This document shows positions 1-64,000 of a DNA stretch of 64,000 nt, one piece after another; position 1 is the first letter of the stretch; the number at the start of each line of letters is the position of its first letter. Source of the DNA: Candidatus Saccharimonadota bacterium (lineage in GTDB: Bacteria > Patescibacteriota > Saccharimonadia > Saccharimonadales > Saccharimonadaceae); contig JAFWMO010000010.1 in NCBI GenBank assembly GCA_017510705.1, positions 8,678 through 72,677 of the forward strand, in the 5' to 3' direction. The translations under genes were made by a program, and so were the position numbers. The notes below the pieces were generated by a model, which was given only the letters and a program-made list of their open reading frames with translations, did no database searches and was not told where the DNA came from.

Positions 1-310
1 CTCTTCCTTCCCCTCTGAGAATACTAAAATCAATAACATTAGGTTGTGGCTCTTCTTGCGCTGTATGACTGGCCTGAGAAAAATCAATAATTTCAATAGG
101 GTTTATCTGGCTGTCGTCAGTCGGTTCAGCCTCTTTAAAGCGTAGAGCCTCGCTGCCAATCTTGCGATTATCGGAATTATTAACCTCACTGTTTAGGCTA
201 TTATCTGCCTCTGGGTTGATAACTTCGTCTTTTTCGCCTACACCAGGAGTAATAGCGACATCAAAAATATCATCTGTTCTCTTTGGCGAGTTAGTATGAC
301 CATAGTCCAT
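1..310 (-). CDS. hypothetical acidic protein, N-terminal part (gene runs off the left edge)
   Basis: The frame is open from the ATG at 310 to position 1 (MDYGHTNSPKRTDDIFDV...). TGGTAAAAT lies exactly 6 nt upstream of the ATG. It is absent from the ORF track because there is no stop in the window. Confidence 0.4.
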   Translation of the reverse strand, partial: MDYGHTNSPKRTDDIFDVAITPGVGEKDEVINPEADNSLNSEVNNSDNRKIGSEALRFKEAEPTDDSQINPIEIIDFSQASHTAQEEPQPNVIDFSILRGEGR

Positions 311-327
311 ATGCTTATTTTACCACA

Positions 328-681
328 TTATGCGCGTTTATAGACCAAAAATTCTGCCAAAAATAAGAAAAGGATGATTAAAGTGATGGTCCAGAGGTTG
401 ATTGCCCCGAACGAACGTGCCATCATTATCATAATAGGGCCGAATGACATAACTGCAGTATAGAGGTAATCTTTGTTCGTGAAGGTGTCTTTACGAAAAG
501 CAAGACGATAGAATATCTGAAGCGCCAAAGATAAGATGCCAAATAAGGTAATGTAAAGTGTTGTAAAAAATAATAAAACCCCGAACGGGCCAATTGCCGT
601 CGGAGATGTGGTAGCCAGCATAACGGCTAGGACAATAAGCCCTATGAGACTTATGCTGAACATTAATCGGTTATGCTTCAT
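328..681 (-). CDS. small integral membrane protein (3-4 TM helices), function unknown
   Basis: 117-aa ORF with strongly hydrophobic segments. TGATATAAT lies 6 nt upstream of the ATG. Confidence 0.6.
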   Translation of the reverse strand: MKHNRLMFSISLIGLIVLAVMLATTSPTAIGPFGVLLFFTTLYITLFGILSLALQIFYRLAFRKDTFTNKDYLYTAVMSFGPIMIMMARSFGAINLWTITLIILFLFLAEFLVYKRA

Positions 682-1279
682 AACCTGATTATATCATAAC
701 TGGTCGTTTCCCCCAAGATTATTTCTGCGAGTTTTTTGATTTTTTATGGAGGAAGGCGGGGGTTATCCGGCTCTTAAAACAATAACTATTGACCGCAACC
801 TGATCCGCCTATTTCCTCTTTTGACCGCTTCACATTAGGTGAAGCATTGTCCTTATTAGCCTTTTTCTTTCGCTCTTGTTTATGTCTTTAGAAGGTGCTA
901 ACGAAAGATTTGCTAATGCGCTCTACGCCATTTAGCGGAGCTCTAGGTAATTCCTATTTGTAATTTATGGCTAGAAATTACCTTTTCGCCCGCTAAATTT
1001 TATGGTTTCCTCTTCATATTGTCCTCTTTTGTTTTTAGTTTTTGTTTTAGTCATCTCGACTACTTTCATATTAGCATAAACAAGATAAAAAATCAATAGA
1101 TTTGTTCAATGTTTTATTGTGTTTTTTACAACAAACAATTTATTTTATATCTGTTTTAACATTTTTTTGTGTTGTTGTCCTTTTTACAACAAGTGTGTAG
1201 TTTTGCGGTATTTTTTGGGGCCTTTTTGGCATGTTTTTCCTGAACAATTTTCTTTCCCCTTGCGTTTTTCTGCTACCTC

Positions 1280-1288
1280 TGATATAAT
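1280..1288 (+). promoter_or_regulatory. extended -10 promoter element (TGATATAAT) for ssrA
   Basis: Exact TGNTATAAT 10 nt upstream of the mature tmRNA 5' end. Confidence 0.6.
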
Positions 1289-1298
1289 AGATACAGTT

Positions 1299-1656
1299 GG
1301 GGCTGACAAAGCTTAGACGGGATATTAACAGCTGTGATGCGTGCCGATTGAATACCGTAAGTATTAAATAAGTGCTAAAAACACTAAGACTGCGCATGTT
1401 GCTTACATGCCAGCATACGCCTAGTTTGATTTTATAGGCTGGTTTCGGCTCAAGGTTCCGTAGGGTCGAAATTATCATACTACGGGAATAGGATTATTTA
1501 GCTGGCGTGAAATAATTAGAAAATTTTGCCACGGCTTTTGTTAGTTTCGTTTTCTGCAGCTAACAATTTCTGCCAAAATGAAACAGAAAACTATGCACGT
1601 AGACTCATAGCCACGTGGTGTTTCGGACCCGGAGGCAGTATCCGGCAGCTCCACCA
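1299..1656 (+). ncRNA. ssrA: tmRNA (SsrA)
   Basis: The 5' GGGGCTGACAAAGCTTAGACGGGAT matches the conserved tmRNA 5' end. The 3' CCGGCAGCTCCACCA matches the conserved 3' end. The acceptor pairing GGGGCTG/CAGCTCC contains a G3:U pair, the Ala identity element. An internal tag frame GCT..TAG runs 1374..1424. Confidence 0.85.
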
Positions 1657-1687
1657 TTATTTTTTTTGACTTTGAAACATAGAAAAA

Positions 1688-1718
1688 GACCGGTAACTGC
1701 GAGGAAAACCGGTCTTTT
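1688..1718 (+). terminator. intrinsic terminator downstream of ssrA
   Basis: GACCGG/CCGGTC stem followed by TTTT. Confidence 0.5.
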
Positions 1719-2013
1719 GTAGAGTGTGGAGTTATTTTGGCTAAATTTTTGTTTTGACCTTCTGAACAATTTTATTGTTCGGAAGCTATCTCTATAATAT
1801 CGCGAAAAAATGCTAATGTCAATATATTTTCTGAACAATTTTTTTACTTTTTTTGTTAGTTTTCCACAAGCATTTTCTGAACAAGTTTGTGCTTTTATTT
1901 TTTTTAAAATGCGTGGGCGATATTTTTGAAAATGAAATTGCTAAAATCTTGCTGCAAAAAGTAGCAAATGAATAGGTGGGGGGTTGTAATTTTGTTTTGA
2001 CTATGCTAAGTAG

Positions 2014-3531
2014 GTGGGCATGATAAGTAAAATACATTCAATAGTACCCTGCGGCTTTGATGGAAGGCTGGTAGAAGTCGAGGGCGATATGAACCGTGGG
2101 CTACCGGCCTTTAATATCGTGGGGATGGCTAATAAGACTGTGAGCGAAGCCAAAGAACGAGTGCGGAGCGCAATGGTAAATTCAGATTTTACATTCCCAG
2201 ACAAAAAAGTAACTATAAATCTGGCCCCAGCAGAGCTCCAAAAGGACGGAACTTACCTGGATTTGCCAATAGCATTAGCAATTTTAGTGCTCTCTGGACA
2301 ACTTTTGGAGAACGACATAAAAGAAAGGATCTTTGTAGGTGAACTGTCGTTAAATGGCGAGCTTAGGCCTATAAAAGGCATTATCAACATCGTAGAAGCT
2401 GCAAAAGAAAACGGCTTTAAAGAGATCTTTGTACCAGAGAAAAATCTGTCGCAGGCGGCATTAATATCCGGCATAACTGTTTACGGCGTAACGACTTTAC
2501 AGGCTCTATATCTACATTTAAAACAACAGCTGGTACTGAAGGTGTCTTCAGGCCAAGAAGCTCCGCAAATGGCCAATACTAAAGAATCTGGGGTATTTTT
2601 AGACCATATACGAGGACAAGAGCTCGCCAAAAGGGCTATTGAGGTGGCAATTGCTGGGCACCATAATATTCTAATCTCTGGGCCGCCAGGGGCCGGCAAA
2701 ACTCTTTTAGCCAAGGCAGCAACCAATCTATTGCCAACCCTCACTCCTGGTGAGATAGTGGATATCACGAAGATTTATTCGCTCGCTGGGCTCGCAACAG
2801 ATGAAATAGTGACAAACCGCCCGTTTCGTAGCCCCCATCATACAGCTAGCGCTACATCTATAATTGGTGGAGGAGCTGGGGCGGCACCTGGAGAAATTTC
2901 ATTAGCACACAAAGGCGTATTATTTCTAGATGAGATTCCAGAGTTTACGCGGTCGGTGCTAGAATCGTTGCGTCAACCTTTAGAAGATAAAGAGATCACT
3001 ATCTCGCGAGCAAACAACAAAACTACTTATCCAGCGGATTTTATGCTGATTGCCACGATGAACCCATGTCCTTGTGGATACCTTGGGGATCCAACCCATG
3101 AGTGTAAATGCACGGAGACGCAGATCCAAAATTATCAGAAGAAGCTATCTGGCCCACTATTTGACCGCATAGATATGTATGTAGAAGCGGAGAAAGTTAG
3201 CAATAAAGAGCTAAGAGTGCCAAACATCAATGGTAGCAATACCCATACTGTTGTAAAAAATAATATAACAGAGGCCATAGCACGCCAAAAGGCCCGCTAT
3301 GGACGTGATGGTGCCTATAATAGTTCCCTTTCTTCATTTCAAGTTTCCCAGCTAATTAAACTAGAACCAGGGGCAGAACAACTGCTTGCTAGTGCCTCTG
3401 AAAAGCTAAACCTATCCGCCCGTTCTTATTTTAAGACCATCAAGGTTGCGCGAACTATCGCCGATCTTGATAAATCGGAAGTTGTCAAGGTAAAGCATCT
3501 TGCTGAAGCATTAACCTACAGAAAACGCTAA
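2014..3531 (+). CDS. comM: YifB/ComM family Mg-chelatase-like AAA+ ATPase
   Basis: Walker A GPPGAGKT, the CPCGYLGDPTHECKC motif and a typical ComM N- and C-terminus. The start is GTG 2014 or ATG 2020. Confidence 0.85.
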   Translation: MGMISKIHSIVPCGFDGRLVEVEGDMNRGLPAFNIVGMANKTVSEAKERVRSAMVNSDFTFPDKKVTINLAPAELQKDGTYLDLPIALAILVLSGQLLENDIKERIFVGELSLNGELRPIKGIINIVEAAKENGFKEIFVPEKNLSQAALISGITVYGVTTLQALYLHLKQQLVLKVSSGQEAPQMANTKESGVFLDHIRGQELAKRAIEVAIAGHHNILISGPPGAGKTLLAKAATNLLPTLTPGEIVDITKIYSLAGLATDEIVTNRPFRSPHHTASATSIIGGGAGAAPGEISLAHKGVLFLDEIPEFTRSVLESLRQPLEDKEITISRANNKTTYPADFMLIATMNPCPCGYLGDPTHECKCTETQIQNYQKKLSGPLFDRIDMYVEAEKVSNKELRVPNINGSNTHTVVKNNITEAIARQKARYGRDGAYNSSLSSFQVSQLIKLEPGAEQLLASASEKLNLSARSYFKTIKVARTIADLDKSEVVKVKHLAEALTYRKR

Positions 3532-3558
3532 TTACCCCTTGTTTTTTCTAGTGCTATT

Positions 3559-3567
3559 TGGTATAAT
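3559..3567 (+). promoter_or_regulatory. extended -10 (TGGTATAAT) upstream of infC
   Basis: Exact TGNTATAAT in the comM-infC spacer. Confidence 0.5.
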
Positions 3568-3603
3568 TGATAACAGGTTAATTCAAGAGAAGAAAGGACT
3601 ACC

Positions 3604-4122
3604 ATAAAAACTACATCACATACACGTATAAATTCCGAAATTCGTTATCCGGAGGTACGTGTTATCGGTGCAAGTGGTGAACAGCTTGGCATTATGTCTA
3701 GCCGTGACGCCCAACTTCTTGCGAAGGAACAGGGAGTAGACTTGGTAGAAATTGCTGCCAATGCTAATCCTCCGGTCGTAAAAGTCATCGATTGGGGTAA
3801 ATACCAATACCAAAAGATGAAGGAAGAAGCTAAGAATCGTAAGAAAGCTCGCGAAAAGCAATCAGAGCTGAAGCAAATGAAGATTGGCCTCAAGATTTCC
3901 GACAACGACCTTAACATCAAAGTCCGCAAAATGCGTGGTTTCCTAGACGACGGAGATAGAGTAAAAATTTTAATCATCTTTCGTGGTCGTGAAATGGCCC
4001 ACAAAGAGATTGGTGAAGAACTGTTAAATAAAGTTGTTTCCCTTCTCGGCGAAGATGCCATAGTAGAAGGCAAGCCTCAAATGAGTGGACGCAACCTATC
4101 AGTCCAGGTTCGGAAGAAGTAA
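3604..4122 (+). CDS. infC: translation initiation factor IF-3, probable non-canonical ATA start
   Basis: The conserved N-terminus (INSEIRYPEVRVIGASGEQLG) lies upstream of the first ATG (3694) in the same frame. In-frame stops occur at 3568-3573. GAAAGGA sits 6 nt before ATA 3604. Confidence 0.8.
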   Translation: MKTTSHTRINSEIRYPEVRVIGASGEQLGIMSSRDAQLLAKEQGVDLVEIAANANPPVVKVIDWGKYQYQKMKEEAKNRKKAREKQSELKQMKIGLKISDNDLNIKVRKMRGFLDDGDRVKILIIFRGREMAHKEIGEELLNKVVSLLGEDAIVEGKPQMSGRNLSVQVRKK

Positions 4123-4187
4123 TTTCCTACTTCCACGGCCCCTGATCGTACATTGAATAATAACTATAACTAAAAGGAAAACCTATT

Positions 4188-4382
4188 ATGCCAAAGTTAA
4201 AAACGCATAAAGGCACCGCAAAGCGTATTAAAATTACCGGTTCTGGTAAGATTACACGCGAGCGTGCATTCGGCAATCATATTCTTGCCAAAAAATCTAA
4301 AGCTAGAAAGCGCAACATGAAGACTGCTGCTGCTATCAACGGCAAAATCAAGAAAAACGTTAAGACAGCATTAGGAGTTTAA
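4188..4382 (+). CDS. rpmI: ribosomal protein L35
   Basis: [21 protein letters not shown] signature; position after infC. Confidence 0.95.
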
Positions 4383-4384
4383 TC

Positions 4385-4732
4385 ATGAGAGTAAAACGCG
4401 GCGTGGCTGCACACGCAAAACACAAGAAGATTTTAAACGCTGCGAAGGGCATGCAACATGCACGCACCCGCAGTTTCCGCCTAGGTAATCAAGGCGTAAT
4501 CAAGGCTCTTCGCTATTCTTATCGCGATCGTCGCAATAAAAAGCGCGACCTTAGAGCTCTTTGGATTACTCGCATCAACAATGCATCAAGAGAACTTGGT
4601 CTTTCCTACTCTCAGCTTATCGCTGGCATGAAGGCAAAGAATATCAATCTCGATCGCAAAGTTCTTGCTGACCTTGCTGTAAACAATCCTGAGGCATTCA
4701 AAGCAATCGTTAATACGGTAAAGGAGAAATAA
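4385..4732 (+). CDS. rplT: ribosomal protein L20
   Basis: [17 protein letters not shown]... signature; infC-rpmI-rplT order. Confidence 0.95.
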
Positions 4733-4733
4733 G

Positions 4734-4955
4734 ATGGCTATCTGTGAAGTATCTGGAAAAGGCAAAATGTATGGCCACAATGTTTCTTTCTCCCAACGCC
4801 ATACACGCAAAGTTTTCAAACCAAACGTATCTAAGCGCACTTTGATCATCAATGGTCAAAAGGTAAAGTGCAACATCTCTACCTCTGCTCTTAGGACTTT
4901 GAAGAAAAAAGGCTTAATCGAGTCTCCAAAGGCTCGTGCCGAAAAGAAAGCTTAA
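4734..4955 (+). CDS. rpmB: ribosomal protein L28
   Basis: CEVSGKG..GHNVSFSQRHTRKVFKPNV matches the L28 family pattern. Confidence 0.85.
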   Translation: MAICEVSGKGKMYGHNVSFSQRHTRKVFKPNVSKRTLIINGQKVKCNISTSALRTLKKKGLIESPKARAEKKA

Positions 4956-4968
4956 ATACCGATCAAAA

Positions 4969-4993
4969 AGCCACCCGCTGAGGGTGGTTTTTT
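4969..4993 (+). terminator. intrinsic terminator, likely bidirectional (rpmB on +, rnpB on -)
   Basis: CCACCC gctga GGGTGG stem flanked by an A-run and a T-run. Confidence 0.75.
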
Positions 4994-4999
4994 GATAAT

Positions 5000-5334
5000 G
5001 AGTCTTCGGTAAGCCGGGTTCTGTAACTCCCGAGGGAGCCGATGATCATCTATCTAGGTGCCGTATTGCTACAAGCACTCGAGCGGTGAGCGTGCGTCCC
5101 CGAGCCGGGGCTGATAGCACTCCTTGCAACAGGTAGGGTTTGCCTCCGCGCTATATCGCTACCGCGCGCTGTGAGCTCTTACCTCACTCTTTTCACCCTT
5201 ACCCCAAAAGGGCGGTATATGTTTCTGTGGTACTTTCCCTATCCTTACAGACGGTCGCCGTTAGCGACTACCCTGCTCTGTGTTGCCCGGACTTTCCTCT
5301 TGGATTACACCAAGCGATCATCTTTCGGACTCTC
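5000..5334 (-). ncRNA. rnpB: RNase P RNA, bacterial type
   Basis: The reverse complement contains GAGGAAAGTCCGGGC, GGTAAGGGTGAAA..GGTAAGAGC.CAC and ACAGAACCCGGCTTA universal motifs. P1 pairs GAGTC with GACTC. Confidence 0.9.
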
Positions 5335-5344
5335 TAGTATTGTA

Positions 5345-6199
5345 TCATTTTTTTAGAATTTTGTCGATGGCCTCATTAGCCTCGTGGTCTGCAATATAAT
5401 TTTGAGACCTAGGAATATGAGTGAATGAGACTGCATCGAATTGTTTGATTTTTTCCTGTATGTCATTATAAATAGGTATTATGTCTTGGTTTTTGATATG
5501 AAAAATGCCATTTAATTGATTTACCACCATCAGACTATCAGAAAAGAAACGAACAGATTTGTAGCCAAGTTCTATGGCGCGATCTAGGCCCTTTCGCATT
5601 GCAAGATACTCTGCCACTCTGGAAGTAGCAAAACCAATGAATTCGCCGTTTTGTTCAACAATCCGACCTCCACTATCACTGACACAATAGCCAATGCCTG
5701 CTGGGCCAGGATTGCCACGAGAAGCGCCATCTACATTAATGGAGACTGAATTTGCAGTGTCGCGTGGAGATATGCGGCTAGGTGTAATTTTTTCGTTGAT
5801 AATTTCTACGACAGTGGCACTGGTTTCATTTAATCTAATACCAGATTGACTAAAATCCTTGACATACTTATATGCAGTATATCTTTCTCTAGGCTCTGGC
5901 TTGGTGTTACCAGCGACGCCGACTTCGTATACGATGTATAGATTACTAAGCTGACTTGCGCCCTCTGGAGCAAGAAAAGTGATAACGTCTCTTAGTTTAA
6001 TAGAGCTAGCTACAAGACTAGTGTATTCCGTGAGTGAACGTGCAAGGGCTTCCTCTGGCTGTTCGCCAAATTTTATTTTGCCGGTAGGGAGTTCCCAAAA
6101 AACCGGGGCTTCTCCGCGCCCGTGAGAGCGTTTTAAAACTAGCACCCCGTCTTCATTTTTAATTATAGCGACTACACGAATTCTTTGTTTCATGCCCAC
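5345..6199 (-). CDS. fusion protein: N-terminal Nudix-fold domain plus C-terminal RNase HI domain
   Basis: N-terminus has GKIKFGEQPEEALARSLTEYTS, a Nudix-box-like segment. C-terminus has DGASRGNPGPAGIGY..AEY..SDS..ADHEAN, the RNase H DEDD pattern. Confidence 0.7.
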   Translation of the reverse strand: MGMKQRIRVVAIIKNEDGVLVLKRSHGRGEAPVFWELPTGKIKFGEQPEEALARSLTEYTSLVASSIKLRDVITFLAPEGASQLSNLYIVYEVGVAGNTKPEPRERYTAYKYVKDFSQSGIRLNETSATVVEIINEKITPSRISPRDTANSVSINVDGASRGNPGPAGIGYCVSDSGGRIVEQNGEFIGFATSRVAEYLAMRKGLDRAIELGYKSVRFFSDSLMVVNQLNGIFHIKNQDIIPIYNDIQEKIKQFDAVSFTHIPRSQNYIADHEANEAIDKILKK

Positions 6200-6356
6200 C
6201 TTTTTTTAAAAGCCCTACCGACCTGTTTTCCCCGTAGTAAATACAAGGTGGGTAAAATCTTATGCGATACATCCACGGATGTAAGCCACGAAATCCCTAA
6301 AACATGATTATTCAGGAAAATCATGTTGCCGATAGGGCTAATTTAATTATAGCACG

Positions 6357-6995
6357 TCACCCGCCTACCACAAAATAAAAGAATTGGAGTATCCCATTCA
6401 TGCCATTTACCATAATGTTGGAAAATACTGGGCCGAGGAGGAGGATGAGTATATATATTATAATAATGCCGTATTTTTCCATTGCAGCTAGATATGGGCG
6501 GACGCCATCAGGAGAAATAGCATATAACAATCTAGAGCCATCTAGTGGCGGGATTGGGATAATGTTGAAAATCGTAAAACCTATATTAACAATTACGAAT
6601 TCGGAAACAATGAACATTGGTAGTTCTCCGGCTGAACCGTATAGTAGGCCAGTGAAGTGGCCGATAAGAAAAGCTACAAAAGCCAATACTAAATTTGTAA
6701 GTGGGCCAGCGATAGCGACGAGTGCCATTCCCCATTCGCCCCATTTAAGATTACGGCTGTCTACCGGAACTGGCTTAGCACCACCAAATACAGGTGCGTT
6801 CATCATATATAATAGTACTGGCACAATAATAGACATAAATGGATCTATGTGTTTTATCGGGTTTAGCGTGAGCCTACCGGCATATTTAGCAGTCTTATCA
6901 CCCAAAAAATAGGCAACCACGCCATGCATAAGCTCGTGGAGAATAACCGAAACAAGAACAATGGTTAAGATAATAAAAATAGAAAGGATATTCAT
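6357..6995 (-). CDS. site-2 protease family (M50) zinc metalloprotease
   Basis: HELMHG motif in the first TM helix; polytopic membrane protein; TGA stop. Confidence 0.75.
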   Translation of the reverse strand: MNILSIFIILTIVLVSVILHELMHGVVAYFLGDKTAKYAGRLTLNPIKHIDPFMSIIVPVLLYMMNAPVFGGAKPVPVDSRNLKWGEWGMALVAIAGPLTNLVLAFVAFLIGHFTGLLYGSAGELPMFIVSEFVIVNIGFTIFNIIPIPPLDGSRLLYAISPDGVRPYLAAMEKYGIIIIYILILLLGPVFSNIMVNGMNGILQFFYFVVGG

Positions 6996-7441
6996 TAGCT
7001 TAGCACCACTACTTCTTTAGTAGCTGGCAAGCTCTCAAGATTTTTGACTTTGAGTTTCTTCTCACTGCGAGCAGACAACTTGAGATCTGCAACCATAGCA
7101 TCTACATTGCCCATAGAAATAACAAGCTTTGGCTCGATTTCGCGAACTGCACGAACAGATGAAGTGCAAAGGATGTCTGCCACGATATCATCTAGGCCTT
7201 CTTCAATACCGCCTAGGATGCCGGTGTGAACTCCACCAATTTCTACATCATAAATGGTTTTGCCACTTTCTGTAGCAATACCACGAATAGCAGCTTCGCC
7301 GATTTCAAATTCGCCAGGGCCAGTGATTTTGCCAACGGCGAGGCCGGCATCAATTACGGCATCAGCTATATTGAACTTAATAGATGTGGTTTTGGTGCTA
7401 ATGATAATTTCGTCTTGATTTTTGCTCTCGATTTCAAACAT
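6995..7441 (-). CDS. hypothetical protein, resembles the C-terminal half of an MBL-fold hydrolase without the HxHxDH motif
   Basis: 148-aa ORF in an operon with the neighbouring genes. The pattern PGEFEIGEAAIRGI..VHTGILGG resembles the UPF0173/MBL fold. This is weak. Confidence 0.35.
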   Translation of the reverse strand: MFEIESKNQDEIIISTKTTSIKFNIADAVIDAGLAVGKITGPGEFEIGEAAIRGIATESGKTIYDVEIGGVHTGILGGIEEGLDDIVADILCTSSVRAVREIEPKLVISMGNVDAMVADLKLSARSEKKLKVKNLESLPATKEVVVLS

Positions 7442-7450
7442 CTCTACTCC

Positions 7451-8053
7451 TTATTTTATGATTTTTTCTGGGTCGATTATATCAGTGATCTCCATTTCAA
7501 AAATATCTAGGATAAAACGATCACGAACATTTTTGCGATAGATAAAGTCATCAGCAGACATGATAACGTAATTGATAGGTTTGCCCATTTTTTTCTCAAT
7601 AACCTCGGCCCAGCGAGTAAGTTTTTTGGTTTTGTCATTGCCGATAATGAGCATATCGATACCGTCTTGCCCTGGTAAGCGATTCGTGATGATCAAGCCC
7701 TTCAAATAATTTTTGACTGGGCGGCAGTAATCTTCCCAGGTATTTTCTTTGACATCTTTGTCACGGCTTGTATCAACTTTTTTGGAAAAAATATCAATCA
7801 TTGGACGATAAAAAGGATGCTTATTATTGGCTGAATAATAAACTTTGTTGTCAAAAGCCTCAGTCTTGATGATGCCAATGCTTTCTAGATTCAACAACTC
7901 ACGACGGACGGAATTTATTTGCTCGTCAATCACGCGGGTCATTTCGCGGACATAAAAAGATTTTTCTGGATTTTCGTAAAAGAGTTGCAACAACTTGGCT
8001 CGAGTCTTGGAACCAAACAATTTTTCAATTGGTGTACTTGCAACTTTACTCAT
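7451..8053 (-). CDS. winged-helix (ArsR/PadR-like) transcriptional regulator
   Basis: N-terminal KLFGSKTRAKLLQLFYENPEKSFYVREMTRVIDEQINSVRRELLNLESIGII is a typical wHTH. Confidence 0.55.
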   Translation of the reverse strand: MSKVASTPIEKLFGSKTRAKLLQLFYENPEKSFYVREMTRVIDEQINSVRRELLNLESIGIIKTEAFDNKVYYSANNKHPFYRPMIDIFSKKVDTSRDKDVKENTWEDYCRPVKNYLKGLIITNRLPGQDGIDMLIIGNDKTKKLTRWAEVIEKKMGKPINYVIMSADDFIYRKNVRDRFILDIFEMEITDIIDPEKIIK

Positions 8054-8795
8054 TCTGTATATATTTTAGCACAAAAGAATAAATTTTTTCAAGCGGGAGC
8101 CAATTTATTTCCGAGTTGCGTTTAAACCACGTCATCTGGCGTTTTGCTAGATGCCAATCTTCGTAAAAACATTGTTCTTTGGCTTCGTCTAATGTAAGTT
8201 CACCATTGATATATTTCCACGCATACCAATAAATATTGCTTTTCATGGCTCCGCTATCAAAACTATATTTGCTTGCAAGCGCTTTTGTTTCTGCATATAG
8301 CTCACTGCAAAACATTTGGTCAATGCGCTTTTTGAGGCGAGCACGGAGTTCCTCTGTTTCCCATTTTACACCAATCAACAAATAATCGCCTTTTACCCCT
8401 GTTCTGTCTGTACAAGTTTTTTGTTCAAAGTCACCAATTTTGGCTCCGGTAGGGCCTTTGAATTTGTAATCGTAAATTAGTGCGTCAATGTAGAGCCCGG
8501 TACCACCAACGACGATTGGGGCCTTGCCGCAAGCCTTAATTTCTGCAATTTTTTCTTCGGCATAAGTTTTCCAATCCGAAACGGTAAACCTTTTTCCTGG
8601 TTCTACTAAATCTAGGCCATAGTGGGGCACTCCGTCCATTTCTTCTTTGGTAGGTTTGGCGGTGCCAATATCCATGCCTTTATAAATAGCACGGGAGTCA
8701 GCAGAGATAATCTCGCCACCAATTGCTTTGGCGATTTTGATAGAAATGCCTGTTTTGCCAGACCCTGTAGGGCCTAGAATAACTATAGTTTGCAT
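8046..8795 (-). CDS. miaA: tRNA dimethylallyltransferase
   Basis: ILGPTGSGKTGISIKIAKAIGGEIISADSRAIYKGMDIGTAKP is the MiaA signature. Confidence 0.85.
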   Translation of the reverse strand: MQTIVILGPTGSGKTGISIKIAKAIGGEIISADSRAIYKGMDIGTAKPTKEEMDGVPHYGLDLVEPGKRFTVSDWKTYAEEKIAEIKACGKAPIVVGGTGLYIDALIYDYKFKGPTGAKIGDFEQKTCTDRTGVKGDYLLIGVKWETEELRARLKKRIDQMFCSELYAETKALASKYSFDSGAMKSNIYWYAWKYINGELTLDEAKEQCFYEDWHLAKRQMTWFKRNSEINWLPLEKIYSFVLKYIQNE

Positions 8796-10519
8796 ATATA
8801 ATCGGCAAGTTCGGTGAGAGAGACTTTTTCTTCTTTATCGCGCAAGCGTACAGACACGATCCCCTCTTCGGCATCTTTTGGCCCAACGATAATTACGCAA
8901 GGTATTTTCATTTCGGTGGCGCGGCGAATCTTTTTGCCAAGAGAATCGGCAGAATCATCTACAAACACACGAAGCTTGTTGTTTTTAATTGGCTCATCTA
9001 ATACTATGCCGTTTAGAATATCAGTAATCTTTGAAACATAGTCGGATACTTGGTCGTTTACAGTGAGGATACGGACATTCTCTGGTGCACACCACATTGG
9101 GAGCCAACCAGCAGTGTGCTCTAGGTATACACTCATAAAGCGTTCAATAGAGCCAATAAGCGCACAGTGAATCATGACAGGGGTCTTTTTGGAGCCATCT
9201 GCATCAGTATACTCGAGGTGGAAACGAGCAGGCATTGCATAGTCTAGCTGTACAGTAGCTAGCTGCCATTCGCGACCCAATGCGTCTACGGCCATAAAAT
9301 CCATCTTTGGACCATACATGGCGGCTTCGCCTTCGCCGATAAAGTAATCCATCTCGTATTTCTCTGCCATATCTTTGATGGCTTTCTGGGCCTTCTCCCA
9401 CATTTCTGGGGTACCAATATAGCCATCACCGTCGTCGCGGAAAGAGAGACGGAGGCGGAGTTTCATGTCTATTCTCTTGTAAAGGTCTTTAGCAGATTCA
9501 ATAAGCTCACCAAAAATATCGCCAATTTGGTCTTCTGTACAAAAGACATGCGAATCGTCCTGCGTAATGGCACGGACGCGGGAGAGGCCACCGAGCTCGC
9601 CTTTGCGTTCGTCACGATAAACCATGGTAGTCTCTAGATATTTGATAGGGAGATCCTTGTATGAACGCGGCGAACTGGCAAAGATTTGAGAGTGGTGAGG
9701 ACAAGATACAGGCTTGATAGCTAGGTGATCGCCAGATTCTTGAGACACAAATTGGAGCATCTCTGGGAACTTCTCATAGTGGCCGGATGTTTTGTAAAGA
9801 TCTACATTTGCAATATGCGGAATACATACTTTTTTGTAACCGTTTTTCAGACGATAGCTCTGAGTAAAATCATTAAGCAAATCTCGAAGAATGGTGCCTC
9901 GTGGAGTAAACAACGGCAAACCTGAACCTACTAAATCTGAAAAACAGAACAAATCTAGCTCTTTGCCGAGCTTGCGGTGGTCGCGAGATTTAGCTTCTTC
10001 TTGGCGTTTCAAAAAATCGTTTAATTCTTCTTCGGTGTCAAAAGCCACACCATAAATACGAGTAAGCATTTCGCGTTTTTCATCACCACGCCAGTAGGCG
10101 CCGGCCACACGGCTAAGCTTGAATGCACCGATTTCTGAAGTATTTTCTACATGTGGGCCTTTGCAAAGATCCGTAAAGATATTGCCAAGGTCGTAAAAAG
10201 AGATTTCTTCCCCGTCTGGCAACTCTTCTATGAGCTCAACTTTGTATTTTTGGTCATTATCCTTGGCCCATTTAAGAGCTTCCTCTTTTTTAACGGTGCG
10301 TTTTTTCATTTCTAAGTTTCTAGCAATGATGCCGCGCATCTTTTTCTCTATTTTTGGCAAATCCGCATCAGAGATTTTGGTGTCGCCAAAGTCAATATCG
10401 TAATAGAAGCCATTCTCTATGGCTGGGCCAATACCAAATGTTGTTGTAGGATAAAGCTCCCGTACTGCAGCAGCAAGTACATGACTAAGCGTATGACGCA
10501 TCTTTTCTGTTTTTTCCAT
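8783..10519 (-). CDS. thrS: threonyl-tRNA synthetase (no N-terminal TGS domain)
   Basis: HTLSHVLAAAV editing-domain start, class II motifs and CPHH zinc-site region. An SD lies upstream (AAAGGA). Confidence 0.9.
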   Translation of the reverse strand: MEKTEKMRHTLSHVLAAAVRELYPTTTFGIGPAIENGFYYDIDFGDTKISDADLPKIEKKMRGIIARNLEMKKRTVKKEEALKWAKDNDQKYKVELIEELPDGEEISFYDLGNIFTDLCKGPHVENTSEIGAFKLSRVAGAYWRGDEKREMLTRIYGVAFDTEEELNDFLKRQEEAKSRDHRKLGKELDLFCFSDLVGSGLPLFTPRGTILRDLLNDFTQSYRLKNGYKKVCIPHIANVDLYKTSGHYEKFPEMLQFVSQESGDHLAIKPVSCPHHSQIFASSPRSYKDLPIKYLETTMVYRDERKGELGGLSRVRAITQDDSHVFCTEDQIGDIFGELIESAKDLYKRIDMKLRLRLSFRDDGDGYIGTPEMWEKAQKAIKDMAEKYEMDYFIGEGEAAMYGPKMDFMAVDALGREWQLATVQLDYAMPARFHLEYTDADGSKKTPVMIHCALIGSIERFMSVYLEHTAGWLPMWCAPENVRILTVNDQVSDYVSKITDILNGIVLDEPIKNNKLRVFVDDSADSLGKKIRRATEMKIPCVIIVGPKDAEEGIVSVRLRDKEEKVSLTELADYICKL

Positions 10520-10561
10520 GCTTTATCCTTTCTGTGATTATATCTGTTATATTATACCACA

Positions 10562-11488
10562 TTATACAGATAATAACAGTATCATCACGGGCATGGTAGC
10601 CACGGAAAGAACCGTGGAAATCGTGACGAGCTCGGAAGCTTCAATATTGTTGCCACCATATTTGGTAGCAAAGAGACCAAGAGAAGTGGCGGTAGGGAGC
10701 GCTTGGATGAGCGTGCAGACATTTACAACCTCTATCGGGAAATTGAAGGCTTTTAATATGAAGAACGTCGCGATTGGGCCTAAAATTAATTGGACAAGGG
10801 CGACGAGAACTAGGCGCCATTTTTTGATAATAGATTTGAAATCGGCGCGAGATAGCATAAAACCGATACAAATAATGGAGAGTGGTGTAGTGGCATTGCC
10901 AACAAACCCGACTGCACCGGTAAGAAAACTCGGGAGTTTGATGCCGGCCAAAAAGACAATCATACCTAAAAGAACCGCAATAATGTTGGGGTTGGTAGCC
11001 ACACTGATCAAGAGTTTAGCATTTACTTTGTGTTCAAAAAGCCAGATGCCATAAGAGAATAGTGCAATATTAAAAGCAATAATAAACCCGCAATAGGCAA
11101 TCACCCCTGTAGGTCCAAAAGTATTAACAACTATCGGATAGCCAAGGAATGTAGCATTATTGAAAATAAGTGCAAATTGAGATTCGTAGCGAAGCCCACC
11201 CTTAAACCACCATTTATTGAAAAGAATTCTAGAAAGCAAAATCAACATAAACATCACTAATGCCCCGGCAAGAAAACCGGATGAGAAGAGACTAAGAGTT
11301 TCTTCATTATATTCGGATGGGAAAGCCATAAAAAGCGACGCCGGCATAAAAACCGTAAGCAAAAGGTTTGTAAGCTCTTTGTTGGTTTCTGTCCCGATCA
11401 TTTTTCTTTTGCCGAGGAAAAACCCAAGCACCAGAATCAATGCAAGGCTGCCGAGACGAGCATAAAATTCCCCAAGTTCAATCTGCAT
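10562..11488 (-). CDS. AEC (auxin efflux carrier) family transporter
   Basis: 308 aa with about 10 TM helices and a typical AEC family pattern. TGATATAAT lies 6 nt upstream of the ATG. Confidence 0.6.
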   Translation of the reverse strand: MQIELGEFYARLGSLALILVLGFFLGKRKMIGTETNKELTNLLLTVFMPASLFMAFPSEYNEETLSLFSSGFLAGALVMFMLILLSRILFNKWWFKGGLRYESQFALIFNNATFLGYPIVVNTFGPTGVIAYCGFIIAFNIALFSYGIWLFEHKVNAKLLISVATNPNIIAVLLGMIVFLAGIKLPSFLTGAVGFVGNATTPLSIICIGFMLSRADFKSIIKKWRLVLVALVQLILGPIATFFILKAFNFPIEVVNVCTLIQALPTATSLGLFATKYGGNNIEASELVTISTVLSVATMPVMILLLSV

Positions 11489-11563
11489 ATGTTTATTATA
11501 TCATATCCTGTGTGTTATAATACTTGCCAATAGGTGGGAGTACATTAATAGGAGGTGAGAAAA

Positions 11564-12187
11564 ATGAGTGAAATCTACGAACCGAATCTGGAGAAAATGT
11601 ACACATATCTTAGAGGTAGACTTGATGGAGCTGGTTGGGAACAAAGCATCAAAGCCCTAGCATATGCCAGAAAGGCACACGAAGGACAGTTTCGCGAAGG
11701 TAATGGTGCACCGTATATTATCCACCCGATTTCAATGGCTTGTGATGCGATTGCATGCAAAGGTGCAACAGATGATCTGATTGCCGTAATTTTGCTTCAC
11801 GATGTAGTTGAAGATTGTGGCAAAGAACTTGGTGATTTACCCGTGAATGAAACTGTAAGAAAAGGCGTTCAGTATATGACGGTCGATCCATTGTTCTCTG
11901 AAGATAAATCAGATGCAAAAAAGCGTTATTTCCCCGAATTAACGCTCAGCCCGGAAGCTATCATATGCAAAGCGTTCGATCGCAATGCAAATTTAAACGA
12001 TATGGCAGGTTTTGATGAAGCAAGAATCAAAAGAAATGTCATAGAAACGCACGAAAAGCTCATGCCCGTTTTGAAAGAAGCAAAGTATCTTTATCCTGAG
12101 TATTCCGATATGCTCCATACAATTAGGACAAGTTTAAAAAGAACTTTGAACTTATTGGCGAACCAGTACAACATTGACTTAGAATAA
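11564..12187 (+). CDS. stand-alone RelA/SpoT-type HD domain protein (putative small alarmone hydrolase)
   Basis: AHEGQFREGNGAPYIIHP...LLHDVVEDC HD motifs. GGAGG SD precedes ATG 11564 (the track start at 11555 is GTG). TGTTATAAT lies at 11513..11521. Confidence 0.65.
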   Translation: MSEIYEPNLEKMYTYLRGRLDGAGWEQSIKALAYARKAHEGQFREGNGAPYIIHPISMACDAIACKGATDDLIAVILLHDVVEDCGKELGDLPVNETVRKGVQYMTVDPLFSEDKSDAKKRYFPELTLSPEAIICKAFDRNANLNDMAGFDEARIKRNVIETHEKLMPVLKEAKYLYPEYSDMLHTIRTSLKRTLNLLANQYNIDLE

Positions 12188-12222
12188 TGCCACCCCACCT
12201 CATGGGCTGCTAAAAGCAGCCC

Positions 12223-12885
12223 TTATTTTTGTTTACGGATGGCGCCACGAATTCTAAGGGTTTTGCAAGTATCATGATACAGGTCATTAAAACTGTCGTG
12301 TATTTTGATGTTGCTGTTAAATATTTCGCGAAGAGCAGGCTTGATGTCGTTAAATTGTGAACAAGCGAGGATAATTTCTTTTGGAAAAAATTTTTTGGTT
12401 ACGGCTAACTCGAGCATAATATCGCGGATGTCCTCATTTGCCAATTCCCCGTCGTCGATTTTGTTTGGCCAATCGTCTAACGCCATGGTAATGGCTCGGC
12501 GGTGAAGTTTGAGCAAATAGGAACGATATTTGGCCGTCTTCGATACAGCGTTGGTAGTGAGAATAATTGTATTGCGATCAATAAATGTACTCGGCAAGAC
12601 GAGATCAAGGCCGATAAATTTTTGTGAGCGATATTTTCTGCGAAAAAATTTTAAGCTAGTGAGAGTTAAGAAAAAATTCGCAAAAATTATTAGATCAACT
12701 TTGCCAATGTAGGGCCGCAAAGCTTTCTCGGCAGTACGGCGTGCCTGGCGCTTTTTGTATAAATATTTGTCTGCATTGCGCCAGTCTATCACTCGGATAA
12801 TTTCTACTACACCAAGTTCTTCTTCTAGTTTGTCTGCAAAAAGTTCGCCACCATAACCGCTGTCAAAAACAACAATTTTTAGCAT
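12223..12885 (-). CDS. Asp/Glu racemase-like protein with degenerate active site
   Basis: VVFDSGYGG start, plus ...ANFFLT... and ...ACSQFN... at the positions of the MurI ACNTAS and GCTHYP motifs. Confidence 0.4.
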   Translation of the reverse strand: MLKIVVFDSGYGGELFADKLEEELGVVEIIRVIDWRNADKYLYKKRQARRTAEKALRPYIGKVDLIIFANFFLTLTSLKFFRRKYRSQKFIGLDLVLPSTFIDRNTIILTTNAVSKTAKYRSYLLKLHRRAITMALDDWPNKIDDGELANEDIRDIMLELAVTKKFFPKEIILACSQFNDIKPALREIFNSNIKIHDSFNDLYHDTCKTLRIRGAIRKQK

Positions 12886-13076
12886 TTTAGCCTTTCTCCT
12901 CCATGTCGAGATTTTACCACAGCTGTTGGGCGTGAATTTTTCGTTTTCTTTAGAAATGCTACAAATGTAGCATAACTCTCTAAAAACTACAGGGGTGATG
13001 TGAGTAGACTTGCAATTTTTGGCAAAATGTGGTATAATTAGAGGATAAAATACTTTATTTCGAAGGAGGGCGAAAT

Positions 13077-13478
13077 ATGAAAATTGAAAATAAGGATATG
13101 GCGGTAAGTATCATTTCGGCCAGCGGACAGGCTTTTGAAAAAATGCTGGAAGAAGCCGGCGTGGCGATCAGGGCGCATTATGAAAGAAGCGAGGAAGGGT
13201 TTTATATGGCTCGCTTCTTGGACTACTCGGTGTTGGCGGAAATGAGCGGAGAACAGTTTGTAAAACTGCTTGCCCAGGACGAGATGCCGGATTTTGTGCC
13301 AAGGATAACAATAATGTGTCATATTGGAGGCGAGGAAGTCGTCATTGTTAAGCAGTGCGATCGCTTTGAAAGCGAGGAGCATCTACAAATTGTCAATGAA
13401 ACAGATGTTACTCGCCTAAAAAACGGCGAACTCTTCACGATGTTAAGGGAACGTAGGCCTTCCCTGTTAAATATTTAG
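13077..13478 (+). CDS. hypothetical protein
   Basis: 133-aa ORF with an AGGAGG SD, TGGTATAAT at 13030..13038 and a terminator downstream. Confidence 0.6.
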   Translation: MKIENKDMAVSIISASGQAFEKMLEEAGVAIRAHYERSEEGFYMARFLDYSVLAEMSGEQFVKLLAQDEMPDFVPRITIMCHIGGEEVVIVKQCDRFESEEHLQIVNETDVTRLKNGELFTMLRERRPSLLNI

Positions 13479-13495
13479 CAAAAAGCCTACAAAAA

Positions 13496-13522
13496 GGCCC
13501 CGCAAGGGGCCTTGATTTATTT
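13496..13522 (+). terminator. intrinsic terminator
   Basis: GGCCCC gcaa GGGGCC stem followed by a T-rich tract. Confidence 0.7.
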
Positions 13523-13598
13523 CTGAAACTGGTGGGGCTTAATTAATCAGGCTTTAACAGCTTATAAAGAAGTTGGTCGAAAATGGTATAATAAAGGT

Positions 13599-14180
13599 AT
13601 GAATGATGGACTATTATTTCCTAAAAATGCAACCAATGAAGAGAGGCAAATAGATTGGCAATTAATAGCTAAAATATCAGACAAAGATTTTGGTTTTAAT
13701 AATCTAAAGCCGAAAAGTGACGAGATTAGATTTAACGTACGTTGTATATTGCAAAATAGCAATGGCGAAATCTGTGTTATCAGATCTGAAAAGTTTGGCT
13801 ACATACAGATTCCAGGTGGCGGTATAGAGAATGAAGAAACTATCGTAGATGCTTTACGCAGAGAAGTCCAAGAAGAAACAGGCTTTTTGATTACGGATAT
13901 AAAACCTATTGGTTATATCTTAGAAATACGCGAAGATGTTCAAAATAAATACGATTGGGGTAAAGCTATTTCTTATGTTTTTAGTGCTTCCCCCAAGAAA
14001 GAAATCGGGACAAATTATACAGAATACGAAAACACAGAAGGTTTTAGACCGATTTGGATGACGTTAGACGATTTTATTGCCGAAAAAGAAAAATTAAGAA
14101 ACAAAGCTATCAGCTATAGTGGTAACTTTTCAGATAAGCGTGATTTAGAAATCGCAAGGTTTTATAAGAATAATACATAG
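13599..14180 (+). CDS. NUDIX hydrolase
   Basis: Nudix box GGGIENEETIVDALRREVQEETGF. TGGTATAAT lies 6 nt upstream of the ATG. Confidence 0.8.
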   Translation: MNDGLLFPKNATNEERQIDWQLIAKISDKDFGFNNLKPKSDEIRFNVRCILQNSNGEICVIRSEKFGYIQIPGGGIENEETIVDALRREVQEETGFLITDIKPIGYILEIREDVQNKYDWGKAISYVFSASPKKEIGTNYTEYENTEGFRPIWMTLDDFIAEKEKLRNKAISYSGNFSDKRDLEIARFYKNNT

Positions 14181-14342
14181 AACAAATTGTTGGGGATTTA
14201 ACAGCCGAAGTTATAGAGGTAAATTACGATTTTTTTGTGTTTTTACCGCAAAAATGGCATAAAAATAACCCTCTATTTTGACGAGGGATTTAACAGACAT
14301 TTACAGATTGCGGAATAGTTGAAAACCATTTTATAAACCGAA

Positions 14343-14361
14343 TGGTGGGTGATGAGGGGCT
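14343..14361. repeat. 19-nt exact copy of the 3' end of tRNA-Val (att-like direct repeat)
   Basis: TGGTGGGTGATGAGGGGCT occurs at 14343..14361 and at 14530..14548 (the tRNA 3' end including CCA). Confidence 0.8.
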
Positions 14362-14529
14362 AAGCTTTTGCTATGGCAAAAGCTTTCCGTTCCTCCTTGC
14401 TCAAAAAATCTAGAATTTATTCTAGATTTTTATTCGCTTCGTCGTCCGGTCGAACCCTTCGGGTTCTCGCCCTTCTTATCGTGTATCAGAAGATAAAAAT
14501 AAGTCCCTTTGGGACTTCTTTTTATCTTC

Positions 14530-14606
14530 TGGTGGGTGATGAGGGGCTCGAACCCCCGACCTTCTCGGTGTAAACGAGACGCTCTAGCCAACTGAGCTAA
14601 TCACCC
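14530..14606 (-). tRNA. tRNA-Val (anticodon TAC), CCA encoded
   Basis: Cloverleaf GGGTGAT/ATCACCC acceptor, GCTCAGTTGGCTAGAGC D arm, anticodon loop TTTACAC, GGTTCGAGCC T arm. Confidence 0.9.
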
Positions 14607-14665
14607 GTTCTTTTATTATATCACATCTTTTGATTTTGGGAAAGGCCTCGTGCTATAATAAAATT

Positions 14666-15406
14666 ATGAGCAAAAAATGGAGGCTACTTGCGCTAGCGCC
14701 AGCTGCTACGAGCATGGTCTTCCCTTTTTGCGTTGCAAAAGCACTTGATATTGATAAAGAACGTCTGGCCGAGCAGCTCACGGCTGGCGAGATAAATATC
14801 CCATTCCCAGAAAGTTTTGAAAGATGGCCAGAGCCGGTGGTATATACTCCCGGCGGGACCAATACTGCAAGTACTGCTGATGCGCGTGGCCATATGGTAG
14901 ACGGTATGAAAGTGATCTATTACAAAACTATGGTCTGGGGTGACGTAGCTTCTAGCTTTAGTGAGTTCAAAAAGAACGTAGCGGATACTCTAAATGATGC
15001 ACGAGGTTGGGTGCGGGCGGGGCTTAGATTTGTAGAAGTAAGCCAGGGGCAAGACGTAAATGTAATTTTGTCTGACCCAGCACATCTTGGCATTACGCCT
15101 GGGTGTAGTAGCGAGTTATCATGCACGACTTGGGCAAACCAAGTGATCATCAATGACGTGCGTTGGCGCGAAGGCACAGAACCAAGCCGAGCCGCTGGGA
15201 TGAGTACTAGAGATTATCAGCACATGGTAGTAAACCATGAGGTGGGTCATTGGTTGGGGCATTATGCACATATCGAAGGCTGTACGGCAGAAAATGGTTT
15301 TCTCGGTGGTCCGGCGCCGATTATGTTGCAGCAATCTACTGGGTTGCGCGGTTGTACGAGTTTTAATGCGTGGCCGCTAGATAGCGAACTATGGACTTTA
15401 AGATAA
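14666..15406 (+). CDS. secreted zinc metalloprotease-like protein (HEVGH motif; DUF3152-like)
   Basis: Signal-peptide-like N-terminus MSKKWRLLALAPAATSMVF and a HEVGHWLGH zincin motif. TGCTATAAT lies 6 nt upstream of ATG 14666 (the track start at 14630 is unlikely). Confidence 0.6.
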   Translation: MSKKWRLLALAPAATSMVFPFCVAKALDIDKERLAEQLTAGEINIPFPESFERWPEPVVYTPGGTNTASTADARGHMVDGMKVIYYKTMVWGDVASSFSEFKKNVADTLNDARGWVRAGLRFVEVSQGQDVNVILSDPAHLGITPGCSSELSCTTWANQVIINDVRWREGTEPSRAAGMSTRDYQHMVVNHEVGHWLGHYAHIEGCTAENGFLGGPAPIMLQQSTGLRGCTSFNAWPLDSELWTLR

Positions 15407-15415
15407 AGGAGGAAT

Positions 15416-15895
15416 ATGAAAAAAATAATCAAAATAATTGGTGGCACCATGATAATTGCCGGTGTGGGCGTGGGCGTATTCTTTGGCGCAAAGGCAATCT
15501 ATAATAGTGGTGTTAATGATGGGCGTACAGCCGAAGCAAATGATGTATCCAAAAATGTAAAGTCCCTCGGCACTGCAGTTTCAGAAAAAGAGACATTCCG
15601 AAAAAATCTAAACGAAAAGTTAGCTGATATACCGACAGAATTAAATTCTGATGGCATTAATAGTTATATTGAAAAATTGAACAATTTAATTAATGAGACT
15701 GAAACAGAAAGCGTAAAGGATGCATTAAACGAATACTTAAATAAATGGCAATCTTTTAAAGAAGTTTATGCTGGTGAAAATAATAATGAAATAATGGAAA
15801 AGTTTAATGAGCTAAAAACTTCTGCAAATGATACTGCAACAAAAATAAAATCGCTTTATGACGGCGCGATACAAGAGGCAATACAAAAATTATAA
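15416..15895 (+). CDS. membrane-anchored hypothetical protein
   Basis: 159 aa with one N-terminal TM helix; AGGAGG SD. Confidence 0.6.
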   Translation: MKKIIKIIGGTMIIAGVGVGVFFGAKAIYNSGVNDGRTAEANDVSKNVKSLGTAVSEKETFRKNLNEKLADIPTELNSDGINSYIEKLNNLINETETESVKDALNEYLNKWQSFKEVYAGENNNEIMEKFNELKTSANDTATKIKSLYDGAIQEAIQKL

Positions 15896-15898
15896 TAC

Positions 15899-17524
15899 TT
15901 ATTTTTTGACAAATTTCTTAGTGACGTCAAATTTTTCCATGTAGAGACCAAGCATCAAGCGAGTTTGCGCGTAAAACGCCGCGATAGACTGATAAAGAAT
16001 TGACGTGATTGGCATTAAAATCCATTGAAGGAGCATAGAGAGAGATTTTCCCTTGCGATATTTGGCTGGACGTGGTGGCAACATCCGGAAAGAGACCAAA
16101 ACTGTAATAATGAGGCCGATAGATGCAACGGTTTCTATGACGCTAACTATATTTGGGAGATTATAAGCAACCATGTTATGAGAAGAGACATTCATGATCA
16201 TTGGTACCCAGCCACCAAATGCCACAATTGGCGCCATGATTGCGAGTGTGACATGCCCATCTAGAAGCCGCCAGAACTTTGGCCAGAGTTGCCAAAAAGG
16301 CATCATACGGCGAGATTTCCTGACGAAAAGTTTGGTGCCAACATAAGCAACATCAGAGGCGCCATAATCCCAGCGGCGGACCTGAATAAATTGTGCCTTG
16401 ATAGTTTTCCAAAGGGTTTCATCAATTACAGCGTCTTGATAGATCGGGATACGAATCGGCAAAACATTATAATCCCCGCTAAAGAAGAACAGACTGCGCC
16501 AATATTGATGGCCATCTTCCACGATAGTACGCTTACTCCAAAAATCCATTGCCTCTAGCGCTTGGAGAGGCTGGGAATGAGAAGCAAAATTTCTGAGCAC
16601 ATGCGGGCGCATAGTGGTAATAACATTAAAAAACGAATTGGACACAGCAATAATACGCGATGGGGCTGGGGCGTCCCAGATATTATTCATAAATAGCGAA
16701 ACTGGTTGGTAGCTAAGACGTTGGCGGTTGGAATGCGTGATAAATTCATAGGCAACGGAATCAAGATATTTTGGCGCCATGTGATTATCGCTATCTAGAG
16801 ACGTGACGATGGTATTTTCTACTGGAAGATGATGTTTTTTAAAATACTCCGCCACCATGTGGCCGGCAAAAGTAAGATTTGGACCTTTGCCAATAACTTC
16901 GCTCGTGATATTAGCTGGATGTTTTGACAACAGAAAAGCTTTGAAAGTATCTTTGTATTCCCTAGCGAGATCCTTGGCGAGATTTTCCATCGCCTCACCA
17001 CCGCGTTCCTCGTATGCTAAAACAAAAATGATGCGTTCGTTTGGAAAAGTAGTAGCCTTTACAGCTTCAATAGACGGAGCCAAAATTTCTCTGCCCTCGT
17101 CGTAAGCCGTCATAATGACAACGTGTAAGGTCTTTTTGGGATCCGGGTATTCTTTGCCCATGGCAGCCATGAGTTTAAGGTTTTCAACGTGCTCATTAAA
17201 ATGATAGCTCTTTGAATCCTCGTCGTGGAGACGCTCAAAGGCATCATGGGGATTTTCTAGATCTTCGTTGCGGGCGCGCCAATCTACACGGCTAGCACGT
17301 TTAATCACCTCGTAGCCTTGAACTGTGCGATAAGCAACGCCGATAGCTTTTACCAATGTAGATGCAATAATGATGAATAGATAGATGGCACCAAGTACTG
17401 GGCTAAACCAAGACAGGACAAAAAGTAAAATGATAGCACCATAAGATAAAAGTCCTGGTAATATTTCAAAAAAGCGATAAAGCTTGGTGCGTTTACCCTG
17501 AGGAATCTCAAGATTACGGCGCAT
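15899..17524 (-). CDS. membrane glycosyltransferase, family 2 like
   Basis: 541 aa with TM helices flanking a cytoplasmic GT-A-like domain (VVIMTAYDE.., SLDSDN, QVRRWDYG resembling the QxxRW motif). Confidence 0.6.
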   Translation of the reverse strand: MRRNLEIPQGKRTKLYRFFEILPGLLSYGAIILLFVLSWFSPVLGAIYLFIIIASTLVKAIGVAYRTVQGYEVIKRASRVDWRARNEDLENPHDAFERLHDEDSKSYHFNEHVENLKLMAAMGKEYPDPKKTLHVVIMTAYDEGREILAPSIEAVKATTFPNERIIFVLAYEERGGEAMENLAKDLAREYKDTFKAFLLSKHPANITSEVIGKGPNLTFAGHMVAEYFKKHHLPVENTIVTSLDSDNHMAPKYLDSVAYEFITHSNRQRLSYQPVSLFMNNIWDAPAPSRIIAVSNSFFNVITTMRPHVLRNFASHSQPLQALEAMDFWSKRTIVEDGHQYWRSLFFFSGDYNVLPIRIPIYQDAVIDETLWKTIKAQFIQVRRWDYGASDVAYVGTKLFVRKSRRMMPFWQLWPKFWRLLDGHVTLAIMAPIVAFGGWVPMIMNVSSHNMVAYNLPNIVSVIETVASIGLIITVLVSFRMLPPRPAKYRKGKSLSMLLQWILMPITSILYQSIAAFYAQTRLMLGLYMEKFDVTKKFVKK

Positions 17525-17887
17525 TTAGCCCTCCTTTGACAGTCTAATTAAGACAATGAGTGCGCCCAAAATTAGAATAGTAGTCGTGATGATAAAAAAC
17601 TTGGTCACACCAGCGCCACGGCGATGATAGACTTTGGCGGCAATAAGATTATGAAAAATACCAAAAATTACAGCCAAAATCGGGAATGCAAGCATGTCCG
17701 TCCATGAGCCATCACGATAGCCACCAATATCACCATATCCTACTTTTACGACGGCGCTAGCCGGATCTAACTTGATGATGCTGAAGACAAAAAGACCAAT
17801 AGAAAGAGCAAGATTTAGAATCATCAAAACTAACATCAGCCGCTCTTCGCTATAAATCTTTTTGAAATCTTCAAGGTAAGTTTTCAT
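17525..17887 (-). CDS. small membrane protein
   Basis: 120 aa with 3-4 TM helices; abuts both neighbours (same operon). Confidence 0.55.
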   Translation of the reverse strand: MKTYLEDFKKIYSEERLMLVLMILNLALSIGLFVFSIIKLDPASAVVKVGYGDIGGYRDGSWTDMLAFPILAVIFGIFHNLIAAKVYHRRGAGVTKFFIITTTILILGALIVLIRLSKEG

Positions 17888-18487
17888 TTATTTCTTTTTG
17901 CCTGTAAGCTTGTCTACTACCATATTAACGTGTTGGATGAAGACAACATCACCCACAATACCAATGACGCCAGCAGCGATCATTAGCCAACCCGCTAGCA
18001 TGACTGCGCCACCAGTAGCGAAAGTCACAACAATACCAATAATCATCATGGCGATAGAAATCGCAACAAGTTCTTTCCAGCCGTTAGCATTTGCTGAACG
18101 AAGTCTGATGGCGGCATTCAAGCGAACGAGAGATTCGTAGATAATGAATATACCGATAACTATACTAAACACATGCGCTATATCTTGACCAGCCACGAAG
18201 GCAATAATGCCAAGAATTATACAAATAACACCAGATAGGAGCTTGTTGCTATAGGATGCTTTTTGGCTAGATTCTACGAAGTAATCAATGAGAGCAATAC
18301 CACCTCTGATAATAAAGAATGCGCCCACAAGGTAGGCGATAGTCTGAATAATAGTGTCTGGCCAGATCACACAAAGAATACCAAATACCATCACAATAAG
18401 CGATTCTAGCACTGCTGACCACGCAGATAGCTTGATGTTTTTGCCCGCTTGTTCAATCGGGTGCTTGATGATTTCCACCTTAGACAT
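17888..18487 (-). CDS. HdeD/DUF308-like membrane protein
   Basis: 199 aa with six TM helices and repeated GxxxIxxG patterns typical of DUF308. AAGGAG SD and TGCTATAAT lie upstream. Confidence 0.5.
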   Translation of the reverse strand: MSKVEIIKHPIEQAGKNIKLSAWSAVLESLIVMVFGILCVIWPDTIIQTIAYLVGAFFIIRGGIALIDYFVESSQKASYSNKLLSGVICIILGIIAFVAGQDIAHVFSIVIGIFIIYESLVRLNAAIRLRSANANGWKELVAISIAMMIIGIVVTFATGGAVMLAGWLMIAAGVIGIVGDVVFIQHVNMVVDKLTGKKK

Positions 18488-18540
18488 AATAACTCCTTTT
18501 CTATATTATAGCATAGCTACAAAAAACTAGTGATAAAAAA

Positions 18541-18616
18541 TGGAGCCGTTGGCAGGGATCGAACCTGTGACCTGCTCGTTACGAATGAGCTGCTCTACCG
18601 ACTGAGCTACAACGGC
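18541..18616 (-). tRNA. tRNA-Thr (anticodon CGT), CCA encoded
   Basis: GCCGTTG/CAACGGC acceptor, GCTCAGTCGGTAGAGC D arm, anticodon loop TTCGTAA, GGTTCGATCC T arm. Confidence 0.85.
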
Positions 18617-18636
18617 ATTTTATATATTATACCACA

Positions 18637-20070
18637 CTATTTCTTGTCTGCGTTCAAGCGATGCATGAGTTTTTGACGAGCATGGGCGGTAATGATTTTG
18701 CCAAGCCAGGAAGATTTTGGAGTCTGGTTTTTGGAGGTTAAAATCTCTACAATGTCACCTTGTTCTAATTTTTTATTCAGATTGCTCATCTTACCATTAA
18801 TTTTTACGCCAATAACGTGGTCGCCAATTTCGGAGTGAAGGCGGTAGGCAAAATCTAGCGGAAGCGAGCCTTTTGGCAAGTCTATGATATCGCCTTTTGG
18901 GGTGTAAACAAAAATTTTATCAGCAAAGAGGTTGAGTTTTAGCTTTTTGTAATCTACCTTTTTGCCTTCGCGGAGTTTGGCGGCAGTCATTTGAAGCTCA
19001 GTGATCCAGAGAAGATTGGTAGGAAGATGCTCAATCTTCCCTTTTTTGTAGTTTTCGGTAACTTTTTGTTCGTTGTAATAAAAGCTAGCAGCCAACCCAC
19101 GTTCAGCATACTCGTGCATTTCTTTGGTGCGAATCTGAAATTCTACTACACGTTTATCTTTGGTAATAACGGTGGTATGAAGTGACTGATAGCCATTTTG
19201 CTTTGGCATAGCGATATAATCCTTGATACGGCCGCCCATAGGGGTATAAAGCGAATGGATGATACCGAGAGCCAAATAACAGTCGGTGATGTCATCAACT
19301 ATGACGCGGAGAGCAATAAGATCGTAGATTTCATTAATATTTTGATTGTGTTTGGCAAGTTTTTTGTGAAGCGAATAAACTGACTTCACGCGGCCAGATA
19401 GTTCAAACTTAATCTTTTCTTTTTTGAAAGCAACAGAGATCTCTTCTTCAATTTTTTTGAGAGATTTTGCGGCGGATTTATTGTACTTTTCAATTAAATC
19501 TTTAAGATAATCGTAACGTTTTGGATCGACATACTTAAATGACAGGTCTGCCATCTCTACGCGAAGAAGGCCCATATTGAGTCGGTCTGCTAAAGGTGCA
19601 AAAACTTCCAGCGTTTCTTTGGCAATCTTTTTCTGTTTGTCTGGAGGCAGTGCGCTGAGCGTCCTAAGATTGTGCAGGCGGTCTGCGAGCTTGATAATAA
19701 GTACGCGAATATCATCACCAAGAGCAATCATTAGGCGAAGGAAGTTATCCTTGGTTTCCGGAAGGTATGTATCTATATCACGCATGCCAGTGCGGGCGGT
19801 GGAAAGTTTGGTGACGCCATCCACAAGAAATGCCACGGATTCGCCAAATTCGTTTTTGATGTCTGCCAGAGTAAGGTCGGTGTCTTCTACGGTGTCGTGG
19901 AGAATGCCAGCTATAATGGTATCTTCATCCATTCCCCATTCTTCAAGAATTTTCTTAACAGCCATTGGATGGATAATGTAAGGCTCGCCAGTTTTTCTAA
20001 ACTGACCTTCATGAGCCTGCTTGGCCATTTCGACGGCACGTTTAACTCTTTCTGAATCTTTGGTGTTCAT
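18637..20070 (-). CDS. rel: bifunctional (p)ppGpp synthetase/hydrolase, short form (HD, synthetase and TGS domains; no ACT)
   Basis: AHEGQFRKTGEPYIIHP, LHDTVEDT, the synthetase motif YQSLHTTV and the TGS segment IFVYTPKGDIIDLP. TGTTATAAT lies 6 nt upstream of the ATG. Confidence 0.9.
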   Translation of the reverse strand: MNTKDSERVKRAVEMAKQAHEGQFRKTGEPYIIHPMAVKKILEEWGMDEDTIIAGILHDTVEDTDLTLADIKNEFGESVAFLVDGVTKLSTARTGMRDIDTYLPETKDNFLRLMIALGDDIRVLIIKLADRLHNLRTLSALPPDKQKKIAKETLEVFAPLADRLNMGLLRVEMADLSFKYVDPKRYDYLKDLIEKYNKSAAKSLKKIEEEISVAFKKEKIKFELSGRVKSVYSLHKKLAKHNQNINEIYDLIALRVIVDDITDCYLALGIIHSLYTPMGGRIKDYIAMPKQNGYQSLHTTVITKDKRVVEFQIRTKEMHEYAERGLAASFYYNEQKVTENYKKGKIEHLPTNLLWITELQMTAAKLREGKKVDYKKLKLNLFADKIFVYTPKGDIIDLPKGSLPLDFAYRLHSEIGDHVIGVKINGKMSNLNKKLEQGDIVEILTSKNQTPKSSWLGKIITAHARQKLMHRLNADKK

Positions 20071-20095
20071 AAAACTATTATAACACCGCCTGATA

Positions 20096-20943
20096 TTAAC
20101 TTAATTTTTTGATGAGTTCTTTCAAAGCGGCATCGTTTTTACATTTAAAGGTAAGGCTGCGGCCACGGATACTGGTAACAACGTTATATTTAGCAGAGAG
20201 AGCATCTTCTTCCTTGCGATAGGCGTCACGTTTGATGGCAGTAACACTAGATTTCTTGGTAGTTTCAGCAAAGTAACGTTCAACTTTCCTAGCAGTCCAA
20301 CCTTCTTCTACGATTTTTGGCAAGACTTTGTGGATGGTTTCCTCATCACGAGAGACAAGCGGGCGCATTACGCCTTCTGTGAGTTTTTCTTTGACCATGG
20401 TTTTTTGACGTCGTCTGGGAGATTTAGGAGACGGAGGGTGTTTTGAATGGTCTGTTCGGACTTGCCAACTTTGGCAGCAATATCTTCAGTAGTGAGATTA
20501 AACTGGGTTTTTAGCTTGGCATAAGCCGTGGCAAGCTCGATAGCATTCAAATCTTCACGTTGAGCGTTTTCAATAATAGATAATTCGAGACGGTTTTGAG
20601 AATCTAGGGTGCGGATAATGGCCGGAATGGTCTTAAGACCAGCAACTTTGGATGCACGCCAACGTCGTTCGCCGGCAACGATTTTGTATTTCCCTTCTTC
20701 CTTTGTTACAACGATTGGCTGGAGCACACCATGCTCTTTGATGGATGCGGCGAGGGCGTTCAAAGCTTCTTCGTTAAATTCACGGCGAGGTTGTTCTTCG
20801 TCGCGGACAATATCTTCAATCTTTAACTCTTTTAATTTGGAGTCTCTTTTATCTTCTACGGCAGTGAGGTCGAACTCTTCGTCTACTAAATCTGTAGGGA
20901 TGAGAGCCTCAAATCCTCTGCCTAAACCTTTTCCTATGCTCAT
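20096..20943 (-). pseudogene. parB: ParB/Spo0J split into two ORFs (20368..20943 and 20096..20398) by a 1-nt frameshift in an A6 run
   Basis: The upstream ORF ends ..LRLLNLPDDVKK. The -1 frame continues TMVKEKLTEGVMRPLVS.., the canonical ParB HTH continuation. The T6 run lies at 20401..20406. Confidence 0.8.
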
Positions 20944-21710
20944 TTTGTTCTTGCCTCCACTTCTTTTGTAAAATCTTTGTATGCTTTTGCGCCTTTAGAG
21001 AACTTATCGTATGCACCTACCGGCACGCCGTGGCTTGGAGCCTCGGCCAGGCGGACGTTACGCGGAATAGTAGTCTTGAAAGTGAGACTTTTGAAGTACT
21101 TCTTGATTTCAGCAAAAACTTGAGAAGAAAGGCTGGTGCGCTTGTCGTACATAGTGGCGACAACGCCAAGAAGCCTAAGGTTTGGGTTGGCCTGTTTCAT
21201 GACAAGCTTCATGGACTCTAGAAGTTGGGCTACGCCCTCCAAAGCGTAAAATTCAGTCTGAACTGGGAGCAAAAGATAATTTGATGCGATCATACCATTT
21301 ACGGTGAGAAGTGATAATGATGGTGGAAGATCTATGATGACATAATCGTAGTTTGCTTCTACGGAGCGGATAGCATCACGAAGACGAACAAATTTTTTTT
21401 GCATACTTGTAATTTCTACTTCGGCGTTGGCGAGCTCTGGGGTAGCAGGAGCGAGGTCAAAATTCTTATATTTGGTGGCTCGGACGCAGTCGCTCATGGG
21501 ATTTTTACCAAGAATGACGTCTGTCATAGTAACACCGAGTGACGGATCATTCTTATCAATGCCGAGACCAGAAGTAGCATTACCTTGAGGATCAAAATCC
21601 ACAAGTAAAGTTCTAAACTTATCTTTAGCTAAATAATAGCAAAGATTGACGGCAGTAGTAGTTTTGCCGACACCTCCCTTTTGATTTGTAATACAAATCA
21701 CTTTTGCCAT
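20940..21710 (-). CDS. parA: ParA/Soj chromosome partitioning ATPase
   Basis: ITNQKGGVGKTTTAVNL deviant Walker A; 4-nt overlap with parB. Confidence 0.9.
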   Translation of the reverse strand: MAKVICITNQKGGVGKTTTAVNLCYYLAKDKFRTLLVDFDPQGNATSGLGIDKNDPSLGVTMTDVILGKNPMSDCVRATKYKNFDLAPATPELANAEVEITSMQKKFVRLRDAIRSVEANYDYVIIDLPPSLSLLTVNGMIASNYLLLPVQTEFYALEGVAQLLESMKLVMKQANPNLRLLGVVATMYDKRTSLSSQVFAEIKKYFKSLTFKTTIPRNVRLAEAPSHGVPVGAYDKFSKGAKAYKDFTKEVEARTK

Positions 21711-21766
21711 AAGTATATAATAACATAAAAAATAAGCTCTTTAAAGAGCTTATTTTTTATTCTTTA

Positions 21767-22075
21767 TTATCCGATTTTTGTAATCTCAATTTCGGAATAT
21801 TTTTGGCGGTGACCAGTTTCGGTATGAACACGCTTCTTGCTGTGGTAGCGAATGACACGAACTTTGTCACCCTTAACCTCTGCGGTTTTGACTTTGGCTG
21901 AAACTTTTACGCCTTTTACCGTAGGGGTACCGACAGTAGTCTTGTCGCCGTCGATTACGAGTAAAGCATCAGTTTCGAGCTCTTTGGTTCCTTCCGGGAG
22001 GAGGTCCACCCGTAGGGTCTCTTTTTCCTCAACGAGATATTGTTTCCCGCCAACGAGGATAACTGCTTTCTTCAT
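21767..22075 (-). CDS. rplU: ribosomal protein L21
   Basis: VGGKQYLV...GHRQKYSEIEITKI is the L21 signature. Confidence 0.9.
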   Translation of the reverse strand: MKKAVILVGGKQYLVEEKETLRVDLLPEGTKELETDALLVIDGDKTTVGTPTVKGVKVSAKVKTAEVKGDKVRVIRYHSKKRVHTETGHRQKYSEIEITKIG

Positions 22076-22106
22076 ATTGATCCTTTAATTAACTTGTACT
22101 ATTTTA

Positions 22107-23366
22107 TCATACTTTGCTATTTTTGCCAAGTATATAGAGATACATAGCCGACAAAATTGCGCCTTCTTCTAGAGTGCCAACTTCTGGGCCAATATAATTC
22201 CCAGCCCAAGAAAGTGGCATTGACTCAATTTCGGCAATGGTGTTACTCGCATTAGAAGGATCTTGGTAGGCGGACATTAGTTTCTTGAAGATTGCACCTG
22301 TATTATATGTATATTTATCTTCTTTGCCGGCGAATTTCTTTTCGGCTTCTTTCAAGGCTTCTGTTTTGCCAGCCAGAATGTCTTCGTATAGTTTCTGGTC
22401 TGTCTTAGAAAGATATTTCTTGCGTTTATCAATATATTTTTTAACGGACTTTTCAATTGGCTCTTCTCTGGCGTCGGCGCGATCTTCTATCCAATCTAAG
22501 ACTAAATCCGGAATGTTAATCTTGGTGACTGGAGTGAAGTTCATCCAGCCGGCAGCATAATTAGTCTCTAGAATGTATAATTTTTTGGTTTTGGCGTCAC
22601 GGATAATATCTACGCCGGTATATTCTAGACGGGAGACATCAGCGGCGCGACAAGCAATTTTACTCAAAATTTCAATTGTATCTGGATCGTCTTCGATAAA
22701 TTTAGAACGCCCAGCGCTCCAAGCCACAAAATCTTCTGGATGATCGGGATCGCCATTTTTACGCATAATACCGATAGCGGCGCCGCCCATAACAAAAACG
22801 CGGTAGTCACACTCTGGTTCTATGTATTGCTCAATCAATAAATCATTAAAATCTTTTACCTTTTCAAGATCGGATTCGTCTTTGATAAGTGTAATATCCT
22901 TACCGGTGGTACCATAACGATACTTAAGGACAATTGGGAAATGCACACGTCTGCCCTTGATATATGACATAACATTTAGTTTGTTTTTGGCTTCGTAAGT
23001 TGGCAAAGCATAATCTTTTAAAAATGGATCCAGAAGAAATAAGCCTTGCTGAAAATGTTTATCAGACGTACTGGCGCGAGCGCCAGTAACATCTGCATTG
23101 ATGATGATTTTATGATTTTGTTTCAGGAATGTGAGTAAGCGTTCTGATTCGGTATAATTATTTTTGGTGAGATTACGATAGACAACATAATCGAGGGGAA
23201 TATCGGAAAGATCAAAACGCGCAAGACGATCCGAGTTAAGACCATCGAGCTGCGAAAACCCCCACCCGCGGTCTTCAGCAGCTTTTTTAAAATCGTCAAT
23301 AACTTTTTTGTTCTCTTGGCGCCCCTCAACTACCGTTAAAGTTCGGTGAGCTTTGGCGGGTTCCAT
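22107..23366 (-). CDS. ATP-grasp (RimK-like) ligase with about 110-aa C-terminal extension
   Basis: PIVLKYRYGTTGKDITLI, EQYIEPECDYRVFVMGG and ILETNYAAG are ATP-grasp motifs. Confidence 0.6.
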   Translation of the reverse strand: MEPAKAHRTLTVVEGRQENKKVIDDFKKAAEDRGWGFSQLDGLNSDRLARFDLSDIPLDYVVYRNLTKNNYTESERLLTFLKQNHKIIINADVTGARASTSDKHFQQGLFLLDPFLKDYALPTYEAKNKLNVMSYIKGRRVHFPIVLKYRYGTTGKDITLIKDESDLEKVKDFNDLLIEQYIEPECDYRVFVMGGAAIGIMRKNGDPDHPEDFVAWSAGRSKFIEDDPDTIEILSKIACRAADVSRLEYTGVDIIRDAKTKKLYILETNYAAGWMNFTPVTKINIPDLVLDWIEDRADAREEPIEKSVKKYIDKRKKYLSKTDQKLYEDILAGKTEALKEAEKKFAGKEDKYTYNTGAIFKKLMSAYQDPSNASNTIAEIESMPLSWAGNYIGPEVGTLEEGAILSAMYLYILGKNSKV

Positions 23367-24676
23367 TATTTCTCCGATGGGGTTTCTGGTTTGTCTTCTT
23401 TAGCTTTGACTTCTTCGGCAGCATCTTGGCCTTTTGCAACGGCTTCGGTAGTTTTGAGAGTTTTGCGTGTACGATAGAGGTAGTAACCGCCGCCGCCAAT
23501 ACCGAGGACGATGGCAATTGCCATAGCAATTTCTACTGGACCGGTGTTTGGAATTTCCTGACACTCCGGGCGCTCTGGATGGGTTGTACAATCATCTGGT
23601 GGAGGTGTACAACCATCTTTTGTGGCCGTAACTTTTGCGGAAGCAGTCTTGTTACCATCATTCGTACTAACCGTTACGGTGTTGACTAGCTCTTCTTTAC
23701 AATTAGTAGCATCTTTGGCTTTGGCTTGATAAGTAACTTCTGCCCAACCAGTACCGCCAGCGTAGTTGCCGATATTCATACCGTTTTCGGAGATGATGTC
23801 GTCGTTTACGGCTACGCCATCAGGGTTATTGTTGTTGTAGAGTTTAGCACTGCCAGCAATGTATTCTAAGTTGGCTGGCAAAGTGTCTTTGATTACAACG
23901 TTGTTTTGGTCCATAGTACCGGTATTGGTGTAGCGAACTTTAAAAGTAATGGTATCGCCAACTTTAATATCGCTTACACCTTCTACAATAGTCTTGGAAA
24001 CATCAAAATCCGGCGCATCAGCGAAAATCTGATAAGTAATGAACCCAGCGTATTCGTTACAGCCTGGCAAAATGCCAGAGAATTTGTTGTAGCCTAGAAG
24101 GGCGCCATCACCAAAGAGATAATCTGGGCCAATTGATTGGCCATTTATGGCACCACCGTTATGGATGATGGCAGTACCTGGCACGTAACGAAGATATAAA
24201 TCTTGAGATGGATTCATATAAGCTTCGTCCCATACTTCTAGTGGGTCGGTATCGGATGCAAAAATGGTGCCAGTGACAACAGCCTCTTCGCCGGCTTTGA
24301 CCGTGGCTGGGAAGCTAGATTTTACCGCGGCGCCATCGGCAATACCGATAGCGGTTTTGCCTACATCATGCGCGTCTGCATTGTTGTGATAGTAAATGTA
24401 GACTTCGTAAGTTTTGCCTCTTTCGAGCGTAACGGAGTCGCTAAAATGCTCGCCATCTTTAACTTCGCGGATGCGAACGAAGTTACGTTCATCACCAAGG
24501 TCTGGGTTGTCCGTGATAGAGTTGAATGTAGCATACGGTGCTGGGTCGTTCCAGGTGAAAGTGGTACGTTCTGGGCCCCAAGCACTAGCATTATTTGCTG
24601 CCAGTACGCCGCCGGCTAGGCTAGCGATACCAAGAGCTAAAGTTGATAGGTTGATTTTTTTGACGGTGTTTTTCAT
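23366..24676 (-). CDS. secreted surface protein with DUF11-like repeat and sortase-type IPNTG sorting signal
   Basis: Signal peptide, a TFKVRYTNTGTMDQNNVVIKDTLPANLEY DUF11-like segment, and IPNTGP followed by a hydrophobic helix and RTRK. Confidence 0.65.
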   Translation of the reverse strand: MKNTVKKINLSTLALGIASLAGGVLAANNASAWGPERTTFTWNDPAPYATFNSITDNPDLGDERNFVRIREVKDGEHFSDSVTLERGKTYEVYIYYHNNADAHDVGKTAIGIADGAAVKSSFPATVKAGEEAVVTGTIFASDTDPLEVWDEAYMNPSQDLYLRYVPGTAIIHNGGAINGQSIGPDYLFGDGALLGYNKFSGILPGCNEYAGFITYQIFADAPDFDVSKTIVEGVSDIKVGDTITFKVRYTNTGTMDQNNVVIKDTLPANLEYIAGSAKLYNNNNPDGVAVNDDIISENGMNIGNYAGGTGWAEVTYQAKAKDATNCKEELVNTVTVSTNDGNKTASAKVTATKDGCTPPPDDCTTHPERPECQEIPNTGPVEIAMAIAIVLGIGGGGYYLYRTRKTLKTTEAVAKGQDAAEEVKAKEDKPETPSEK

Positions 24677-26560
24677 TTAAAAATCTCCATCTGCGACTCT
24701 TTGTTCTTCGGCTTTGTCGCTGTTATTATCGCCGCCCACATCATTATTTACTTGAGCTTCTGCTTGCTTTTCGTTGCCGCCTTTGTCTACTTCTTGGCCT
24801 TTGGCAATATCTTCAGCAGGATGATAGGCGTTATCGCCATTCGTTTGTTCACCACCCTGGACTTTACCACCAGGTAATTTTTCTGGGTTAACGGTGCCGC
24901 TTTGTTCGCTGCCAGCACCTGGCTTGGCGCCACCATCATCAATGTAGCCTTTGTTGCCGTCGTTGGCATTGTCATCTTCGGTCTGTGGACCAGCTTCTTC
25001 TACGTCGACTTGCCACTGACCTTGTTCGGCGTGCGTGTCACCTTCTTTGCCCCATCTAGAACCTTCAATGCCGGTGCCTTCTCCTTCTGAGCCGGTGCCG
25101 TCTTCTGAGCCTGTCCCTCCTCCACCTTCGTCTTCTGAGCCAGTGCCGTCTTCCGAACCTGTGCCATCGCCGCCTTCATAACCAGAACCTTCGGCGCCGG
25201 CAGAACCAGGGTCGGTCGGGTTGCCTGGGATCTTTGGCACACCTGGTGGGGTTTGATCATCATTTGGTTGATAACCACATTCCATGTTCAAATCGATCAT
25301 CTTTTTCTTCTTGTAGTAGTCGCCGTTTTTATCGCTATGGTCATAGAATGAACGATAGATGTCTACTTGAGGTGCCTCATTGCGCTCACGAGTGTCATAA
25401 CCAAGATGAACTTCCGTTGGATCCATCTTGCCATTTTCGTCTTCGTCTACGAAATAGAGGTAGTTGGTTTCTTCTGTATCATTTTCGTTATAAAAGACAA
25501 AGGATGTTTTATCGCTGTTCAAAATCTGTTCTAGTTTCTCAAGAAGTTTTTCGCGAAGTCCATTACCGTCTTCGTGGCTACCGATATAATCATCAATGTC
25601 CGTCATAGTAACGCCGAGCTTTGCGTCTTTTGGCGTAATATCCTTGATGCCAAATTCTTCTTTTTCTGCATCGGTAAAGAGGTAATATACATAAGAAGCA
25701 AGTATCTCTGGAGACTTTGTGGCTTGGGCCATTATATGTTCTGTGGCAGCCTCACGATCTTCAAAATCTTCTGAATAGTCATGGCCGTAGGCATTCCAAG
25801 CCTCTTTGCCTGTAACGCCCCAAGGATTACCGTCCTTATCGCGAACAACAATGTAGTCATCGCCCCAACGGCTTTTGGCTTCTTCTTCCCAATCGTCACC
25901 GTAATCTGCAATTTCAAAACGGTCAGCATATTCCTCGTAATCGTAGGTCACACCATTTGCTAGTTCGCCGGCATATGGGTTGATTTCCTCTTCTTCGACT
26001 TCCCCACCAGCTCCTCCAACAGTAGTGCCAACTGCATATGGATAGTTACTCGGATACCCAGCTCTAGAGCCTTTACTGGTGTTGCTGCCACCTAAGGTCA
26101 AGGCGAGTACTGCGGCAAGCGTGATCGCTACGCCAGCGATAATAACTGGCACCAACCATTTGCTTTTCCCTTTGTTATTATTCCATTTATTGATAGTGCT
26201 TTCAACTTCTTCCGCGGAAGGCTTATCGGCCTCCTCGGCTTCTTTGATATCGCCTTTAACAACAGCAATTTCCTGATAAAGCTTTTGCATTGCTTCGCGG
26301 ACGGCTTTGGCTTCTTCAGGATTTTGGTCCTTCATTTCTATATAGGCTTTTTCTAGTTCTGCAAATTTGGATTCCATATCCTCAATGGCTTTTTTGGCTT
26401 CCAAAGTTTCTTTACCACGCTCGCCATATTCTTCGTCTATAATTTCTTTGTTTTCAGCTGAGCTATTAGAAAGGTCTTCTGGTTGATCTTGTGGCTGTTG
26501 ATTTAGGCCAAGATCGTTAAATTCAGTGGAGCCAGTGGAACGAAAATTTTCACTATTCAT
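24677..26560 (-). CDS. very acidic single-pass membrane protein with GTGSED-type low-complexity repeats
   Basis: 627 aa with a TM helix WLVPVIIAGVAITLAAVLALTL and a D/E/G-rich C-terminal region (GTGSEDGTGSEDEGGGGTGSEDGTGSEGEGTG). Confidence 0.6.
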   Translation of the reverse strand: MNSENFRSTGSTEFNDLGLNQQPQDQPEDLSNSSAENKEIIDEEYGERGKETLEAKKAIEDMESKFAELEKAYIEMKDQNPEEAKAVREAMQKLYQEIAVVKGDIKEAEEADKPSAEEVESTINKWNNNKGKSKWLVPVIIAGVAITLAAVLALTLGGSNTSKGSRAGYPSNYPYAVGTTVGGAGGEVEEEEINPYAGELANGVTYDYEEYADRFEIADYGDDWEEEAKSRWGDDYIVVRDKDGNPWGVTGKEAWNAYGHDYSEDFEDREAATEHIMAQATKSPEILASYVYYLFTDAEKEEFGIKDITPKDAKLGVTMTDIDDYIGSHEDGNGLREKLLEKLEQILNSDKTSFVFYNENDTEETNYLYFVDEDENGKMDPTEVHLGYDTRERNEAPQVDIYRSFYDHSDKNGDYYKKKKMIDLNMECGYQPNDDQTPPGVPKIPGNPTDPGSAGAEGSGYEGGDGTGSEDGTGSEDEGGGGTGSEDGTGSEGEGTGIEGSRWGKEGDTHAEQGQWQVDVEEAGPQTEDDNANDGNKGYIDDGGAKPGAGSEQSGTVNPEKLPGGKVQGGEQTNGDNAYHPAEDIAKGQEVDKGGNEKQAEAQVNNDVGGDNNSDKAEEQRVADGDF

Positions 26561-26879
26561 TGCTGCCTCCTAGAAATTGAGTTTTGAAATTTTCCAAAAC
26601 TTCGGTAGTTTTTTGCTCTGCGTCTACGCCACATTTTTTGAAAAAATCACCGAACACTTGCGGATCTTCTTCTCCGCGATCAAGAATTTCGTTGATTTCT
26701 GCAAGTTGCTCTCTGTTTAGACTGCCAAAGATTGCTCTGTCGATAGCCTTGTCGATAGATGCTATGCTTTTTTCGCGAAAGTCTGCGAAGTTTTCTAGAG
26801 GTTGGTCTGGATATTTTTGGGCGATAAGCTTGTCCACAAAATTACCCAAGACTTCGTGCTCGATGTAATTGTTTTCCAT
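26553..26879 (-). CDS. hypothetical small acidic protein
   Basis: 108-aa ORF that overlaps the next gene by 8 nt (translational coupling). Confidence 0.55.
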   Translation of the reverse strand: MENNYIEHEVLGNFVDKLIAQKYPDQPLENFADFREKSIASIDKAIDRAIFGSLNREQLAEINEILDRGEEDPQVFGDFFKKCGVDAEQKTTEVLENFKTQFLGGSNE

Positions 26880-26950
26880 AAAAATTATTTTTTAGTGTTG
26901 ACCTTTCTGGCTCCAGTTTAGCATGACCATTATCTTTTGGCAACAACTTT

Positions 26951-26984
26951 TTTCACGAAAAAACCGAACATGCTGTTCGGTTTT
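26951..26984 (-). terminator. intrinsic terminator after the 82-aa gene
   Basis: Perfect 11-bp stem AAAACCGAACA/TGTTCGGTTTT followed (on the minus strand) by TTTTTTCG. Confidence 0.75.
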
Positions 26985-27171
26985 GTCGGTAATTTATAGC
27001 TCGTCTACGGACTTATATCATGGCCATAAGCATAATAGCAAGTTCGTAAAACATATGCATAGTTTGGATATGTTTAGGATTATAGCTTACATTGGCAATC
27101 CTTTCCATTATGGTTGATATTTTTTCACTCATCTTATGTTAAGGTTCCTTTCTTTGTGTTTGTTTTATGGA

Positions 27172-27420
27172 TTACGCTACTTTGGCGTCTGGTAGATTTG
27201 TGATATTGAAGGCCTTGAACACATTTTTACCGCGGCTTTTAAACCTTTGTTTTAGATCAATAGATTTAATCTTTTCGATACTCTCTTTGCTAACTGCTTC
27301 CGGTGGTATGTATTCCGCTTCTTCCTTTTCGTCGTTGCCATAGATGGCGTAGTCTACGTCAACGTCATCTTTCCAGTTTGCTTCCCAAACTTTGTTTGGT
27401 AATTTAATTATTTCCGCCAT
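27172..27420 (-). CDS. hypothetical small acidic protein, monocistronic
   Basis: 82-aa ORF with its own promoter (27491..27519), an AAAGGAAAA SD and a terminator. Confidence 0.55.
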   Translation of the reverse strand: MAEIIKLPNKVWEANWKDDVDVDYAIYGNDEKEEAEYIPPEAVSKESIEKIKSIDLKQRFKSRGKNVFKAFNITNLPDAKVA

Positions 27421-27490
27421 TTTTTGTTTTCCTTTTTTTGTTTTTATTTTTATTTGTTAGAATTTTTATTTTATTTTCTAACTTGATTTT

Positions 27491-27519
27491 AGTGTAGCAC
27501 ACTTTCGCGATTTTGTCAA
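27491..27519 (-). promoter_or_regulatory. sigma-70 type promoter (TTGACA-17-TGCTACACT)
   Basis: The reverse complement reads TTGACA, then a 17-nt spacer, then TACACT with a TG extension. Confidence 0.6.
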
Positions 27520-27560
27520 TAATGTTTATGCTAAAATATTATAGTTTTGTCAAATTAACA

Positions 27561-27728
27561 GGGGTAGAATACAGTAAAATTTGTTTGCGGTTCGCTGCAC
27601 GCCACGAACAAAAAAAATAATTTCAGTCAGGTTCTCACCTATATTTCAGTATAGGATTCGAACCTGTGAAATTATTTTCTTGTTCTTGGGCTTGCTCAAT
27701 GCAAACAAATTTTGCTGTGTTCTACACC
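27561..27728. repeat. 168-nt palindromic (MITE-like) element with 28-bp terminal inverted repeats that overlaps the ileS stop codon
   Basis: The TIR GGGGTAGAATACAGTAAAATTTGTTTGC (27561..27588) matches the reverse complement of 27701..27728 at 25 of 28 positions. An internal 81-nt hairpin spans 27606..27686. Confidence 0.7.
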
Positions 27729-30610
27729 TTTTCTAACGAGATTGTGATGTTTTCGCCGTTTACTTTGGCGATTTCATCATAGGCATAATTGCCGTCTAGC
27801 TCTATATTGTCTGTGAGCACTTCGGCTTTGATAAAGTCTAGGTGCTCTGAAGGGGCTTCTACTGATAACGAGAGGCGGATTTTGTCGCCTGGGGCAAGGC
27901 CGGCCTTTTTGCGGGCGGATTGGATGGCGCGGACAAGCTCGCGGGCATACCCTTCCCTCTTTAAGTCTTCGGTGAGAGTTTTGTCTAATTTTAATTCTTT
28001 GCCGTTTGCTACTGATTTGACGTTTACTTCTTCGGCAATGATTTGCTCATAAAAATCATTTAGCTTTTCACCTGGATAAACGAGATTACTAAGTGGCTGG
28101 CGAATCTTGATCTGGTCTTCGGTGTCGGACCTCTGCATACGGAGCGCAAGAGCATCCGTAATGATATTCCTGGTGCGGGCCATCTCTTCGAGAATCTTCT
28201 CATCTATGTTGCCAGCCTCTGGCCAGTCTAGAAGGTGGACAGATTCTTCTTTGCCAGTCATTTTCTGATATAATTCTTCGGCTAAAAATGGTGTAAATGG
28301 CGCTAGGAGCTTGGCTAGATATATTGATATATAATATAGCGTGCTAAAGGCGGCCTTTTTGTCCTCTTTATTTTCGTTTTTACTGAAGCGGCGACGAGAA
28401 CGACGAACAAACCAGTTGCTCATGTCGTCAATGAACGGCAAAACGGTTTCGAGGGCTTTTGGAAGGTTGTATTCTTCCATACCTGCGGTAATATCGTTTC
28501 TTAATTGATATACACGAGACAGAATCCAGATGTCTAGAGGATTTTTCAAAAATGAAACATTTTCTGAAAAATCTTCGGTATTTAGATTTTCTACCTCAGC
28601 GTAGGTGGTGAAGAAGTCGTAGACGTTCCAGATCATGGAAAGTTTGCGGGAGATGTCCGAGACATCCTTATCTAGCATGGCGAAATCTTCGCCAGACATG
28701 ACTGGACTCATAAGTAGCAAAAATCTGTAGGCGTCGGCAGAGTATTGGTCCATTAGGATGTTTGGATCGGTGTAGTTGCCAAGGGATTTGCTCATTTTGC
28801 GGCCATCATTACCGGCAAGAGTACCAGTAGTAATCACGTTTTTGTAGGCATTTTTTGCGCCTTTCTTGGCCTTTTCGCCAAAAGCACCAATGGAGGCAAG
28901 GGCCGTATTTACAGCGTGAACATAATAGAACCACGCACGGACTTGACCGACGTATTCTACAATGAAATCGGCTGGGTAGTTTTTTTCAAACTTCTCTTTA
29001 TTCTCAAACGGATAGTGAAGCTGTGCGAATGGCATAGAGCCAGATTCAAACCAACAGTCTAAGACTTTTTCGATACGAGTGAAATGCTCGCCATCAATAT
29101 CGAATTCAATCTCGTCCACCCATGGGCGGTGGTAATCTTCTAGTTTTTTGCCGGATAGTTCGTATAATTCTTCGTAAGAACCAATGACTTTGATTGAGCC
29201 TTTGTCTCCCTTCCAAACAGGCATAGCAGTAGCCCAGAAACGATCACGAGAAAGGTTCCAATCTGGAGCAGCTTCGATATTTTTGGCGAAGCGGCCGTGT
29301 TTTAGATATTCTGGGAACCAGTTGATATTCTCATTTTCCTCAAGCATCATCTGTTTTTGGCCGTCTATATCAAAGAACCAAGATGGAAAAGCGCGGTACA
29401 TAATACGCTCTTTGGAACGTGGGTTAAATGGGTATTCGTGTTGGATATATTCAATCCTGAAGACGATGCCCTTCTCTTCTAGACATTTGGCGATAAACTT
29501 GTTGGCGGCCCAAATTTGAATACCATTTTCATCAGTGTCGCGGACACCGAGAGCGTGAAGTTTGTCGGCGTATTCTGGCAAGTAATAACCATTCTCATCT
29601 AGAGTATCAATGAAGCCAATTTCGGATTCGTGCTCGCGGTAGAGCCCATAATCATCTTCGCCATAAGCTGGGGCGATATGAACGATACCAGTGCCGTCTT
29701 CTTCACCGACGAAATCTGCGGTAAAGACTTTGCATTTGGTCCCGTCCAATGATTCGTATTCTAAACCAGCAAGCTCAGAGCCTTTGACTACTTTTTCTGG
29801 TTTCTCTGAACCAAAGATTTGTTCGGCGCGTTTTACTGCTACGACCAACCTTTCACCGTCTATATTATATACACCGTAATCTAAGTCTTTTGATACAGCA
29901 AGAGCGCGGTTGGCCATTAGAGTCCAAGGTGTAGTAGTCCAAGCTAAGAGATAAAAATCCGGGGTTTTGAATTTTACATAGGCGGATGGGTCGGTAACCA
30001 TCTGGTAGGCGTCGTTATCCATGGTGACTTCGGCTTTGGAAACAGGTGTCGCAAACTTGGTGTCATACATAAGAACCTTGCGGCCTTCGTAAATTTTTCC
30101 AGCTTCGTATAATTTTTTGAACGCCCACCAAACAGATTCCATAAAATCTTTGTTCATAGTGCGATAGCAATTGTCAAAATCCACCCAGCGACCAACACGA
30201 TCAATAGTACCGCGCCATGCTTCCGAATTAGCAACCATGGATTCGCGAGCCTTAATTATATAGTCTTCAAGAGACCACTTGGTGCCAATCTCACGGCGAT
30301 CGGTAATACCAAGCTGTTTTTCAACAAAATTCTCTGCTGGAAGGCCGTGGCAATCCCAACCCCAACGGCGTTCTACGCGGTAGCCATTCATAGTCCAAAA
30401 ACGCGGGACAGCATCTTTTACCACAGAGCTAAGAAGCGTGCCATGGTGTGGAAGGCCGGTGATAAATGGTGGGCCATCATAAAAAACATAGGATTTGTCT
30501 ATCGGGCGATTTTCAACCGATTTTTCAAAAGTTTTGTTTTTCTTCCACCACTCAATGAGCGATTTTTCGTATTCTATGGCCTTGCGGCGCTCTCCGGCTC
30601 TATATTTCAT
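27722..30610 (-). CDS. ileS: isoleucyl-tRNA synthetase, type 2 (eukaryote-like)
   Basis: YDGPPFITGLPHHGTLL HIGH region, KMSKS and 962 aa. TGGTATAAT lies 7 nt upstream of the ATG. Confidence 0.9.
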   Translation of the reverse strand: MKYRAGERRKAIEYEKSLIEWWKKNKTFEKSVENRPIDKSYVFYDGPPFITGLPHHGTLLSSVVKDAVPRFWTMNGYRVERRWGWDCHGLPAENFVEKQLGITDRREIGTKWSLEDYIIKARESMVANSEAWRGTIDRVGRWVDFDNCYRTMNKDFMESVWWAFKKLYEAGKIYEGRKVLMYDTKFATPVSKAEVTMDNDAYQMVTDPSAYVKFKTPDFYLLAWTTTPWTLMANRALAVSKDLDYGVYNIDGERLVVAVKRAEQIFGSEKPEKVVKGSELAGLEYESLDGTKCKVFTADFVGEEDGTGIVHIAPAYGEDDYGLYREHESEIGFIDTLDENGYYLPEYADKLHALGVRDTDENGIQIWAANKFIAKCLEEKGIVFRIEYIQHEYPFNPRSKERIMYRAFPSWFFDIDGQKQMMLEENENINWFPEYLKHGRFAKNIEAAPDWNLSRDRFWATAMPVWKGDKGSIKVIGSYEELYELSGKKLEDYHRPWVDEIEFDIDGEHFTRIEKVLDCWFESGSMPFAQLHYPFENKEKFEKNYPADFIVEYVGQVRAWFYYVHAVNTALASIGAFGEKAKKGAKNAYKNVITTGTLAGNDGRKMSKSLGNYTDPNILMDQYSADAYRFLLLMSPVMSGEDFAMLDKDVSDISRKLSMIWNVYDFFTTYAEVENLNTEDFSENVSFLKNPLDIWILSRVYQLRNDITAGMEEYNLPKALETVLPFIDDMSNWFVRRSRRRFSKNENKEDKKAAFSTLYYISIYLAKLLAPFTPFLAEELYQKMTGKEESVHLLDWPEAGNIDEKILEEMARTRNIITDALALRMQRSDTEDQIKIRQPLSNLVYPGEKLNDFYEQIIAEEVNVKSVANGKELKLDKTLTEDLKREGYARELVRAIQSARKKAGLAPGDKIRLSLSVEAPSEHLDFIKAEVLTDNIELDGNYAYDEIAKVNGENITISLEKV

Positions 30611-30645
30611 AGAGTATATTATACCATATATTGGAGTAATAGAGG

Positions 30646-31326
30646 TTAGGCTTTTGTATGAACGTCTAATTGTGTATATGGGATGGAAATTTTGTAGTCT
30701 TCTAGAGTGGTGAGAATAACGCGAAGCGAATCGCGACGAGCCTGGAGCTTGTCCATTGGGTCACAAGTAACAACAACCTGATAATTGATGGAGGAATTAG
30801 TGAGATCTGTAACGCCTTGGTAAGCAGCAGATGTAAGCAAGGCTTGTTTTGAAAGGCCTTTGACGATTTCTTTCATGATTTCTTCGGCTTTTTCTACTTT
30901 AATGCTGTGTGGCAACGGGATTGGGATATAAATATATCCGGAGACAATCTCTACTTGATCTATATTACGATTAGCAATAGAAACGATATTCATAGTATTC
31001 ATGTCCTGCATCTTGGTAGTACGGAGATTGATGGAAGTAACTTGTCCCATGTTGTCACCATATTTGATGACATCACCGATATCGTAATAGTCGTCTGCTA
31101 CGATTTCTAGGCCACGAAAGATATCTTTAAGGGCGTCTTGGAGGGCAAAGCCAATAATAATGCTGGCGATACCAACGCCGGCCAACATAGAGCTAACATT
31201 GACTCCAAGAAGCTGGAGCACGGTAAGAACAACAATTATAAGAATAGCGGCGCAAACGAAACTTTTTAGCATTCTGAGGTAAGTTTTGCGTTTTTTGGTG
31301 GAAAATACTTTTGCGGTTTTGCTCAT
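30646..31326 (-). CDS. small-conductance mechanosensitive channel family protein (MscS-like)
   Basis: Two to three N-terminal TM helices followed by a beta domain (GDVIKYGDNMGQVTSINLRTTKM). Confidence 0.7.
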   Translation of the reverse strand: MSKTAKVFSTKKRKTYLRMLKSFVCAAILIIVVLTVLQLLGVNVSSMLAGVGIASIIIGFALQDALKDIFRGLEIVADDYYDIGDVIKYGDNMGQVTSINLRTTKMQDMNTMNIVSIANRNIDQVEIVSGYIYIPIPLPHSIKVEKAEEIMKEIVKGLSKQALLTSAAYQGVTDLTNSSINYQVVVTCDPMDKLQARRDSLRVILTTLEDYKISIPYTQLDVHTKA

Positions 31327-31333
31327 GGTTAAA

Positions 31334-31588
31334 TTATATCACATAATACAAAACTTCGTTGATGAGTGGAAGGCTCCGACCTTTCCAGACATTGTGAACT
31401 TCACCATTATTACCAATAGCAATAATGGTGGGATATTCTACAATATCGTATGTTTCACAAAAGCTTGGATTTTTATCTGGATCCATGGTCTCTATTTCCC
31501 TGCCGGTTTGACGACGAAAATTTTCAAGCCACTCCGTGACAGAACGTGTATAATCTTGGTTGTCTTTGTAAATACAAATTACTCTCAC
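31334..31588 (-). CDS. thioredoxin-fold-like small protein without CxxC
   Basis: 84 aa. The segment YDIVEYPTIIAIGNNGEV resembles a thioredoxin fold. There is no redox cysteine pair. Confidence 0.4.
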   Translation of the reverse strand: MRVICIYKDNQDYTRSVTEWLENFRRQTGREIETMDPDKNPSFCETYDIVEYPTIIAIGNNGEVHNVWKGRSLPLINEVLYYVI

Positions 31589-32046
31589 GCGAGATTCTTT
31601 CTGGACTTTTGTTCTTTCAAAATATCTTCAAAATCTTCTAAGGTCTTGAACTCACGAAAAACGCTGGCAAAGCGAATATAAGCAACGTCGTTTACTTCGG
31701 AAAGAACACTAAGCACCGCATCACCAATCTGCTGAGATGTAATTTGGTCTTTGCCATTGGCATAAAGAATTTCGGTGGCACGATTTACCACATCCTCCAC
31801 TTCTAGCTCTGAGTTAAAGAATTTGCCGACACTACGACGTACGGCTAGCGCAAGTTTGTCGCGGTCAAACATTTCTTTGTTGCCGCTACGTTTGGTAACT
31901 GTGATGGTTGGAATTTCTACGCGCTCATAAGTAGTGAAGCGATGGCCATCAGTGCCTTCACGGCGGCGACGAATCGTGGTGCCGTCTAGACTTTCGCGGC
32001 TTTCTAGAACCTTGCTATCTCCTATCCTAAAATTTAGTCCTGCCAT
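31585..32046 (-). CDS. nrdR: NrdR-like transcriptional repressor (ATP-cone intact, zinc ribbon lacking all four cysteines)
   Basis: DSKVLESR..IRRRREGTDGHRFTTYERVE, and the ATP-cone motif VAYIRFASVFREF. AGGAGG SD lies 5 nt before ATG 32046. Confidence 0.8.
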   Translation of the reverse strand: MAGLNFRIGDSKVLESRESLDGTTIRRRREGTDGHRFTTYERVEIPTITVTKRSGNKEMFDRDKLALAVRRSVGKFFNSELEVEDVVNRATEILYANGKDQITSQQIGDAVLSVLSEVNDVAYIRFASVFREFKTLEDFEDILKEQKSRKNLA

Positions 32047-32062
32047 CCGCACCTCCTACTTA

Positions 32063-33223
32063 TTAATCCTTTTTCTTTTTGCGGAAACGTTCACGAAGTG
32101 AAGGCGGCACGTCCATTTCGTCGTCGTCGGCGATAGGCTCTGGCTCCCTCTCTGGCTCGTTTTTGATAGAATCCCACATGTTGGATTTATTTTCTAGGGC
32201 AAATTCTTTGACCTCGGTGGCTGGCTTTTCGTCTGACAAATTAGTCTCTGGAGTAGAAACCGGCTCATCATTGAAATAGTTTGCATCAAATCCAGTAGCC
32301 ACTACGGTAACTACGATTTCGTCTTCTAGCTCTGGGCGAATTGACGCGCCAAAGATAATGTTGGCATCCGGAGAAACTGCGCCAGTGATAACTTCGGCGG
32401 CTTCTTGGATCTCGCTCATGGACATATCGTAACCACCAGCCACGCTAAAGAGAACGCCACGAGCCCCTTCGATTTTGACTTCAATAAGTGGGGATTCAAC
32501 AGCTTGCTGAGCAGCAATAACGGCGCGGTTTTCGCCAGAAGCACGACCAATGCCCATAAGAGCAGAGCCGGCATTTTTCATGATGGCTTTGACGTCGGCA
32601 AAGTCTAGGTTGATAAGTGAGTGCTCGGTAATAAGCTCGGAAATGCCCTGAACGCCTTGGCGGAGAACGTCGTCAGCGATCTTGAAAGTCTCAAGAAGTG
32701 GAGTGCGAGGATCAATAGTCTGGAGAAGACGATCATTCGGAATGGTGATAAGCGCATCCACTTGACGAGCAAGTTTGTCGATAGCAAGTTCGGCATTTGC
32801 ACGACGCTTGGCGCCTTCAAACGTGAATGGCTTTGTGGCAACACCAACCGTGAGAATATCCTTTTTGCGGGCTTCTTCTGCAACGATAGGGCCAGCACCG
32901 GAGCCAGTGCCGCCACCAGCACCCAAAGTGATAAATACCATATCTGCACCGTCTAAAGCCTTTTCAATAGCTTCGCGACCTTCCTCGGCAGCTTCGCGAC
33001 CTTTTTCTGGATCACCGCCAGCACCTAAACCTTTGCCAATATGGACTTTGGTATCGGCACTAGAGTGGTGAAGCGCCTGAGCATCAGTATTGATGGCGAC
33101 AAATTCTACACCTGTAAGGCCTACTTCTTTCATTCTTTCTACGGCGGAACCTCCAGCACCACCTACGCCCACTACCTTAATGCTTGCTGTACTTTCCACC
33201 TCTGTCGGTTTAACTTCTGGCAT
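32063..33223 (-). CDS. ftsZ: cell division GTPase FtsZ
   Basis: IKVVGVGGAGGSAV and GLGAGGDPEKG tubulin signature. The start is likely ATG 33223 (GAGGAA SD), with ATG 33259 as the alternative. Confidence 0.9.
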   Translation of the reverse strand: MPEVKPTEVESTASIKVVGVGGAGGSAVERMKEVGLTGVEFVAINTDAQALHHSSADTKVHIGKGLGAGGDPEKGREAAEEGREAIEKALDGADMVFITLGAGGGTGSGAGPIVAEEARKKDILTVGVATKPFTFEGAKRRANAELAIDKLARQVDALITIPNDRLLQTIDPRTPLLETFKIADDVLRQGVQGISELITEHSLINLDFADVKAIMKNAGSALMGIGRASGENRAVIAAQQAVESPLIEVKIEGARGVLFSVAGGYDMSMSEIQEAAEVITGAVSPDANIIFGASIRPELEDEIVVTVVATGFDANYFNDEPVSTPETNLSDEKPATEVKEFALENKSNMWDSIKNEPEREPEPIADDDEMDVPPSLRERFRKKKKD

Positions 33224-33264
33224 TTTATTTCCTCGCTTTAATATAATACCAGTATACACCTAAA

Positions 33265-34506
33265 TTAGAATTTTGAGAATAGTTTCTTAAAGATATTACC
33301 GCTTGGCTTTTTGATTTTTGGAAGTTTTTTGGACTTCTTGTTTGTAGGGGCCTCTCCGGAGTGGCCATCTTCGGCGGCTAGCATAGCAAGCCCAACGGAC
33401 GTGGCGAATTCTGGCTTGGATACAGCATCAGCAACACCATCCAATCCTAGAGGTACACCAATTTTTACAGATGCTTCAAGCGCGTTTTTGGCAAATAGAT
33501 CAATGTCGCGCATTTTGGCGCCACCGCCTGTGAGAATAATTCCCTCTGGAAGGCGTTGATCATACTTAGCAATTTTGAGTTTTTTACGAATCTCACCAAA
33601 AATTTCTTCAAGACGAGCTTTTACGACTTCTTCTACTTCTTTGCGTTCAAAATTGCGCTCTTTGCCATTCTCTTTGCCAATTTTGATGATTTGAGATTTT
33701 TCGGTATTGAAATTACCAGTGACAAAGCGCTGTTTGATTTCTTCGGCCATGTCTGGGTCAATAGCAAGGACAATAGCCAAATCGTTGGTAATGTTGTTGG
33801 AGCCGGCAGGAACCACACCAACATACTGAAGATCACCTTCTTCGTAGACGGCGACTGACGTAGTAGTGGCGCCGAAGTCTATGACGGCGACACCGTTTTC
33901 TTTTTGACGCTCAGTAAGAACGGCTTTTGCAGCGGCAACTACGCTTGGGATTAATCTCTCAGCTTTGACGTCGGCAGCAGCGGTGGATTTTCTCAGGTTT
34001 TCACAGTTTGGCGTAAGAGCAGAAATAACATTGGCGCGCATTTCTAGCCTGGCACCGGCCATACCGAGTGGGTCCTTGATACCACCTTGGCCATCCAGGG
34101 CATATTCTAGGGGAACAACTTCTAGCACATCACGGTTTGCTGGGATACGACCAGAAACAGCCACATCTTCTACGCGATCTAAATCTTCGTCACTAATTTC
34201 GTGCTCTACGGTGCCGACAGCAATCATGCCTTCGGTTTTGGTGGAAAGAATTTGAGAACCGTTGATGGAAACATAGGCGGAACGGACGTCGTAGCCGCCC
34301 ATACGTTCGGCATCACCAAGCATTCTGTCAATAGCACCAGCAGGGCCAGCAAGATTGGCAGGCACGCCCTTTCGCATGCCGGCGGATTTGCCTTCGCTGT
34401 AACCAACTATGGCAAGCTGCCCATCTTTCCCTACGGAAGCAATTACGGCACGAACATTTTCGGTGCCAACATCAAGACCTGTAACAAAGCGCTTTTCGTT
34501 ATCCAT
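33265..34506 (-). CDS. ftsA: cell division protein FtsA
   Basis: Actin-fold motifs (GLDVGTENVRAVI, VIDFGATTTSVAVY). TGTTATAAT lies 6 nt upstream of the ATG. Confidence 0.9.
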   Translation of the reverse strand: MDNEKRFVTGLDVGTENVRAVIASVGKDGQLAIVGYSEGKSAGMRKGVPANLAGPAGAIDRMLGDAERMGGYDVRSAYVSINGSQILSTKTEGMIAVGTVEHEISDEDLDRVEDVAVSGRIPANRDVLEVVPLEYALDGQGGIKDPLGMAGARLEMRANVISALTPNCENLRKSTAAADVKAERLIPSVVAAAKAVLTERQKENGVAVIDFGATTTSVAVYEEGDLQYVGVVPAGSNNITNDLAIVLAIDPDMAEEIKQRFVTGNFNTEKSQIIKIGKENGKERNFERKEVEEVVKARLEEIFGEIRKKLKIAKYDQRLPEGIILTGGGAKMRDIDLFAKNALEASVKIGVPLGLDGVADAVSKPEFATSVGLAMLAAEDGHSGEAPTNKKSKKLPKIKKPSGNIFKKLFSKF

Positions 34507-34524
34507 AAGCTCATTATAACACAG

Positions 34525-35301
34525 TTAATCTGGTAAAGTCAAAACTTCATAGCCGTCTTTGGTAACGAGAACTGTGTGCTCACAGTGACAGCCAATAGAA
34601 CCGTCTTTCATTTTTACGGACCAGTTATCGTCTTTGTCTACATAATTGGCTGGTTTGCCAAGGCAAGACATTGGTTCAATACAAATAGTATCGCCTTCTA
34701 CGAGTTTATAGCCGTGGCCTTTTTTGCCATAATTTGGGACTTCTGGGGCTTCGTGCATGGTTTTACCGATGCCATGGCCAATATAGTTTTCTATTACGCC
34801 AAGGTGACCTTTTCTCAAGACCGTCTCTACGGCATGACCAATATCACCAATATGGGCGCCTGGTTTTACCTGTTCAATTCCCTCCCACAAGGAAGATTCG
34901 GTAACTTGGATCATCTTTTTTACTGCTGGAGAGCCTTCGCCACCTACTAGCATGGTAAAAGCGGAGTCTGTATGGTAGCCTTTATAATAGATGACAAGGT
35001 CAAAAGAAACTTTGTCGCCTTCTTCGAGTGGCTCATCTTTCGGTGCGCCATGGACAAGTTCATCATTTACTGAGATGCAAATAGCTCCTGGAAAATCTTC
35101 GTCCAACATATCGTAAGAGACTTTGGCGCCACGCTTCACAATCTCTTTGCGGACCCAAGCATCTATTTCCTTACCGGTCATGCCTGGTTTTACGTAGCTT
35201 TTGAGATCGCGGAGGAGGTTGCCCATGATTTTGCCGCCTTCACGCATAGCGGCGATTTTTTCGTCTACCTCGGCGCGAGTGTTATTCTCAATATTGATCA
35301 T
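34525..35301 (-). CDS. map: methionine aminopeptidase type I
   Basis: Motifs SYDMLDEDFPGAICISVNDELVHG, YKGYHTDSAF, HGIGKTMHE and CHCEHTVLV. The best-fitting start is ATG 35301 (MINIENN..), with 35337 as the alternative. Confidence 0.85.
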   Translation of the reverse strand: MINIENNTRAEVDEKIAAMREGGKIMGNLLRDLKSYVKPGMTGKEIDAWVRKEIVKRGAKVSYDMLDEDFPGAICISVNDELVHGAPKDEPLEEGDKVSFDLVIYYKGYHTDSAFTMLVGGEGSPAVKKMIQVTESSLWEGIEQVKPGAHIGDIGHAVETVLRKGHLGVIENYIGHGIGKTMHEAPEVPNYGKKGHGYKLVEGDTICIEPMSCLGKPANYVDKDDNWSVKMKDGSIGCHCEHTVLVTKDGYEVLTLPD

Positions 35302-35302
35302 T

Positions 35303-35896
35303 TTATTCGCCATAACTTTTTTCAATTTCTCCACCATTTACATCATTTTCTTGGACCGTGGCATTTGGGTTCATGGTTTTGATCACATTTATTAGACGGT
35401 CCGTAACGACGTTGATTGGTCCCGTGCCATCAACGCGTTCGTATGGTATATTTTTGGCTTCCAACAGAGGCAAAATTGAATAAATATTTTGTTCAAAGAC
35501 TTCAAAGCGACGGTCTATAGCTTCTTTGTCTTTGTCGTCATCACGGCCACGAAGGGCGAGGCGCTCGTATAATTCTTCTTTTGGAACCTCTAAAATCACA
35601 GCACCGTCGATCTTTTCCGCCATGTTTTCCATCATCCAGCGAGCCTGGTATTCATCACGCGGATAACCATCCAATATCACATCATAGCCTTCGGCTTCGG
35701 CTTTTTCAATTTGTTTATTCATGAGACGAATTACGTCGTCATCTGGAATAAGCTTGCCTGCATTTACTGTTTCTGTATATTCACCAGTGTCACGGATAAC
35801 TTGACCTACAGAAAAAGTACGCCAACCGAAAAGTTCGGCAAGAGCTTTTCCCTGCGTGCCTTTACCTGAGCCTGCTAAACCAAATAGAATTATCAT
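35303..35896 (-). CDS. adk: adenylate kinase (short lid, no zinc site)
   Basis: GLAGSGKGTQGKALAE P-loop and ILDGYPRD. SD and TGCTATAAT lie upstream. Confidence 0.85.
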   Translation of the reverse strand: MIILFGLAGSGKGTQGKALAELFGWRTFSVGQVIRDTGEYTETVNAGKLIPDDDVIRLMNKQIEKAEAEGYDVILDGYPRDEYQARWMMENMAEKIDGAVILEVPKEELYERLALRGRDDDKDKEAIDRRFEVFEQNIYSILPLLEAKNIPYERVDGTGPINVVTDRLINVIKTMNPNATVQENDVNGGEIEKSYGE

Positions 35897-35960
35897 TTAT
35901 CTTCTCCTTCTATATATATTATAGCACTCTGCAACAAAAATATCCCCCTAGGGGGATATT

Positions 35961-36179
35961 TTATTTAAGTCCTAGCTTGATACGCTCGGTCTTTTCGGCC
36001 TTGCGTGCTTCACGGATGATTGCCTTTAAGCGACGTTCGCGCTTTGAAATTGGTTTAGAAAAGCGCATCTGAGACTTCTTTAGAGGCATAATTCCACTCT
36101 GGAGGACTTTGCGGTTGAAACGACGAATAATGTTTTCGTTTGCTTCTCCCTGGTCTTTTCTTGTAACTTTAATAGCCAT
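35961..36179 (-). CDS. rpsU: ribosomal protein S21
   Basis: MAIKVTRKDQGEANENIIRRFNRKV...KRERR is the S21 pattern. The start is at the internal ATG 36179. Confidence 0.8.
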   Translation of the reverse strand: MAIKVTRKDQGEANENIIRRFNRKVLQSGIMPLKKSQMRFSKPISKRERRLKAIIREARKAEKTERIKLGLK

Positions 36180-36304
36180 ATTGGTGAGTATTATACCACA
36201 GATGAGAAAAGAAAGCAACAAAAAAATGCCGAAGGCATTTATTTATGACGGATCCGTTTGCGATGCTCCGGAGACGACAAAAAAAGCGCCGCTAGGCGTT
36301 TTTG

Positions 36305-36381
36305 TGGCGGATCCGACGAGACTCGAACTCGCGACCTCTGCCGTGACAGGGCAGCGCTCTAACCAACTGAGCTACGAATCC
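36305..36381 (-). tRNA. tRNA-Asp (anticodon GTC), CCA encoded
   Basis: GGATTCG/CGGATCC acceptor, GCTCAGTTGGTTAGAGC D arm, anticodon loop CTGTCAC, GAGTTCGAGTCTC T arm. Confidence 0.9.
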
Positions 36382-36424
36382 AGCACATATATATTATATA
36401 TCATTATGATACTAAAATCAAGGG

Positions 36425-38200
36425 CTACATCCCAGGAATTTTGAAAGCACCAGGATTTGCGGCCTGTTCGGTATAAACCTGATCCTGCATAGCTGGCTGG
36501 CCGCCCATAGAAACTGGGCTTGGAACCTCTGGCGCAGCCGGAGCATCCATGGCTGGCATTGATGGCATGGCGGGAGTTTCTGGGGATGGAGCTGGAGCGC
36601 CAAAATCTACAGGTGGGGCTGGTGGAGGAGGCAACACTTCGTCGCCAGGAAGAGGCATATAATTAATTTCTGGGACACCATTGATTTCTGGCTCAGATGG
36701 TACTGGTGGAGCAAAAGATGCAGCTGGGTTACCTGAAACTTCAGGAGCCTCTGGAGCGGTGACGATTGGCTCTGTTGGGATAGCAGAATTGCCGCCAGCT
36801 TCGGACAGAGCGTCTTCTAGCATTTGACCGTATTTGTTAGTTCCCTCTGCTAGAGATTCTGGCTCAAAATCTGCCGACGGAGCAATGACTTTTTCGGTGG
36901 TGTTGGCCATCAAAGGCTCTTCTGACGGTGCTTCTGCTGGAACCTCTGCTGGAGCCTCCGGTTGTGGCTCTGGAGAGATAGGGACTTCTGGTAAAGATGG
37001 AACTTCTGGGAGAGTAGTAGTATCAGCAGGAGACGCTGGAGCCTCTTCGTTCTCGATACGAAGTGGGGCTTTGGCGGCTTCCGGAGTGGTCTCGGCAGCG
37101 GCAGTAGCAAGGGATGCTTCGGCAGCTTTGAGATCGTCTAGGAGGGTGGATTCTTTTTCGGTAACGGTGGCATCAACAATTTTGTTTTCATCTGCACCCT
37201 CTTCGTTGCCGTGTTCAATATCAAGTTTGGTCGGATCTTTGTCTACCTTTTCGGAAGCTCCACTGGCAAATGATAGGAGCTCGTTTTCTATATCTGGAGT
37301 GATGTTTTTGGAAATAAGCTGCTGATTGGCGCCAGATTCCATGAGACGTGATGCTAATTTCATGGTGTCGGAAGTGGTGCTAGCGCTAGAAAAACGATTG
37401 GTGGCAGCTACTATACCAGTAAGAAATGCGGTGGCTTCTTCTTTTTCAATAGGCTCTTTGCCGCTCATACCATAAAGAAGACGTGCAACCATTTCGGAAA
37501 CGGAGCTAGAGGTCTTGTCGCTCCATTCAATTTCGCCAAGTTTGCCAGGTTTGCCAGTGGTGATATTGATTACTACGGCATCATGCATAATACGGCCATG
37601 TTCACGGAGCGCTGCATCGAGGTCTATACCATTGGCCACGTCAAGAGCCAAAACCAAGTCTACATTAAAATCGCCATAAGAGAATTCTAGGTCTTCTTCG
37701 GAAATTCTAGTTTTGTATGGAGTAATAAAAATCTTGACGAAGTCACCATCAAGTTTGTAGCGAAGATGGTCTGCTTTTTCTTTGTTTAGGGCAATTACAA
37801 AATCCTGCAAAGTATCTGCTGAAGTTTCAAAAGTTTCTTCTGGCTTTAAGAATTCAAGTGCGTTTGGTGTAGAGCCGGAATAAATAGCGGTGGCTCTCTT
37901 GCCAAGACGGTCTAAGTAAAGCGAGAGGCCAATAGCTGCTGACATTTCGTCTACAGATGGATCAGAAGAAAGCGCAATTAGGATATTGTGAGATTCAATA
38001 ATTTTGCTAGCAACATCATTCATGATGTTTTGTGGCTCCTCGCCAGATGAGGTATCGCCAGAAGGCACGTTGCTAGGCGAAACATCATCAGACACCGGTG
38101 GGTCCGCCGGAGCGGTAGCATCAGAAACTGGGTCCACTGGAGGCAGTGGTGGCACTATGACATTATTATCTGTAGCAGTTTGTGTGTTTTCGTCAGGCAT
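36425..38200 (-). CDS. proline-rich protein with a central degenerate DHH/NrnA-like domain
   Basis: 591 aa. The central region ILIALSSDPSVDEMSAAIGLSLYLDRLGKRATAIYSG resembles the NrnA N-terminus without the DHH residues. Both termini are P/A/E-rich low complexity. Confidence 0.45.
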   Translation of the reverse strand: MPDENTQTATDNNVIVPPLPPVDPVSDATAPADPPVSDDVSPSNVPSGDTSSGEEPQNIMNDVASKIIESHNILIALSSDPSVDEMSAAIGLSLYLDRLGKRATAIYSGSTPNALEFLKPEETFETSADTLQDFVIALNKEKADHLRYKLDGDFVKIFITPYKTRISEEDLEFSYGDFNVDLVLALDVANGIDLDAALREHGRIMHDAVVINITTGKPGKLGEIEWSDKTSSSVSEMVARLLYGMSGKEPIEKEEATAFLTGIVAATNRFSSASTTSDTMKLASRLMESGANQQLISKNITPDIENELLSFASGASEKVDKDPTKLDIEHGNEEGADENKIVDATVTEKESTLLDDLKAAEASLATAAAETTPEAAKAPLRIENEEAPASPADTTTLPEVPSLPEVPISPEPQPEAPAEVPAEAPSEEPLMANTTEKVIAPSADFEPESLAEGTNKYGQMLEDALSEAGGNSAIPTEPIVTAPEAPEVSGNPAASFAPPVPSEPEINGVPEINYMPLPGDEVLPPPPAPPVDFGAPAPSPETPAMPSMPAMDAPAAPEVPSPVSMGGQPAMQDQVYTEQAANPGAFKIPGM

Positions 38201-38328
38201 TTTGACCTTTCTAAAACGAGTTTAGCATAAGCTTCAAGATATTGCAAGGGTAAAAAGTCTTTACTTTTACCGAGAAAAGAGTTATAATAGCGGGAAGTAA
38301 TTAATTTTTAATGTAATATAGGGAAAAA

Positions 38329-38730
38329 ATGCCAATTATTAAATCTGCTAAAAAGGCCGCTCGCCAAGCTGAAAAACGCACCGAGCACAATGTAGAAATC
38401 AAGAAAGCTATCAAAGCTGCTCTTAAGGCTTTCCGTGCAAATCCAAATGCAAAGACTCTTTCTGCTGCACAATCTGAATACGACAAAGCTGTAAAGAAAG
38501 ACCTAATGAAGAAAAACACTGCTGCACGCCGCAAAGCTGCCCTTCACGCATATGCAAAGAAAGCTGGCGTTAAACTAGAAAAAACTGCAGCCAAAAAAGC
38601 TGCTGCTCCTAAGGCTGCCGCTAAGCCAGCTGCAAAGAAGCCAGCTGCTAAAACCGCTGCTAAGGCTACCGCAACAAAGAAACCTGCAGTAAAAAAGACT
38701 CAATCAAAAGCCAAGGCTGGCTCGAAGTAG
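38329..38730 (+). CDS. rpsT: ribosomal protein S20 with about 45-aa Ala/Lys/Pro-rich C-terminal tail
   Basis: MPIIKSAKKAARQAEKRTEHN is the S20 signature. The tail reads AAKKAAAPKAAAKPAAKKPAAKTAAK... Confidence 0.85.
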   Translation: MPIIKSAKKAARQAEKRTEHNVEIKKAIKAALKAFRANPNAKTLSAAQSEYDKAVKKDLMKKNTAARRKAALHAYAKKAGVKLEKTAAKKAAAPKAAAKPAAKKPAAKTAAKATATKKPAVKKTQSKAKAGSK

Positions 38731-39274
38731 TCTTTAAAAGAATATCAAGTTTGGAGAGTTCTTTCAGAACTCTCTTTTCTTTGGTTCCCTGTTTTTTGGC
38801 ATAATCTTTAATGGCTTGTGAGGCAAGTAAGCCAAAAAACATCATTGGGTCTTCGTTGGTCTTAATTTTGTCAAGCATAGCAACGGCTTTTTTGCCATCA
38901 GTTTTGGCGGTGCGAAAAACATCAAAAGCTACATTAAAGTTAGCAATTTCTGGTAGTTTGAACTCGACAAAATCAACTTTTTTGTTTAGCTCTTTGTAGG
39001 CGGCGCTGCGTTTATCTAGGCTTAGTTCGAAAATAATAACATTATGTGGAGTATTTAGATAATCTGGAAGCCTATTAAAGATAGCTTTGTTGGTGGACAA
39101 ATCTCGGATGAGGATGTTGCGTGTGCTAGCAAAAAGCGAAGTGCCAAAGAAAACGCTAGGCAAATCTTGCTCGGTAAGTTCTGCGCCCTCAATGATTTCG
39201 TAATCTTTACCGAGCAATTTCTCAATCTCGGTTTTGGCTTTTATGCGATCATTACCATAAAAAACTTTAACCAT
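38666..39274 (-). CDS. holA: DNA polymerase III delta subunit-like protein, short
   Basis: MVKVFYGND..DLPSVFFGTSLFASTRNILIRD resembles the HolA N-domain. The ATG overlaps the mutM stop (ATGGTTAA). Confidence 0.5.
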   Translation of the reverse strand: MVKVFYGNDRIKAKTEIEKLLGKDYEIIEGAELTEQDLPSVFFGTSLFASTRNILIRDLSTNKAIFNRLPDYLNTPHNVIIFELSLDKRSAAYKELNKKVDFVEFKLPEIANFNVAFDVFRTAKTDGKKAVAMLDKIKTNEDPMMFFGLLASQAIKDYAKKQGTKEKRVLKELSKLDILLKTTSSQPWLLIESFLLQVSLLR

Positions 39275-40115
39275 TTTTTCTCCTTTGGCAATGCGGGCAA
39301 ATATGCGTGCCGCGGCCAGCAACACGAATTTTGGCTATTTCGCCACCACATTTTGGGCAAGCTCTTCCCTCGCGACGAAAGACTTGAGCAAATTTTTCTA
39401 GATAGTCGCCCTTGGTGCCATCAGCTTTGACGTAAGTTGCCATAGTAGACCCACCAGAAGCAATAGAGCGGTCCATTACGTCGCAAGCAGATTTTAGGAG
39501 AGTTTCAGCCTCTTTCCTAGTAAGGCTACCGGACTTTGTCTCTGGATGGATGCCGGCGTCAAACAAGGCTTCGTCAGCATAGATATTCCCTAGCCCGCAA
39601 ATGATGGTTTGATCTAAAATTATAGCTTTAATAGGAGCAGATTTGTGTTTTTGCAATTTTTGATAAAAATCTTCTGGCGACATGGCCCAAGGCTCTTTGG
39701 CAAGTTTTTTAACGAAAGGGTCGTTTGTCACTTCTTCGGTGCTGATAGTTTTGACGAAGCCAAATTTGCGTTGATCGTTGAAATAAAGAGTGCCGTTATC
39801 AAAATAAATTACGACTCTGGTTTGTTTATTTGGGAGAGTGGCGGTAAAATTCTCGCTTGGATGGCCGGCAGCATAACGTTCTTTGCCGTCAAAAATCAAC
39901 TGGCCAGTCATACGAAGATGGATAAGTAAAGATTTGCCATTATCCAGATCTATAACTAGAGCTTTGCCAAAACGGCGAATGTTTTTGACTGTACCGAGCA
40001 CGGGTTTGCCAACAAAAGATTTGTCACAAAATACATCAATTTTAATAATTTTGCGGTTTGTAATAAAATCTTTTAGCCCACGCCGAATTGTTTCTACTTC
40101 TGGTAACTCTGGCAT
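39267..40115 (-). CDS. mutM: formamidopyrimidine-DNA glycosylase
   Basis: MPELPEVETIRRGL N-terminus and a C-terminal zinc finger CPKCGGEI..CPHCQ. Confidence 0.9.
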   Translation of the reverse strand: MPELPEVETIRRGLKDFITNRKIIKIDVFCDKSFVGKPVLGTVKNIRRFGKALVIDLDNGKSLLIHLRMTGQLIFDGKERYAAGHPSENFTATLPNKQTRVVIYFDNGTLYFNDQRKFGFVKTISTEEVTNDPFVKKLAKEPWAMSPEDFYQKLQKHKSAPIKAIILDQTIICGLGNIYADEALFDAGIHPETKSGSLTRKEAETLLKSACDVMDRSIASGGSTMATYVKADGTKGDYLEKFAQVFRREGRACPKCGGEIAKIRVAGRGTHICPHCQRRKNG

Positions 40116-40132
40116 ATATCTATATTATAACA

Positions 40133-40187
40133 TAACTACATTTAGTGTAAAAAAGTATTGACAAGCACTATATATAGGGCTTATAAT
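40133..40187 (+). promoter_or_regulatory. sigma-70 promoter (TTGACA-18-TATAAT) overlapped by two NrdR-box-like 16-mers spaced 32 bp apart
   Basis: -35 at 40158..40163 and -10 at 40182..40187. The boxes are TAACTACATTTAGTGT (40133..40148, 12/16) and GCACTATATATAGGGC (40165..40180, 13/16), scored against the recalled consensus ACACTATATATAGTGT. Confidence 0.6.
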
Positions 40188-40240
40188 CATAAACATAACG
40201 GTAATACTAAACTAACTGGCAAGAGCCAAAGAGGAATAAA

Positions 40241-40681
40241 ATGAAAAAAATTCTTTATCGTAACCCTTATGACGCTGAAAATTTCGACATGAAAAGATAT
40301 TTGAAATCGCTAAACAAATACGCTAAGATTTCCGAAAAAGAAGCCGAGGAGGCATTGGCAGCGTTTGACCAATATGAAACTATGCATGTTTCCTGCTTGA
40401 TTGAAGCCGGTATCAAATTGATTGAAGAAAAGACCGACAAGAAAACTGCAAAGGCATATTTTATGGAGCACGAGGAATATTTTGATGAAGGCAAGTTCGA
40501 GAGGCTTCGTCGCATTACCGGCTATCTAGTAGGTACCTTGGACCGCTGGAATGACGCAAAGAAAGCTGAGGAAAAAGCACGTGTAAAGCACTCTGTGAAT
40601 TCTGCAATTGATGACGCTGCTCGTCTTGCGGCACTAGAAACCCAAGCTATGGAACACAACGTAGCCTACGCAACACGTTAG
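40241..40681 (+). CDS. small protein carrying a class III RNR (NrdD) C-terminal glycyl-radical motif
   Basis: The C-terminus RLRRITGYLVGTLDRWNDAKKAEEKARVKH aligns with my recollection of the E. coli NrdD C-terminus, RRVCGYLGSPDARPFNAGKQEEVKRRVKH. GAGGA SD. Confidence 0.6.
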   Translation: MKKILYRNPYDAENFDMKRYLKSLNKYAKISEKEAEEALAAFDQYETMHVSCLIEAGIKLIEEKTDKKTAKAYFMEHEEYFDEGKFERLRRITGYLVGTLDRWNDAKKAEEKARVKHSVNSAIDDAARLAALETQAMEHNVAYATR

Positions 40682-41655
40682 TTCTCTATCAATTTACAGA
40701 CAAGAGCCGTAAGAAGGCTCTTTTCTGTTGGGTTGGACTCGGCAATTAGGAGCGCAAGGGCGGTAAGAGCGCGGTCGCTGATTTTGGTTTCGCCATTTTC
40801 GGTGAGATGATAGTCGTTGACTGTGAGAAAGACCACAAAAAGTAGAGCGCCGATACGTTTGTTGCCGTCGTAAAACGGGTGATCTTTAATAATGAGATAG
40901 AGGAGATTGGCAGCTTTTTCGGCGATAGATGGATAGACATCTTTGCCATCAAAAGTCTGCGAGATTGCACCAAGACTAGAAGAAAAAGCATCACCACGTG
41001 GTTTGCCAAAAAGCTCGTCGCCTTTTACATTTTTCTTGAGAGACGTAATGATGCTACTGCAGTCAGATTCGGTAAGAAGTTTGATGGAACGCTTCTTGCC
41101 TTTAACGAAGGAGATGTGCCCCTCGTCAAATTCTTGCAAGGCCTTAAAACTTGGGGAGTATTTGGTAATAACTTCTAGGATGCCGCCAGCTTCGTCTGCA
41201 GAAAGATCAGAAGCGGCAACAAGGCGTTTGACAATGCCAAGCGCACCTTCAATTTCGTGAAGCTTCTTTGAATCAAGTTCTTTCAGGCGGCGATCATTGA
41301 TAGCTACGCCATCCACTACGTAATGATGCAAAACTTTGGTGGCCCAGATACGAAAGTCGGTGGCTTTTTTGGAATTAACGCGGTAACCAACAGAGATGAT
41401 GGCGTCGAGATTATACATTTTGACCCGATAAGTCTTTCCGTCTGTGGCAGTATGTGCAAAAAATGCACATACTGAACTTTCGTCCAGCTCACCATCACGA
41501 AAAATGTTACGAATGTGGCGCCCAATTACCGTACGGTCTACACCAAAAAGCGCAGATAGTTGCTCTTGCGTCGCCCAGATAGTTTCTTCATCTATGTCAA
41601 CTTTGAATATAACTTCGCCCTCATGGGCTTTATAGATTTCAACAGCTTTTTCCAT
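40678..41655 (-). CDS. RhuM-family N-terminal domain fused to a Fic/Doc domain
   Basis: The N-terminus IWATQEQLSALFGVDRTVIGRHIRNIF is RhuM-like. The C-terminus HPFYDGNKRIG is a Fic/Doc motif. The start is likely ATG 41655 (GAAAGGG SD). Confidence 0.7.
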   Translation of the reverse strand: MEKAVEIYKAHEGEVIFKVDIDEETIWATQEQLSALFGVDRTVIGRHIRNIFRDGELDESSVCAFFAHTATDGKTYRVKMYNLDAIISVGYRVNSKKATDFRIWATKVLHHYVVDGVAINDRRLKELDSKKLHEIEGALGIVKRLVAASDLSADEAGGILEVITKYSPSFKALQEFDEGHISFVKGKKRSIKLLTESDCSSIITSLKKNVKGDELFGKPRGDAFSSSLGAISQTFDGKDVYPSIAEKAANLLYLIIKDHPFYDGNKRIGALLFVVFLTVNDYHLTENGETKISDRALTALALLIAESNPTEKSLLTALVCKLIEN

Positions 41656-41727
41656 TTTTACCCTTTCAGTATGTGCAGCATACACATACTAATAATAACA
41701 CGGCTTATCCTATTTTGGAACAAGCTG

Positions 41728-44124
41728 TTATAGTTCGCCCCAATTTTGGCCTTGAGATATTTCTACAACCAATTTGACGTTTAGCTCTGGAGCGACGGGC
41801 TCCATTTTGTTTTTAAGAATCTTGGTAACTTCGTCTGCGATATTTTCATCACATTCTACGATAAGAGAGTCGTGAACTTGCATGATTAGCTCGGCTCCAT
41901 CTGGGAGAGCTTTGTCTACGGCGATCATTGCGCGCTTCATAAGATCCGCCTCGGTGCCCTGAATTGGCATATTGGCGGCGGCACGTTCCGCAGCTTGGCG
42001 AATAAGGAAGTTTGGCGAACTTACATCTGGGGTAGGACGGCGGCGACCGTAAAAAGTCTCCACATAGCCTTCGTTTTTGGCCTGAGCCAAAATATCTTCT
42101 AGCTTTTTCTTGATAGGGGCGCGGAGCTTGAAATAATCTTCTATAAAGGTCTTGGCTTCCGCCATAGACATACCGGTAGCGTCCGAAAGTCCTTTCATAC
42201 TCATACCATAGAGTACGCCAAAATTAATAGTCTTGGCGGCGCGACGCTGGTTTTTGGTGACTTCGGTAAGTGGGACATGAAAAGCTTCGGAGGCGGTTTT
42301 GGTGTGAATATCTATATCGTTGTTGAAATCGTCAATTAGGGCTTGATCACTAGATAGGACAGCTGCGAGACGGAGTTCAAACTGCGAATAATCAGCAGAG
42401 ACCAAAACTTTGCCACGAGGAGCAATAAAACCAGTACGAATACGCTTCCCCTCTTCTGTGCGCACTGGGATATTTTGGAGATTTGGGCTAACCGAACTAA
42501 GGCGGCCAGTGGCGGTGACATTTTGCGTAAAGGTGGTATGGACACGACCATTCTTGTCTGCCAAGTCTGACATCGGCATAATGTAGGTGGAAAGAAGTTT
42601 TGCGGCCTCGCGGTATTCGATAAGCTTTGGAATAATTGGATGTACATCTTTTAGTTTTTCAAGCTCTTTGGCGCCAGTAGAGTAACCACGCGTGGTTTTT
42701 TTGATGCCTTTAGTAGGGAGAGCTAAATCTGTAAATAACACTTCGGAAAGTTGTGCTGGGGAGTTGACGTTAAATTCTTTGCCAGCAAGTGCGCAGACTT
42801 CTGTTTCTAATTTTTTGACGATACTTTCATATTCTTTTTCTAGTGACTTGAAATAAGCGCGATCTATGAGCATTCCCTTTTCTTCCATTTTGTAGAGGAC
42901 TGGAATAAGTGGAAGGTCAAAATTTAAAAGTACATCTAGGAGTTTTGGTGTACGTTCTAAAATCGTGAGTTGCTCATGGTAGGCAAAGGCGAAATCTTCT
43001 GGAGCTTCGTCGCTCCTAGAAAGAGGGTTGATGAGGAAAGCGGCTTGAGAGAGGTCCCAAAAGGGCACGCCGGACAAAATCTTTTTGGCAACTGTCTCGT
43101 CTGAATGCATCAAACTCTTGATGTCCCAATCGATGATGGCTGGCGGGGCCTGGCGCTCACCCGCTATCTCGGACTGCGTCGCCTTGCCAGGCTCCGGAGG
43201 CCCGTCGATGGCGGGCTGAGTGCCACCCGCCACACCCTCTTCGCCGCCCGGCACAGATATCTTGCGGATGAGGGAGTTGAATTCAAGTTTTTTGAGGCCG
43301 GAGATGGTACGGTCTCGATCAAAAACAAAATCTGGGATTTTGGCAAGGTCTACAGGGGCGTCAAACATAATCTTTGCGAGTTCGCGAGACATGTAGGCGG
43401 AATTTTTTCCTGCTTCAAGTTTGGTCCGGACTGAACCAGAAATTTGTTCAATGTGTTCGTAAATGCCATCTAGGGTGCCAAAATCATTTAATAATTTGGC
43501 GGCGGTTTTTTCGCCAATGCCTGGAACCCCTGGAATGTTATCGGAAGAATCACCCTTCAAGGCTTTGAGGTCTAAGAACTGAGATTTTTTGATACCATAT
43601 TTTTCTTCTAGCTCTGGGACATTTATTTGTTCAATATTGGTAAAACCTTTTAAGATGCGCCACATGTGAGTGTTGCTATCTACGATCTGAAGCATATCAA
43701 GATCGGAAGAAATGATGAAAGTCTCGTACTCGCAAAATCCGTCTGGGCCTACAGTCTCATCAGCCTCACGACTAAGCGTGCCAATGATGTCATCTGCTTC
43801 GTAATTGTCAATTTCTACGAAAGCCCAACCAAGGTTTTTGATTAGCTCTTTTAGTAGTGGAATTTGAGCATAAAAATCATCTCCAGGTTTTACTCTGCCG
43901 GCTTTGTAATCTGCATAAATTGCACGACGACGCGAGACGGAAGTTTTGGAATCCCAAGCTACTACAACTTTGGTAGGATTTAATTTTTTGACGATTTCCA
44001 TGGCAATGGCCGCAAAACCATAAATGCCACCAGTAGGCGTGCCATCTGGCAAACTAAGTGCCCCCATAGCATAATAACCTCTATAGAAAACAGATTTGCC
44101 GTCGATAAGAACTAAACGCTTCAT
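41728..44124 (-). CDS. polA: DNA polymerase I
   Basis: 5' nuclease domain (LIDGKSVFYRGYYA), polymerase motifs A, B and C (DYSQFELR, RRAAKTINFGVLYG, QVHDSL). Confidence 0.9.
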   Translation of the reverse strand: MKRLVLIDGKSVFYRGYYAMGALSLPDGTPTGGIYGFAAIAMEIVKKLNPTKVVVAWDSKTSVSRRRAIYADYKAGRVKPGDDFYAQIPLLKELIKNLGWAFVEIDNYEADDIIGTLSREADETVGPDGFCEYETFIISSDLDMLQIVDSNTHMWRILKGFTNIEQINVPELEEKYGIKKSQFLDLKALKGDSSDNIPGVPGIGEKTAAKLLNDFGTLDGIYEHIEQISGSVRTKLEAGKNSAYMSRELAKIMFDAPVDLAKIPDFVFDRDRTISGLKKLEFNSLIRKISVPGGEEGVAGGTQPAIDGPPEPGKATQSEIAGERQAPPAIIDWDIKSLMHSDETVAKKILSGVPFWDLSQAAFLINPLSRSDEAPEDFAFAYHEQLTILERTPKLLDVLLNFDLPLIPVLYKMEEKGMLIDRAYFKSLEKEYESIVKKLETEVCALAGKEFNVNSPAQLSEVLFTDLALPTKGIKKTTRGYSTGAKELEKLKDVHPIIPKLIEYREAAKLLSTYIMPMSDLADKNGRVHTTFTQNVTATGRLSSVSPNLQNIPVRTEEGKRIRTGFIAPRGKVLVSADYSQFELRLAAVLSSDQALIDDFNNDIDIHTKTASEAFHVPLTEVTKNQRRAAKTINFGVLYGMSMKGLSDATGMSMAEAKTFIEDYFKLRAPIKKKLEDILAQAKNEGYVETFYGRRRPTPDVSSPNFLIRQAAERAAANMPIQGTEADLMKRAMIAVDKALPDGAELIMQVHDSLIVECDENIADEVTKILKNKMEPVAPELNVKLVVEISQGQNWGEL
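43140..43252. repeat. GC-rich palindromic element inserted in frame in polA (family member A)
   Basis: There is an abrupt GC-rich block inside AT-richer coding sequence. Its arms are GGCGCTCACCCGC and GCGGGCTGAGTGCC. It shares an identical 25-mer, TCGCCTTGCCAGGCTCCGGAGGCCC, with 51540..51564. Confidence 0.7.
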
Positions 44125-44565
44125 TTAATACCCCAATAATTCACGGCCAGGTTTGCGTGAAATTAATTTTTTGATAACTGCTAGAACTTTGGGCTTTTCT
44201 CTGCAAGCACCGAGCTCACACAGATCGGTAGTGTCGTTTCCGTTGTATTCAAGGCTACTTGTAGAAATACCGTCATATTCCATTAGAGTGCGGTTGATGC
44301 CGTCGTCATCAAAACTTTCGTCTTCTACGATTATTTTGTTGTCGTAGACATAGTAGATAGTTTTTACTTTGCTGTTTTCGGAATAGCGATCTGTAACTGA
44401 GAACTTATAGCCCTCTGGTACAGCGGCCGCGCCATCACCGTTCATTATACTAAGAACATTAATGATGAGTATAGCAACACAAGCTGCCCCAAGCACCCAA
44501 AGAGTATAACGCAAGAGATTGCCCTTTTTGTAGGCTACTGATGTAAGCTCGGCCGCGCCACTCAA
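44125..44565 (-). CDS. membrane-anchored hypothetical protein
   Basis: 146 aa with one TM helix; abuts polA and overlaps the upstream kinase gene by 4 nt. Confidence 0.55.
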   Translation of the reverse strand: MSGAAELTSVAYKKGNLLRYTLWVLGAACVAILIINVLSIMNGDGAAAVPEGYKFSVTDRYSENSKVKTIYYVYDNKIIVEDESFDDDGINRTLMEYDGISTSSLEYNGNDTTDLCELGACREKPKVLAVIKKLISRKPGRELLGY

Positions 44566-45128
44566 AATCCTATCTCCTTTAGAACTTCATCAACTCTAGA
44601 ATACATATCTTCAACGCTACTGTTGTTTAACACGTAGTAATCTGCAGCTACGATTGGGCCACCTTTTTCTAGGTTCTCAATTTCGCTACGATCACGTTCG
44701 CGAATAGCGGCAGTGTCAAAAGAACGACCTTTACGATTTGCCACACGCTCGTAACGGAGTTTTTTGTCTACCACAATAGCGAGAAAGGTGAGGCATTTTG
44801 GAAATTCTTTTTTTAAGGTCTTGTATTCTGTCCAGGAATAAACACCGTCTAATACAATGCGTTTTTGGCCGGCAGTGATAAGGTCTTTTACTTCTTCTAT
44901 AACTTGCCGAACTACCCAATCTTTGCCCTCGGTCTCACGGATCATCTCGCGAAATTGTTTTTCTGATTCCCCGTCTTCGGTACGCTCGATACCGCGTTTT
45001 TCCATTTCTTTGTAAATCATGCCACCAAAATATACCTTTGGATAGCCTTTGTCTGTAAGATAGTCTACTGCAACAGATTTGCCACTGCCGCTCATCCCCA
45101 CTATAGCTAGAATTTTTACGTTATCCAT
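44562..45128 (-). CDS. P-loop nucleotide or nucleoside kinase-like protein (dephospho-CoA kinase / UPF0200-like)
   Basis: ILAIVGMSGSGKS Walker A. The start is set at ATG 45128 because TGCTACAAT lies 6 nt upstream; the longer track ORF reaching 45272 is unlikely. Confidence 0.55.
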   Translation of the reverse strand: MDNVKILAIVGMSGSGKSVAVDYLTDKGYPKVYFGGMIYKEMEKRGIERTEDGESEKQFREMIRETEGKDWVVRQVIEEVKDLITAGQKRIVLDGVYSWTEYKTLKKEFPKCLTFLAIVVDKKLRYERVANRKGRSFDTAAIRERDRSEIENLEKGGPIVAADYYVLNNSSVEDMYSRVDEVLKEIGF

Positions 45129-45144
45129 AGTATAATTGTAGCAC

Positions 45145-45957
45145 ATGAGTAATTTTTTTACACCTGATGATCCGCTGGACGAGATCATAAAAAAGACATT
45201 TCCTGACAAAAAAATTGAGAAAACCGAACATATTTTGACTGGGTGGACAAATATTGTGATTGAAGTCACCACGGATAAGGGTGCTTATTTTTTTCGCTTC
45301 CCTCGCAACCAGTTTTGGTCTAAGATGATCGTAAAGGATGCTACGGTCTGTAATTTTGTAGATGGCAAGACTAGCTTTTATACACCGCAAATGAAACTTT
45401 ATTACGACGACAAAAAACGACCATTTTCTGTGCACCAAAAAATAGAAGGTTATACTCTGGGCGATAGAATTTATCATTTGTCTCATACTGCCATCACCGG
45501 TGTGGCTTATGATATTGCAAAGTTTATCAAGGAGCTTTCTAGCATAGATCTTTCTAAGGCGCCAGAAAAAGTAAAATACCCTTTGTCTGATTTTTTGCAC
45601 GAACTAGATTACGAACATTACGACAAGCATATTGATAAGGACCACGAATATATAAAAAAGACCGAAATGGACCGGCTGGTGCATGGCGATTTGAACCTCG
45701 GTAATATTTTGCTAGATGAGAATGACAAAGTAATTGGCGTAATAGATTTTTGTTTTGCGGGTACTGGCAACCCAAATATGGATGTGGCGAGAATTATTTC
45801 TAGGCCAGCACCAAAAGAGTTTGAGGAAGCATTTTTGGCGCAGTTTTCGGATACGGAAGAAATTGAACGGATGAAAACTGCGTGGAATCATATTGATGCA
45901 GGATATGCAGACCATATTCGTGCACATTTCCCAGAGATTAATTTGAATCAGTTGTAA
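45145..45957 (+). CDS. aminoglycoside/choline kinase family phosphotransferase (APH fold)
   Basis: LVHGDLNLGNILLDENDKVIGVIDF catalytic loop and DFG-like motif. Confidence 0.7.
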   Translation: MSNFFTPDDPLDEIIKKTFPDKKIEKTEHILTGWTNIVIEVTTDKGAYFFRFPRNQFWSKMIVKDATVCNFVDGKTSFYTPQMKLYYDDKKRPFSVHQKIEGYTLGDRIYHLSHTAITGVAYDIAKFIKELSSIDLSKAPEKVKYPLSDFLHELDYEHYDKHIDKDHEYIKKTEMDRLVHGDLNLGNILLDENDKVIGVIDFCFAGTGNPNMDVARIISRPAPKEFEEAFLAQFSDTEEIERMKTAWNHIDAGYADHIRAHFPEINLNQL

Positions 45958-45996
45958 AAGATCAAAAGAAGTGCTATAATAGAAACATATTCGGGG

Positions 45997-46037
45997 ATTT
46001 CCCGCACCCTAGTCGTTAGGCTAGGGGAAATTTTTTT
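45997..46037 (+). terminator. intrinsic terminator between convergent genes
   Basis: CCCTAG/CTAGGG stem extended by TTTC/GAAA, followed by T7. Confidence 0.7.
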
Positions 46038-46045
46038 GTAGAGTT

Positions 46046-46459
46046 TTAAAAATATAGTCTTCGGAAACCTTTTTTGACTTTTTGCATGTCATCTTCGGCG
46101 ATTTGCCCTAAACGACTATAAAGTCTAGCTGTACTAAAAGTTCTTGCCTGCGATAGGACTGCGCAAATATCTTTCTCTTGAAATCTAAAACCCACGTACC
46201 AAGCCCCGTCATGTTTTTGCGTTGACAATGGAATGCCTAAGAAACCAAGATGTGTTAGTTTTTTATAAATCAACACTGGTCGTGAAAAATATTTACTTTT
46301 GCCGTTTATTTCTACGCCAACATTTTCGCCTACTGCTACCCACCAAATTTCGCCATCAGTAATCTTTGGTATTTTATTCGTGCTAATATTATGCTTGCGC
46401 TCTTTTACCGGAAACCACATTTCCAAATTTTTATGTTTGTCTTCAAACTCTTTGTCCAT
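46046..46459 (-). CDS. PemK/MazF-like toxin family protein, no adjacent antitoxin ORF
   Basis: GEIWWVAVGENVGVEINGKSKYFSRPVLIYKK and LSQARTFSTARL resemble the MazF/PemK fold pattern. Confidence 0.5.
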   Translation of the reverse strand: MDKEFEDKHKNLEMWFPVKERKHNISTNKIPKITDGEIWWVAVGENVGVEINGKSKYFSRPVLIYKKLTHLGFLGIPLSTQKHDGAWYVGFRFQEKDICAVLSQARTFSTARLYSRLGQIAEDDMQKVKKGFRRLYF

Positions 46460-46554
46460 AAAACTCCTTTTTGATTAAATTTTATGTGGAATTATAGGCA
46501 CAATGTGGTAAAAAATACAACCCCCTACCCCGAAAATAAGCTTAGGCGGAATAA

Positions 46555-48111
46555 CTATTTAGCGATGCAACGGACGGAGCGACCGTAGGTACGGTAGTAA
46601 CTATATTGTGGAAAGATATCGCTAGTATTCATACGAAGACCATACATGTTGTTGCTATTGTAACGTGTAGATGACCAAAAGTAGCCGAAAGATCCCCTAT
46701 AAAGTACCGTATCATTGAGGAAGTAACCCGAAAGAGGAAAACGACCGGCGTTACGAAAATTAGTATAAGCTGGATTGCCAGCAATGTCGCCAGTAGCACC
46801 AGAAATGGCATTAGCCAGTTTCTGGTATTCACCGCCACCCTTATTGGTGCCAGAATTCGCAATGGCCCCGCCAGTAGGCATACGCCAGCCAAATGGGCAA
46901 ACATCTTCGTCGGCATCTATGGCGGAGCTAGGGCTATCATAATTAGTACCAGATTCTGTCCCGTCGCCATAGCAATATGAGCCAGCACTAGCAGCACAAT
47001 AATTATAGTATCCACCCGCTTTCCATTGGCCGATATTGTCTAAGCCACCACCATTGGAGCCGGTGTAGATGTAATTCTTATTGGACACATTGATAAGAGG
47101 CGCAGAGTAACTAGTAGAACCATTCCAGTTGGTAGAGACTGCAGCTGTGGCATATTTGCCACTAGCATCTGTAGCCGGGTCACGTGGCGGGGTAGTACCA
47201 AATAAGTATCCAAGTGAAGTATCTGTGGCATTAGTATTGGTACTGTCCATAATGGATTGGACATTGGAATTGGTGAGGTCTATGGCTAAGTTGTCTAGTA
47301 ACCAGCAGCGGTTGTCTGCTAATTTGCCTACGTTGTAGACGGCTTCGTCGCGAGTATCAATGAGTTTGATGATAGGAGTTTCGCCATTCAAGCGCGTTAC
47401 GGAATTACAAATAGACGTACTCATGTCTTGCATTTTGTAATAGCCCTTGAATTTTGTAACACCTTGCACCGCGCTAAAAGCGTCGTGAAAAGAAACTGGA
47501 GCGGGATTGGCGACGACTGCAAAATTAATTGTATTAGTGTACTCACCCGGGTCAATATCATCACTGGCCTTGGCGGCAATACGAAAATTAAGCCCTGTGA
47601 GAACGGCAGAATCTACGGAAAAGATGGGATTAAGAGTATTGGTAAGACCATTATAATTAGACCACGCACCTGGATCGCCAGCTTTTTCGGTGCTAGTGCC
47701 ATTGCCAGCAAAAGTGCTAGCTTTGATACTATATCCCCAAGTGTCATCCGTGATTAATGTGCCCAGGTCTGCGTCTGCGGCAATACTAGAAAATTTTGAA
47801 GTAGTGCCAGTCTGGGTGAGATCCGAGGTAGTGCTACTAGTGGATGCAGAGACAACATACCCAGAGACATTGTTGCTTTCCACATTAAGAGTTACAATGT
47901 TGCTACTACGAGTGGCACCTGGAGTGATATCGTGAATATAAATATCATTGCTGGAAAGTGTGGCGGTGAGGGTGGGATTTAATGTGAACTGAATTTCTAC
48001 ATCAGCAGAGCCACTTTCGCCAGTTGCTCTAGCCTCATTAATATACACACTACTACATAACGTAGGAAAAAGTAGTAGTGTGCATATTGATAGGGCTAGT
48101 CTACGCTTCAT
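46555..48111 (-). CDS. secreted protein with C-terminal Fibrobacter-succinogenes-paralogous (FISUMP, TIGR02145-like) domain
   Basis: Signal peptide, and a C-terminal region with CWLLDNL, FGWRMPT, GYFWSST and GRSVRCI motifs. Confidence 0.65.
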   Translation of the reverse strand: MKRRLALSICTLLLFPTLCSSVYINEARATGESGSADVEIQFTLNPTLTATLSSNDIYIHDITPGATRSSNIVTLNVESNNVSGYVVSASTSSTTSDLTQTGTTSKFSSIAADADLGTLITDDTWGYSIKASTFAGNGTSTEKAGDPGAWSNYNGLTNTLNPIFSVDSAVLTGLNFRIAAKASDDIDPGEYTNTINFAVVANPAPVSFHDAFSAVQGVTKFKGYYKMQDMSTSICNSVTRLNGETPIIKLIDTRDEAVYNVGKLADNRCWLLDNLAIDLTNSNVQSIMDSTNTNATDTSLGYLFGTTPPRDPATDASGKYATAAVSTNWNGSTSYSAPLINVSNKNYIYTGSNGGGLDNIGQWKAGGYYNYCAASAGSYCYGDGTESGTNYDSPSSAIDADEDVCPFGWRMPTGGAIANSGTNKGGGEYQKLANAISGATGDIAGNPAYTNFRNAGRFPLSGYFLNDTVLYRGSFGYFWSSTRYNSNNMYGLRMNTSDIFPQYSYYRTYGRSVRCIAK

Positions 48112-48269
48112 TTCACCACCTTGTTAGTTTGATATTGGCGGCGCCTCAATAAAAATCGACACCGTGCGGGTGTCTTAAACCATTTATCGTCACTGCATAC
48201 ATAAGTACTTAGTGCGGCACGGTGCCGATTTACAAGTACTTATTTATAAAAAAGTGCAGTGATATTATA
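48112..48269 (-). promoter_or_regulatory. structured 5' leader with aptamer-like domain, terminator and competing antiterminator (riboswitch or attenuator candidate)
   Basis: -10 TATAAT (reverse complement of 48264..48269). P1 CACUGCA/UGCAGUG. Paired AAGUACUU copies. Terminator GACACC/GGUGUC followed by UUUUU (48148..48174). A 15-bp alternative pairing links 48214..48231 with 48153..48170. Confidence 0.55.
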
Positions 48270-48306
48270 AATGATTTAAGACATTTTAATTGTATCACGC
48301 TGATGA

Positions 48307-49107
48307 TTAAATAGTCAAGAGATATTCAATCTTGGCGTTGCGACGAGCGTCGTCGTCTGCTTTTGGCAAATCTTCCCTACTGGAATAATCTTCAAAGATT
48401 GGAAGGACGTTTTTGATCTCACCGTCATAAATTGGTGGCTTGTCGTAAACGCTCCAGAGGATAATGCGGAGACTTGGTGCGTTTTTGGCATAAAATTCTA
48501 GAGCTTTGGAAGTGGCACGGATAAACTCCTGCTCGGTTTCTCTAGAATGGCGCCAAGCGCGGCCAGAAAGATATTTTTCGGTGACTACTGGAGAAATCGC
48601 AATCATCAAAATTGTTGCTTCGTAATTCCCTGCTATGAGTAGCTCTAGCAAGATGCCTTCCATTTCTGGATCTAGAAGCGTAACATCTAGGACAATGTCA
48701 TATCCACCTTTGATGAGCTCGGACAAAGTAAGAAATAGCATGATGGTGCTAAACTCGTCTGTCATTTTGCGAAGGTTTTCGTCGCCGTAGTAATCTTTGA
48801 TTTCTTGGTAGTGCGGGTGATATTCCACAAAGCGACGTGCAGCCATTAGAATCGGCTCAAAATTATTTTTTTCACAGTAGGCTTCTACGGCTGGGAGAAT
48901 TTGAGTAGTCTTGCCAGAGCCAGAGAGCCCTGCGATACGGATAAAACGGTGGTTTTTGGTGGCGGCAATCGTAAAATCTTCTACCACCTTTTTGAGAATG
49001 GCTGGATATTCGGCAAGCCCAACTTGCCACTCTGGCTTGACCTCGCTTGGCCAGTGAGCTCGCATATATTCTATAACTTTGACTAACCGTGGATCACTTT
49101 GAGACAT
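48307..49107 (-). CDS. zeta-toxin-like P-loop kinase family protein
   Basis: IAGLSGSGKTT Walker A; size and pattern resemble the zeta toxin / AAA kinase fold. This is weak. Confidence 0.4.
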   Translation of the reverse strand: MSQSDPRLVKVIEYMRAHWPSEVKPEWQVGLAEYPAILKKVVEDFTIAATKNHRFIRIAGLSGSGKTTQILPAVEAYCEKNNFEPILMAARRFVEYHPHYQEIKDYYGDENLRKMTDEFSTIMLFLTLSELIKGGYDIVLDVTLLDPEMEGILLELLIAGNYEATILMIAISPVVTEKYLSGRAWRHSRETEQEFIRATSKALEFYAKNAPSLRIILWSVYDKPPIYDGEIKNVLPIFEDYSSREDLPKADDDARRNAKIEYLLTI

Positions 49108-50060
49108 TTGTCACCTTTTTTAATTTCAATAGTTTTGATATTTTTAAACACTCTGTACTCACCTTCGGCCTGGAGCTCTACTGTGGCGGGCTTTAAAAAT
49201 TCTAACTTGTCGCCAGTGGTTTCTTCTCCTGGCGTACGGACAAAAATCGCTTTTACCATTAGTACGAATAGTCTTGGAAAACTGGTGAGTTTGCGATTCA
49301 TACTGCGAAAAATTTTTGGTTTCAAATAATCATCTCCACCTTTCATCACACGACACATGGACTTGCCGGAAAGCGCGCAATAATCGCTGGCCTTTTTTTC
49401 TGCAGGCTTGCCATTAATGGTAAATGGTGGGATAAAAACTTTTTTGTGGCGGTTTTTGAAATACCATTTTGAAAGAGCAAGATAAGAGCGCCAGGAAGAT
49501 TTGGAACCTTTTTGCATTTTTTTTCTGAATTTTGGCTCATCAAAAATCTCACAGACTTCGGCGGTCATGCCGATGGTCATGTAGCAGGACGCATAGCGGA
49601 AAAACTTGCCATCCACATAAATCTCGAGAGGATATAACCTCTGGACGGGGCCTGCCACACATTTTCCCCCAAATCCGCAGGTCCCAGGGTCCCCCTTATG
49701 TGTGTCACCCGTCCATGTTTCTATTATCTTGAAAAGTTTATCTGTACTCATCGTTCCGAGAGTGCGGGCGAGGTCGTTGAAATTGCCGTATGGGAGGACA
49801 GCAAGTGTGGCGTCTTTGCCAGATTTCAAAATACCATTGGATGCGATAATGCCAGTAGCATCACCGCCGGCAGAAAGCACCAAATCACCATCTTTTAGGA
49901 GCTTGGCAAACTTGGCGGCGTTTTTGTCTACGTCGGTAGGCTCAACTTCGTATTTGCCAATGATAAAACCCTTTAATTCCCTGGCTTTTGACAGAACTTC
50001 TTTTTCTACATCAACAAAACGAGACGAGCGGGGATTGTAAACAATGAGAAGACGGCGCAT
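49083..50060 (-). CDS. diacylglycerol/lipid kinase family protein (DAGK_cat, YegS-like)
   Basis: LLIVYNPRSS start, and the motifs LSAGGDATG and LPYGNFNDLARTLG. Confidence 0.65.
   Translation of the reverse strand: MRRLLIVYNPRSSRFVDVEKEVLSKARELKGFIIGKYEVEPTDVDKNAAKFAKLLKDGDLVLSAGGDATGIIASNGILKSGKDATLAVLPYGNFNDLARTLGTMSTDKLFKIIETWTGDTHKGDPGTCGFGGKCVAGPVQRLYPLEIYVDGKFFRYASCYMTIGMTAEVCEIFDEPKFRKKMQKGSKSSWRSYLALSKWYFKNRHKKVFIPPFTINGKPAEKKASDYCALSGKSMCRVMKGGDDYLKPKIFRSMNRKLTSFPRLFVLMVKAIFVRTPGEETTGDKLEFLKPATVELQAEGEYRVFKNIKTIEIKKGDKCLKVIHG
49643..49714. repeat. GC-rich palindromic element inserted in frame in the lipid kinase gene (family member D)
   Basis: Arms GGACGGGGCCTGCCACACAT and ATGTGTGTCACCCGTCC. 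72 nt equals 24 codons. The terminal motif GACGGGGCCTGCC resembles GGCGGGGCCTGGC of the polA element. Confidence 0.6.
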
Positions 50061-50068
50061 GAGATGTC

Positions 50069-50449
50069 CTATGATGATGGGTTATATGCAGGCAAAAGCC
50101 ATTTGAGAATAGCGTAAAGCACAACATAGGCAGCAACACCAATGACGATTTCTAGCATGCGACGCTTGGCTTTGCGAGTTTGCTCCTCGCTGCCACCAGC
50201 GGTGAGATATTGAATACCAACGATAGTGATGCCAATAGCGGCAAGGATACCGACACCAACGGTGAGGATGTCAACAACAGTTGTAAGAATATCAGTAATT
50301 GAACTGCCTTTACCGTCATCACATACACAGCCATCTTTGCCTAATATTGCTGTCTGTACGCAACCTTCTGGGCATTCAGCAAAAACTGGAGCAGCCATCA
50401 TAAACCCGCCCATAATAACTGCGATAAGTGATAACAAAAGTTTTTTCAT
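50069..50449 (-). CDS. small cysteine-rich secreted/membrane protein, TrbC/VirB2-pilin-like topology (tentative)
   Basis: Signal peptide, the CPEGC..CVC cluster, two hydrophobic helices separated by GGSEEQTRKAKRR; GGAGG SD. Confidence 0.4.
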   Translation of the reverse strand: MKKLLLSLIAVIMGGFMMAAPVFAECPEGCVQTAILGKDGCVCDDGKGSSITDILTTVVDILTVGVGILAAIGITIVGIQYLTAGGSEEQTRKAKRRMLEIVIGVAAYVVLYAILKWLLPAYNPSS

Positions 50450-50457
50450 ATACCTCC

Positions 50458-51432
50458 TTACCTTAGATATTCGTGTAGTTTTTTGGTGTCTTTGTTTTTG
50501 CGAAGTTTAGAAAGGGCTTTGGCTTCAATCTGACGGATACGCTCACGAGTAACATCAAATTCGTTGCCAACTTCTTCTAGAGTGTGCGGACGACCACCGC
50601 CGATGCCAAAGCGAAGGCGGATGATTTTTTGTTCCCTTTCGGTGAGAGTGGCAATAATTTCGGACAATTGTTCCTTCAAAATTTGGTTTGCGGCGGAATC
50701 TTCTGGGGAGTCGCGCTCCTCGTCTTCTACGAAATCACCAAGCACGGAATCCTCGTCGTCGCCCTCGCGACCAACAGAAGCATCTAACGAGGCGATATCT
50801 TGTTTGATGCGCATCACATAATCCACCTTTTCTGGCTCCATGTCGAGTTCCTTGGCGATTTCTTCGTTGGTAGGCTCACGGTTTAATTCTGAGGTGAGTT
50901 TGCGAGTAGTACGAAGGACTTTGTTGATGGTTTCTACCATATGCACTGGAATACGAATGGTGCGGGCTTGATCTGCAATAGCACGAGTAATAGCTTGGCG
51001 AACCCACCAAGTAGCATAAGTAGAAAACTTAAAACCTTTGGCTGGATCAAATTTTTCTACGGCGCGGAGGAGACCGGTGTTTCCCTCTTGGATAAGATCA
51101 AGAAAATCTAGACCGCGGCCACCATAACGCTTGGCGATAGAAACCACAAGACGCATGTTTGACTCTACCATTTTGTCTTTGGCTTTTTTGTCACCCTTTA
51201 CGATACGCTGAGCGAGATCGGCTTCTTCTTCTGGGGTAAGAAGTGGGATTTTGCCAATTTCGCGAAGGTATAATCTAACTGAATCATCTGCAAAAGCATC
51301 AACGTTTTCGGCGGTGATGGCAAGCTCTTCGTCCGAAAGCTCTTCTTCGCTTTCAAGGTCGTCTGTGCCAGGTTCGTCAAAATCAAAATTCAAGTCTTTT
51401 GCATTCAAAATATCATCATCTTTCAAGCTCAT
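50458..51432 (-). CDS. rpoD: RNA polymerase sigma-70 factor
   Basis: Regions 1.2 to 4.2 are present ([49 protein letters not shown]). The start is set at ATG 51432, directly behind the promoter. Confidence 0.9.
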
Positions 51433-51440
51433 TAATGTAG

Positions 51441-51469
51441 AGTATAGACTAAAAATAGAAATTTTGCAA
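51441..51469 (-). promoter_or_regulatory. rpoD promoter TTGCAA-17-TATACT, 8 nt upstream of the ATG
   Basis: The reverse complement reads TTGCAA, then 17 nt, then TATACT, then CTACATTA, then ATG. Confidence 0.6.
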
Positions 51470-51470
51470 G

Positions 51471-51587
51471 AGCGGACTAACGCGCCCGTCTTGGGCTGCG
51501 TCGCCTCGGCCCGTCGCCACGGGCGAGGCGCGCTCATCCTCGCCTTGCCAGGCTCCGGAGGCCCTGCGACGGGGCGTTAGCTCCGCT
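51471..51587. repeat. GC-rich palindromic element (family member B) between dnaG and rpoD; provides the dnaG stop codon
   Basis: 20-nt terminal inverted repeats AGCGGACTAACGCGCCCGTC and GACGGGGCGTTAGCTCCGCT. Internal hairpin CGCCTCGGCCCGT/ACGGGCGAGGCG. The 25-mer is shared with the polA element. Confidence 0.75.
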
Positions 51588-53211
51588 GTAAATCATAGAT
51601 TTTTTTCATGATTTCTTCGTATTCTTCACTTTCTTCATCAAGTTTAGAAAGTTGCTCGTTTAAGGCGGAGATTTGTTGTTTTTTGGATTCCCTATCATAT
51701 AGAGCTAGGAGGTCGGAGGCTTCCTTTTCGTAATCTGTGTCTTTGATATTTTCGTGATCGCGATTGAATACCAATTCTAGCTCATCCAATTTAGCATCAT
51801 CTTCTGGCGGCTCAAAAGGAATTTTAGTTTTGGTGACACCGCCAAAAATCTTGAGGGCCAAGAGACTGTCTTCGTATTTTTTGAGTTTATCGGATTTTAA
51901 TTCGGTTTTTGGCTTTTTGAGATAACGGTGTGAGACGGCCTGTTCTAGTTTTTTGTTCAGCCTCTCACCTTTTTCGCGCAAAATTTCTACTTCTACATCT
52001 AGTTTTTTAGCGACTTTTTTCTCGTAACTAGCGCGTTCTATTTCGTCGTTTACGAAGCTGAGGAGCTTTAAAGCAACGTCGGAATATTGTTTTTTGCCGG
52101 TAGCAGTGCGAAGATCTAGATTTTCTTCGTATTTGTTTAAAAGCCAATCCACCGCCGGCACGCGCTCTTCTACGGCCTGTTTCCAGAGATTTGGATCTTT
52201 CTGGATGAGCTCGTCTGGATCTTTGGCGCCATGGTAATTGGAAATTACAGAAAGATTAATACCGAGGTCGCCAGCAAGCATAATGGCGCGTTCGGTGGCT
52301 TTGACTCCAGCTTCGTCTCCATCATAGGCAAGACGAATATCACTAGTAAGATTGGACAAAATTTTGAGGTGTTGATCTGTCATGGCGGTACCAGAAGTAG
52401 CTACGGCCTCTCTGACGCCAGCTTGGTGAGACGATATAACATCCATATTGCCTTCTACAATCACGACAAAACCATTTCTGCGAATGGACTCCTTGGCGTT
52501 GCAAAGGCCAAAAATAAAACGAGATTTGTTGAATAAAATCGTATCGGAAGTGTTGAGATATTTTGGCTCACCCTTGCCAATAATACGCGCGGTAAAGCCG
52601 ATAATATCGCCACCAGTATCAACAAACGGAACCGTCATGCGATCACGAAACATATCGTTGTCGTAGGCACTTAAAAGGCCGGCGGTTTTTAATTCTTCTT
52701 TTGTAAAGCCGCGTTTTTTTAAGGCTTCGTAGAGCATCTTTCCCTGCCCGGGGGCATAGCCAATTTTGAATTCAGAAACAGCCCAGCGATTGAGATTGCG
52801 TTTATAAAAAACGTATTCACAAACAGTTTTATTACGGACAAGACAAGCTTGATAATATTTGGTAGCGAGGGCTAAAGCTTCCTTGGCACGAGCTTTTTTC
52901 TTGGCAACATTAGGATCGCCACCGCGATATTTGGTAATATCTACACCGGCACGAGCGGCAAGTTTTTCTAAAGCCTCTTTAAAACTAATCCCTTCTACTT
53001 CCATAAGGAAGGTAAAAATATCACCGCCTTTGCCGGCGGAAAAATCATGCCAAATGCCCTTTTCGGGAGAAACCATGAAACTTGGGGTTTTGTCTACACC
53101 CCAAGGAGAACGGCCTTTGAGATTTCGGCCTGCACGTTTTAGCTCCACATACTGCCCCACTACATCTTCCACCGCCAGTCTGGATTTGATTTCCTCCTTC
53201 AGATCGTACAT
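51577..53211 (-). CDS. dnaG: DNA primase
   Basis: DKTPSFMVSPEKGIWHDFSAGKGGDIFTF zinc-binding-domain homolog without Cys/His ligands; TOPRIM domain (IVEGNMDVIS, YDGDEAG). Confidence 0.85.
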   Translation of the reverse strand: MYDLKEEIKSRLAVEDVVGQYVELKRAGRNLKGRSPWGVDKTPSFMVSPEKGIWHDFSAGKGGDIFTFLMEVEGISFKEALEKLAARAGVDITKYRGGDPNVAKKKARAKEALALATKYYQACLVRNKTVCEYVFYKRNLNRWAVSEFKIGYAPGQGKMLYEALKKRGFTKEELKTAGLLSAYDNDMFRDRMTVPFVDTGGDIIGFTARIIGKGEPKYLNTSDTILFNKSRFIFGLCNAKESIRRNGFVVIVEGNMDVISSHQAGVREAVATSGTAMTDQHLKILSNLTSDIRLAYDGDEAGVKATERAIMLAGDLGINLSVISNYHGAKDPDELIQKDPNLWKQAVEERVPAVDWLLNKYEENLDLRTATGKKQYSDVALKLLSFVNDEIERASYEKKVAKKLDVEVEILREKGERLNKKLEQAVSHRYLKKPKTELKSDKLKKYEDSLLALKIFGGVTKTKIPFEPPEDDAKLDELELVFNRDHENIKDTDYEKEASDLLALYDRESKKQQISALNEQLSKLDEESEEYEEIMKKIYDLQRS

Positions 53212-53213
53212 TA

Positions 53214-53229
53214 TGCTATAATTATAGCA
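53214..53229. promoter_or_regulatory. perfect 16-bp palindrome TGCTATAATTATAGCA, two overlapping divergent extended -10 boxes
   Basis: TGCTATAAT reads on both strands. ATG 53231 (+) lies 8 nt away and ATG 53211 (-) lies 9 nt away. Confidence 0.65.
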
Positions 53230-53230
53230 T

Positions 53231-53842
53231 ATGGACGGGCAAACATATCTAAGCCAAATCTCTGGCGACGTGAGGCCAGAGAAAAAAAGTGCTTCTAATA
53301 TTTTTAAGTCAAAATTTTTTATTGTGGGGGCAATTGGTGTAGGAGGACTACTGCTTCTTATGCTGCTTGGGCTAATTTTGGGCGGTGGTGGGAAAAGCCT
53401 AGAAGATCAAGCTGTAACTTTGAAGCTTCGTCTGGATAATACTGCGGAAATGGTTTCTGAATACCAGCCTAGTATCAAATCTTCTGATCTTCGTTCTGTT
53501 TCGGCATCTTTTAATGGCATAATTACGAACACTGGCAAGGAGCTAACGGATTATCTTGCTGAAGCATACAACTTCAAAGACAATGCGAAAAAAAGCATCC
53601 AAGAAGATGAGGATTTACACAAAGATGGTTTGAACGAAGAATTGTTTAAGGCAAAGATTACGGGTGTGCTAGATAGAATTTATGCGCACAAAATGGCTTA
53701 CGAAATTTCTTTGATTGTAAATATGGAAAATAAATTAGCGAGTTCTACAAAGAGTGAAACTTTGAAGAACTTGCTAGAAACTTCTGACAAGAGCCTTAGA
53801 GTTATTTATGATAAATTTGATAATTTCTCTGAGGCGAATTAA
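53231..53842 (+). CDS. membrane-anchored hypothetical protein
   Basis: 203 aa with one TM helix ([24 protein letters not shown]). Confidence 0.55.
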
Positions 53843-53856
53843 AAGAAAGGATGAAA

Positions 53857-54279
53857 ATGTCTAAAGAAGAAAATAAGGGTGGCAAAAGTGGAAAAGCCAA
53901 AGAAGCGTTGGCAAAAGTACACAAAGGCGGCTCAAGTTTTCGCCAAGAATTTATAGAGTTTATTAACCGTGGCTCGGTGGTGGATCTTGCGGTAGGTGTG
54001 GCAGTAGGTGGCGCATTTACTACAATCGTTAATTCCCTAGTAAACGATATTGTGATGCCAATCGTGGGGTTGATTGCCGGTGGCGTAGATTTTACCAACC
54101 TTGCAATTCGTATTCCAAATTTCTTTGGAACTGGTGACGAAGCCGTGATTGCCTATGGTAACTTTATCCAAAATGTAATTCAATTTTTGATTATTGCGCT
54201 TGTGATCTTTATGATTATCAAGGCAATGAATCGCATCAACCGCAAACGTGATGCAAAGAAAGCAAAAGCCGAACTCTAA
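53857..54279 (+). CDS. mscL: large-conductance mechanosensitive channel
   Basis: [44 protein letters not shown] is the MscL signature. AAAGGA SD precedes ATG 53857. Confidence 0.85.
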
Positions 54280-54572
54280 TCTTCTAAAGTAAGGTTGTAG
54301 CTAAGCCGGACGAGGTCGTTTACTTCGTCCGGTTTTAGTTGATCGCCAGCCAAAACAATTTCAATGCCGCCACGGCCAAAATAACGCGACTGCATAACGG
54401 ACTCGTATTTTTCTTCCAATAGTTTTGCGAGCTTGTCGTCTGTGCGAAGTTCAATAGTATTTTTATTTATCACGAGAAAAGCTTTGTCACCCTTATTGTA
54501 TATAGTGCGTTCTTTTTCTGGTTTTTCTGTGTATTCGCCGATACCGGTTACTTTAGAAATGTCAAATACCAT
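54276..54572 (-). CDS. MmcQ/YjbR-like small protein
   Basis: 98 aa. The pattern [23 protein letters not shown] resembles the YjbR family. Confidence 0.4.
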
Positions 54573-55072
54573 TTGAGCTCCTCTATGCTGCCATTAATAT
54601 CATCAAGTGCGCGGTGTGCGTCGCGCTTAGTAAACTTTTTGTCCAGGGCGTTTTCAAAATAAATCTTCCAGGCAGAAACATCAAGCATACGATAATGCAG
54701 GCGCTTGTTTAATTCTGGCATTTCGCGTTCAATAAACTTGCGATCCTGGTGAATAGAATTGCCGGCAAGATAAATTTCTTTACCAAAATACTTGTCTAAG
54801 AATTCTAATAGTTCCCTTTCTACTTCCGCGGCCGGCTTACCATTTTTGTTTTGTGCAACAAGGGCGTCGTAGGACTCTTTGTTTCTTTCCCAAAACTCGC
54901 CGACCATGCGCTCTTTTATTAGCTTGTCGTCTACTTTTACTACGGCTTCGTAGGTAGCAATTTCATTTAAGTCCATGTCTGTAGCGATAGCCGCGACTTC
55001 TAGAATCTTGTCTTTTACTGGTTCAAGGCCAGTCATTTCTAAATCAATCCAAAGTAGTTTTGCTTTTTTCAT
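54548..55072 (-). CDS. orn: oligoribonuclease
   Basis: LLWIDLEMTGLEPVKDKILEVAAIATD DEDDh exonuclease motif I; HRALDDI motif III. Confidence 0.85.
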   Translation of the reverse strand: MKKAKLLWIDLEMTGLEPVKDKILEVAAIATDMDLNEIATYEAVVKVDDKLIKERMVGEFWERNKESYDALVAQNKNGKPAAEVERELLEFLDKYFGKEIYLAGNSIHQDRKFIEREMPELNKRLHYRMLDVSAWKIYFENALDKKFTKRDAHRALDDINGSIEELKWYLTFLK

Positions 55073-56748
55073 TACATTTCCTCCGGGATTTCAATTCCCA
55101 AAATATTTAGTCCGTGAGTCATAACGTTCAAATATTTTTCTACAATCTTGGCGCGTTCGGCTTCTTCTGGGGCACCAGCGACTGGGCAATTTTCGTAAAA
55201 TCTAGAAAATTCTTGGGCGAGTTCGTAGAGGAAATTCGCAACTTTGTGTGGGGCCATCTCATTTACAGCTTCGGACAATACATCTTTATACCCCAAAAGC
55301 TTCTTCATTAAATTTCTTTCAAATGGCGTCAGAACATTCGCACGCGAACCGCTTCGCTCACGCCCATCGTTATGGGGTTCGCTTGCTAGAAGCTCCCCGT
55401 TGGTCGCTATGTTCGCTTTGCGAATGTTCTCGACGCCTGCGAGGATCTTTTTGGCGCGGACACAGGAGTAGAGGAGGTAAGGGCCGGAGTTGCCGGTCAT
55501 TTTGACCGATTCTTTTGGATCAAAGATGATGTTGCCGCCCATTTTATATTTCAAAAATGCGTACTTAGTGGCAGCGAGAGAGACTTTTTTGTCCTCGGAA
55601 TTATATTCGTTTTTTAACTCGTCTTTTACCATATTTAATACATCTACGGCTTTCAAGAAATTGCCTTTTCTGGAAGACATTTTGACATTGCCTGGGAGTT
55701 TGACGAGGCCGTGAGTTAGGTGAGTGGTCTTTTTTACAAGTTCTGGCGCATATTGTTCTATGGATTTCAAGACTACCTTCATGTATTCGAGCTGTTCGTT
55801 GCCAGTGATGACGACGGATTTATCAAAATGATAATCTTCCCACTTGGTGAAGATAAGACCAACATCCTTTGCCTCGTAAGTTGGGACACCTTCTTTGTTG
55901 ATAAACACGCGGGTATGGAGGCCGAATTTGTCACCATTGAAAATAACAGCGCCATCGCTCATTTCGTAAACGCCTTTTTCTAATTGTTCTTTTACTGTCT
56001 GGAGGCCAAGAGCGGCTACGGTAGATTCTGGGTAATACTTATCAAACTTGATACCAATGGTGGCGTAGAAATTTTTGAAATAATCGTAGGATAGTTCCCT
56101 GCCTTTCCAATAAAGGTCTGAGAGCTCGGTGCCATGGATGTCTTCGGCGTTTATCTTGTAAATCTCTTTGTTCAAATCGGTGATTTCGGCTTTGGCCTTA
56201 TCATCATCTTCGTAAGCGGTGGTGCCCTCAATATAACACTTGGCAATATCTTCGATAGTTAGGTCTTTGATGTCTTTTTGTTTTAAGATATACATGGTTT
56301 TGGCGACGTGAAGACCAACATCACCGCCGAAATTGGCACGAATTACGTTGGCGCCGGCGTACTCGTAAAGACGGCTGATGGAGTCACCCATAATGGAAGT
56401 GTAGAGATGCCCGACGTGCAGAACTTTGAATGGGTTTGGATCGCTAAATTCACAAATGATAGTCTTGCCCTCAAGGTCGCCGCAGGATAAATCTAGGGTA
56501 TCTATTGAATTCTTTAATGCATCGTCCGCAATGGTAAAGTTAATAAAACCTGGTGCAGTTGGAGTGCCGATATTCAATTCTTCGGCGATTTGCATCGGGG
56601 CTTTGTGAAGCACGCTAGCGAGCTTTAGAGGGGCGTTTGAGGAATAATCCGCGTCGATATTTGCCGGAGCAGCGGTAATTTCGGGATCAAAATCAAGGTT
56701 GTATAAATTTTTGATAGCATCTTTTAATTGGTTCTCTATCTCTTGCAT
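55072..56748 (-). CDS. argS: arginyl-tRNA synthetase
   Basis: The HVGH (HIGH) motif, MSSRKG (a KMSKS-like motif) and a DALR-type C-terminus. TGGTATAAT lies 6 nt upstream of the ATG. Confidence 0.9.
   Translation of the reverse strand: MQEIENQLKDAIKNLYNLDFDPEITAAPANIDADYSSNAPLKLASVLHKAPMQIAEELNIGTPTAPGFINFTIADDALKNSIDTLDLSCGDLEGKTIICEFSDPNPFKVLHVGHLYTSIMGDSISRLYEYAGANVIRANFGGDVGLHVAKTMYILKQKDIKDLTIEDIAKCYIEGTTAYEDDDKAKAEITDLNKEIYKINAEDIHGTELSDLYWKGRELSYDYFKNFYATIGIKFDKYYPESTVAALGLQTVKEQLEKGVYEMSDGAVIFNGDKFGLHTRVFINKEGVPTYEAKDVGLIFTKWEDYHFDKSVVITGNEQLEYMKVVLKSIEQYAPELVKKTTHLTHGLVKLPGNVKMSSRKGNFLKAVDVLNMVKDELKNEYNSEDKKVSLAATKYAFLKYKMGGNIIFDPKESVKMTGNSGPYLLYSCVRAKKILAGVENIRKANIATNGELLASEPHNDGRERSGSRANVLTPFERNLMKKLLGYKDVLSEAVNEMAPHKVANFLYELAQEFSRFYENCPVAGAPEEAERAKIVEKYLNVMTHGLNILGIEIPEEM
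55328..55434. repeat. palindromic GC-rich element inserted in frame in argS (member C)
   Basis: Terminal inverted repeats GTCAGAACATTCGCA and TGCGAATGTTCTCGAC. Internal pairs GCGAACC/GGTTCGC and CCCAT/ATGGG. It encodes ENIRKANIATNGELLASEPHNDGRERSGSRANVL. Confidence 0.65.
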
Positions 56749-56795
56749 AAATTAATTATACCATATTTATAGGGATATGTTATAATGGGGGTGTC

Positions 56796-56870
56796 GCGGG
56801 TATCGTATAACGGCTATTATGTATCCTTCCCAAGGATGAGACTGGAGTTCGACCCTCCATACCCGCACCA
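56796..56870 (+). tRNA. tRNA-Gly (anticodon CCC), CCA encoded
   Basis: GCGGGTA/TACCCGC acceptor, anticodon loop TTCCCAA, TGGAGTTCGACCCTCCA T arm. TGTTATAAT at 56778..56786. Confidence 0.85.
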
Positions 56871-56871
56871 A

Positions 56872-56892
56872 CGCCTGAGAGGGCGATTTTTT
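56872..56892 (+). terminator. intrinsic terminator after tRNA-Gly
   Basis: CGCCT gag AGGCG-type stem followed by TTTTTT. Confidence 0.6.
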
Positions 56893-57904
56893 ATTCTTGT
56901 TTTTCTGGAGATGGGGTAATAAATTCGGTGATTTTGCCGTCTGTGCGGAGAGCATTGAAACGTTTTTTGAATTCTGTGAATGGAACTTTGATGGAAACAA
57001 AATTAACTTCGCTTTCGGACTTTTTAATAAGTTTGACAAAATAGTAACCATCACCATTCATGGAAAGAAATCTGCCGCTTTCCTGGCCCGGCTCTAATTT
57101 CATAGCTTCGTTGGCGCGACCACCGTCAATGTTTTGGTTGGAAACCATCCCACCAGTTTCCTCATAATTAATGGCGGAGCCTAGAGCCTCGGCAATAGCT
57201 TTGTAGTCGCCACCGTTTGAAGCAAGCATAGATTCTACGCGTGCAGCGATTTTGTTGGCGTTCTCATCTATATTGATTTCAACTTTTGACTTGATGAGCG
57301 TGAGATAGAGCATCCGTTCGTATTCGCTTTTTGATAAATCAAAATTTTCGTCGATAATTTTGAGAAAACTCTCTTCGCTACGATCTACGCCGCCGATTTT
57401 GATGTGACGTTCAAATTCGGATTTTACTTCTTCGTCTGTGACTTCAATTTCTAATTCTTTGGCGAGTTCTAGGGCGTAGGTGTATTCTTCGGCTTCGTCC
57501 AAAGCTGCGCGACGATATTGTGCGCGAAGATCATCTAGGGACCCGCGGCTATCGTTTTGGCTGGATTGGCGTTCAATAGAAATAATACTGCTGCGATAAA
57601 GCATTAAATAATCTGAAAACAGAACATTATTACCATCTACTTCTGCGACTGGAACTGGCAAAATTTTGGTAACGCGAAAGAGCATTTCGTCTGTCATGTT
57701 GAAGCGGTAAAGGGCAAGCCAACCACTAGTGACAATAATGCCAAGCACAACAATCGTAATAAGAACTGTGTTAACCACTACGCGATGTTTGGTCCATTGA
57801 AGAGGATATTTAAACTTGCGGCCGGCGGCCAAGACTTCTTCGCGACGCTCCTCCACTTTCTCTTGTTCGGTTTTTTTGTCGTCTTTTCTCTTGATGAGTT
57901 TCAT
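56891..57904 (-). CDS. membrane-anchored SurA/PrsA-like chaperone or parvulin-type PPIase-like protein
   Basis: One TM helix, then a SurA-N-like helical region and a C-terminal parvulin-like segment (GGDYKAIAEALG..GYYFVKLIKK). TGCTATAAT lies 6 nt upstream of the ATG. Confidence 0.45.
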   Translation of the reverse strand: MKLIKRKDDKKTEQEKVEERREEVLAAGRKFKYPLQWTKHRVVVNTVLITIVVLGIIVTSGWLALYRFNMTDEMLFRVTKILPVPVAEVDGNNVLFSDYLMLYRSSIISIERQSSQNDSRGSLDDLRAQYRRAALDEAEEYTYALELAKELEIEVTDEEVKSEFERHIKIGGVDRSEESFLKIIDENFDLSKSEYERMLYLTLIKSKVEINIDENANKIAARVESMLASNGGDYKAIAEALGSAINYEETGGMVSNQNIDGGRANEAMKLEPGQESGRFLSMNGDGYYFVKLIKKSESEVNFVSIKVPFTEFKKRFNALRTDGKITEFITPSPEKQE

Positions 57905-57924
57905 GTTACAATTATAGCATTGTT

Positions 57925-58000
57925 GGCCCGGTAGCTCAATGGATAGAGCAATTCCGTCCTAAGGAAGAGGTTGCGCGTTCGACTCGCACCCGGGCTACCA
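57925..58000 (+). tRNA. tRNA-Arg (anticodon CCT), CCA encoded
   Basis: GGCCCGG/CCGGGCT acceptor, GCTCAATGGATAGAGC D arm, anticodon loop GTCCTAA, TTCGACT T loop. TGTTACAAT at 57904..57912. Confidence 0.8.
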
Positions 58001-58055
58001 TTTAGATACAATGCCTCCAGAGGGCATTTTTTAGTTGGGAGTCGGACCTTCGGTG

Positions 58056-58076
58056 CGACTCGCACCCGGGTCACCA
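58056..58076. repeat. partial copy of the tRNA-Arg 3' end
   Basis: CGACTCGCACCCGGG (15 of 15) followed by TCACCA, compared with CTACCA in the tRNA (57980..58000). Confidence 0.7.
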
Positions 58077-58106
58077 TTTTTTTTATGTCTGTGTTATAAT
58101 AAACTC

Positions 58107-58967
58107 ATGGATAAGCATAAGTGGGTTATTTGGTTGGGAGTGTTTATCGCTACGACGATTGGAATGGGCGTGAGTGTCTATTTTTCAATTCAGGGAGTTA
58201 GCGAGGCGGATTATATTGTAGAAACAAATGCGTTTTTTGCGCCTTTTGAATTTTATGAAGATCGCAAAATTGTGGGGGTAGATATGGAAATTATTGACCG
58301 TACAGCCGAAAAACTTGGTAAAAAAATCCAAGTAAACAATGTGGAATTTGATGCAATTATCGACAACGTGGAGGCTGGCAAGATTGCAGATGCCGGTGCG
58401 GCTGGACTTACAATTACGCCAGCTCGCGAGGCAAAAGTAAACTTTACGATTCCTTATTATACGTCTTTGCAATATGTAATTTATAATGCAGAAAAATCAC
58501 CGGCACCAAGAAACGGCCATATGGTGTGGGAAGTCCTTGCCGGTAATAGAGTGGGCACGCAAACTGGTAGCACTGGATATATTTTTGTTTCAGAAGAGAT
58601 TGAGAATGGCGTGCTTGCCGGAACGGGCACAGCACTAAAAGGTTTGGACTCGCATCAACTTGCAGCTGACGCAATATTATCTAATATTATAGATTATGCG
58701 ATTGCTGATGAGCTGGCAGCTAAATTTATCGTAGAAAAAAATCCAGGCCTTAATGCGATGCCATTATATTATATGGGCGAAACCATAGCTGATGATTATC
58801 CGGTAGAAGAATCCTATGCAATCGCCGTAAACAAATCTAGGGGTGATTTACTGGCCGCGTTTAACGAGGTGCTGAGTGAAATGCTTACCGAGGATGAAAA
58901 TGGCGAGACTGAGATTGATCGTCTAGTATTAAAATATATGGGTTTTAATAACGAGGAGGGAGATTAA
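58107..58967 (+). CDS. amino-acid ABC transporter substrate-binding protein (family 3), membrane anchored
   Basis: The segment APFEFYEDRKIVGVDMEIIDRTAEKLGKKIQV..FDAII..GKIADAGAAGLTITPAR. TGTTATAAT lies 6 nt upstream of ATG 58107. The track start at 58035 reads through the tRNA-end repeat. Confidence 0.8.
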   Translation: MDKHKWVIWLGVFIATTIGMGVSVYFSIQGVSEADYIVETNAFFAPFEFYEDRKIVGVDMEIIDRTAEKLGKKIQVNNVEFDAIIDNVEAGKIADAGAAGLTITPAREAKVNFTIPYYTSLQYVIYNAEKSPAPRNGHMVWEVLAGNRVGTQTGSTGYIFVSEEIENGVLAGTGTALKGLDSHQLAADAILSNIIDYAIADELAAKFIVEKNPGLNAMPLYYMGETIADDYPVEESYAIAVNKSRGDLLAAFNEVLSEMLTEDENGETEIDRLVLKYMGFNNEEGD

Positions 58968-58968
58968 C

Positions 58969-59673
58969 ATGGATGGATTTTTTAATAAAATTGGCGAGCT
59001 CTTTTCTACGCCGGAATACATAAATTCTTTGCTACATGGGTTTTTGCTTACTTTGCAGATTGCGTATTTTGCGATTTTGATGGGGTTATTACTCGGAACA
59101 GTCATTGCTTTAATACAAACAGCTAAAAAATCCAAATTGATGATTCTGCCAAAATTTATCTGTAATCTGTATGTCACAATTATCCGCGGAACGCCAATGG
59201 CATTGCAACTGTTTATAATGTTTTTTGTGATTTTTGCAGTGAGAGGATTTCCGCAAATTATCATTGCGATAATAGCGTTTGGTTTAAATTCTGGGGCGTA
59301 TGTGTCTGAGGTAATCCGTGGTGGGATTTTGTCCGTAGACAAAGGCCAGACGGAAGCGGGCCTGGCGCTAGGGCTTTCTAGAACAACAATTTTCTTTAGA
59401 ATTGTAACACCTCAGGCGATTAAAAATATCATCCCGGCATTAGGCAACGAAATGACGACTGTAATTAAAGAGACCGCGATAGTGAGCATGGTGGGAATGT
59501 ATGACCTCAACATGGCAGCAAAAGACATTGGCTCGGGGCAAAATATGGCAAGTTATATCGTACCAATGGTGGTGGCGGCGCTATTTTATCTTGCTACAAT
59601 ATATTTAATAACCTTCGCTGTAAAACAAGTTGAAAAAAGTTTGAGAAAGAGTGACCTCAGAGTGGAGAAATAA
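58969..59673 (+). CDS. amino-acid ABC transporter permease (HisMQ family)
   Basis: NLYVTIIRGTPMALQLFIMFF and the EAA-like loop SVDKGQTEAGLALGLS. Confidence 0.85.
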   Translation: MDGFFNKIGELFSTPEYINSLLHGFLLTLQIAYFAILMGLLLGTVIALIQTAKKSKLMILPKFICNLYVTIIRGTPMALQLFIMFFVIFAVRGFPQIIIAIIAFGLNSGAYVSEVIRGGILSVDKGQTEAGLALGLSRTTIFFRIVTPQAIKNIIPALGNEMTTVIKETAIVSMVGMYDLNMAAKDIGSGQNMASYIVPMVVAALFYLATIYLITFAVKQVEKSLRKSDLRVEK

Positions 59674-59674
59674 A

Positions 59675-60397
59675 ATGAGCTTACTATCCGTGGTGAATTT
59701 AAGAAAAAATTATGGTGAAAATAAAGTTCTGCGTGGGGTGAATTTCGTGATGGAGGAAGGCGAGCGGGTGGTGGTGCTAGGACCAAGTGGTTCTGGTAAA
59801 TCTACATTTCTTAGAAGTATAAACCGCCTGGAAGAGCCAACGTCCGGTGATGTATATTTTAATGGCACGCTGATTACGGATAAAAATATCCGCAAAATGA
59901 GGCAGGATATCGGGATGGTATTTCAACATTTTAATTTGATAAATAATTTGACTATAATGGATAATTTAATTTTGGCGCCAGTCAAATTAAAATTGATGAA
60001 GCGTGACGAAGCCATAAAACGTGCCAAGCAGCTACTCCGGCACATTGGGCTGTCCGACAAAGCTGATGCCTTCCCTGCCAGTTTATCTGGTGGACAAAAA
60101 CAACGCATTGCGATAATCCGTGCAATGATGATGAGACCAAAACTTTTGCTATTTGATGAACCCACCTCGGCACTTGACCCAGAATCAATTGGTGAAGTGA
60201 TGTCTCTTATCCGTGAGTTGGCAGATGATGGAATGACCATTATGATAGTGACACACGAAATGAGTTTTGCGCGCGAGATTGCCACGAGGGTGGTATTTAT
60301 TGATGAGGGTAAAATTATCGAAGAGGGCGAGCCGGAGATTTTCTTCTCTCATCCAAAAACTCCTAGGGTACGAGAATTTCTAGAGAAAGTCTTGTAA
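59675..60397 (+). CDS. amino-acid ABC transporter ATP-binding protein
   Basis: GPSGSGKST Walker A, LSGGQKQRIAIIRA signature, LLLFDEPTSALD Walker B. The start is at ATG 59675 (GGAGAA SD). Confidence 0.9.
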   Translation: MSLLSVVNLRKNYGENKVLRGVNFVMEEGERVVVLGPSGSGKSTFLRSINRLEEPTSGDVYFNGTLITDKNIRKMRQDIGMVFQHFNLINNLTIMDNLILAPVKLKLMKRDEAIKRAKQLLRHIGLSDKADAFPASLSGGQKQRIAIIRAMMMRPKLLLFDEPTSALDPESIGEVMSLIRELADDGMTIMIVTHEMSFAREIATRVVFIDEGKIIEEGEPEIFFSHPKTPRVREFLEKVL

Positions 60398-60434
60398 CGT
60401 GATATAATATATATCAATATACAAAGGAGAAAAA

Positions 60435-61628
60435 ATGAAAGTATTATGCGTTAATGCTGGTTCGTCATCTTTAAAGTTCCAACTTTATGACATGCCTGCG
60501 GAAATATCTATTATCAGTGGTTATGTTGAAAAAATTGGTGCAAAAGATAGTTTTTATACTATCAAGCATGAAGGCAAGAAAACTGAAACCAAAAAGTTGA
60601 TTAACGACCATTCCGAAGCCGTGGCAGTAATGCTAGAGGAGCTTGTAAACTATGGTGCCGTAAAAGATTTATCCGAAATTCGTAGCGTAGGCCACCGTGT
60701 AGTTCATGGCGGTGAAAAATATGCAAAATCTGTACTTATCGACGACGAAGTATTAAAAGACATCAAAGAGTTTACCAAGTTTGCTCCGCTTCACCACCCA
60801 GGCAACATTGCTGGTATCAAAGCTATGCAAAAGGCACTTCCAGAGGCTACTCAAGTTGCCGTATTCGATACTGCATTCCACCAAACTATTCCAAAGATTC
60901 AATATATGTATCCTGTACCAATGAAGTGGTATGAAAAGTATGGCGTAAGAAAGTATGGTTTCCATGGTACTAGCCACAAATATATTACCGAAGTAATGCA
61001 GAAAAAGCTTGGTAAAGAAAACATTAACCTCATTATCTGCCACGTGGGTTCTGGCGCTAGTATTACCGCCGTAAAAGACGGTAAAAGCTATGATACTACT
61101 ATGGGGCTAACACCGCTTGACGGTCTGATGATGGGTACTCGTTCTGGCTCGATTGACCCATCAATTATTAAATATATGATTGATGAAGCCGGAATGACTT
61201 ATGACGAAGTAGACAATGCGCTTAACAAAAAATCTGGGCTTCTTGGCGTGTGTGGCTTTAATGACAACCGCGACGTAGAAAAAGCTATTGAAGAAGGTGA
61301 CGAGAATGCGCGCCTAGCACTTGATATGTATGTGGACCGTATAGACCGCTACATTGCAGAGTACTACCTAGAGTTAAATGGTGAGGTAGACGCAATTGTG
61401 TTTACGGCCGGCGTGCTAGAAAACGGTGCTGAGACCCGTGAGAGTATCATTGAGGGGCTTTCCCCGCTTGGGATTAAGATCAACAAAGAAGTAAATGACG
61501 CAATCGCAAGTTACAAAGAGATCACGAGCGGCATTATTACAGCAGAAGATTCTACGGTGCCAGTATATGTGGAGCCGACCAACGAAGAGATTATGATAAT
61601 TCGCGACGCATACAAATTGCATAAGTAG
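60435..61628 (+). CDS. ackA: acetate kinase
   Basis: MKVLCVNAGSSSLKFQLYDM, GHRVVHGG and FHGTSH motifs. AAAGGAG SD and TGATATAAT at 60400..60408. Confidence 0.9.
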   Translation: MKVLCVNAGSSSLKFQLYDMPAEISIISGYVEKIGAKDSFYTIKHEGKKTETKKLINDHSEAVAVMLEELVNYGAVKDLSEIRSVGHRVVHGGEKYAKSVLIDDEVLKDIKEFTKFAPLHHPGNIAGIKAMQKALPEATQVAVFDTAFHQTIPKIQYMYPVPMKWYEKYGVRKYGFHGTSHKYITEVMQKKLGKENINLIICHVGSGASITAVKDGKSYDTTMGLTPLDGLMMGTRSGSIDPSIIKYMIDEAGMTYDEVDNALNKKSGLLGVCGFNDNRDVEKAIEEGDENARLALDMYVDRIDRYIAEYYLELNGEVDAIVFTAGVLENGAETRESIIEGLSPLGIKINKEVNDAIASYKEITSGIITAEDSTVPVYVEPTNEEIMIIRDAYKLHK

Positions 61629-61648
61629 TCTCGTGTTATAATCTAATT

Positions 61649-62587
61649 ATGTATATATCCGATTTAATCGAAGATTTTCTTGAGCACCTGGAAATTGAAC
61701 AGGGGCGGAGCAAGCGGACGATTGAAAATTATAGGCTGTATCTAGAAAGATTTTTGGAAATTTCACAGGAGATATTAAACAAAGATGATGTAAAACCTTC
61801 TGATCTAAACCGTGAGCTTCTGCGTAAATATCGGCTAAAGTTAAACCGCTATGGATCCGAGAACGGTAATGAAGATTTTAAAGTAATTACGCAATCGTAC
61901 CACCTAATCGCTCTCAGGGGATTTTTGAAATATCTGACCAAACGCGAGATTAAATCGCTTGATCCTTCCCTGGTGGAGCTACCAAAAGTAGCTAGGAAAC
62001 AAGTTTCGTTTCTTCATTATGACGAAGTAGAGGATATGCTAAATGAAATTGATACTTCTACCGAATCCGGGCTGCGCGACCGTGCGATTATAGAGCTACT
62101 TTATTCTGGTGGTCTACGTGTGAGCGAGCTGGTGGGGCTAGATCGCGGAAGTATAAACCTAGAACGACGTGAATTTATGGTGCGCGGTAAAGGCAATAAA
62201 GACCGTCCGATTTTTATCAGCAAATCCGCAGCAATGCGGGTACAAGATTATTTAGACGCACGGACTGATTCCCTGGCACCACTGTTTCTGAATAATAGCA
62301 ATAATACGCAAGCGGTGGATACATCTGGCAATTACCGGAGGATTACAGCTAGGAGCGTGGAAAGAATCGTGGAAAAATATGCTAAGCTAGCGGGAATAGT
62401 AAAACACGTGTCGCCACACACTCTAAGGCATTCTTTTGCTACAGATTTACTTATGAACGGGGCGGACCTTCGTTCAGTACAGTCAATGCTGGGGCACGCA
62501 GATATTTCTACTACACAAATTTATACACACGTTACCGATGCGCACTTAAAAGAGGTACACGAAAAGTATCACTCAGATACGAAATAG
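61649..62587 (+). CDS. tyrosine recombinase, XerC/XerD family
   Basis: GLRVSELVGL, HTLRHSFATDLL and LGHADISTTQIYTHV catalytic R-H-R-Y motifs. TGTTATAAT lies 6 nt upstream of the ATG. Confidence 0.85.
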   Translation: MYISDLIEDFLEHLEIEQGRSKRTIENYRLYLERFLEISQEILNKDDVKPSDLNRELLRKYRLKLNRYGSENGNEDFKVITQSYHLIALRGFLKYLTKREIKSLDPSLVELPKVARKQVSFLHYDEVEDMLNEIDTSTESGLRDRAIIELLYSGGLRVSELVGLDRGSINLERREFMVRGKGNKDRPIFISKSAAMRVQDYLDARTDSLAPLFLNNSNNTQAVDTSGNYRRITARSVERIVEKYAKLAGIVKHVSPHTLRHSFATDLLMNGADLRSVQSMLGHADISTTQIYTHVTDAHLKEVHEKYHSDTK

Positions 62588-62601
62588 GTAAGTGGCGAAT
62601 G

Positions 62602-64000
62602 CTATTTCTTTGGATTGGAGAGAGTAGCAGAGATCACACTGATACAAGTGCCTTTTCCGTCTCGGTTGGAGGCGGAGAGATTAATTGAAAAATTCTTAAC
62701 GGTTATTCCTTTGTAGGTGAGCGTCTTAGTCTCATTATGGGCAAATTTAGTCCATTCACTGGCGCTAGTGCCTGGATAAGGTGGCTGGTAAACCCATAAT
62801 CTAGCTGAAGCGCTATCTTCAGAGTGCGTTCCACCTACCGCTTTGATTGTGACGCTCACATCAGTATAGAAGCGTCTATTATAGACACTACCACCACCAA
62901 CGCTTACTTCGACTAAACAATAATTCCCGCTTGCAAGTGGTACATTTGGATTACAATTTGCATACCTCGCAAAGTTGTAAAAGCGATTAATTCCTAGATG
63001 ATCGGGATTGTAATTATAATACGAATCGTAGTCTGCTGCTGGGTATGCATAATACTCATCCGTCCAATCCGTCGTGCAGACACTGTTGCCATTCCTGTCT
63101 ACATACGCACTGCCGCGGATAATCTCAACAGAGTATGGCACCCAGATAGCATAGAGTGTCATCGACCCACCCTCTGCCGGGGCTTTGACCTGTTTGCCTT
63201 CATTATAGGCAGTACCGCCATCACATTTGCCGGTATTGTTGTTGACTTTTACTGTGCACCAACCCCAGAAGACATAATTTGCTCTGGTAAATCTATTGTT
63301 GTTATAAGCGATGTTGGTCTTTTCGCCAGCCAGAATAGTGGTGCTCGGAACACTCCCGACGCCGCCATTGGAGTTGTAATAAATAGTGTAGCTTGGAATC
63401 TTCTTCCACACTGCAAAGAGCTTTAATGTCTTACCTACGTTGCTGGCAATCGTGCTAGCACTGATGGTGGCCTTGTTGCCATAAGCAGTGTACCCGCCAG
63501 GGCAAGTACTGCCAGATGTGATAGTGGTACACCAGCCGACAAAAGTGTAGCCTGTGCGAGTGAATTTATTGGAATTAAGAGTGCCATCGGATCCAGCATA
63601 AATCTTTTGGTCCGACATAGTGCCGCTAGTAGCACCATTGCCGTTGTAAGCAACGGTCATAAAGTTTCTCTTCCACATAGCATAAAGATTGAAAGTTTCT
63701 TCTTTGGTAGGCTTAATCTCTGCGCCATCGCTATATTTGGTGCCGGTGCAAGATTTGCCAACATCCATTTTTACTGTACACCAGCCGTTAAAAGTATGGT
63801 TGGCATAGACAAAAGTATTGGCGGCCAGTTTGGTCTTGACGCCAATTGTGATTTTGTCTTGAGTTTTGCTAGTACTAGTGCCGTCGTTTGCATAAAAAAT
63901 GACCTTCGCGAATTTTTCTGCAAAGATGGGGTACATATTGATCTGGCGATTATAAGAGAGCCAAGGTGGAGCGGTCCAGCTGGCGTATTGAGTGCCATTG
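62602..64000 (-). CDS. surface protein with Listeria-Bacteroides (Flg_new / InlB B-repeat) repeats, 5' end beyond the window
   Basis: Repeated units of the form F.GWCT....C.G..Y..G (FNGWCTVKMD, FVGWCTTITS, FWGWCTVKVN). The frame stays open upstream of ATG 63936 to position 64000. Confidence 0.7.
   Translation of the reverse strand, partial: NGTQYASWTAPPWLSYNRQINMYPIFAEKFAKVIFYANDGTSTSKTQDKITIGVKTKLAANTFVYANHTFNGWCTVKMDVGKSCTGTKYSDGAEIKPTKEETFNLYAMWKRNFMTVAYNGNGATSGTMSDQKIYAGSDGTLNSNKFTRTGYTFVGWCTTITSGSTCPGGYTAYGNKATISASTIASNVGKTLKLFAVWKKIPSYTIYYNSNGGVGSVPSTTILAGEKTNIAYNNNRFTRANYVFWGWCTVKVNNNTGKCDGGTAYNEGKQVKAPAEGGSMTLYAIWVPYSVEIIRGSAYVDRNGNSVCTTDWTDEYYAYPAADYDSYYNYNPDHLGINRFYNFARYANCNPNVPLASGNYCLVEVSVGGGSVYNRRFYTDVSVTIKAVGGTHSEDSASARLWVYQPPYPGTSASEWTKFAHNETKTLTYKGITVKNFSINLSASNRDGKGTCISVISATLSNPKK

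Follow-up and report, generated by a model that had tools for sequence, protein, structure and literature searches.

How a glycyl-radical loop of the anaerobic (class III) RNR NrdD comes to be encoded by a small gene of its own, and what such a gene might be good for, is the question raised by one locus in the 64 kb of DNA analysed here (the window, 64,000 nucleotides), which comes from Candidatus Nanosyncoccus (Saccharibacteria group G3, ruminant gut). Oxygen destroys all glycyl-radical enzymes, with the backbone being cleaved at the radical glycine, and Saccharibacteria live on other bacteria at oxic–anoxic interfaces. To our knowledge, a repair protein is known for pyruvate formate-lyase (PFL) only. 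In this case GrcA/YfiD and Y06I of phage T4 rescue the oxygen-cleaved enzyme, and a 2026 review limits the known spare parts to formate-lyases; whether other glycyl-radical enzymes have them is treated in the field as an open question. By analogy with GrcA, a preliminary description of the locus had suggested a free-standing radical module that repairs or complements class III RNR.

The open reading frame is real: it occupies 40241..40681 on the forward strand (146 aa, ATG start, stop codon included) and is intact, with 145–146 codons, in 81/81 copies, i.e. in 80 species-representative genomes and in the window. By sequence reading, a Shine-Dalgarno sequence AGAGGA is located 5 nt before the ATG (40230..40235, +), where relatives have AAAGGAA, and a consensus scan only gave a terminator-like hairpin followed by a T-run 3' of the coding sequence (40702..40722, +), inside the convergent Fic/RhuM gene. 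Residues 88–117 of the encoded mini-protein are RLRRITGYLVGTLDRWNDAKKAEEKARVKH, as quoted in the preliminary description, which had also given the C-terminus of E. coli NrdD correctly. They belong to a glycyl-radical loop region (aa 85–118, 40493..40594, +) in which the RxxGY motif is present as RRITG94Y, making Gly94 (codon 40520-40522, +) the candidate radical glycine. The Pfam family NRDD (PF13597) aligns aa 85–117 with profile positions 532–562 of 562 at 30.0 bits (gathering cut-off 26.2), and NCBIfam NrdD models align aa 82–118 with their final 35–36 positions at 47.4 and 41.4 bits; the NCBIfam scores of 47.4, 41.4 and 30.2 bits compare with cut-offs of 736, 764 and 326. Thus homology is limited to the C-terminal NrdD motif, as had been expected, since the profiles match only by their final 31–36 positions. 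With E values up to 10, Pfam and NCBIfam gave no Gly_radical or GrcA model, the matches being NrdD models and a chance-level glutaredoxin-2. The loop also matches residues 707–738 of the 743-residue NrdD from Prevotella copri (PDB 8p23, E 2e-6) and shares 29/34 residues (85%) with residues 721–754 of a 785-aa Saccharibacteria NrdD (E 1e-17). G94, Y95, R88, R91, G98, R102, N104 and D105 are unchanged in an alignment of 27 family members, and here the AF2 model is of low confidence, its pLDDT falling under 50 at residues 97–103 and 117–122. The motif had been placed at the very end of the reading frame, but it is not the C-terminus of the mini-protein because 29 further residues (SVNSAIDDAARLAALETQAMEHNVAYATR) come after it. 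The C-terminal extension (aa 119–146, 40595..40678, +) carries a predicted helix at residues 125–145 in the AF2 model and is conserved within Nanosyncoccus; distant family members have in its place GVYTPEEK, a tail motif that they share with Saccharibacteria NrdD.

The first ~90 residues had been described as resembling neither the barrel nor the zinc site of NrdD. The ten-stranded alpha/beta barrel that holds the catalytic Cys loop is absent from the mini-protein, as the PF13597 match is confined to its last 31 positions, and so is the Cys4 zinc site (CG..CPSCG in Saccharibacteria NrdD), C52 being the sole cysteine. The region is not anonymous, however, as the first ~80 residues model as an ATP-cone-like fold. 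Modelled alone with AF2, the N-terminal domain (aa 1–84, 40241..40492, +) gives a compact fold with a pLDDT of 91, and in a Foldseek search against the PDB cones of NrdB, NrdR, NrdA or NrdD make up almost the whole of the top 50 (TM 0.54–0.67, rmsd 3.2–5.4 Å, probability up to 0.99, yet with weak E values of 0.1–2). ATP-cone matches were likewise obtained with the full-length model and with BFVD. At the sequence level the relationship is marginal: hhalign against a cone alignment gave E values of 0.009–0.04 overall, the best (0.009) covering 26 columns in register, while the Pfam ATP-cone HMM (PF03477) is silent on the mini-protein at E values up to 10 and a custom cone HMM matched 0/120 N-terminal domains of the family. 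We describe the domain as ATP-cone-like, with four helices plus a beta-hairpin, an assignment that rests on the modelled fold and has marginal sequence support. Where cones have V-x-K-R, the family shows I-I-Y-x in the in-register alignment by hhalign, so that the Lys-Arg of VxKRDG is missing; canonical nucleotide sensing by this domain is unlikely and nucleotide binding appears doubtful. With such a domain at its N-terminus, the mini-protein looks like an NrdD minus barrel and zinc site. We did not find this architecture, an ATP-cone fold plus glycyl loop without barrel, or any other earlier account of such a protein in the papers searched, which agrees with the preliminary description, and the proteins that we checked are unannotated in public records, the mini-proteins having no protein accession.

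The gene is chromosomal in Nanosyncoccus, being present in at least 80 species, and has the housekeeping genes fpg, polA and S20 as its flanks; Candidatus Nanosyncoccus alces, a G3 rumen genome, has it as well. Across the 81 copies pN is 0.129 and pS 0.841 (pN/pS about 0.15), which indicates that the mini-gene is under strong purifying selection. By region, pN/pS amounts to 0.06 for the loop, 0.19 for the N-terminal domain and 0.13 for the tail; with 0.048 the loop has the lowest pN of the three, that of the C-terminal extension being 0.106. The large open reading frames elsewhere in the window encode tRNA synthetases, primase, RelA and others, and at its gathering thresholds Rfam found tRNAs, tmRNA, RNase P and nothing else in the window.

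The promoter told us more about the context in which the mini-protein might act. A sigma-70-type promoter at 40158..40187 (+) has TTGACA at 40158–40163 and TATAAT at 40182–40187, separated by an 18-nt spacer and scoring 12/12 against the consensus, as the preliminary description had it. Box 1 of the two NrdR-like 16-mers, TAACTACATTTAGTGT at 40133..40148, lies just 5' of the -35 element and agrees with ACACTATATATAGTGT in 12/16 positions; box 2, GCACTATATATAGGGC at 40165..40180, lies within the -35/-10 spacer, starts 32 bp further on and agrees with the quoted consensus in 13/16. Box 2 is the sole match with at most three mismatches in the 64 kb of the window, where 0.12 would be expected by chance. 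Among orthologous upstream regions a TTGAC-N16-18-TAnAAT promoter is found in 79/79, box 2 in 79/79 and box 1 in 73/73 with enough sequence, and the distance between the two box starts is 32 bp (28 loci) or 33 bp (45 loci). The core C4 A6 A8 T9 T11 G13 of the tandem boxes is invariant across the orthologous loci, as are C4, A6, A8, T9, T11, G13 and G15 of box 1, and the operator stays constant although the upstream neighbour changes between relatives. A strict pattern for the tandem boxes, run over 1.4 Mb of related loci, recovers the mini-gene promoter in 79/81 sequences and a single other site, so that such boxes are essentially exclusive to this promoter. The predicted repressor for both boxes is encoded in the window itself (nrdR, 31585..32052, -; Pfam Zn_ribbon_NrdR plus ATP-cone; phmmer against E. 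coli NrdR, E 4e-21). The tandem geometry noticed in the preliminary description thus has a regulator at hand and is conserved, and it recurs before nrdDG of Saccharibacteria, whose promoters carry tandem boxes 32–33 bp apart with one box in the -35/-10 spacer. NrdR control of the mini-gene is a well-supported prediction, and since the operator design is the same at both places co-regulation with nrdDG is predicted. A leader element, GGTAATACTAA (40200..40210, +; GGTAATRCTTA in relatives), follows ~12 nt past the -10 element and was seen by eye in nearly all of the orthologous upstream regions inspected. We considered it as a third NrdR box but rejected this, since the element departs from the core of such boxes.

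A helper of NrdD would need an NrdD to help. Using the E. coli proteins as queries we searched the window and, with 10 kb flanks, 80 related loci; nrdR was found there, but neither nrdD nor nrdG. There was also no match between mini-gene assemblies and the NrdD records JAFQXL01, JAFRBM01, JAHLBC01 and JAFRLA01 that would place both genes in one assembly. The lineage does have the enzyme. The 785-aa Saccharibacteria NrdD (P0383), from which the loop comparison above was taken, has a cone, a zinc site and a glycyl loop itself, with nrdG following it, so that the pairing with the mini-protein is seen at lineage level. Both nrdD and nrdG have been reported in group G3 from oral and rumen sites, and host-associated Saccharibacteria are reported to have the anaerobic nrdD where environmental relatives have a B12-dependent RNR (McLean et al.). 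Two further candidates were set aside. Proteins of ~105 aa starting with MKEAGIGYGS, considered as a second mini family, match the C-terminus of the 785-aa NrdD and seem to be pieces of it, and the one case examined (L163) is split by a run of N; a loop fragment with nrdG beside B12 genes at 2x coverage (L088) is probably a chimeric contig.

That the loop can act in trans is suggested by split NrdDs of uncultivated phages, which we found in IMG/VR (L122, L126, L131, L119/L120/L154 and L098) and take as a genomic hint. In L122, L126 and L131 NrdD ends after the zinc site and the loop is encoded by a separate gene of 48–65 aa with its own ATG, preceded in L126 and L131 by an SD-like sequence; in L098 a 92-aa loop protein is found beside a loop-less NrdD. 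As the small loop gene adjoins a loop-less NrdD, it would be an obligatory subunit there.

Taking these data together we consider it an even chance that the mini-protein serves NrdD, the class III RNR of Saccharibacteria, as an autonomous glycyl-radical cofactor, a reading built from sequence and model comparison. In this mechanism NrdR would repress the mini-gene along with nrdDG, and both would be released upon dNTP need. NrdG would then put the radical on Gly94, the loop of the mini-protein being nearly identical to its usual NrdD target. Once NrdD has been cleaved by oxygen at its radical glycine, the loop of the mini-protein could enter the damaged barrel and restore activity in trans, and the ATP-cone-like domain might serve as docking or recruitment handle, for instance through a cone–cone pairing with NrdD. 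With slightly less confidence we propose the family as the founding member of class III RNR autonomous cofactors and the first spare part beyond the formate-lyases. It would combine both ends of NrdD, the cone-like domain and the radical loop, be under NrdR control together with nrdDG, and be common to Saccharibacteria and phages. The missing Cys4 zinc site counts against a cofactor, as NrdG recognition or folding may require such a site, and so does the low confidence of the AF2 model in the loop.

Co-regulation with nrdDG would be expected of a negative regulator no less than of a helper. The mini-protein could compete for NrdG or dock on NrdD via its cone-like domain and thereby adjust, buffer or stop the activity of class III RNR as a radical sink or anti-activator, and its near-identity to the NrdG substrate, an N-terminal domain sharing the fold behind the inhibitory cone–cone contacts in RNRs and NrdR, and an operator that would suit a feedback element all agree with this. 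We nevertheless regard such a regulator or decoy as unlikely: a pure activase decoy would need the recognition motif alone, but the whole 34-residue loop is conserved, including the part after the glycine; a genome of under 1 Mb would have to retain an inhibitor of possibly its only RNR; and the phage split NrdDs suggest productive use of free loops.

Those same split NrdDs raise the thought that NrdD might be loop-less in the genomes with the mini-gene, leaving the mini-protein as sole bearer of the radical, supplied from a distant locus. Two short Saccharibacteria NrdDs, P0405 (730 aa) and P0425 (727 aa), do break off right after the 'FE' of the loop motif, and full-length NrdD and mini-gene are known together at the level of the lineage, not of the same genome. 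Both short proteins are singletons on single contigs, though, and frameshifts or breaks in the assembly may explain them; 118/120 of the closest Saccharibacteria NrdDs have 779–801 aa, every full-length one inspected keeps its own loop, and nrdD is adjacent to the mini-gene in 0/80 loci. An obligatory trans subunit is thus quite improbable in this lineage.

We give equally little weight to a phage-derived accessory gene, domesticated or resident, with a role in phage–host conflict such as taking over or blocking the NrdD/NrdG of the host in the course of an infection or in superinfection exclusion. A survey of homologues, beyond the 81 intact copies, did find further relatives on phage contigs, and these leave room for a phage-derived role apart from repair: two-domain homologues with 44–59% identity occur on IMG/VR contigs, one among terminase, NinG and portal genes (L093) and another (L085) flanked by a marginal tail-tube-like ORF, with a Pfam match below cut-off, and by a portal-like gene just below cut-off. 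Stand-alone loop ORFs are present at 39 viral loci that have no NrdD within 10 kb. In the window, moreover, a Fic/RhuM gene abuts the mini-gene. However, the chromosomal location of the gene in at least 80 Nanosyncoccus species, its housekeeping flanks and the host NrdR operator speak against this origin of its function, and none of the neighbours annotated was noted as a phage gene. A non-functional remnant, with a decayed nrdD fused by its 3' end to unrelated sequence, would account for NrdD homology being confined to about 35 residues, but the pseudogene reading is ruled out for practical purposes by the intact copies, the low pN/pS at saturated synonymous sites, the conserved dedicated promoter and operator, an N-terminal domain that folds confidently in the model, and the absence of NrdD-like sequence within 10 kb in 80 relatives.

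The autonomous cofactor is the reading that we prefer, and with it the mini-protein family offers a concrete, testable candidate spare part for the anaerobic RNR, which is an essential enzyme. The joining of a cone fold to a glycyl loop bears on the communication between ATP-cone and radical domain in NrdD, and the free loops and split NrdDs of phages suggest a common viral strategy of trans-acting radical domains that sustain dNTP synthesis. If true, the free NrdD loops and split NrdDs of phages would form a wider unannotated set alongside the mini-protein.

Among the closest known systems are E. coli GrcA/YfiD and phage T4 Y06I (vs.6), which like the mini-protein are small and stand-alone (127 aa for YfiD, 146 aa here). 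As in GrcA/YfiD, the C-terminal part copies the radical loop of a large enzyme of the same lineage, the gene lies apart from that of the enzyme, and there are phage-borne relatives. The loop is of the NrdD type (PF13597), however, and not of the PFL type (PF01228, IPR011140), and only the mini-protein has 29 residues with a predicted helix past the loop, predicted NrdR control and a rescue role that is putative. Its N-terminal half is folded and ATP-cone-like in the model whereas that of YfiD is disordered, and the GrcA analogy is therefore incomplete: the original interpretation has held for a stand-alone conserved loop protein of the NrdD type that is no decayed nrdD, but this protein is not built like GrcA from a disordered tail and a loop. 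With NrdD itself it shares the loop, the modelled cone fold of the N-terminal domain and the design of the NrdR operator, and its distant family members share the GVYTPEEK tail, but it has no ~600-residue barrel, Cys radical loop, NxN flap or Cys4 zinc site and cannot be a reductase on its own. ATP-cones are known to move between RNR components, and the best structural matches of the N-terminal domain are NrdR, the cone of Leeuwenhoekiella NrdB (5olk) and phage 'ATP-cone domain-containing proteins', from which it differs by its marginal sequence similarity and by lacking the VxKRDG Lys-Arg. In the split NrdDs of phages the NrdD-type loop is a separate small polypeptide as well, but there the small gene adjoins a loop-less NrdD and encodes ~50 aa or an unrelated N-terminal domain, whereas the mini-gene is solitary, brings a cone-like domain with it and belongs to a lineage whose NrdD keeps its own loop.

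The open reading frame at 40241–40681 (+) encodes a mini-protein of 146 aa whose residues 88–117, RLRRITGYLVGTLDRWNDAKKAEEKARVKH, carry the NrdD-like motif quoted in the preliminary description, where the C-terminus of E. coli NrdD was also given correctly. The claim that the ORF ends with this motif was wrong, as 29 residues come after it. Positions 532–562 of the 562 in the Pfam NRDD profile align with aa 85–117 (30.0 bits, gathering cut-off 26.2). The last 35–36 positions of two NCBIfam NrdD models align with aa 82–118, their scores of 47.4 and 41.4 bits falling far short of the cut-offs for the whole protein (736 and 764), and residues 707–738 of 743 in the Prevotella copri NrdD structure 8p23 are matched with E 2e-6. 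Judged from these alignments the homology to NrdD is significant and confined to its extreme end. The protein has one cysteine and the Cys4 zinc site is absent.

The proposed survey of homologues yielded 369 stretches when one genome was scanned for each GTDB species, 2149 matches in a large protein collection and 1771 among 1.84 billion representative proteins. The best 80 of the 369 stretches show 74–86% identity; all come from ruminant guts and belong to Candidatus Nanosyncoccus or Saccharibacteria (TM7 group G3), Ca. Nanosyncoccus alces among them, and the best 120 of the 2149 matches show 78–99% identity at a length of 144–205 aa, mostly 144–146 aa. Nearly all of the best 150 of the 1771 are short proteins with a highly conserved FER[IL]RRITGYLVGTxDRWNDAKKAEEKDRVKH and unrelated N-termini. 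The top match of this last search, P0121 (3962 aa), aligns in 59 stretches with aa 104–142, which might be an artefact of low-complexity or coiled-coil repeats. Ten mini-protein clusters (among P0005–P0364) have no NCBI protein accession, JGI's 'hypothetical protein' being the sole source name, and in the MAG records of GenBank the family seems to lack annotation.

All 81 extracted gene copies are intact with 145 or 146 codons each. Synonymous sites are saturated (pS 0.81–0.87 across the regions) and non-synonymous change is low, with a pN of 0.167 in the N-domain (aa 1–84), 0.048 in the loop (aa 85–118) and 0.106 in the tail (aa 119–146), so that all three parts are under strong purifying selection. 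As in addition no NrdD-like sequence was found within 10 kb of the gene in 80 relatives, the reading as the 3' end of a decayed nrdD is refuted and a remnant is effectively excluded.

An AF2 model built on a 27-sequence alignment shows a confident N-domain, a C-terminal helix at 125–145 and a poorly defined loop (pLDDT <50 at residues 97–103 and 117–122); modelled alone, the N-domain reaches a pLDDT of 91. Nearly all of its top 50 Foldseek matches in the PDB are ATP-cones, namely those of Leeuwenhoekiella NrdB, E. coli and Streptomyces NrdR, E. coli, Pseudomonas and Aquifex NrdA, and P. copri and S. thermophilus NrdD (TM 0.54–0.67, rmsd 3.2–5.4 Å, probability up to 0.99, E-values just 0.1–2). 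The full model and a viral structure library likewise gave ATP-cone matches. Alignment to the ATP-cone with hhalign is in register and marginal, with E 0.04 across 17 columns and, when 120 N-domain sequences are aligned for the comparison, E 0.009 across 26 columns, and the cone of Saccharibacteria NrdD gives a weak collinear match including TAKAY. Thus the N-domain models as an ATP-cone-like fold with marginal sequence support; the preliminary description was right that the N-terminal residues hold neither barrel nor Cys4 zinc site, but they are not featureless. It is doubtful that ATP or dATP is bound in the canonical way, since the family has Tyr-x where the cone motif VxKRDG has Lys-Arg. 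Lacking the Cys4 site, the mini-protein looks like an NrdD minus flap, barrel and zinc site, with cone-like domain, glycyl loop and tail being left.

The promoter and Shine–Dalgarno sequence described earlier could be confirmed, with TTGACA-18-TATAAT at 40158–40187 (+) matching the consensus at 12/12 positions and AGAGGA lying 5 nt upstream of the ATG. The two NrdR-like boxes are also as described: box 2 (40165–40180, 13/16 to the quoted consensus) lies within the −35/−10 spacer and box 1 (40133–40148, 12/16) starts 32 bp away. Against 0.12 sites expected by chance, box 2 is the sole site with ≤3 mismatches in the 64-kb window, and the window encodes an NrdR at 31585–32052 (−) with Zn_ribbon_NrdR and ATP-cone domains, adjoining ftsZ/ftsA. 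In all 79 orthologous upstream regions the promoter is kept and box 2 is found in the spacer, and box 1 occurs in each of the 73 regions long enough to show it, the box starts being 32 bp (28 loci) or 33 bp (45 loci) apart. Invariant positions among these loci are C4, A6, A8, T9, T11 and G13, which we take to be the NrdR core of the Rodionov–Gelfand consensus. The strict tandem pattern occurs at the mini-gene promoter in 79 of 81 sequences and, across the 1.4 Mb that these loci make up, at a single further site; single-box frequency predicts about three strand-wise matches there, that is one or two sites. A conserved leader element at 40200–40210, GGTAATACTAA in the window and GGTAATRCTTA in relatives, follows the −10 hexamer by ~12 nt and starts 35 nt after box 2 in the window and 31–32 nt after it in L008, the one relative measured. 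It does not match the NrdR core and was rejected as an NrdR box; nrdDG promoters have a real box in its place.

The operator stays with the gene although the upstream neighbour changes from a divergent fpg in the window to what appears, from reading the printed sequences, to be the 3' end of polA in many relatives, so the neighbourhood is rearranged. At its 3' end the mini-gene overlaps by 4 nt with a RhuM/Fic-family gene (40678–41685, −), which is called as two genes in L157 (10438–11415), and PemK and Zeta toxin genes are located nearby at 46046–46459 and 48307–49107.

Using a loop-plus-zinc-site fragment as query we were led to "Candidatus Saccharibacteria bacterium" contigs with nrdD. The encoded NrdD of 785 aa comprises an ATP-cone, a barrel, a zinc site of the form CG..CPSCG, a loop of its own, FERLRRITGYLVGSLERWNDGKKAEEAARVKH, and a basic tail, and a 174-aa radical-SAM NrdG is encoded directly after it. 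Examples are MBQ2638949.1 (554-kb contig JAFQXL010000004.1), JAFRBM01, JAHLBC01, JAFRLA01 and many rumen contigs, and 118 of the 120 closest homologues have 779–801 aa. The two loops are identical at 29/34 positions (E 1e-17), and the NrdD tail motif GVYTPEEK also occurs in more distant mini-family members. The nrdDG promoters have TTGACA, a spacer box, TAnAAT and a second box 32–33 bp downstream; because this is the design of the mini-gene promoter, both are predicted to belong to one NrdR regulon. McLean et al. reported nrdD for every mammal-associated group of Saccharibacteria and nrdG for G3, oral and rumen, and the mini-gene is present in the G3 rumen genome of Ca. N. alces. That one genome holds both mini-gene and full nrdD is presumed from lineage-level data and McLean et al., the two genes being known from separate assemblies.

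In most of the nrdDG contexts seen, the nrdD promoter is immediately preceded by a gene of 191–195 aa for which Pfam gives no match (L164 2164–2739; L249 256–843), with the NrdR boxes between this gene and nrdD; the gene is absent from L247 and L258–L260. Two Saccharibacteria NrdDs, P0405 (730 aa) and P0425 (727 aa), stop directly after the 'FE' of FERLRRITGY; possible causes are a frameshift or a break of the assembly where nrdD and mini-gene have sequence in common, unless these are genuine loop-less variants. The GC-rich contig L088 (2x coverage) encodes at 5801–6530 a 103-aa NrdD C-terminal fragment (half zinc site and loop) and nrdG, adjoining cobalamin and heme biosynthesis genes, and is probably chimeric, or could reflect an nrdD truncation.

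Five IMG/VR contigs encode full two-domain homologues with 44–59% identity, in L093 amid terminase, NinG and portal genes and in L085 just upstream of a portal-like gene. No NrdD barrel lies within 10 kb in 39 of 50 cases of small viral loop ORFs, and nrdG is found in the flanks of just three of the 66 viral loci (L113, L133 and L139). Stand-alone viral loop ORFs span 46–139 aa (39 loci among L090–L153; L087 67–240), a recurrent type having a ~55-residue N-domain and the end ...GE.xVxYxxxxxxFERIRRITGYLVG. In L122 (3740–4048), L126 (800–1036) and L131 (4990–5230) NrdD is split: the large gene stops past the zinc site (...CPxCGRKEFEAVP*) and the loop is on a separate 48–65-aa gene with its own ATG, preceded by an SD-like sequence in L126 and L131. 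A probable homing-endonuclease gene lies between both parts in L119 (9150–10126) and, from the ORF layout, in L120. In L098 (884–4621) a 92-aa loop protein is encoded upstream of a loop-less NrdD (1230–3161). Directly after this NrdD come a hairpin that looks by eye like a terminator and, on the opposite strand, the gene of a large serine recombinase; an attachment site may be situated within nrdD, at the border ahead of the loop. If functional, these split and free phage genes suggest that an NrdD-type loop is able to act in trans.

An autonomous glycyl-radical cofactor for NrdD is the reading best supported by the architecture, conservation and operator of the mini-gene, the NrdD–NrdG pair of the lineage and these phage examples of loops that may act in trans. 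NrdR would derepress mini-gene and nrdDG together, NrdG would activate Gly94, the candidate radical glycine, and the loop would take the place of an oxygen-cleaved NrdD loop, with the cone-like domain docking the protein. In rival explanations the mini-protein would act as a decoy or regulator, be the obligatory subunit of a split enzyme or function in phage conflict.

No description of an NrdD-type spare part was found in the literature searched, and within it the earlier claim of novelty holds. Spare parts for other glycyl-radical enzymes are called an open question in a paper of 2021 and again in a review of June 2026, and the mini-protein family makes the question of spare parts beyond the known ones directly testable. 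Having no barrel and no zinc site, the mini-protein is not an NrdD enzyme, and with no PF01228 or GrcA match and a folded N-half it is not a member of the GrcA/YfiD family either. If the spare-part hypothesis is right, it would nevertheless work like GrcA/YfiD and T4 Y06I, the spare parts of pyruvate formate-lyase.

Follow-up and report, generated by a model that had tools for sequence, protein, structure and literature searches.

A GC-rich palindromic repeat family lying in frame within housekeeping genes of animal-gut Saccharibacteria

The GC-rich block inside the DNA polymerase I gene (polA) of a Saccharibacteria genome is most probably a copy of a non-autonomous palindromic repeat, active at the level of DNA, now lodged, by entry or by retention, in the flexible inter-domain linker of Pol I, where it is translated within the protein. 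The family to which this copy belongs is previously undescribed, dispersed and confined to animal-gut Saccharibacteria; a search of the literature returned no earlier description of it. Translation of the element is deduced from the conservation of the host reading frame. The window analysed here is the whole stretch of 64,000 nt that contains polA, and all coordinates refer to it.

The polA gene (41728..44124, minus strand, 798 aa) is an open reading frame coding for the N- and C-terminal domains of a 5'-3' exonuclease and a DNA_pol_A domain (PF02739, PF01367 and PF00476), and its product matches P0001 from Candidatus Saccharibacteria with 100% identity. A first-pass annotation of the DNA had singled out a block with higher GC content than its surroundings, and indeed positions 43150-43249 have 73% GC vs 42.9% for the whole window. 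The two top GC islands of the 64 kb are the element within this block, called element A here, and the region 51471-51587. The polA frame passes uninterrupted across the block, the peptide quoted for it corresponds to PolA residues 291-329, and the position in the linker could be confirmed, as the block is bounded by FNSLIRK, with which the 5'-nuclease region ends, and by IIDWDIK. All features described in the annotation were found in place, and its extent of 43140-43252 could be refined. The element proper covers 43142..43231 (90 nt, plus strand, thus antisense to polA), while the GC-rich tail at 43232..43252 (minus strand, VPGGEEG) lies outside both the palindrome and the model match, although still within the GC island 43119-43279. 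Element A has 75.6% GC vs 44.1% in the remaining polA, its ends are GGCGGGGCCTG...CACCCGCC, and its translation gives PolA residues 298-328. The inverted arms do pair: the minimum free energy hairpin has -68.5 kcal/mol (z = -3.8), and none of 200 shuffles was as stable. The 25-mer TCGCCTTGCCAGGCTCCGGAGGCCC, reported as common to the block and the region 51471-51587, has exactly two occurrences, at 43179 and at 51540, for a chance expectation of 0.00, and the similarity widens to 33 nt at 91% plus GGNCTGCGTCGCCT. Also the terminal motif held in common with 49643-49714 was found again, as GG(A)CGGGGCCTG...CACCCG(T)CC.

Element A is an internally deleted member of its family. A covariance model matches it with 36.4 bits (E = 3.9e-9); the 36 model positions of the inner stem-loop are deleted in it. 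The missing piece amounts to 39 nt (13 codons) and leaves the frame intact. The junction carries a TCGCCT direct repeat, and in our reading of the sequence the deletion would have arisen between these repeats. In a structural model of PolA, which is weak as a whole (mean pLDDT 61.9), the insert forms a coil between domains with pLDDT 30-40 over residues 282-324; element A, in the linker after the 5'-nuclease domain, is predicted to be disordered. Among orthologues this linker is anything from ~0 to 90 aa long, with 22 aa at 32% GC in the shortest orthologue. The PolA linker is a hot spot, in which the linkers of the orthologues are each a hairpin of some family member, with differing frames. 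What the first-pass annotation had named as evidence against its own reading, a universal homologous peptide devoid of palindromy together with a 25-mer lacking further copies, is not what the data yield.

Three further members lie in the window. Element B (51471..51587, plus strand) is a full-length copy in the dnaG-rpoD spacer with a model match of 119 bits (E = 1.6e-35) and folds of -76.4/-80.3 kcal/mol (z = -4.4/-5.7). The last three codons of dnaG (51577..53211, minus strand) and its TAA stop come from the element, and the protein ends in ...IYDLQRS* vs ...LQN(P/F)..* in relatives; judging by this sequence comparison, the C-terminus of DnaG has been remodelled by element B. The rpoD-like sigma-70 gene downstream (50458..51432, minus strand) has its actual start at MSLKDD, which gives 324 aa as for the orthologues. 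The spacer measures 144 nt with the element vs 15 nt in L001, L003, L004 and the P0002 genome. Element C (49643..49714, plus strand) belongs to a short subfamily with the same termini and a different interior; it has the ends GGACGGGGCCTGCCAC...GTCACCCGTCC, encodes the peptide WTGDTHKGDPGTCGFGGKCVAGPVQ and lies within the reading frame of a DAGK-like gene (49083..50060, minus strand) of 325 aa vs 302 aa in the insert-free L003 and L004. In L028 and L040 the same DAGK site holds a canonical core element, which is 129 nt long in L040 and longer in L028. Element D (55321..55444, plus strand; 24.4 bits, E = 2.6e-5) is a diverged member with an inner loop of the CGTTA type, is read through by the frame of argS (55072..56748, minus strand, an open reading frame) and encodes ...LASEPHNDGRERSGS... 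in the host protein. Its argS orthologues have a canonical copy in L010 and a model match in L001.

The check for further copies, proposed in the first-pass annotation, was favourable in a scan with a degenerate 22-nt core over 185,579 species genomes (596 Gb). This gave 36 further exact matches, all of them in Saccharibacteria and with 1-4 per genome, vs ~1 expected by our estimate for a pattern of such length in 596 Gb. Among the genomes scanned, the core was found in 20, only from animal-gut Saccharibacteria/Nanosyncoccus. The scan demanded an intact 22-mer, and the covariance model recovers additional diverged and decayed copies. Viral contigs, phage genomes and plasmids scanned for the core gave no match, and neither did blastn against plasmids and phages. 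A profile of the commonest element peptide, a query too short and compositionally biased to give a census of host proteins, had one hit out of 3,383 candidates in a database of 5.8 billion proteins.

The canonical unit of the family comprises 129 nt, equal to 43 codons, and folds into a Y-shaped hairpin. Its outer stem is long, Watson-Crick paired and variable in sequence among copies; the inner stem-loop has a covarying stem and a loop conserved as TCGCCA or TCGTTA, and a 36-nt arm (GCGCTCATCCTCGCCTTGCCAGGCTCCGGAGGCCC) is invariant in the family. All seven canonical copies with shared termini have exactly 129 nt, and the lengths of element A (90 nt) and of a long subfamily (180 nt) are multiples of three as well. 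The termini GGCGGGKCCTG...CACCCGCC are common to three subfamilies (129, 70-97 and 180 nt). Many copies are without shared termini, and element B as well as the TrmD and LepA copies end otherwise. The common fold was obtained for 38 of 38 copies, with energies from -55 to -92 kcal/mol.

Of the 38 unique copies, 25 lie inside identifiable housekeeping genes, whose reading frame runs straight through them and which have Pfam domains to either side. The fourteen hosts are LepA, PriA, PheT, Obg, YchF, BipA, TsaD, TrmD, DAGK, TruB, MnmA, Der, ArgS and PolA, and Obg holds in-frame copies at two sites. The insertions are placed in linkers, or inside domains which Pfam then matches as two pieces; for hosts other than PolA this placement was judged from the split Pfam matches.

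Across species the sites are polymorphic and can be empty, filled, filled by another subfamily or filled in inverted orientation. Element B is missing from three syntenic relatives, empty sites were seen at TrmD (L023) and BipA (L032), and in LepA and Der the element is present in both orientations at the same codon position. Decayed copies exist in some lineages, such as those in polA of L001 and L003 and in argS of the window. At 12 copies with defined termini no flanking direct repeats indicating a target-site duplication could be found, and the flanks continue the palindrome; element B has at most an imperfect TTACAG/TTGCAA pair. The comparison of filled and empty sites (TrmD, BipA, DAGK) gave no fixed boundaries because the arms merge into fast-evolving host loops.

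A transposase or other candidate mobilising gene was found neither in the window nor in ~400 kb of related loci, and an autonomous IS with the same ends was not seen in these regions either. Pfam annotation of the window reading frames revealed a Xer-like recombinase and no transposase, and in the annotated regions near the copies we saw no RAYT-like or Y1/HUH genes and no TnpA. Searching for an autonomous partner between terminal pairs up to 6 kb apart returned a sole candidate of 987 nt, which turned out to be an ordinary methyltransferase gene in L031 between unrelated motifs. We infer that the elements are selfish, though with some reserve: their mobility shows only in the presence or absence of copies and in inversion, and a mobilising enzyme did not turn up in these regions.

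The pairing of the arms is kept though the arm sequences have diverged by 30-70%. Double changes occur in 17 of 32 pairs, and the stems show 162 double vs 2 single changes. Paired cells make up 97.4% vs 82.6% in shuffles (0/500), and the covariation score is 0.399 vs 0.129 in shuffles and 0.06-0.10 when the partners are slid. The two strands have 14 and 15 G.T mismatches, next to 24 non-wobble ones, so that wobbles are not enriched. Relative to the element, the flanking GC skew is positive at 30 of 37 loci (p = 2e-4) and in 13 of 16 orthology groups (0.02 by group), as judged from 8-kb fragments of draft genomes with unplaced origins of replication; with the coding-strand bias removed, the regression has an intercept of +0.087 (t = 3.5). 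Copies sharing one locus are co-oriented. Orientation follows GC skew and not gene direction, which suggests a process at the DNA level. A replication origin near parAB in the window was also considered, and the skew profile gives no support for it.

Because compensation is restricted to Watson-Crick pairs, a wobble signature is lacking and orientation follows GC skew, we infer that the elements might spread or swap sites by a mechanism whose substrate is DNA folded as single strands or cruciforms at the replication fork. A trans-acting protein would probably recognise the invariant arm and the loop. The near-perfect arms may owe their upkeep to copying of one arm from the other (quasipalindrome template switching), to turnover of copies, or to the two together, and the encoded peptide, rich in Pro, Gly, Ala, Arg, Ser and Glu, would be a disordered spacer that is tolerated and has no role itself. 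Going further, it is possible, if somewhat doubtful, that the family represents a novel mobile element, a Y-shaped DNA hairpin which moves or is exchanged via single-stranded DNA of the fork, rather than merely decaying inserts. The putative protein would then recognise the 36-nt invariant arm together with the conserved loop, template switching would correct the arms from within, and the core would be able to flip in place. The 43-codon unit, with five of six reading frames of the core open, could be seen as a pre-adaptation to coding sequence, by which the element would be able to settle in essential genes where an ultra-small genome leaves almost no intergenic space. In a stronger version the host might by now rely on the element sites or exploit them.

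At orthologous sites the core is 84-100% conserved vs 59-85% for the flanking DNA of essential genes, an excess to which ascertainment contributes, since only intact 22-mers could enter the scan. A core conserved above its flanks is not what one expects of a selfish insert in pure decay. It could be argued that the host keeps the element for a function of the DNA itself, with the invariant arm as a signal for protein binding, chromosome organisation, recombination or DNA uptake and the location in genes as a by-product. Near invariance of core and inner loop across ~20 species agrees with such a role, as do the excess over the flanks and the retained pairing of diverged arms, and some strand-specific motifs of hosts likewise show an orientation that correlates with GC skew. 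Nevertheless we regard a host function as unlikely: some relatives have empty sites, apparently without harm, decaying copies occur in certain lineages and element A has lost a third of its length, the search design inflates the conservation, and template switching explains the maintenance of the arms without selection. Quasipalindrome mutagenesis by template switching is established in E. coli.

The strong covariation and the stable folds on both strands would also fit a structured RNA acting in the transcript, either a cis-regulatory element or a small RNA, and for element B between dnaG and rpoD a role in RNA processing or attenuation is plausible. However, G.U pairs are nearly absent and unbiased towards the mRNA strand (4 vs 11), the asymmetric core is sense or antisense to the host genes about equally (12:13), and the majority of copies lie within coding sequence. 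Selection at the RNA level was rejected from these tests of wobble and orientation. In addition, Rfam 15 has no match to the window at gathering scores and none to two copies even at E <= 10. A structured RNA is therefore, to our mind, very improbable.

Even less credible is a removal of the element before the protein is made or matured, as happens with introns and inteins, which would leave Pol I unaltered. The long outer stem would juxtapose the flanks, as it does in some excised intervening sequences, but all 25 copies in identified genes preserve the host frame without a stop codon, and both the unit and the deletion in element A are whole numbers of codons (43 and 13). Frame and length constraints of this kind count against splicing because a spliced RNA would not need them. 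Unlike the genic copies, the intergenic element B does contain a stop codon. Moreover, inserts of 30-43 codons are far below the size of inteins, and two copies gave no match to intron families in Rfam. Finally, an ordinary fast-evolving low-complexity linker, resembling 51471-51587 by chance or local gene conversion, would suit the hypervariable length and sequence of the PolA linker among orthologues, but merits practically no credence and is already refuted by the exact 25-mer with its zero chance expectation, the same core in 14 genes and 20 genomes, and orthologue linkers that are hairpins found by the same covariance model.

Taken as a palindromic repeat spreading as DNA, the family invites comparison with known elements. 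Rickettsia palindromic elements (RPE) are dispersed hairpin repeats, many of which lie in frame in housekeeping genes (Ogata et al. 2000 in Science and 2002, summarised in PMC10969869), and the first-pass annotation had likened the polA block to them. This stands as an analogy of behaviour, to which copies, contexts, orthologues and structure mapping are all favourable. Both are dispersed hairpin repeats of ~100-150 bp in reduced genomes of host-dependent bacteria, with a large share in frame in unrelated housekeeping genes and a recurring encoded peptide; both have several subfamilies and may be tolerated where the protein fold permits (PMC10969869). The Saccharibacteria family has a stable hairpin in that size range (129 nt) and 25 of 38 copies in frame, in 14 intact genes. 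The likeness is one of behaviour. RPEs belong to Alphaproteobacteria and the present family to Patescibacteria/CPR, Rfam contains no RPE family and gave no match, and the core is confined to Saccharibacteria among the 185,579 species genomes, and therefore homology to RPEs is very unlikely. The Saccharibacteria family differs by its ~75% GC in a 43% GC genome, by an invariant asymmetric core, copy-specific Watson-Crick arms and an exact unit of 129 nt, and in that it is inverted in place and has an orientation biased with respect to GC skew. We know of no report of these distinguishing features for RPEs.

MITEs such as Correia/CREE, RUP, ERIC and Coxiella QMITE1/2 are likewise small and non-coding, with stable stem-loops, and like part of the Saccharibacteria copies they have inverted-repeat ends and subfamilies which combine common termini with different interiors (PMC10969869, PMC5896051). 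ERIC and QMITE1 have occasional intragenic copies that extend open reading frames (PMC10969869, PMC5896051), and ~90% of MITEs are intergenic (PMC11602168). MITEs are typically AT-rich, have target-site duplications and carry termini matching a parent IS, whereas the Saccharibacteria elements are GC-rich and mostly intragenic, many are without shared termini, and neither a duplication nor a parent IS was found. ERIC, with ~127 bp and variants bearing internal insertions, is of a size similar to the Saccharibacteria element.

IS200/IS605-derived palindrome-associated elements and the REP/REPIN-RAYT system, mobilised as single strands by HUH transposases, may resemble our family in that DNA hairpins rather than terminal inverted repeats as such would be essential, in having no target-site duplication and a strand or orientation bias that would be linked to replication, and in their variable stems with a conserved loop or foot. 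Single-strand transposition of the IS200/IS605 type is reportedly coupled to replication, a finding ascribed to Ton-Hoang et al. in 2010. REPs are 20-40 nt long, extragenic and equipped with GTAG/CGTC heads (PMC3733652), in contrast to the mostly intragenic Saccharibacteria elements of 129 nt. Membership in REP/REPIN-RAYT was rejected because of size, intragenic location and the absence of a RAYT-like gene from the annotated regions. Yeast mitochondrial GC clusters and the double-hairpin elements of fungal mitochondria are, like our family, GC-rich palindromic mobile elements in compact and AT-rich genomes. Some copies of the yeast clusters are tolerated in frame in protein genes (e.g. var1). 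The fungal elements differ in being organellar, ~30-60 nt long and unrelated in sequence.

To our knowledge, colonisation of protein genes by in-frame palindromic repeats at such a scale has had essentially one textbook example, that of Rickettsia. The same behaviour in Saccharibacteria, by an unrelated, GC-rich family in genes of replication, translation and tRNA modification, marks it as a recurrent outcome in reduced, host-dependent genomes. It accounts for inserts of low complexity and for puzzling differences in length among CPR proteins, which touch annotation, phylogenomic alignments and structure prediction, and the elements are natural markers of permissive insertion sites in essential enzymes. 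In a phylum whose mobile elements are poorly known, they provide a defined DNA motif and structure with which to seek the mobilising machinery, and with compensation that is Watson-Crick-only and an orientation linked to GC skew, how the element moves can be tested directly.

The GC-rich block which the first-pass annotation had placed in frame inside polA lies in an ORF (41728..44124, minus strand) that is 100% identical to a recorded Candidatus Saccharibacteria (TM7) protein and carries a 5'-3' exonuclease and a DNA_pol_A domain; the window itself is part of a metagenome-assembled genome (MAG) of Candidatus Saccharibacteria (TM7). The ORF is continuous across the block and yields the peptide quoted in that annotation exactly, as PolA residues 291-329. 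The high GC content and the palindromic arms claimed for the block are borne out as well: GC rises to 73-77% against 42.9% for the window, and either strand forms a long hairpin (-68.5 kcal/mol, z = -3.8; 0 of 200 shuffles as good). Together with the block 51471-51587 it makes up the top GC islands of the 64 kb. The 25-mer said to be common to these two blocks is exact, with zero expected by chance, and belongs to a wider similarity of 33 nt at 91%, with a second motif in common. A terminal motif had also been linked to 49643-49714, and this element indeed has the termini of the family described below.

A scan with a 22-nt, four-fold degenerate core against one genome per species (185,579 species), for which we estimate about one chance match in the 596 Gb, found 36 matches at 35 loci in 20 genomes, with one to four per genome. 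These genomes are only Saccharibacteria or Nanosyncoccus MAGs from ruminant or other animal guts. Further copies, which the first-pass annotation had proposed to look for, do exist. Alignment and folding reveal a single architecture in all copies: a roughly 25-30 bp outer stem, which is copy-specific in sequence and pairs nearly perfectly within each copy, a conserved junction (CTCGGGCTGCGT), a covarying inner stem-loop of 12-13 bp with the loop TCGCCA, and an essentially unchanged stretch of 36 nt (GCGCTCATCCTCGCCTTGCCAGGCTCCGGAGGCCC) with a small hairpin within it. Compensatory double changes occur at 17 of the 32 consensus pairs. Paired cells amount to 97.4% as compared to 82.6% in shuffles, none of which (0/500) reaches the observed value, and the covariation score is 0.399 versus 0.129 in shuffles and 0.06-0.10 with the partners slid. 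The length is exactly 129 nt in every one of the seven copies that have GGCGGGKCCTG...CACCCGCC as termini. A covariance model built on 32 copies detected 18 more in the fetched loci, which total about 331 kb, and the 64-kb window holds four members; extrapolated, this would give a density near one per 15-20 kb, no more than a rough figure because the loci were picked for holding a copy. Four model matches lie within 8 kb in one fetched locus (L034) and three in another (L035).

The polA block matches this model with E = 3.9e-9, with 36 model positions, the entire inner stem-loop, absent from the alignment. The match delimits element A to 43142-43231, that is 90 nt or 30 codons, corresponding to PolA residues 298-328. 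Element A is a canonical element that has lost 39 nt by an in-frame deletion of 13 codons. TCGCCT forms a direct repeat at the deletion junction, and in our reading the lost sequence lay between these repeats. The full-length element B (51471-51587, 119 bits) lies between dnaG and the sigma-70 gene, which are 144 nt apart in the window versus 15 nt in three syntenic relatives and, by the gene map, a fourth. In the relatives dnaG ends with GAC TTGCAAAAT...TAG, while the window reads GAT TTACAG[element]TTGCAAAAT...TAG, an arrangement in which the last three dnaG codons and the stop (TAA) are now supplied by element B. The ancestral DnaG C-terminus is replaced at 51577-51590, and the very stable hairpin of element B now separates dnaG from rpoD. 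These genes classically form one operon, and rpoD expression may be affected by the hairpin.

Element C (49643-49714) combines the family termini with a short divergent interior and, lying in frame in a DAGK-like gene, adds about 23 aa to its product; the site is empty in two relatives (L003, L004) and occupied by a canonical core element in two others (L028, L040). Element D (55321-55444, E = 2.6e-5), absent from the first-pass annotation, is in frame in argS (55072..56748, minus strand), belongs to a diverged type with the loop TCGTTA and encodes the peptide ...LASEPHNDGRERSGS...; in argS, L010 carries an orthologous copy of the canonical type, and L001 a model match. Two independent assemblies of one species agree exactly on elements A, B and C, which are therefore no assembly artefacts.

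Other features of the window deserve mention in their own right. An unrelated AT-rich, near-perfect hairpin of 176 nt lies at 27557-27732, with outer arms of 32 nt and a fold of -81 kcal/mol (z = -12). It extends into the 3' end of a minus-strand gene for a class I tRNA synthetase (27722..30610) and is possibly a member of a further palindromic element family. A 71-nt hairpin (48029-48099) with 28-nt arms that are 86% complementary, in the spacer between a 518-aa ORF and a zeta-toxin-like gene, may act as a terminator or represent a further small palindrome. Near polA lies a toxin-antitoxin-like cluster (40678-49107) of Fic/RhuM-like (40678..41685), PemK-like (46046..46459) and zeta-toxin-like (48307..49107) genes. 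Two tandem 48-nt repeats, 79% identical (25077-25172), encode a Pro/Ser/Glu-rich stretch within a 627-aa ORF without Pfam match (24677..26560, minus strand), and the ORF at 5345-6199 encodes a fusion of a NUDIX and an RNase H/RVT_3-like domain.

With regard to the contexts of the copies, also raised in the first-pass annotation, 25 of the 38 unique core-bearing copies are read through by recognisable housekeeping genes, whose Pfam domains flank the copy or are represented by a single domain split in two. The hosts are LepA, PriA, PheT, Obg (two sites), YchF, BipA, TsaD, TrmD, the DAGK-like protein, TruB, MnmA, Der, ArgS and PolA. All copies in identified genes are in frame and none has stops. 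Nearly all of these cases use three reading frames of the element, PolA using one of them; one element frame contains a TGA, and intergenic copies such as element B may bear stops in the arms. In codons, the canonical unit measures 43, a long subfamily 60 and the deletion in element A 13. Frame, absence of stops and length together strongly imply that the element is translated; with RNA or protein splicing these constraints would be needless. The long (180-nt) subfamily, found at L020:4528-4707 and in the trmD of L031 (around 3443-4267), has the same termini, another interior and the in-frame peptide ...EPVFSxAGLEFSSTS...RNIRVENSN.... A methyltransferase-like ORF (L012:5688-7112, L034:2230-3579) contains family copies in one reading frame, two of them in L012.

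Several sites are polymorphic. The TrmD site is empty in L023, canonical in five species and occupied by the long subfamily in L031, and the BipA site is empty in L032. In LepA and Der, different species have opposite element orientations at one codon position. As the Der flanks are about 80% identical and the elements, once co-oriented, 88% identical including an asymmetric arm bulge, the comparison points to an inversion of the entire element at its site.

Comparison of 28 PolA orthologues shows that the linker between FNSLIRK and (I/L)I.W.IK varies from about 0 to 90 aa. The shortest orthologue (L002), with a linker of 22 aa and 32% GC, plausibly approximates the site before invasion. In L001, L003 and L004 the linker DNA forms a long hairpin matched by the covariance model, antisense to polA, of the TCGTTA-loop type and with the recurring encoded motif EP(R/H)NDG(R/P)E; this subtype has an intergenic copy too (L001:14205-14335). 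The PolA protein P0014 contains the canonical core in a frame other than that used in the window, and P0054 and P0102 show short-subfamily termini (WTGD). Judged by these alignments, the polA linker is a hot spot that has been repeatedly occupied or remodelled. Two adjoining elements in the L001 linker (10911-11100; orthologue 71% identical), a decayed canonical-core remnant (GGACCTCCGGAGCCCG, peptide IEGPPEPDK) and one of the TCGTTA-loop type, suggest successive insertions at one site. The Pol I of the window comprises 798 aa (orthologues 769-855 aa) and has no Pfam 3'-5' exonuclease domain between its 5'-nuclease and polymerase domains. When the insert is mapped onto an AlphaFold2 model, which is weak overall (mean pLDDT 61.9), residues 282-324 are unstructured (pLDDT 30-40) and lie between the two folded parts. 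Since the Pol I linker, flexible and sensitive to proteases, joins the 5'-nuclease to the Klenow-like part, an additional disordered stretch should be tolerated.

The structural constraint looks like one acting on DNA rather than RNA. Stem changes are double in 162 cells and single in only 2; wobble types are not enriched among the few mismatches (24 non-wobble, with G.T in 14 cases on one strand and in 15 on the opposite one), and the asymmetric core is sense or antisense to the host gene at a ratio of 12:13. A mismatch bias to the host mRNA strand is likewise absent (4 vs 11). Copies sharing a locus are co-oriented. Measured on short draft-genome fragments, with loci oriented by the element and elements masked, the flanking GC skew is positive in 30 of 37 cases (p = 2e-4), and an intercept of +0.087 (t = 3.5) persists after regressing out coding-strand bias. 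By orthology, 13 of 16 groups are positive, the three exceptions including the LepA and Der groups with their documented flips. Along the whole window the plus strand shows a mild excess of G, and plus is also the orientation of all four elements.

The closest known behaviour, taken as an analogy, is that of the Rickettsia palindromic elements (RPEs), hairpin repeats of about 150 bp of which, according to the summary in PMC10969869, nearly half are in frame in unrelated genes. The Saccharibacteria family likewise consists of hairpin repeats in frame in unrelated genes. However, it occurs in another phylum and is GC-rich within a genome richer in AT. Its core is asymmetric and conserved, its arms vary, and its unit is an exact multiple of codons; in-place inversion and skew-linked orientation are further differences. 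The RPE-like reading of the first-pass annotation is supported as an analogy; homology is very unlikely. Unlike MITEs, the copies revealed no target-site duplication and no parent IS. Identity with REPs, Rfam families, introns or inteins was rejected. Full-text searches brought up no prior description in Saccharibacteria or CPR, and neither a 183,232-genome MITE survey nor the main Saccharibacteria comparative paper yielded one, which given incomplete coverage is absence of evidence only.

We propose that propagation of the element, or its exchange between sites, proceeds via single-stranded DNA in folded form and is both strand-specific and linked to replication, with the invariant arm and the conserved loop as a putative protein recognition site and the encoded peptides as passengers. 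Quasipalindrome correction by template switching is known from E. coli mutagenesis, and the near-perfect, rapidly diverging arms might be kept by arm-to-arm template switching, copy turnover, or both. A mobilising gene was found neither in the window, which holds only housekeeping genes and a Xer-like recombinase, nor in the neighbourhoods of related loci, and the element was not found in phages or plasmids. Beyond the conserved termini the palindrome goes on in sequence that is specific to each copy and missing at empty sites, which blurs the insertion boundaries. Comparison of orthologous sites gives 84-100% identity for the core, 59-85% for the flanking essential-gene DNA and 26-72% for the arms. 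Simple decay does not predict such a core, which leaves room for host-level function or continual conversion from active copies; its conservation is partly ascertainment, because the scan demanded an intact 22-mer, and decayed copies exist. The phenomenon extends far beyond polA: it is an in-frame palindromic family across essential genes of gut Saccharibacteria.

Follow-up and report, generated by a model that had tools for sequence, protein, structure and literature searches.

The gene for a secreted FISUMP-family protein on the minus strand of the window (the whole 64-kb stretch of DNA that was analysed) is preceded by a structured RNA leader belonging to a real family, in which compensatory mutations have preserved the fold before about 40 related genes; the family has not been catalogued previously and finds no match in Rfam or in the literature. 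On sequence grounds this uncatalogued family is considered, with about even confidence, to be a cis-acting transcription attenuation switch placed before paralogous genes for secreted FISUMP-domain proteins. Saccharibacteria and other Patescibacteria have tiny genomes with, as far as is known, few transcription factors, and a literature search together with an Rfam scan returned no description of a cis-regulatory RNA for these bacteria. The attachment of the leader to one expanded family of secreted, lectin-like proteins provides a handle on the control of the surface repertoire in episymbionts; the leader would also be a compact, testable model of co-transcriptional strand exchange, and could supply orthogonal regulatory parts for organisms that are becoming genetically tractable.

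Layout of the leader in the window

An initial annotation of this DNA described a riboswitch- or attenuator-like leader of about 145 nt behind a TATAAT box. When the minus strand is read from 48500 to 47900 every leader element that it named is present and where it was said to be, namely the CACUGCA/UGCAGUG helix, the two octamers, the apex hairpin, the terminator with its U-tract, the SD and the ATG (Table 1). The TATAAT, taken as the promoter at that point, sits inside the 5'-terminal hairpin P1, has no counterpart in other members of the family and is altered in a near-identical strain; it is probably not a promoter. A promoter scan finds TTGACT-18-TG-n-TACAAT at 48318-48289, and strong members of the family carry the same kind of -35 box (e.g. 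TTGACA in L148 and L186). Because the window fits the promoter geometry of the family, with TG-a-TACAAT followed by TAAAA and then UGUC, the promoter is placed at 48297-48289 and transcription is predicted to start at approximately 48283 (+/- 2), at the base of P1; the leader would therefore be approximately 172 nt long with a hairpin that starts at about +1. The element had thus been drawn too small, and its 17-bp outer helix had been missed.

Table 1. Features of the leader and its immediate surroundings, in window positions
Feature	Position	Strand	Basis and remarks
-35 box, TTGACT	48318-48313	-	Promoter scan, 10/12 matches with TG; overlaps the zeta-toxin-like gene upstream at its 3' end
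Extended -10, TG-a-TACAAT	48297-48289	-	Promoter scan; position conserved in the family, 5 nt before the first paired base
P1, 113-nt 5'-terminal hairpin	48283-48171	-	Fold, covariance model match, covariation
P1 outer helix, 17 bp	48283-48267 with 48187-48171	-	Repeat search
TATAAT of the initial annotation	48269-48264	-	P1 internal loop between the outer and second helices
P1 second helix, CACUGCA/UGCAGUG	48262-48255 with 48197-48190	-	Sequence
U-rich asymmetric loop, CUUUUUUAUAAAU, 5' strand of P1	48254-48242	-	Family 'hinge', consensus UAUUUUUAU
P1 upper helix	48241-48233 with 48211-48202	-	Fold
Two AAGUACUU octamers	48241-48234 and 48210-48203	-	Sequence
M1, apex segment, AAAUCGGCACCGUGC	48231-48217	-	Complementary to X
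Apex hairpin, CGGCA-CCG-UGCCG	48227-48215	-	Included in M1
T5', terminator 5' arm, GACACC	48174-48169	-	Shares its first 4 nt (GACA) with the 3' end of P1
Terminator-like GACACC-CGCAC-GGUGUC with GAUUUUUAUU	48174-48148	-	Sequence and terminator scan
X, GCACGGUGUCGAUUU: terminator loop, 3' arm and start of U-tract	48167-48153	-	Most conserved block in the family
3' arm within X, GGUGUC	48163-48158	-	Sequence
U-tract, GAUUUUUAUU, after the 6-bp hairpin	48157-48148	-	Terminator scan
M3, degenerate third copy, GGCGCCGCC	48145-48137	-	Tentative assignment; the window copy is weak
SD, GGUGGUG	48120-48114	-	Sequence
Start codon, ATG	48111-48109	-	Begins the 518-aa secreted FISUMP-family ORF (46555-48111)
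28-bp hairpin within the signal-peptide codons	48099-48029	-	MFE -35.2 kcal/mol

The product of the leader-bearing gene has a weak match to Fib_succ_major (FISUMP); its homologues carry PF09603. Gut samples, among them those of sheep, goat and buffalo, are the source of these homologues, which are annotated as Candidatus Saccharibacteria or Nanosyncoccus. The 28-bp hairpin within the signal-peptide codons is identical in L002 and L005 and is retained in L001 through paired synonymous changes; it may belong to the same regulatory region as the leader. The upstream neighbour, ending at 48307, is a gene for a zeta-toxin-like kinase. In L001 and L002 the gene upstream of the leader is divergent, and therefore the terminator serves no upstream operon.

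A family of structured leaders

Upstream of the three closest homologues (L001, L002 and L005) lies the same architecture as in the window, with different sequences. A wider sample, obtained by scanning GTDB genomes under protein guidance and metagenomes with a DNA pattern, gave 39 distinct leaders from ruminant/gut Saccharibacteria, located before homologous secreted FISUMP-family genes; every sufficiently long ORF 3' of these leaders encodes a member of the one secreted protein family, and the leader is absent from about half of the full-length homologues. A pattern consisting of the terminator only, when run on viral contigs, caught ordinary AAUGGCACC-loop-GGUGCCAUUUU terminators of unrelated phages, with L133 as the sole exception; for this reason the metagenome pattern was given the added requirement of GGCACC upstream of the terminator. 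The metagenome subset is consequently biased towards having M1, and the presence of M1 there is not independent evidence; the GTDB/protein-guided loci, which were picked without the GGCACC requirement, show M1 too.

The consensus begins with an extended -10 (TG-n-TAtAAT) and a spacer of 4-5 nt, after which P1 starts with (G)UGC; the -10 hexamer ends exactly 5 nt before the T of the (G)TGC/TGT anchor in 27 of the 39 leaders, and TG is found at -15/-14 in 28. P1 spans 110-155 nt and is composed of approximately 25 bp below and approximately 20 bp above a U-rich asymmetric loop, which inserts a mean of 17.9 nt on the 5' strand versus 1.1 nt on the opposite strand, contains UUUU in 34/39 leaders and is at least 90% conserved at positions T35-T37 of a 35-sequence alignment (A2). 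The apex segment M1 features an A-rich sequence, GGCACC, a GNRA-like tetraloop and GG. At its 3' end (..GCAC) P1 overlaps T5' (GCACC), as ..GCAC/C in nearly all members, and the terminator-like hairpin is conserved as GCACC-N4-6-GGUGCC-AUUUUU, with no clear T5' arm in L066 and L070. The loop, 3' arm and U-tract of X have the consensus CCUUGC-GGUGCC-AUUUUU, in which GGUGCCAUUUUU is the most conserved block of the family; most leaders then have M3 (AUGGCACCGCAAGGGG), a third copy pairing with X, ahead of the SD and start codon. A covariance model built from A2 matches the window once in its 64 kb, at 48284-48150 (68.4 bits, E 4e-14). In 80 other GTDB loci its matches are confined to the gene strand upstream of the homologous gene; on the opposite strand it gives weaker mirror matches, a reflection of the symmetry between M1, X and M3.

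Several lines of evidence concern the structure itself. The span drawn in the initial annotation folds to -48.4 kcal/mol (z -3.8), and the full P1 at 48283-48171 folds to -45.1 kcal/mol with a z-score of -8.8 (0/200 shuffles as good); across 10 members the z-scores of P1 range from -7.3 to -11.1. In all 39 leaders P1 folds better in the sense than in the antisense direction (-53.5 vs -42.9 kcal/mol), and the 39 sense hairpins contain 182 G.U pairs versus 71 in antisense; this asymmetry suggests that the RNA is transcribed in the same direction as the gene, and the earlier placement of a structured RNA on the transcribed strand between promoter and SD holds. RNAalifold on A2 recovers a 16-bp basal helix in which 15/16 pairs have changed on both sides, and which is 97.5% paired compared to approximately 40% when the partners are slid. 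MAFFT aligns only the base, U-loop, apex and X, leaving the upper half of P1 structurally unaligned; the upper helices are supported by per-sequence folds and by a strain variant.

This variant, seen in two runs and rebuilt from a difference list, comes from a near-identical strain in which the flanks, M1, X, M3 and SD are identical to those of the window; contigs encoding the upstream protein gave only the arrangement of the window itself. The interior of its P1 differs by 17 substitutions, 21 inserted bases and 1 deleted base, and still forms one hairpin; all P1 helices are kept by compensation (e.g. CACUGCA/UGCAGUG becomes CACUGUC/GACAGUG), and the U-rich loop is retained. The paired AAGUACUU octamers to which the initial annotation drew attention are present and complementary in the window, but their sequence is strain-specific: the variant has swapped them for another complementary pair. 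As far as conservation is concerned, the leader is found in relatives and covaries abundantly, as the initial annotation had anticipated for a genuine element.

Alternative pairings of X and the proposed switch

X has three alternative partners, each of which has been maintained in evolution: T5', M1 and, in most members, the downstream M3. The initial annotation had paired M1 (AAAUCGGCACCGUGC) with X (GCACGGUGUCGAUUU) as an antiterminator, and their complementarity over 15 nt with one G:U stands and covaries across leaders. M1:X is 90.8% paired over 18 positions in 35 leaders, compared to 40-48% when slid, with 11/18 pairs changed on both sides; none of 500 shuffles reaches the observed values, and permutation of X between leaders yields p ~5e-5 at the variable positions on the loop side of M1:X, these shuffle and permutation tests carrying no correction for shared ancestry. 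A matched one-base insertion is shared by the window and L063 (AAAU-C-GGCACC with GGUGUC-G-AUUU). Furthermore, L070 and L085, which lie in one genome assembly, have different, self-matched M1/X pairs (AAACCGACACC.. with ..GGUGUCGGUUU, and ACAACCCUAUGAGG with CCUCGUAGGGUUGU); such differing pairs in a single genome argue against a shared protein site and for direct complementarity within each leader type.

The helix between T5' and the terminator 3' arm (T3') is 98.3% paired but nearly invariant, with covariation at 1/5 pairs in 3 sequences. In the window (UGUC/GACA/GGUGUC), L063 and L085, changes in the 5'-end bases of P1 are accompanied by changes in T5' and X. Downstream of X, 29 of the 34 leaders other than the window contain a complement of X with z below -2 (mean duplex -23.9 vs -11.1 kcal/mol). 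For the M3 of the window, pairing is possible with GGUGUC (using two G.U pairs) or the SD GGUGGUG, of which the MFE shows the latter; masking of the SD by M3 was rejected as a general rule, as the other leaders lack a general complementarity of this kind.

In RNAs ending at the U-tract, enforcing the terminator costs on average +2.7 kcal/mol over the MFE, and in the window the terminator fold is the MFE; a fully closed P1 and a formed terminator are therefore finely balanced. In the nascent RNA, 'P1 closed, no terminator' is approximately equal in energy to 'P1 frayed by 4 bp, terminator formed'. A nested M1:X costs 11.4 kcal/mol on average and approximately 10 in the window, because the 45-55-bp P1 hairpin must melt, and therefore the earlier picture of two mutually exclusive folds is unlikely as drawn; it had also overlooked two further competitors, M3 and the 5' end of the transcript, which pairs with T5'. 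By this modelling, M1:X would require a pseudoknot, pairing in trans or a helper.

The leader sequence carries a G+C-rich hairpin with a U-tract on the transcribed strand, as expected of an intrinsic terminator, and conserved alternative helices that exclude this hairpin, as expected of an attenuator (the P1 base, which shares 4 nt with it, and the covarying M1:X). Terminators at gene ends in the window have stems of 7-12 bp vs 6 bp in the leader; in the family the stem is 5-6 bp and most members have 2 nt between stem and U-tract. From the sequence, so weak a 6-bp stem would suit a tunable site, and it also weakens the claim of any termination. RNA runs were searched with the gene plus leader, with another member (L160) and with the tmRNA/RNase P region; none covered the leader, and the sole signal was one low-depth contig inside a homologous gene.

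The proposed attenuation switch would operate as follows. Transcription would start at the base of P1, and X would be contested by T5', M1 and later M3, while T5' itself would be contested by the 5' end of the transcript. Either sequestration of T5' by the 5'-terminal bases or capture of X by M1 would keep the terminator from forming; polymerase would then read on, X would be passed to M3, and the SD would be free. If T5' wins X, transcription would stop at approximately 48148-48152. M1:X is probably a loop-to-tail pseudoknot formed after fold-back at the U-rich hinge, a conjecture of a kind that folding tools do not score; such a fold-back would bring the apex near the base without melting P1, which is consistent with arms of approximately 25 and 20 bp. 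Alternatively, M1:X could form between molecules. Candidate signals that may tip the balance are a protein, start-site choice or NTP level, or the leader RNA itself; these are more likely than a small-molecule ligand, which is ranked lower because no pocket-like conserved core is apparent.

It is further conceivable, though quite unlikely, that the switch is 'addressed': M1 would pair only with the X of its own leader type, as a pseudoknot or in trans from accumulated short leader RNAs, such that a transcribed locus keeps its own terminator open. If true, this would provide locus-specific positive feedback on each paralogous surface-protein gene, and a heritable on/off choice among surface paralogues in ultrasmall CPR bacteria without DNA rearrangement.

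As an observation separate from such a switch, the surface protein is also diversified by a diversity-generating retroelement (DGR) in at least one relative: in L001 the DGR targets one close homologue of the window gene. None was found in L002 or the window, and a link between leader and DGR was rejected since the DGR is present in L001 alone.

The same features can be read in other ways. P1 could be a protective 5' hairpin or an RNase III substrate, with the following hairpin and U-tract only a pause or structural module; such a constitutive mRNA stabiliser or processing element is a somewhat unlikely explanation, which draws on a hairpin at the putative +1 behind a strong extended -10 promoter, a long and near-perfect basal duplex (16-20 bp), downstream genes for secreted, probably abundant surface proteins, and a most stable full-length fold that is simply P1 plus P2. 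It leaves unexplained, however, the covariation of the apex with the terminator loop and 3' strand, the joint changes of the 5'-end bases, T5' and X, and the balance of two folds within approximately 3 kcal/mol. A unit with a promoter and terminator to itself, a long stem and exposed apex of the kind typical of antisense RNAs, and an M1 that is complementary, in a locus-specific manner, to the X of its own locus could also describe a separate gene for a functional RNA of approximately 135-150 nt that presents M1 like an antisense recognition loop, with the protein gene expressed by read-through. This is unlikely: in every case a short, constant distance joins the element to the SD of the one gene family, with no other promoter evident, the terminator is weak, and the sole known target is its own X.

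A metabolite or ion riboswitch of a new class, in which P1 with its U-rich loop and apex is the aptamer and a ligand decides whether M1 or the P1 base releases the terminator, would share the expression-platform layout with mutually exclusive helices, and would be compatible with the conserved unpaired U-rich loop and apex and with the missing Rfam match. It is nevertheless very unlikely, as there is no multi-helix junction or set of pocket-like conserved unpaired bases (apart from the U-rich loop, no unpaired block is conserved), the helices are long and regular and can vary freely in sequence, and most conserved positions belong to the alternative pairings; moreover, the regulated genes are paralogous surface proteins rather than pathway transporters or enzymes, and half of the full-length paralogues have no leader. 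Of the two descriptions offered in the initial annotation, attenuator-like thus fits better, and nothing points to a small-molecule aptamer. A DNA-level element is largely refuted, whether as operator palindromes (two AAGTACTT sites 31 bp apart), a MITE, or inverted repeats for site-specific inversion. The long palindrome, the inverted and direct repeats formed by M1, X and M3, and the occurrence of AAGTACTT twice here vs 0.9 copies expected in the whole window speak in its favour; against it, AAGTACTT is replaced in the near-identical strain, where the flanks are identical, and is missing from the other 38 leaders, on which grounds an operator pair was rejected, two M1/X specificities coexist in one genome, which argues against a shared protein site, and the G.U pairs and stability asymmetry point to a sense RNA. 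A mobile repeat was rejected on the single covariance model match in the window, the restriction of matches at the 80 other loci to the homologous gene, and copies that differ in sequence with structure kept; the element occurs as one copy per stretch examined, in constant place and orientation relative to promoter and SD. As for inversion between M1 and X, no inverted or joined forms were seen in the 8 DNA assemblies examined, in which contigs can hide rare forms.

Comparison with known regulatory RNAs

Rfam 15 gives no match to the leader at gathering thresholds, in agreement with the initial annotation, which could not assign it to a known riboswitch class; with E values up to 10 over 47900-48500 only generic miRNA-type hairpin noise far below threshold is returned, and 13 other leader-carrying loci likewise show this noise and no family match. 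For the T-box there is no RF00230 match even at E 10 in the window leader and these 13 loci; the resemblance to a T-box (UGGCACCGC, GCCA) was discounted, as the GCCA in X is lost in the window, L070, L084 and L085 and the downstream genes encode secreted proteins. A leader-peptide (trp-type) attenuator was rejected since an ATG ORF crosses X in only 20/39 leaders, with frames distributed 10/9/8 and an SD in 1/27.

Like 6S RNA, the leader is a long, irregular hairpin, and its large asymmetric internal loop has U/A-rich, -10-like sequence. Unlike 6S RNA, which is normally a single stand-alone gene, the leader is present in several differing copies per genome that are fused to mRNAs; with no Rfam match and fusion to one mRNA family, 6S RNA was rejected. 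Promoter-proximal antitermination RNAs include HK022 put, the EAR element, which is in Rfam, and LoaP-dependent leaders. They share with the leader a structured RNA directly after initiation, followed by a terminator, ahead of genes for surface structures; however, the leader has no sequence or fold similarity to them and no Rfam match, and complementarity to the local terminator would explain its effect without modification of the polymerase.

Stabilising stem-loops are found at the 5' terminus of ompA, aprE and S-layer mRNAs. The leader is similar in that its hairpin lies at the predicted +1 without a single-stranded 5' tail and before a gene for a secreted protein, and differs in being much longer, in the terminator-like hairpin that follows and in the long-range M1:X covariation. 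In Bacillus subtilis pyrG, extra 5' G residues pair with the 5' strand of the terminator, while Escherichia coli pyrC and codBA are controlled through start-site switching. The first bases of the leader (GUGC; UGUC in the window) similarly complement the terminator 5' arm, and would antiterminate only if they are transcribed; the leader differs in that it has no C/G run suited to reiterative transcription, and its 5' bases are built into the base of a very long hairpin and do not make up a short free tail.

Attenuators of the terminator/antiterminator type include the expression platforms of riboswitches and the protein-dependent PyrR and BglG/SacY-RAT systems. The leader is like these in its position between promoter and SD, in the contested strands of its hairpin and U-tract and in the close energies of its folds; it carries neither the sensor domain nor the binding-site consensus of any known system. 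To our knowledge, no attenuator has been described with a competitor at the tip of a hairpin that is matched locus by locus together with a strand that has three partners. In known attenuators there is one competitor, whereas in this leader there are three, among which M1 pairs with the terminator 3' strand from the tip of a 45-55-bp hairpin.

Divergence within P1 and a hairpin in the signal-peptide codons
The interior of P1, the 113-nt hairpin of the leader, diverges far quicker than the surrounding DNA when the window is compared with the near-identical strain seen in runs X12 and X13; 17 substitutions and 22 indel positions fall within 48186-48274, whereas the flanking DNA is almost the same, with one change over the next ~170 nt. 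This divergence could result from exchange with another leader, or from template-switch mutation inside the quasi-palindrome itself.

An imperfect hairpin within the signal-peptide codons of the secreted FISUMP-family gene has an energy of -35.2 kcal/mol. In L001, one of the closest homologous loci, it is retained through paired synonymous changes (CUACUAC/GUAGUAG to CUGCUGC/GCAGCAG); in two others, L002 and L005, the stretch is identical at the nucleotide level, while the rest of their proteins are 62-65% identical. The hairpin forms its own 76-nt unitig in assemblies at about twice the depth, the upstream side of which is linked to a second gene start of the L002 type. It may be an additional piece of the regulatory region, or a hot spot of recombination between paralogues.

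Related loci and neighboring genes
The hairpin formed by X (terminator loop, 3' arm and start of the U-tract) and its downstream complement M3 carries two recurring loop motifs in related loci such as L027, L065, L178, L152 and L165, UACGCCUUUU and ACUACCCCGUUUAC. AAAAGGC(G) copies complementary to UACGCCUUUU lie close to the start codon in L065 and L178; this sequence complementarity suggests an extra level of long-range pairing.

The L001 protein, the closest homologue of the window protein (72% identity), is targeted by a diversity-generating retroelement (DGR). The 3' end of the target gene carries a 214-nt repeat that matches a copy past the reverse-transcriptase gene, and 26 of the 27 substitutions occur at adenines of the template copy. 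No second copy of the 3' end of the window gene is present in the window, and the reverse-transcriptase gene is absent from L002.

A single contig filed under viral, IMGVR_UViG_3300029305_004784 from IMG/VR, carries the leader; the copy is complete (minus strand, 323-480) and precedes a 252-aa protein of the leader-associated FISUMP family. The contig may be a Saccharibacteria fragment wrongly filed as viral, or the leader copy may be carried by a phage.

Several toxin-like genes surround the leader locus. Five tRNA genes also lie within the window; these, the tmRNA and the RNase P RNA were used solely as probes for RNA runs containing the organism.

Features of the window and of related loci
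Feature	Locus	Position	Strand	Remark
Perfect palindromic hairpins	window	13484-13513, 35939-35960, 36224-36240, 26962-26982, 21728-21757		A-run on one side, T-run on the other
Imperfect hairpin, 28 bp	window	48029-48099	minus	about codons 5-28 of 518-aa ORF
Toxin-like genes (the three in the next rows, in that order)	window	40678-41685, 46046-46459, 48307-49107		
Fic/DOC-like ORF	window			among the toxin-like genes; by-eye judgement only
PemK/MazF-like toxin	window			directly downstream of secreted-protein gene
Zeta-toxin-like kinase	window			directly upstream of secreted-protein gene
tmRNA, class A RNase P RNA	window	1299-1656, 4995-5333	plus, minus	
DGR repeat copies	L001	4296-4506, 6756-6969		reverse orientation
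RVT_1 (reverse-transcriptase) gene	L001	5537-6700		
X:M3 loop	L027	2336-2350		
X:M3 loop	L065	2306-2318		
X:M3 loop	L178, L152, L165			

Palindromic hairpins and the M1:X duplex
The flanked palindromic hairpins of the window have the form of bidirectional terminators. The duplex between M1, the apex segment of P1, and X shares that form (A-run, GGCACC, GNRA, GGUGCC, U-run), with its halves about 55 nt apart.
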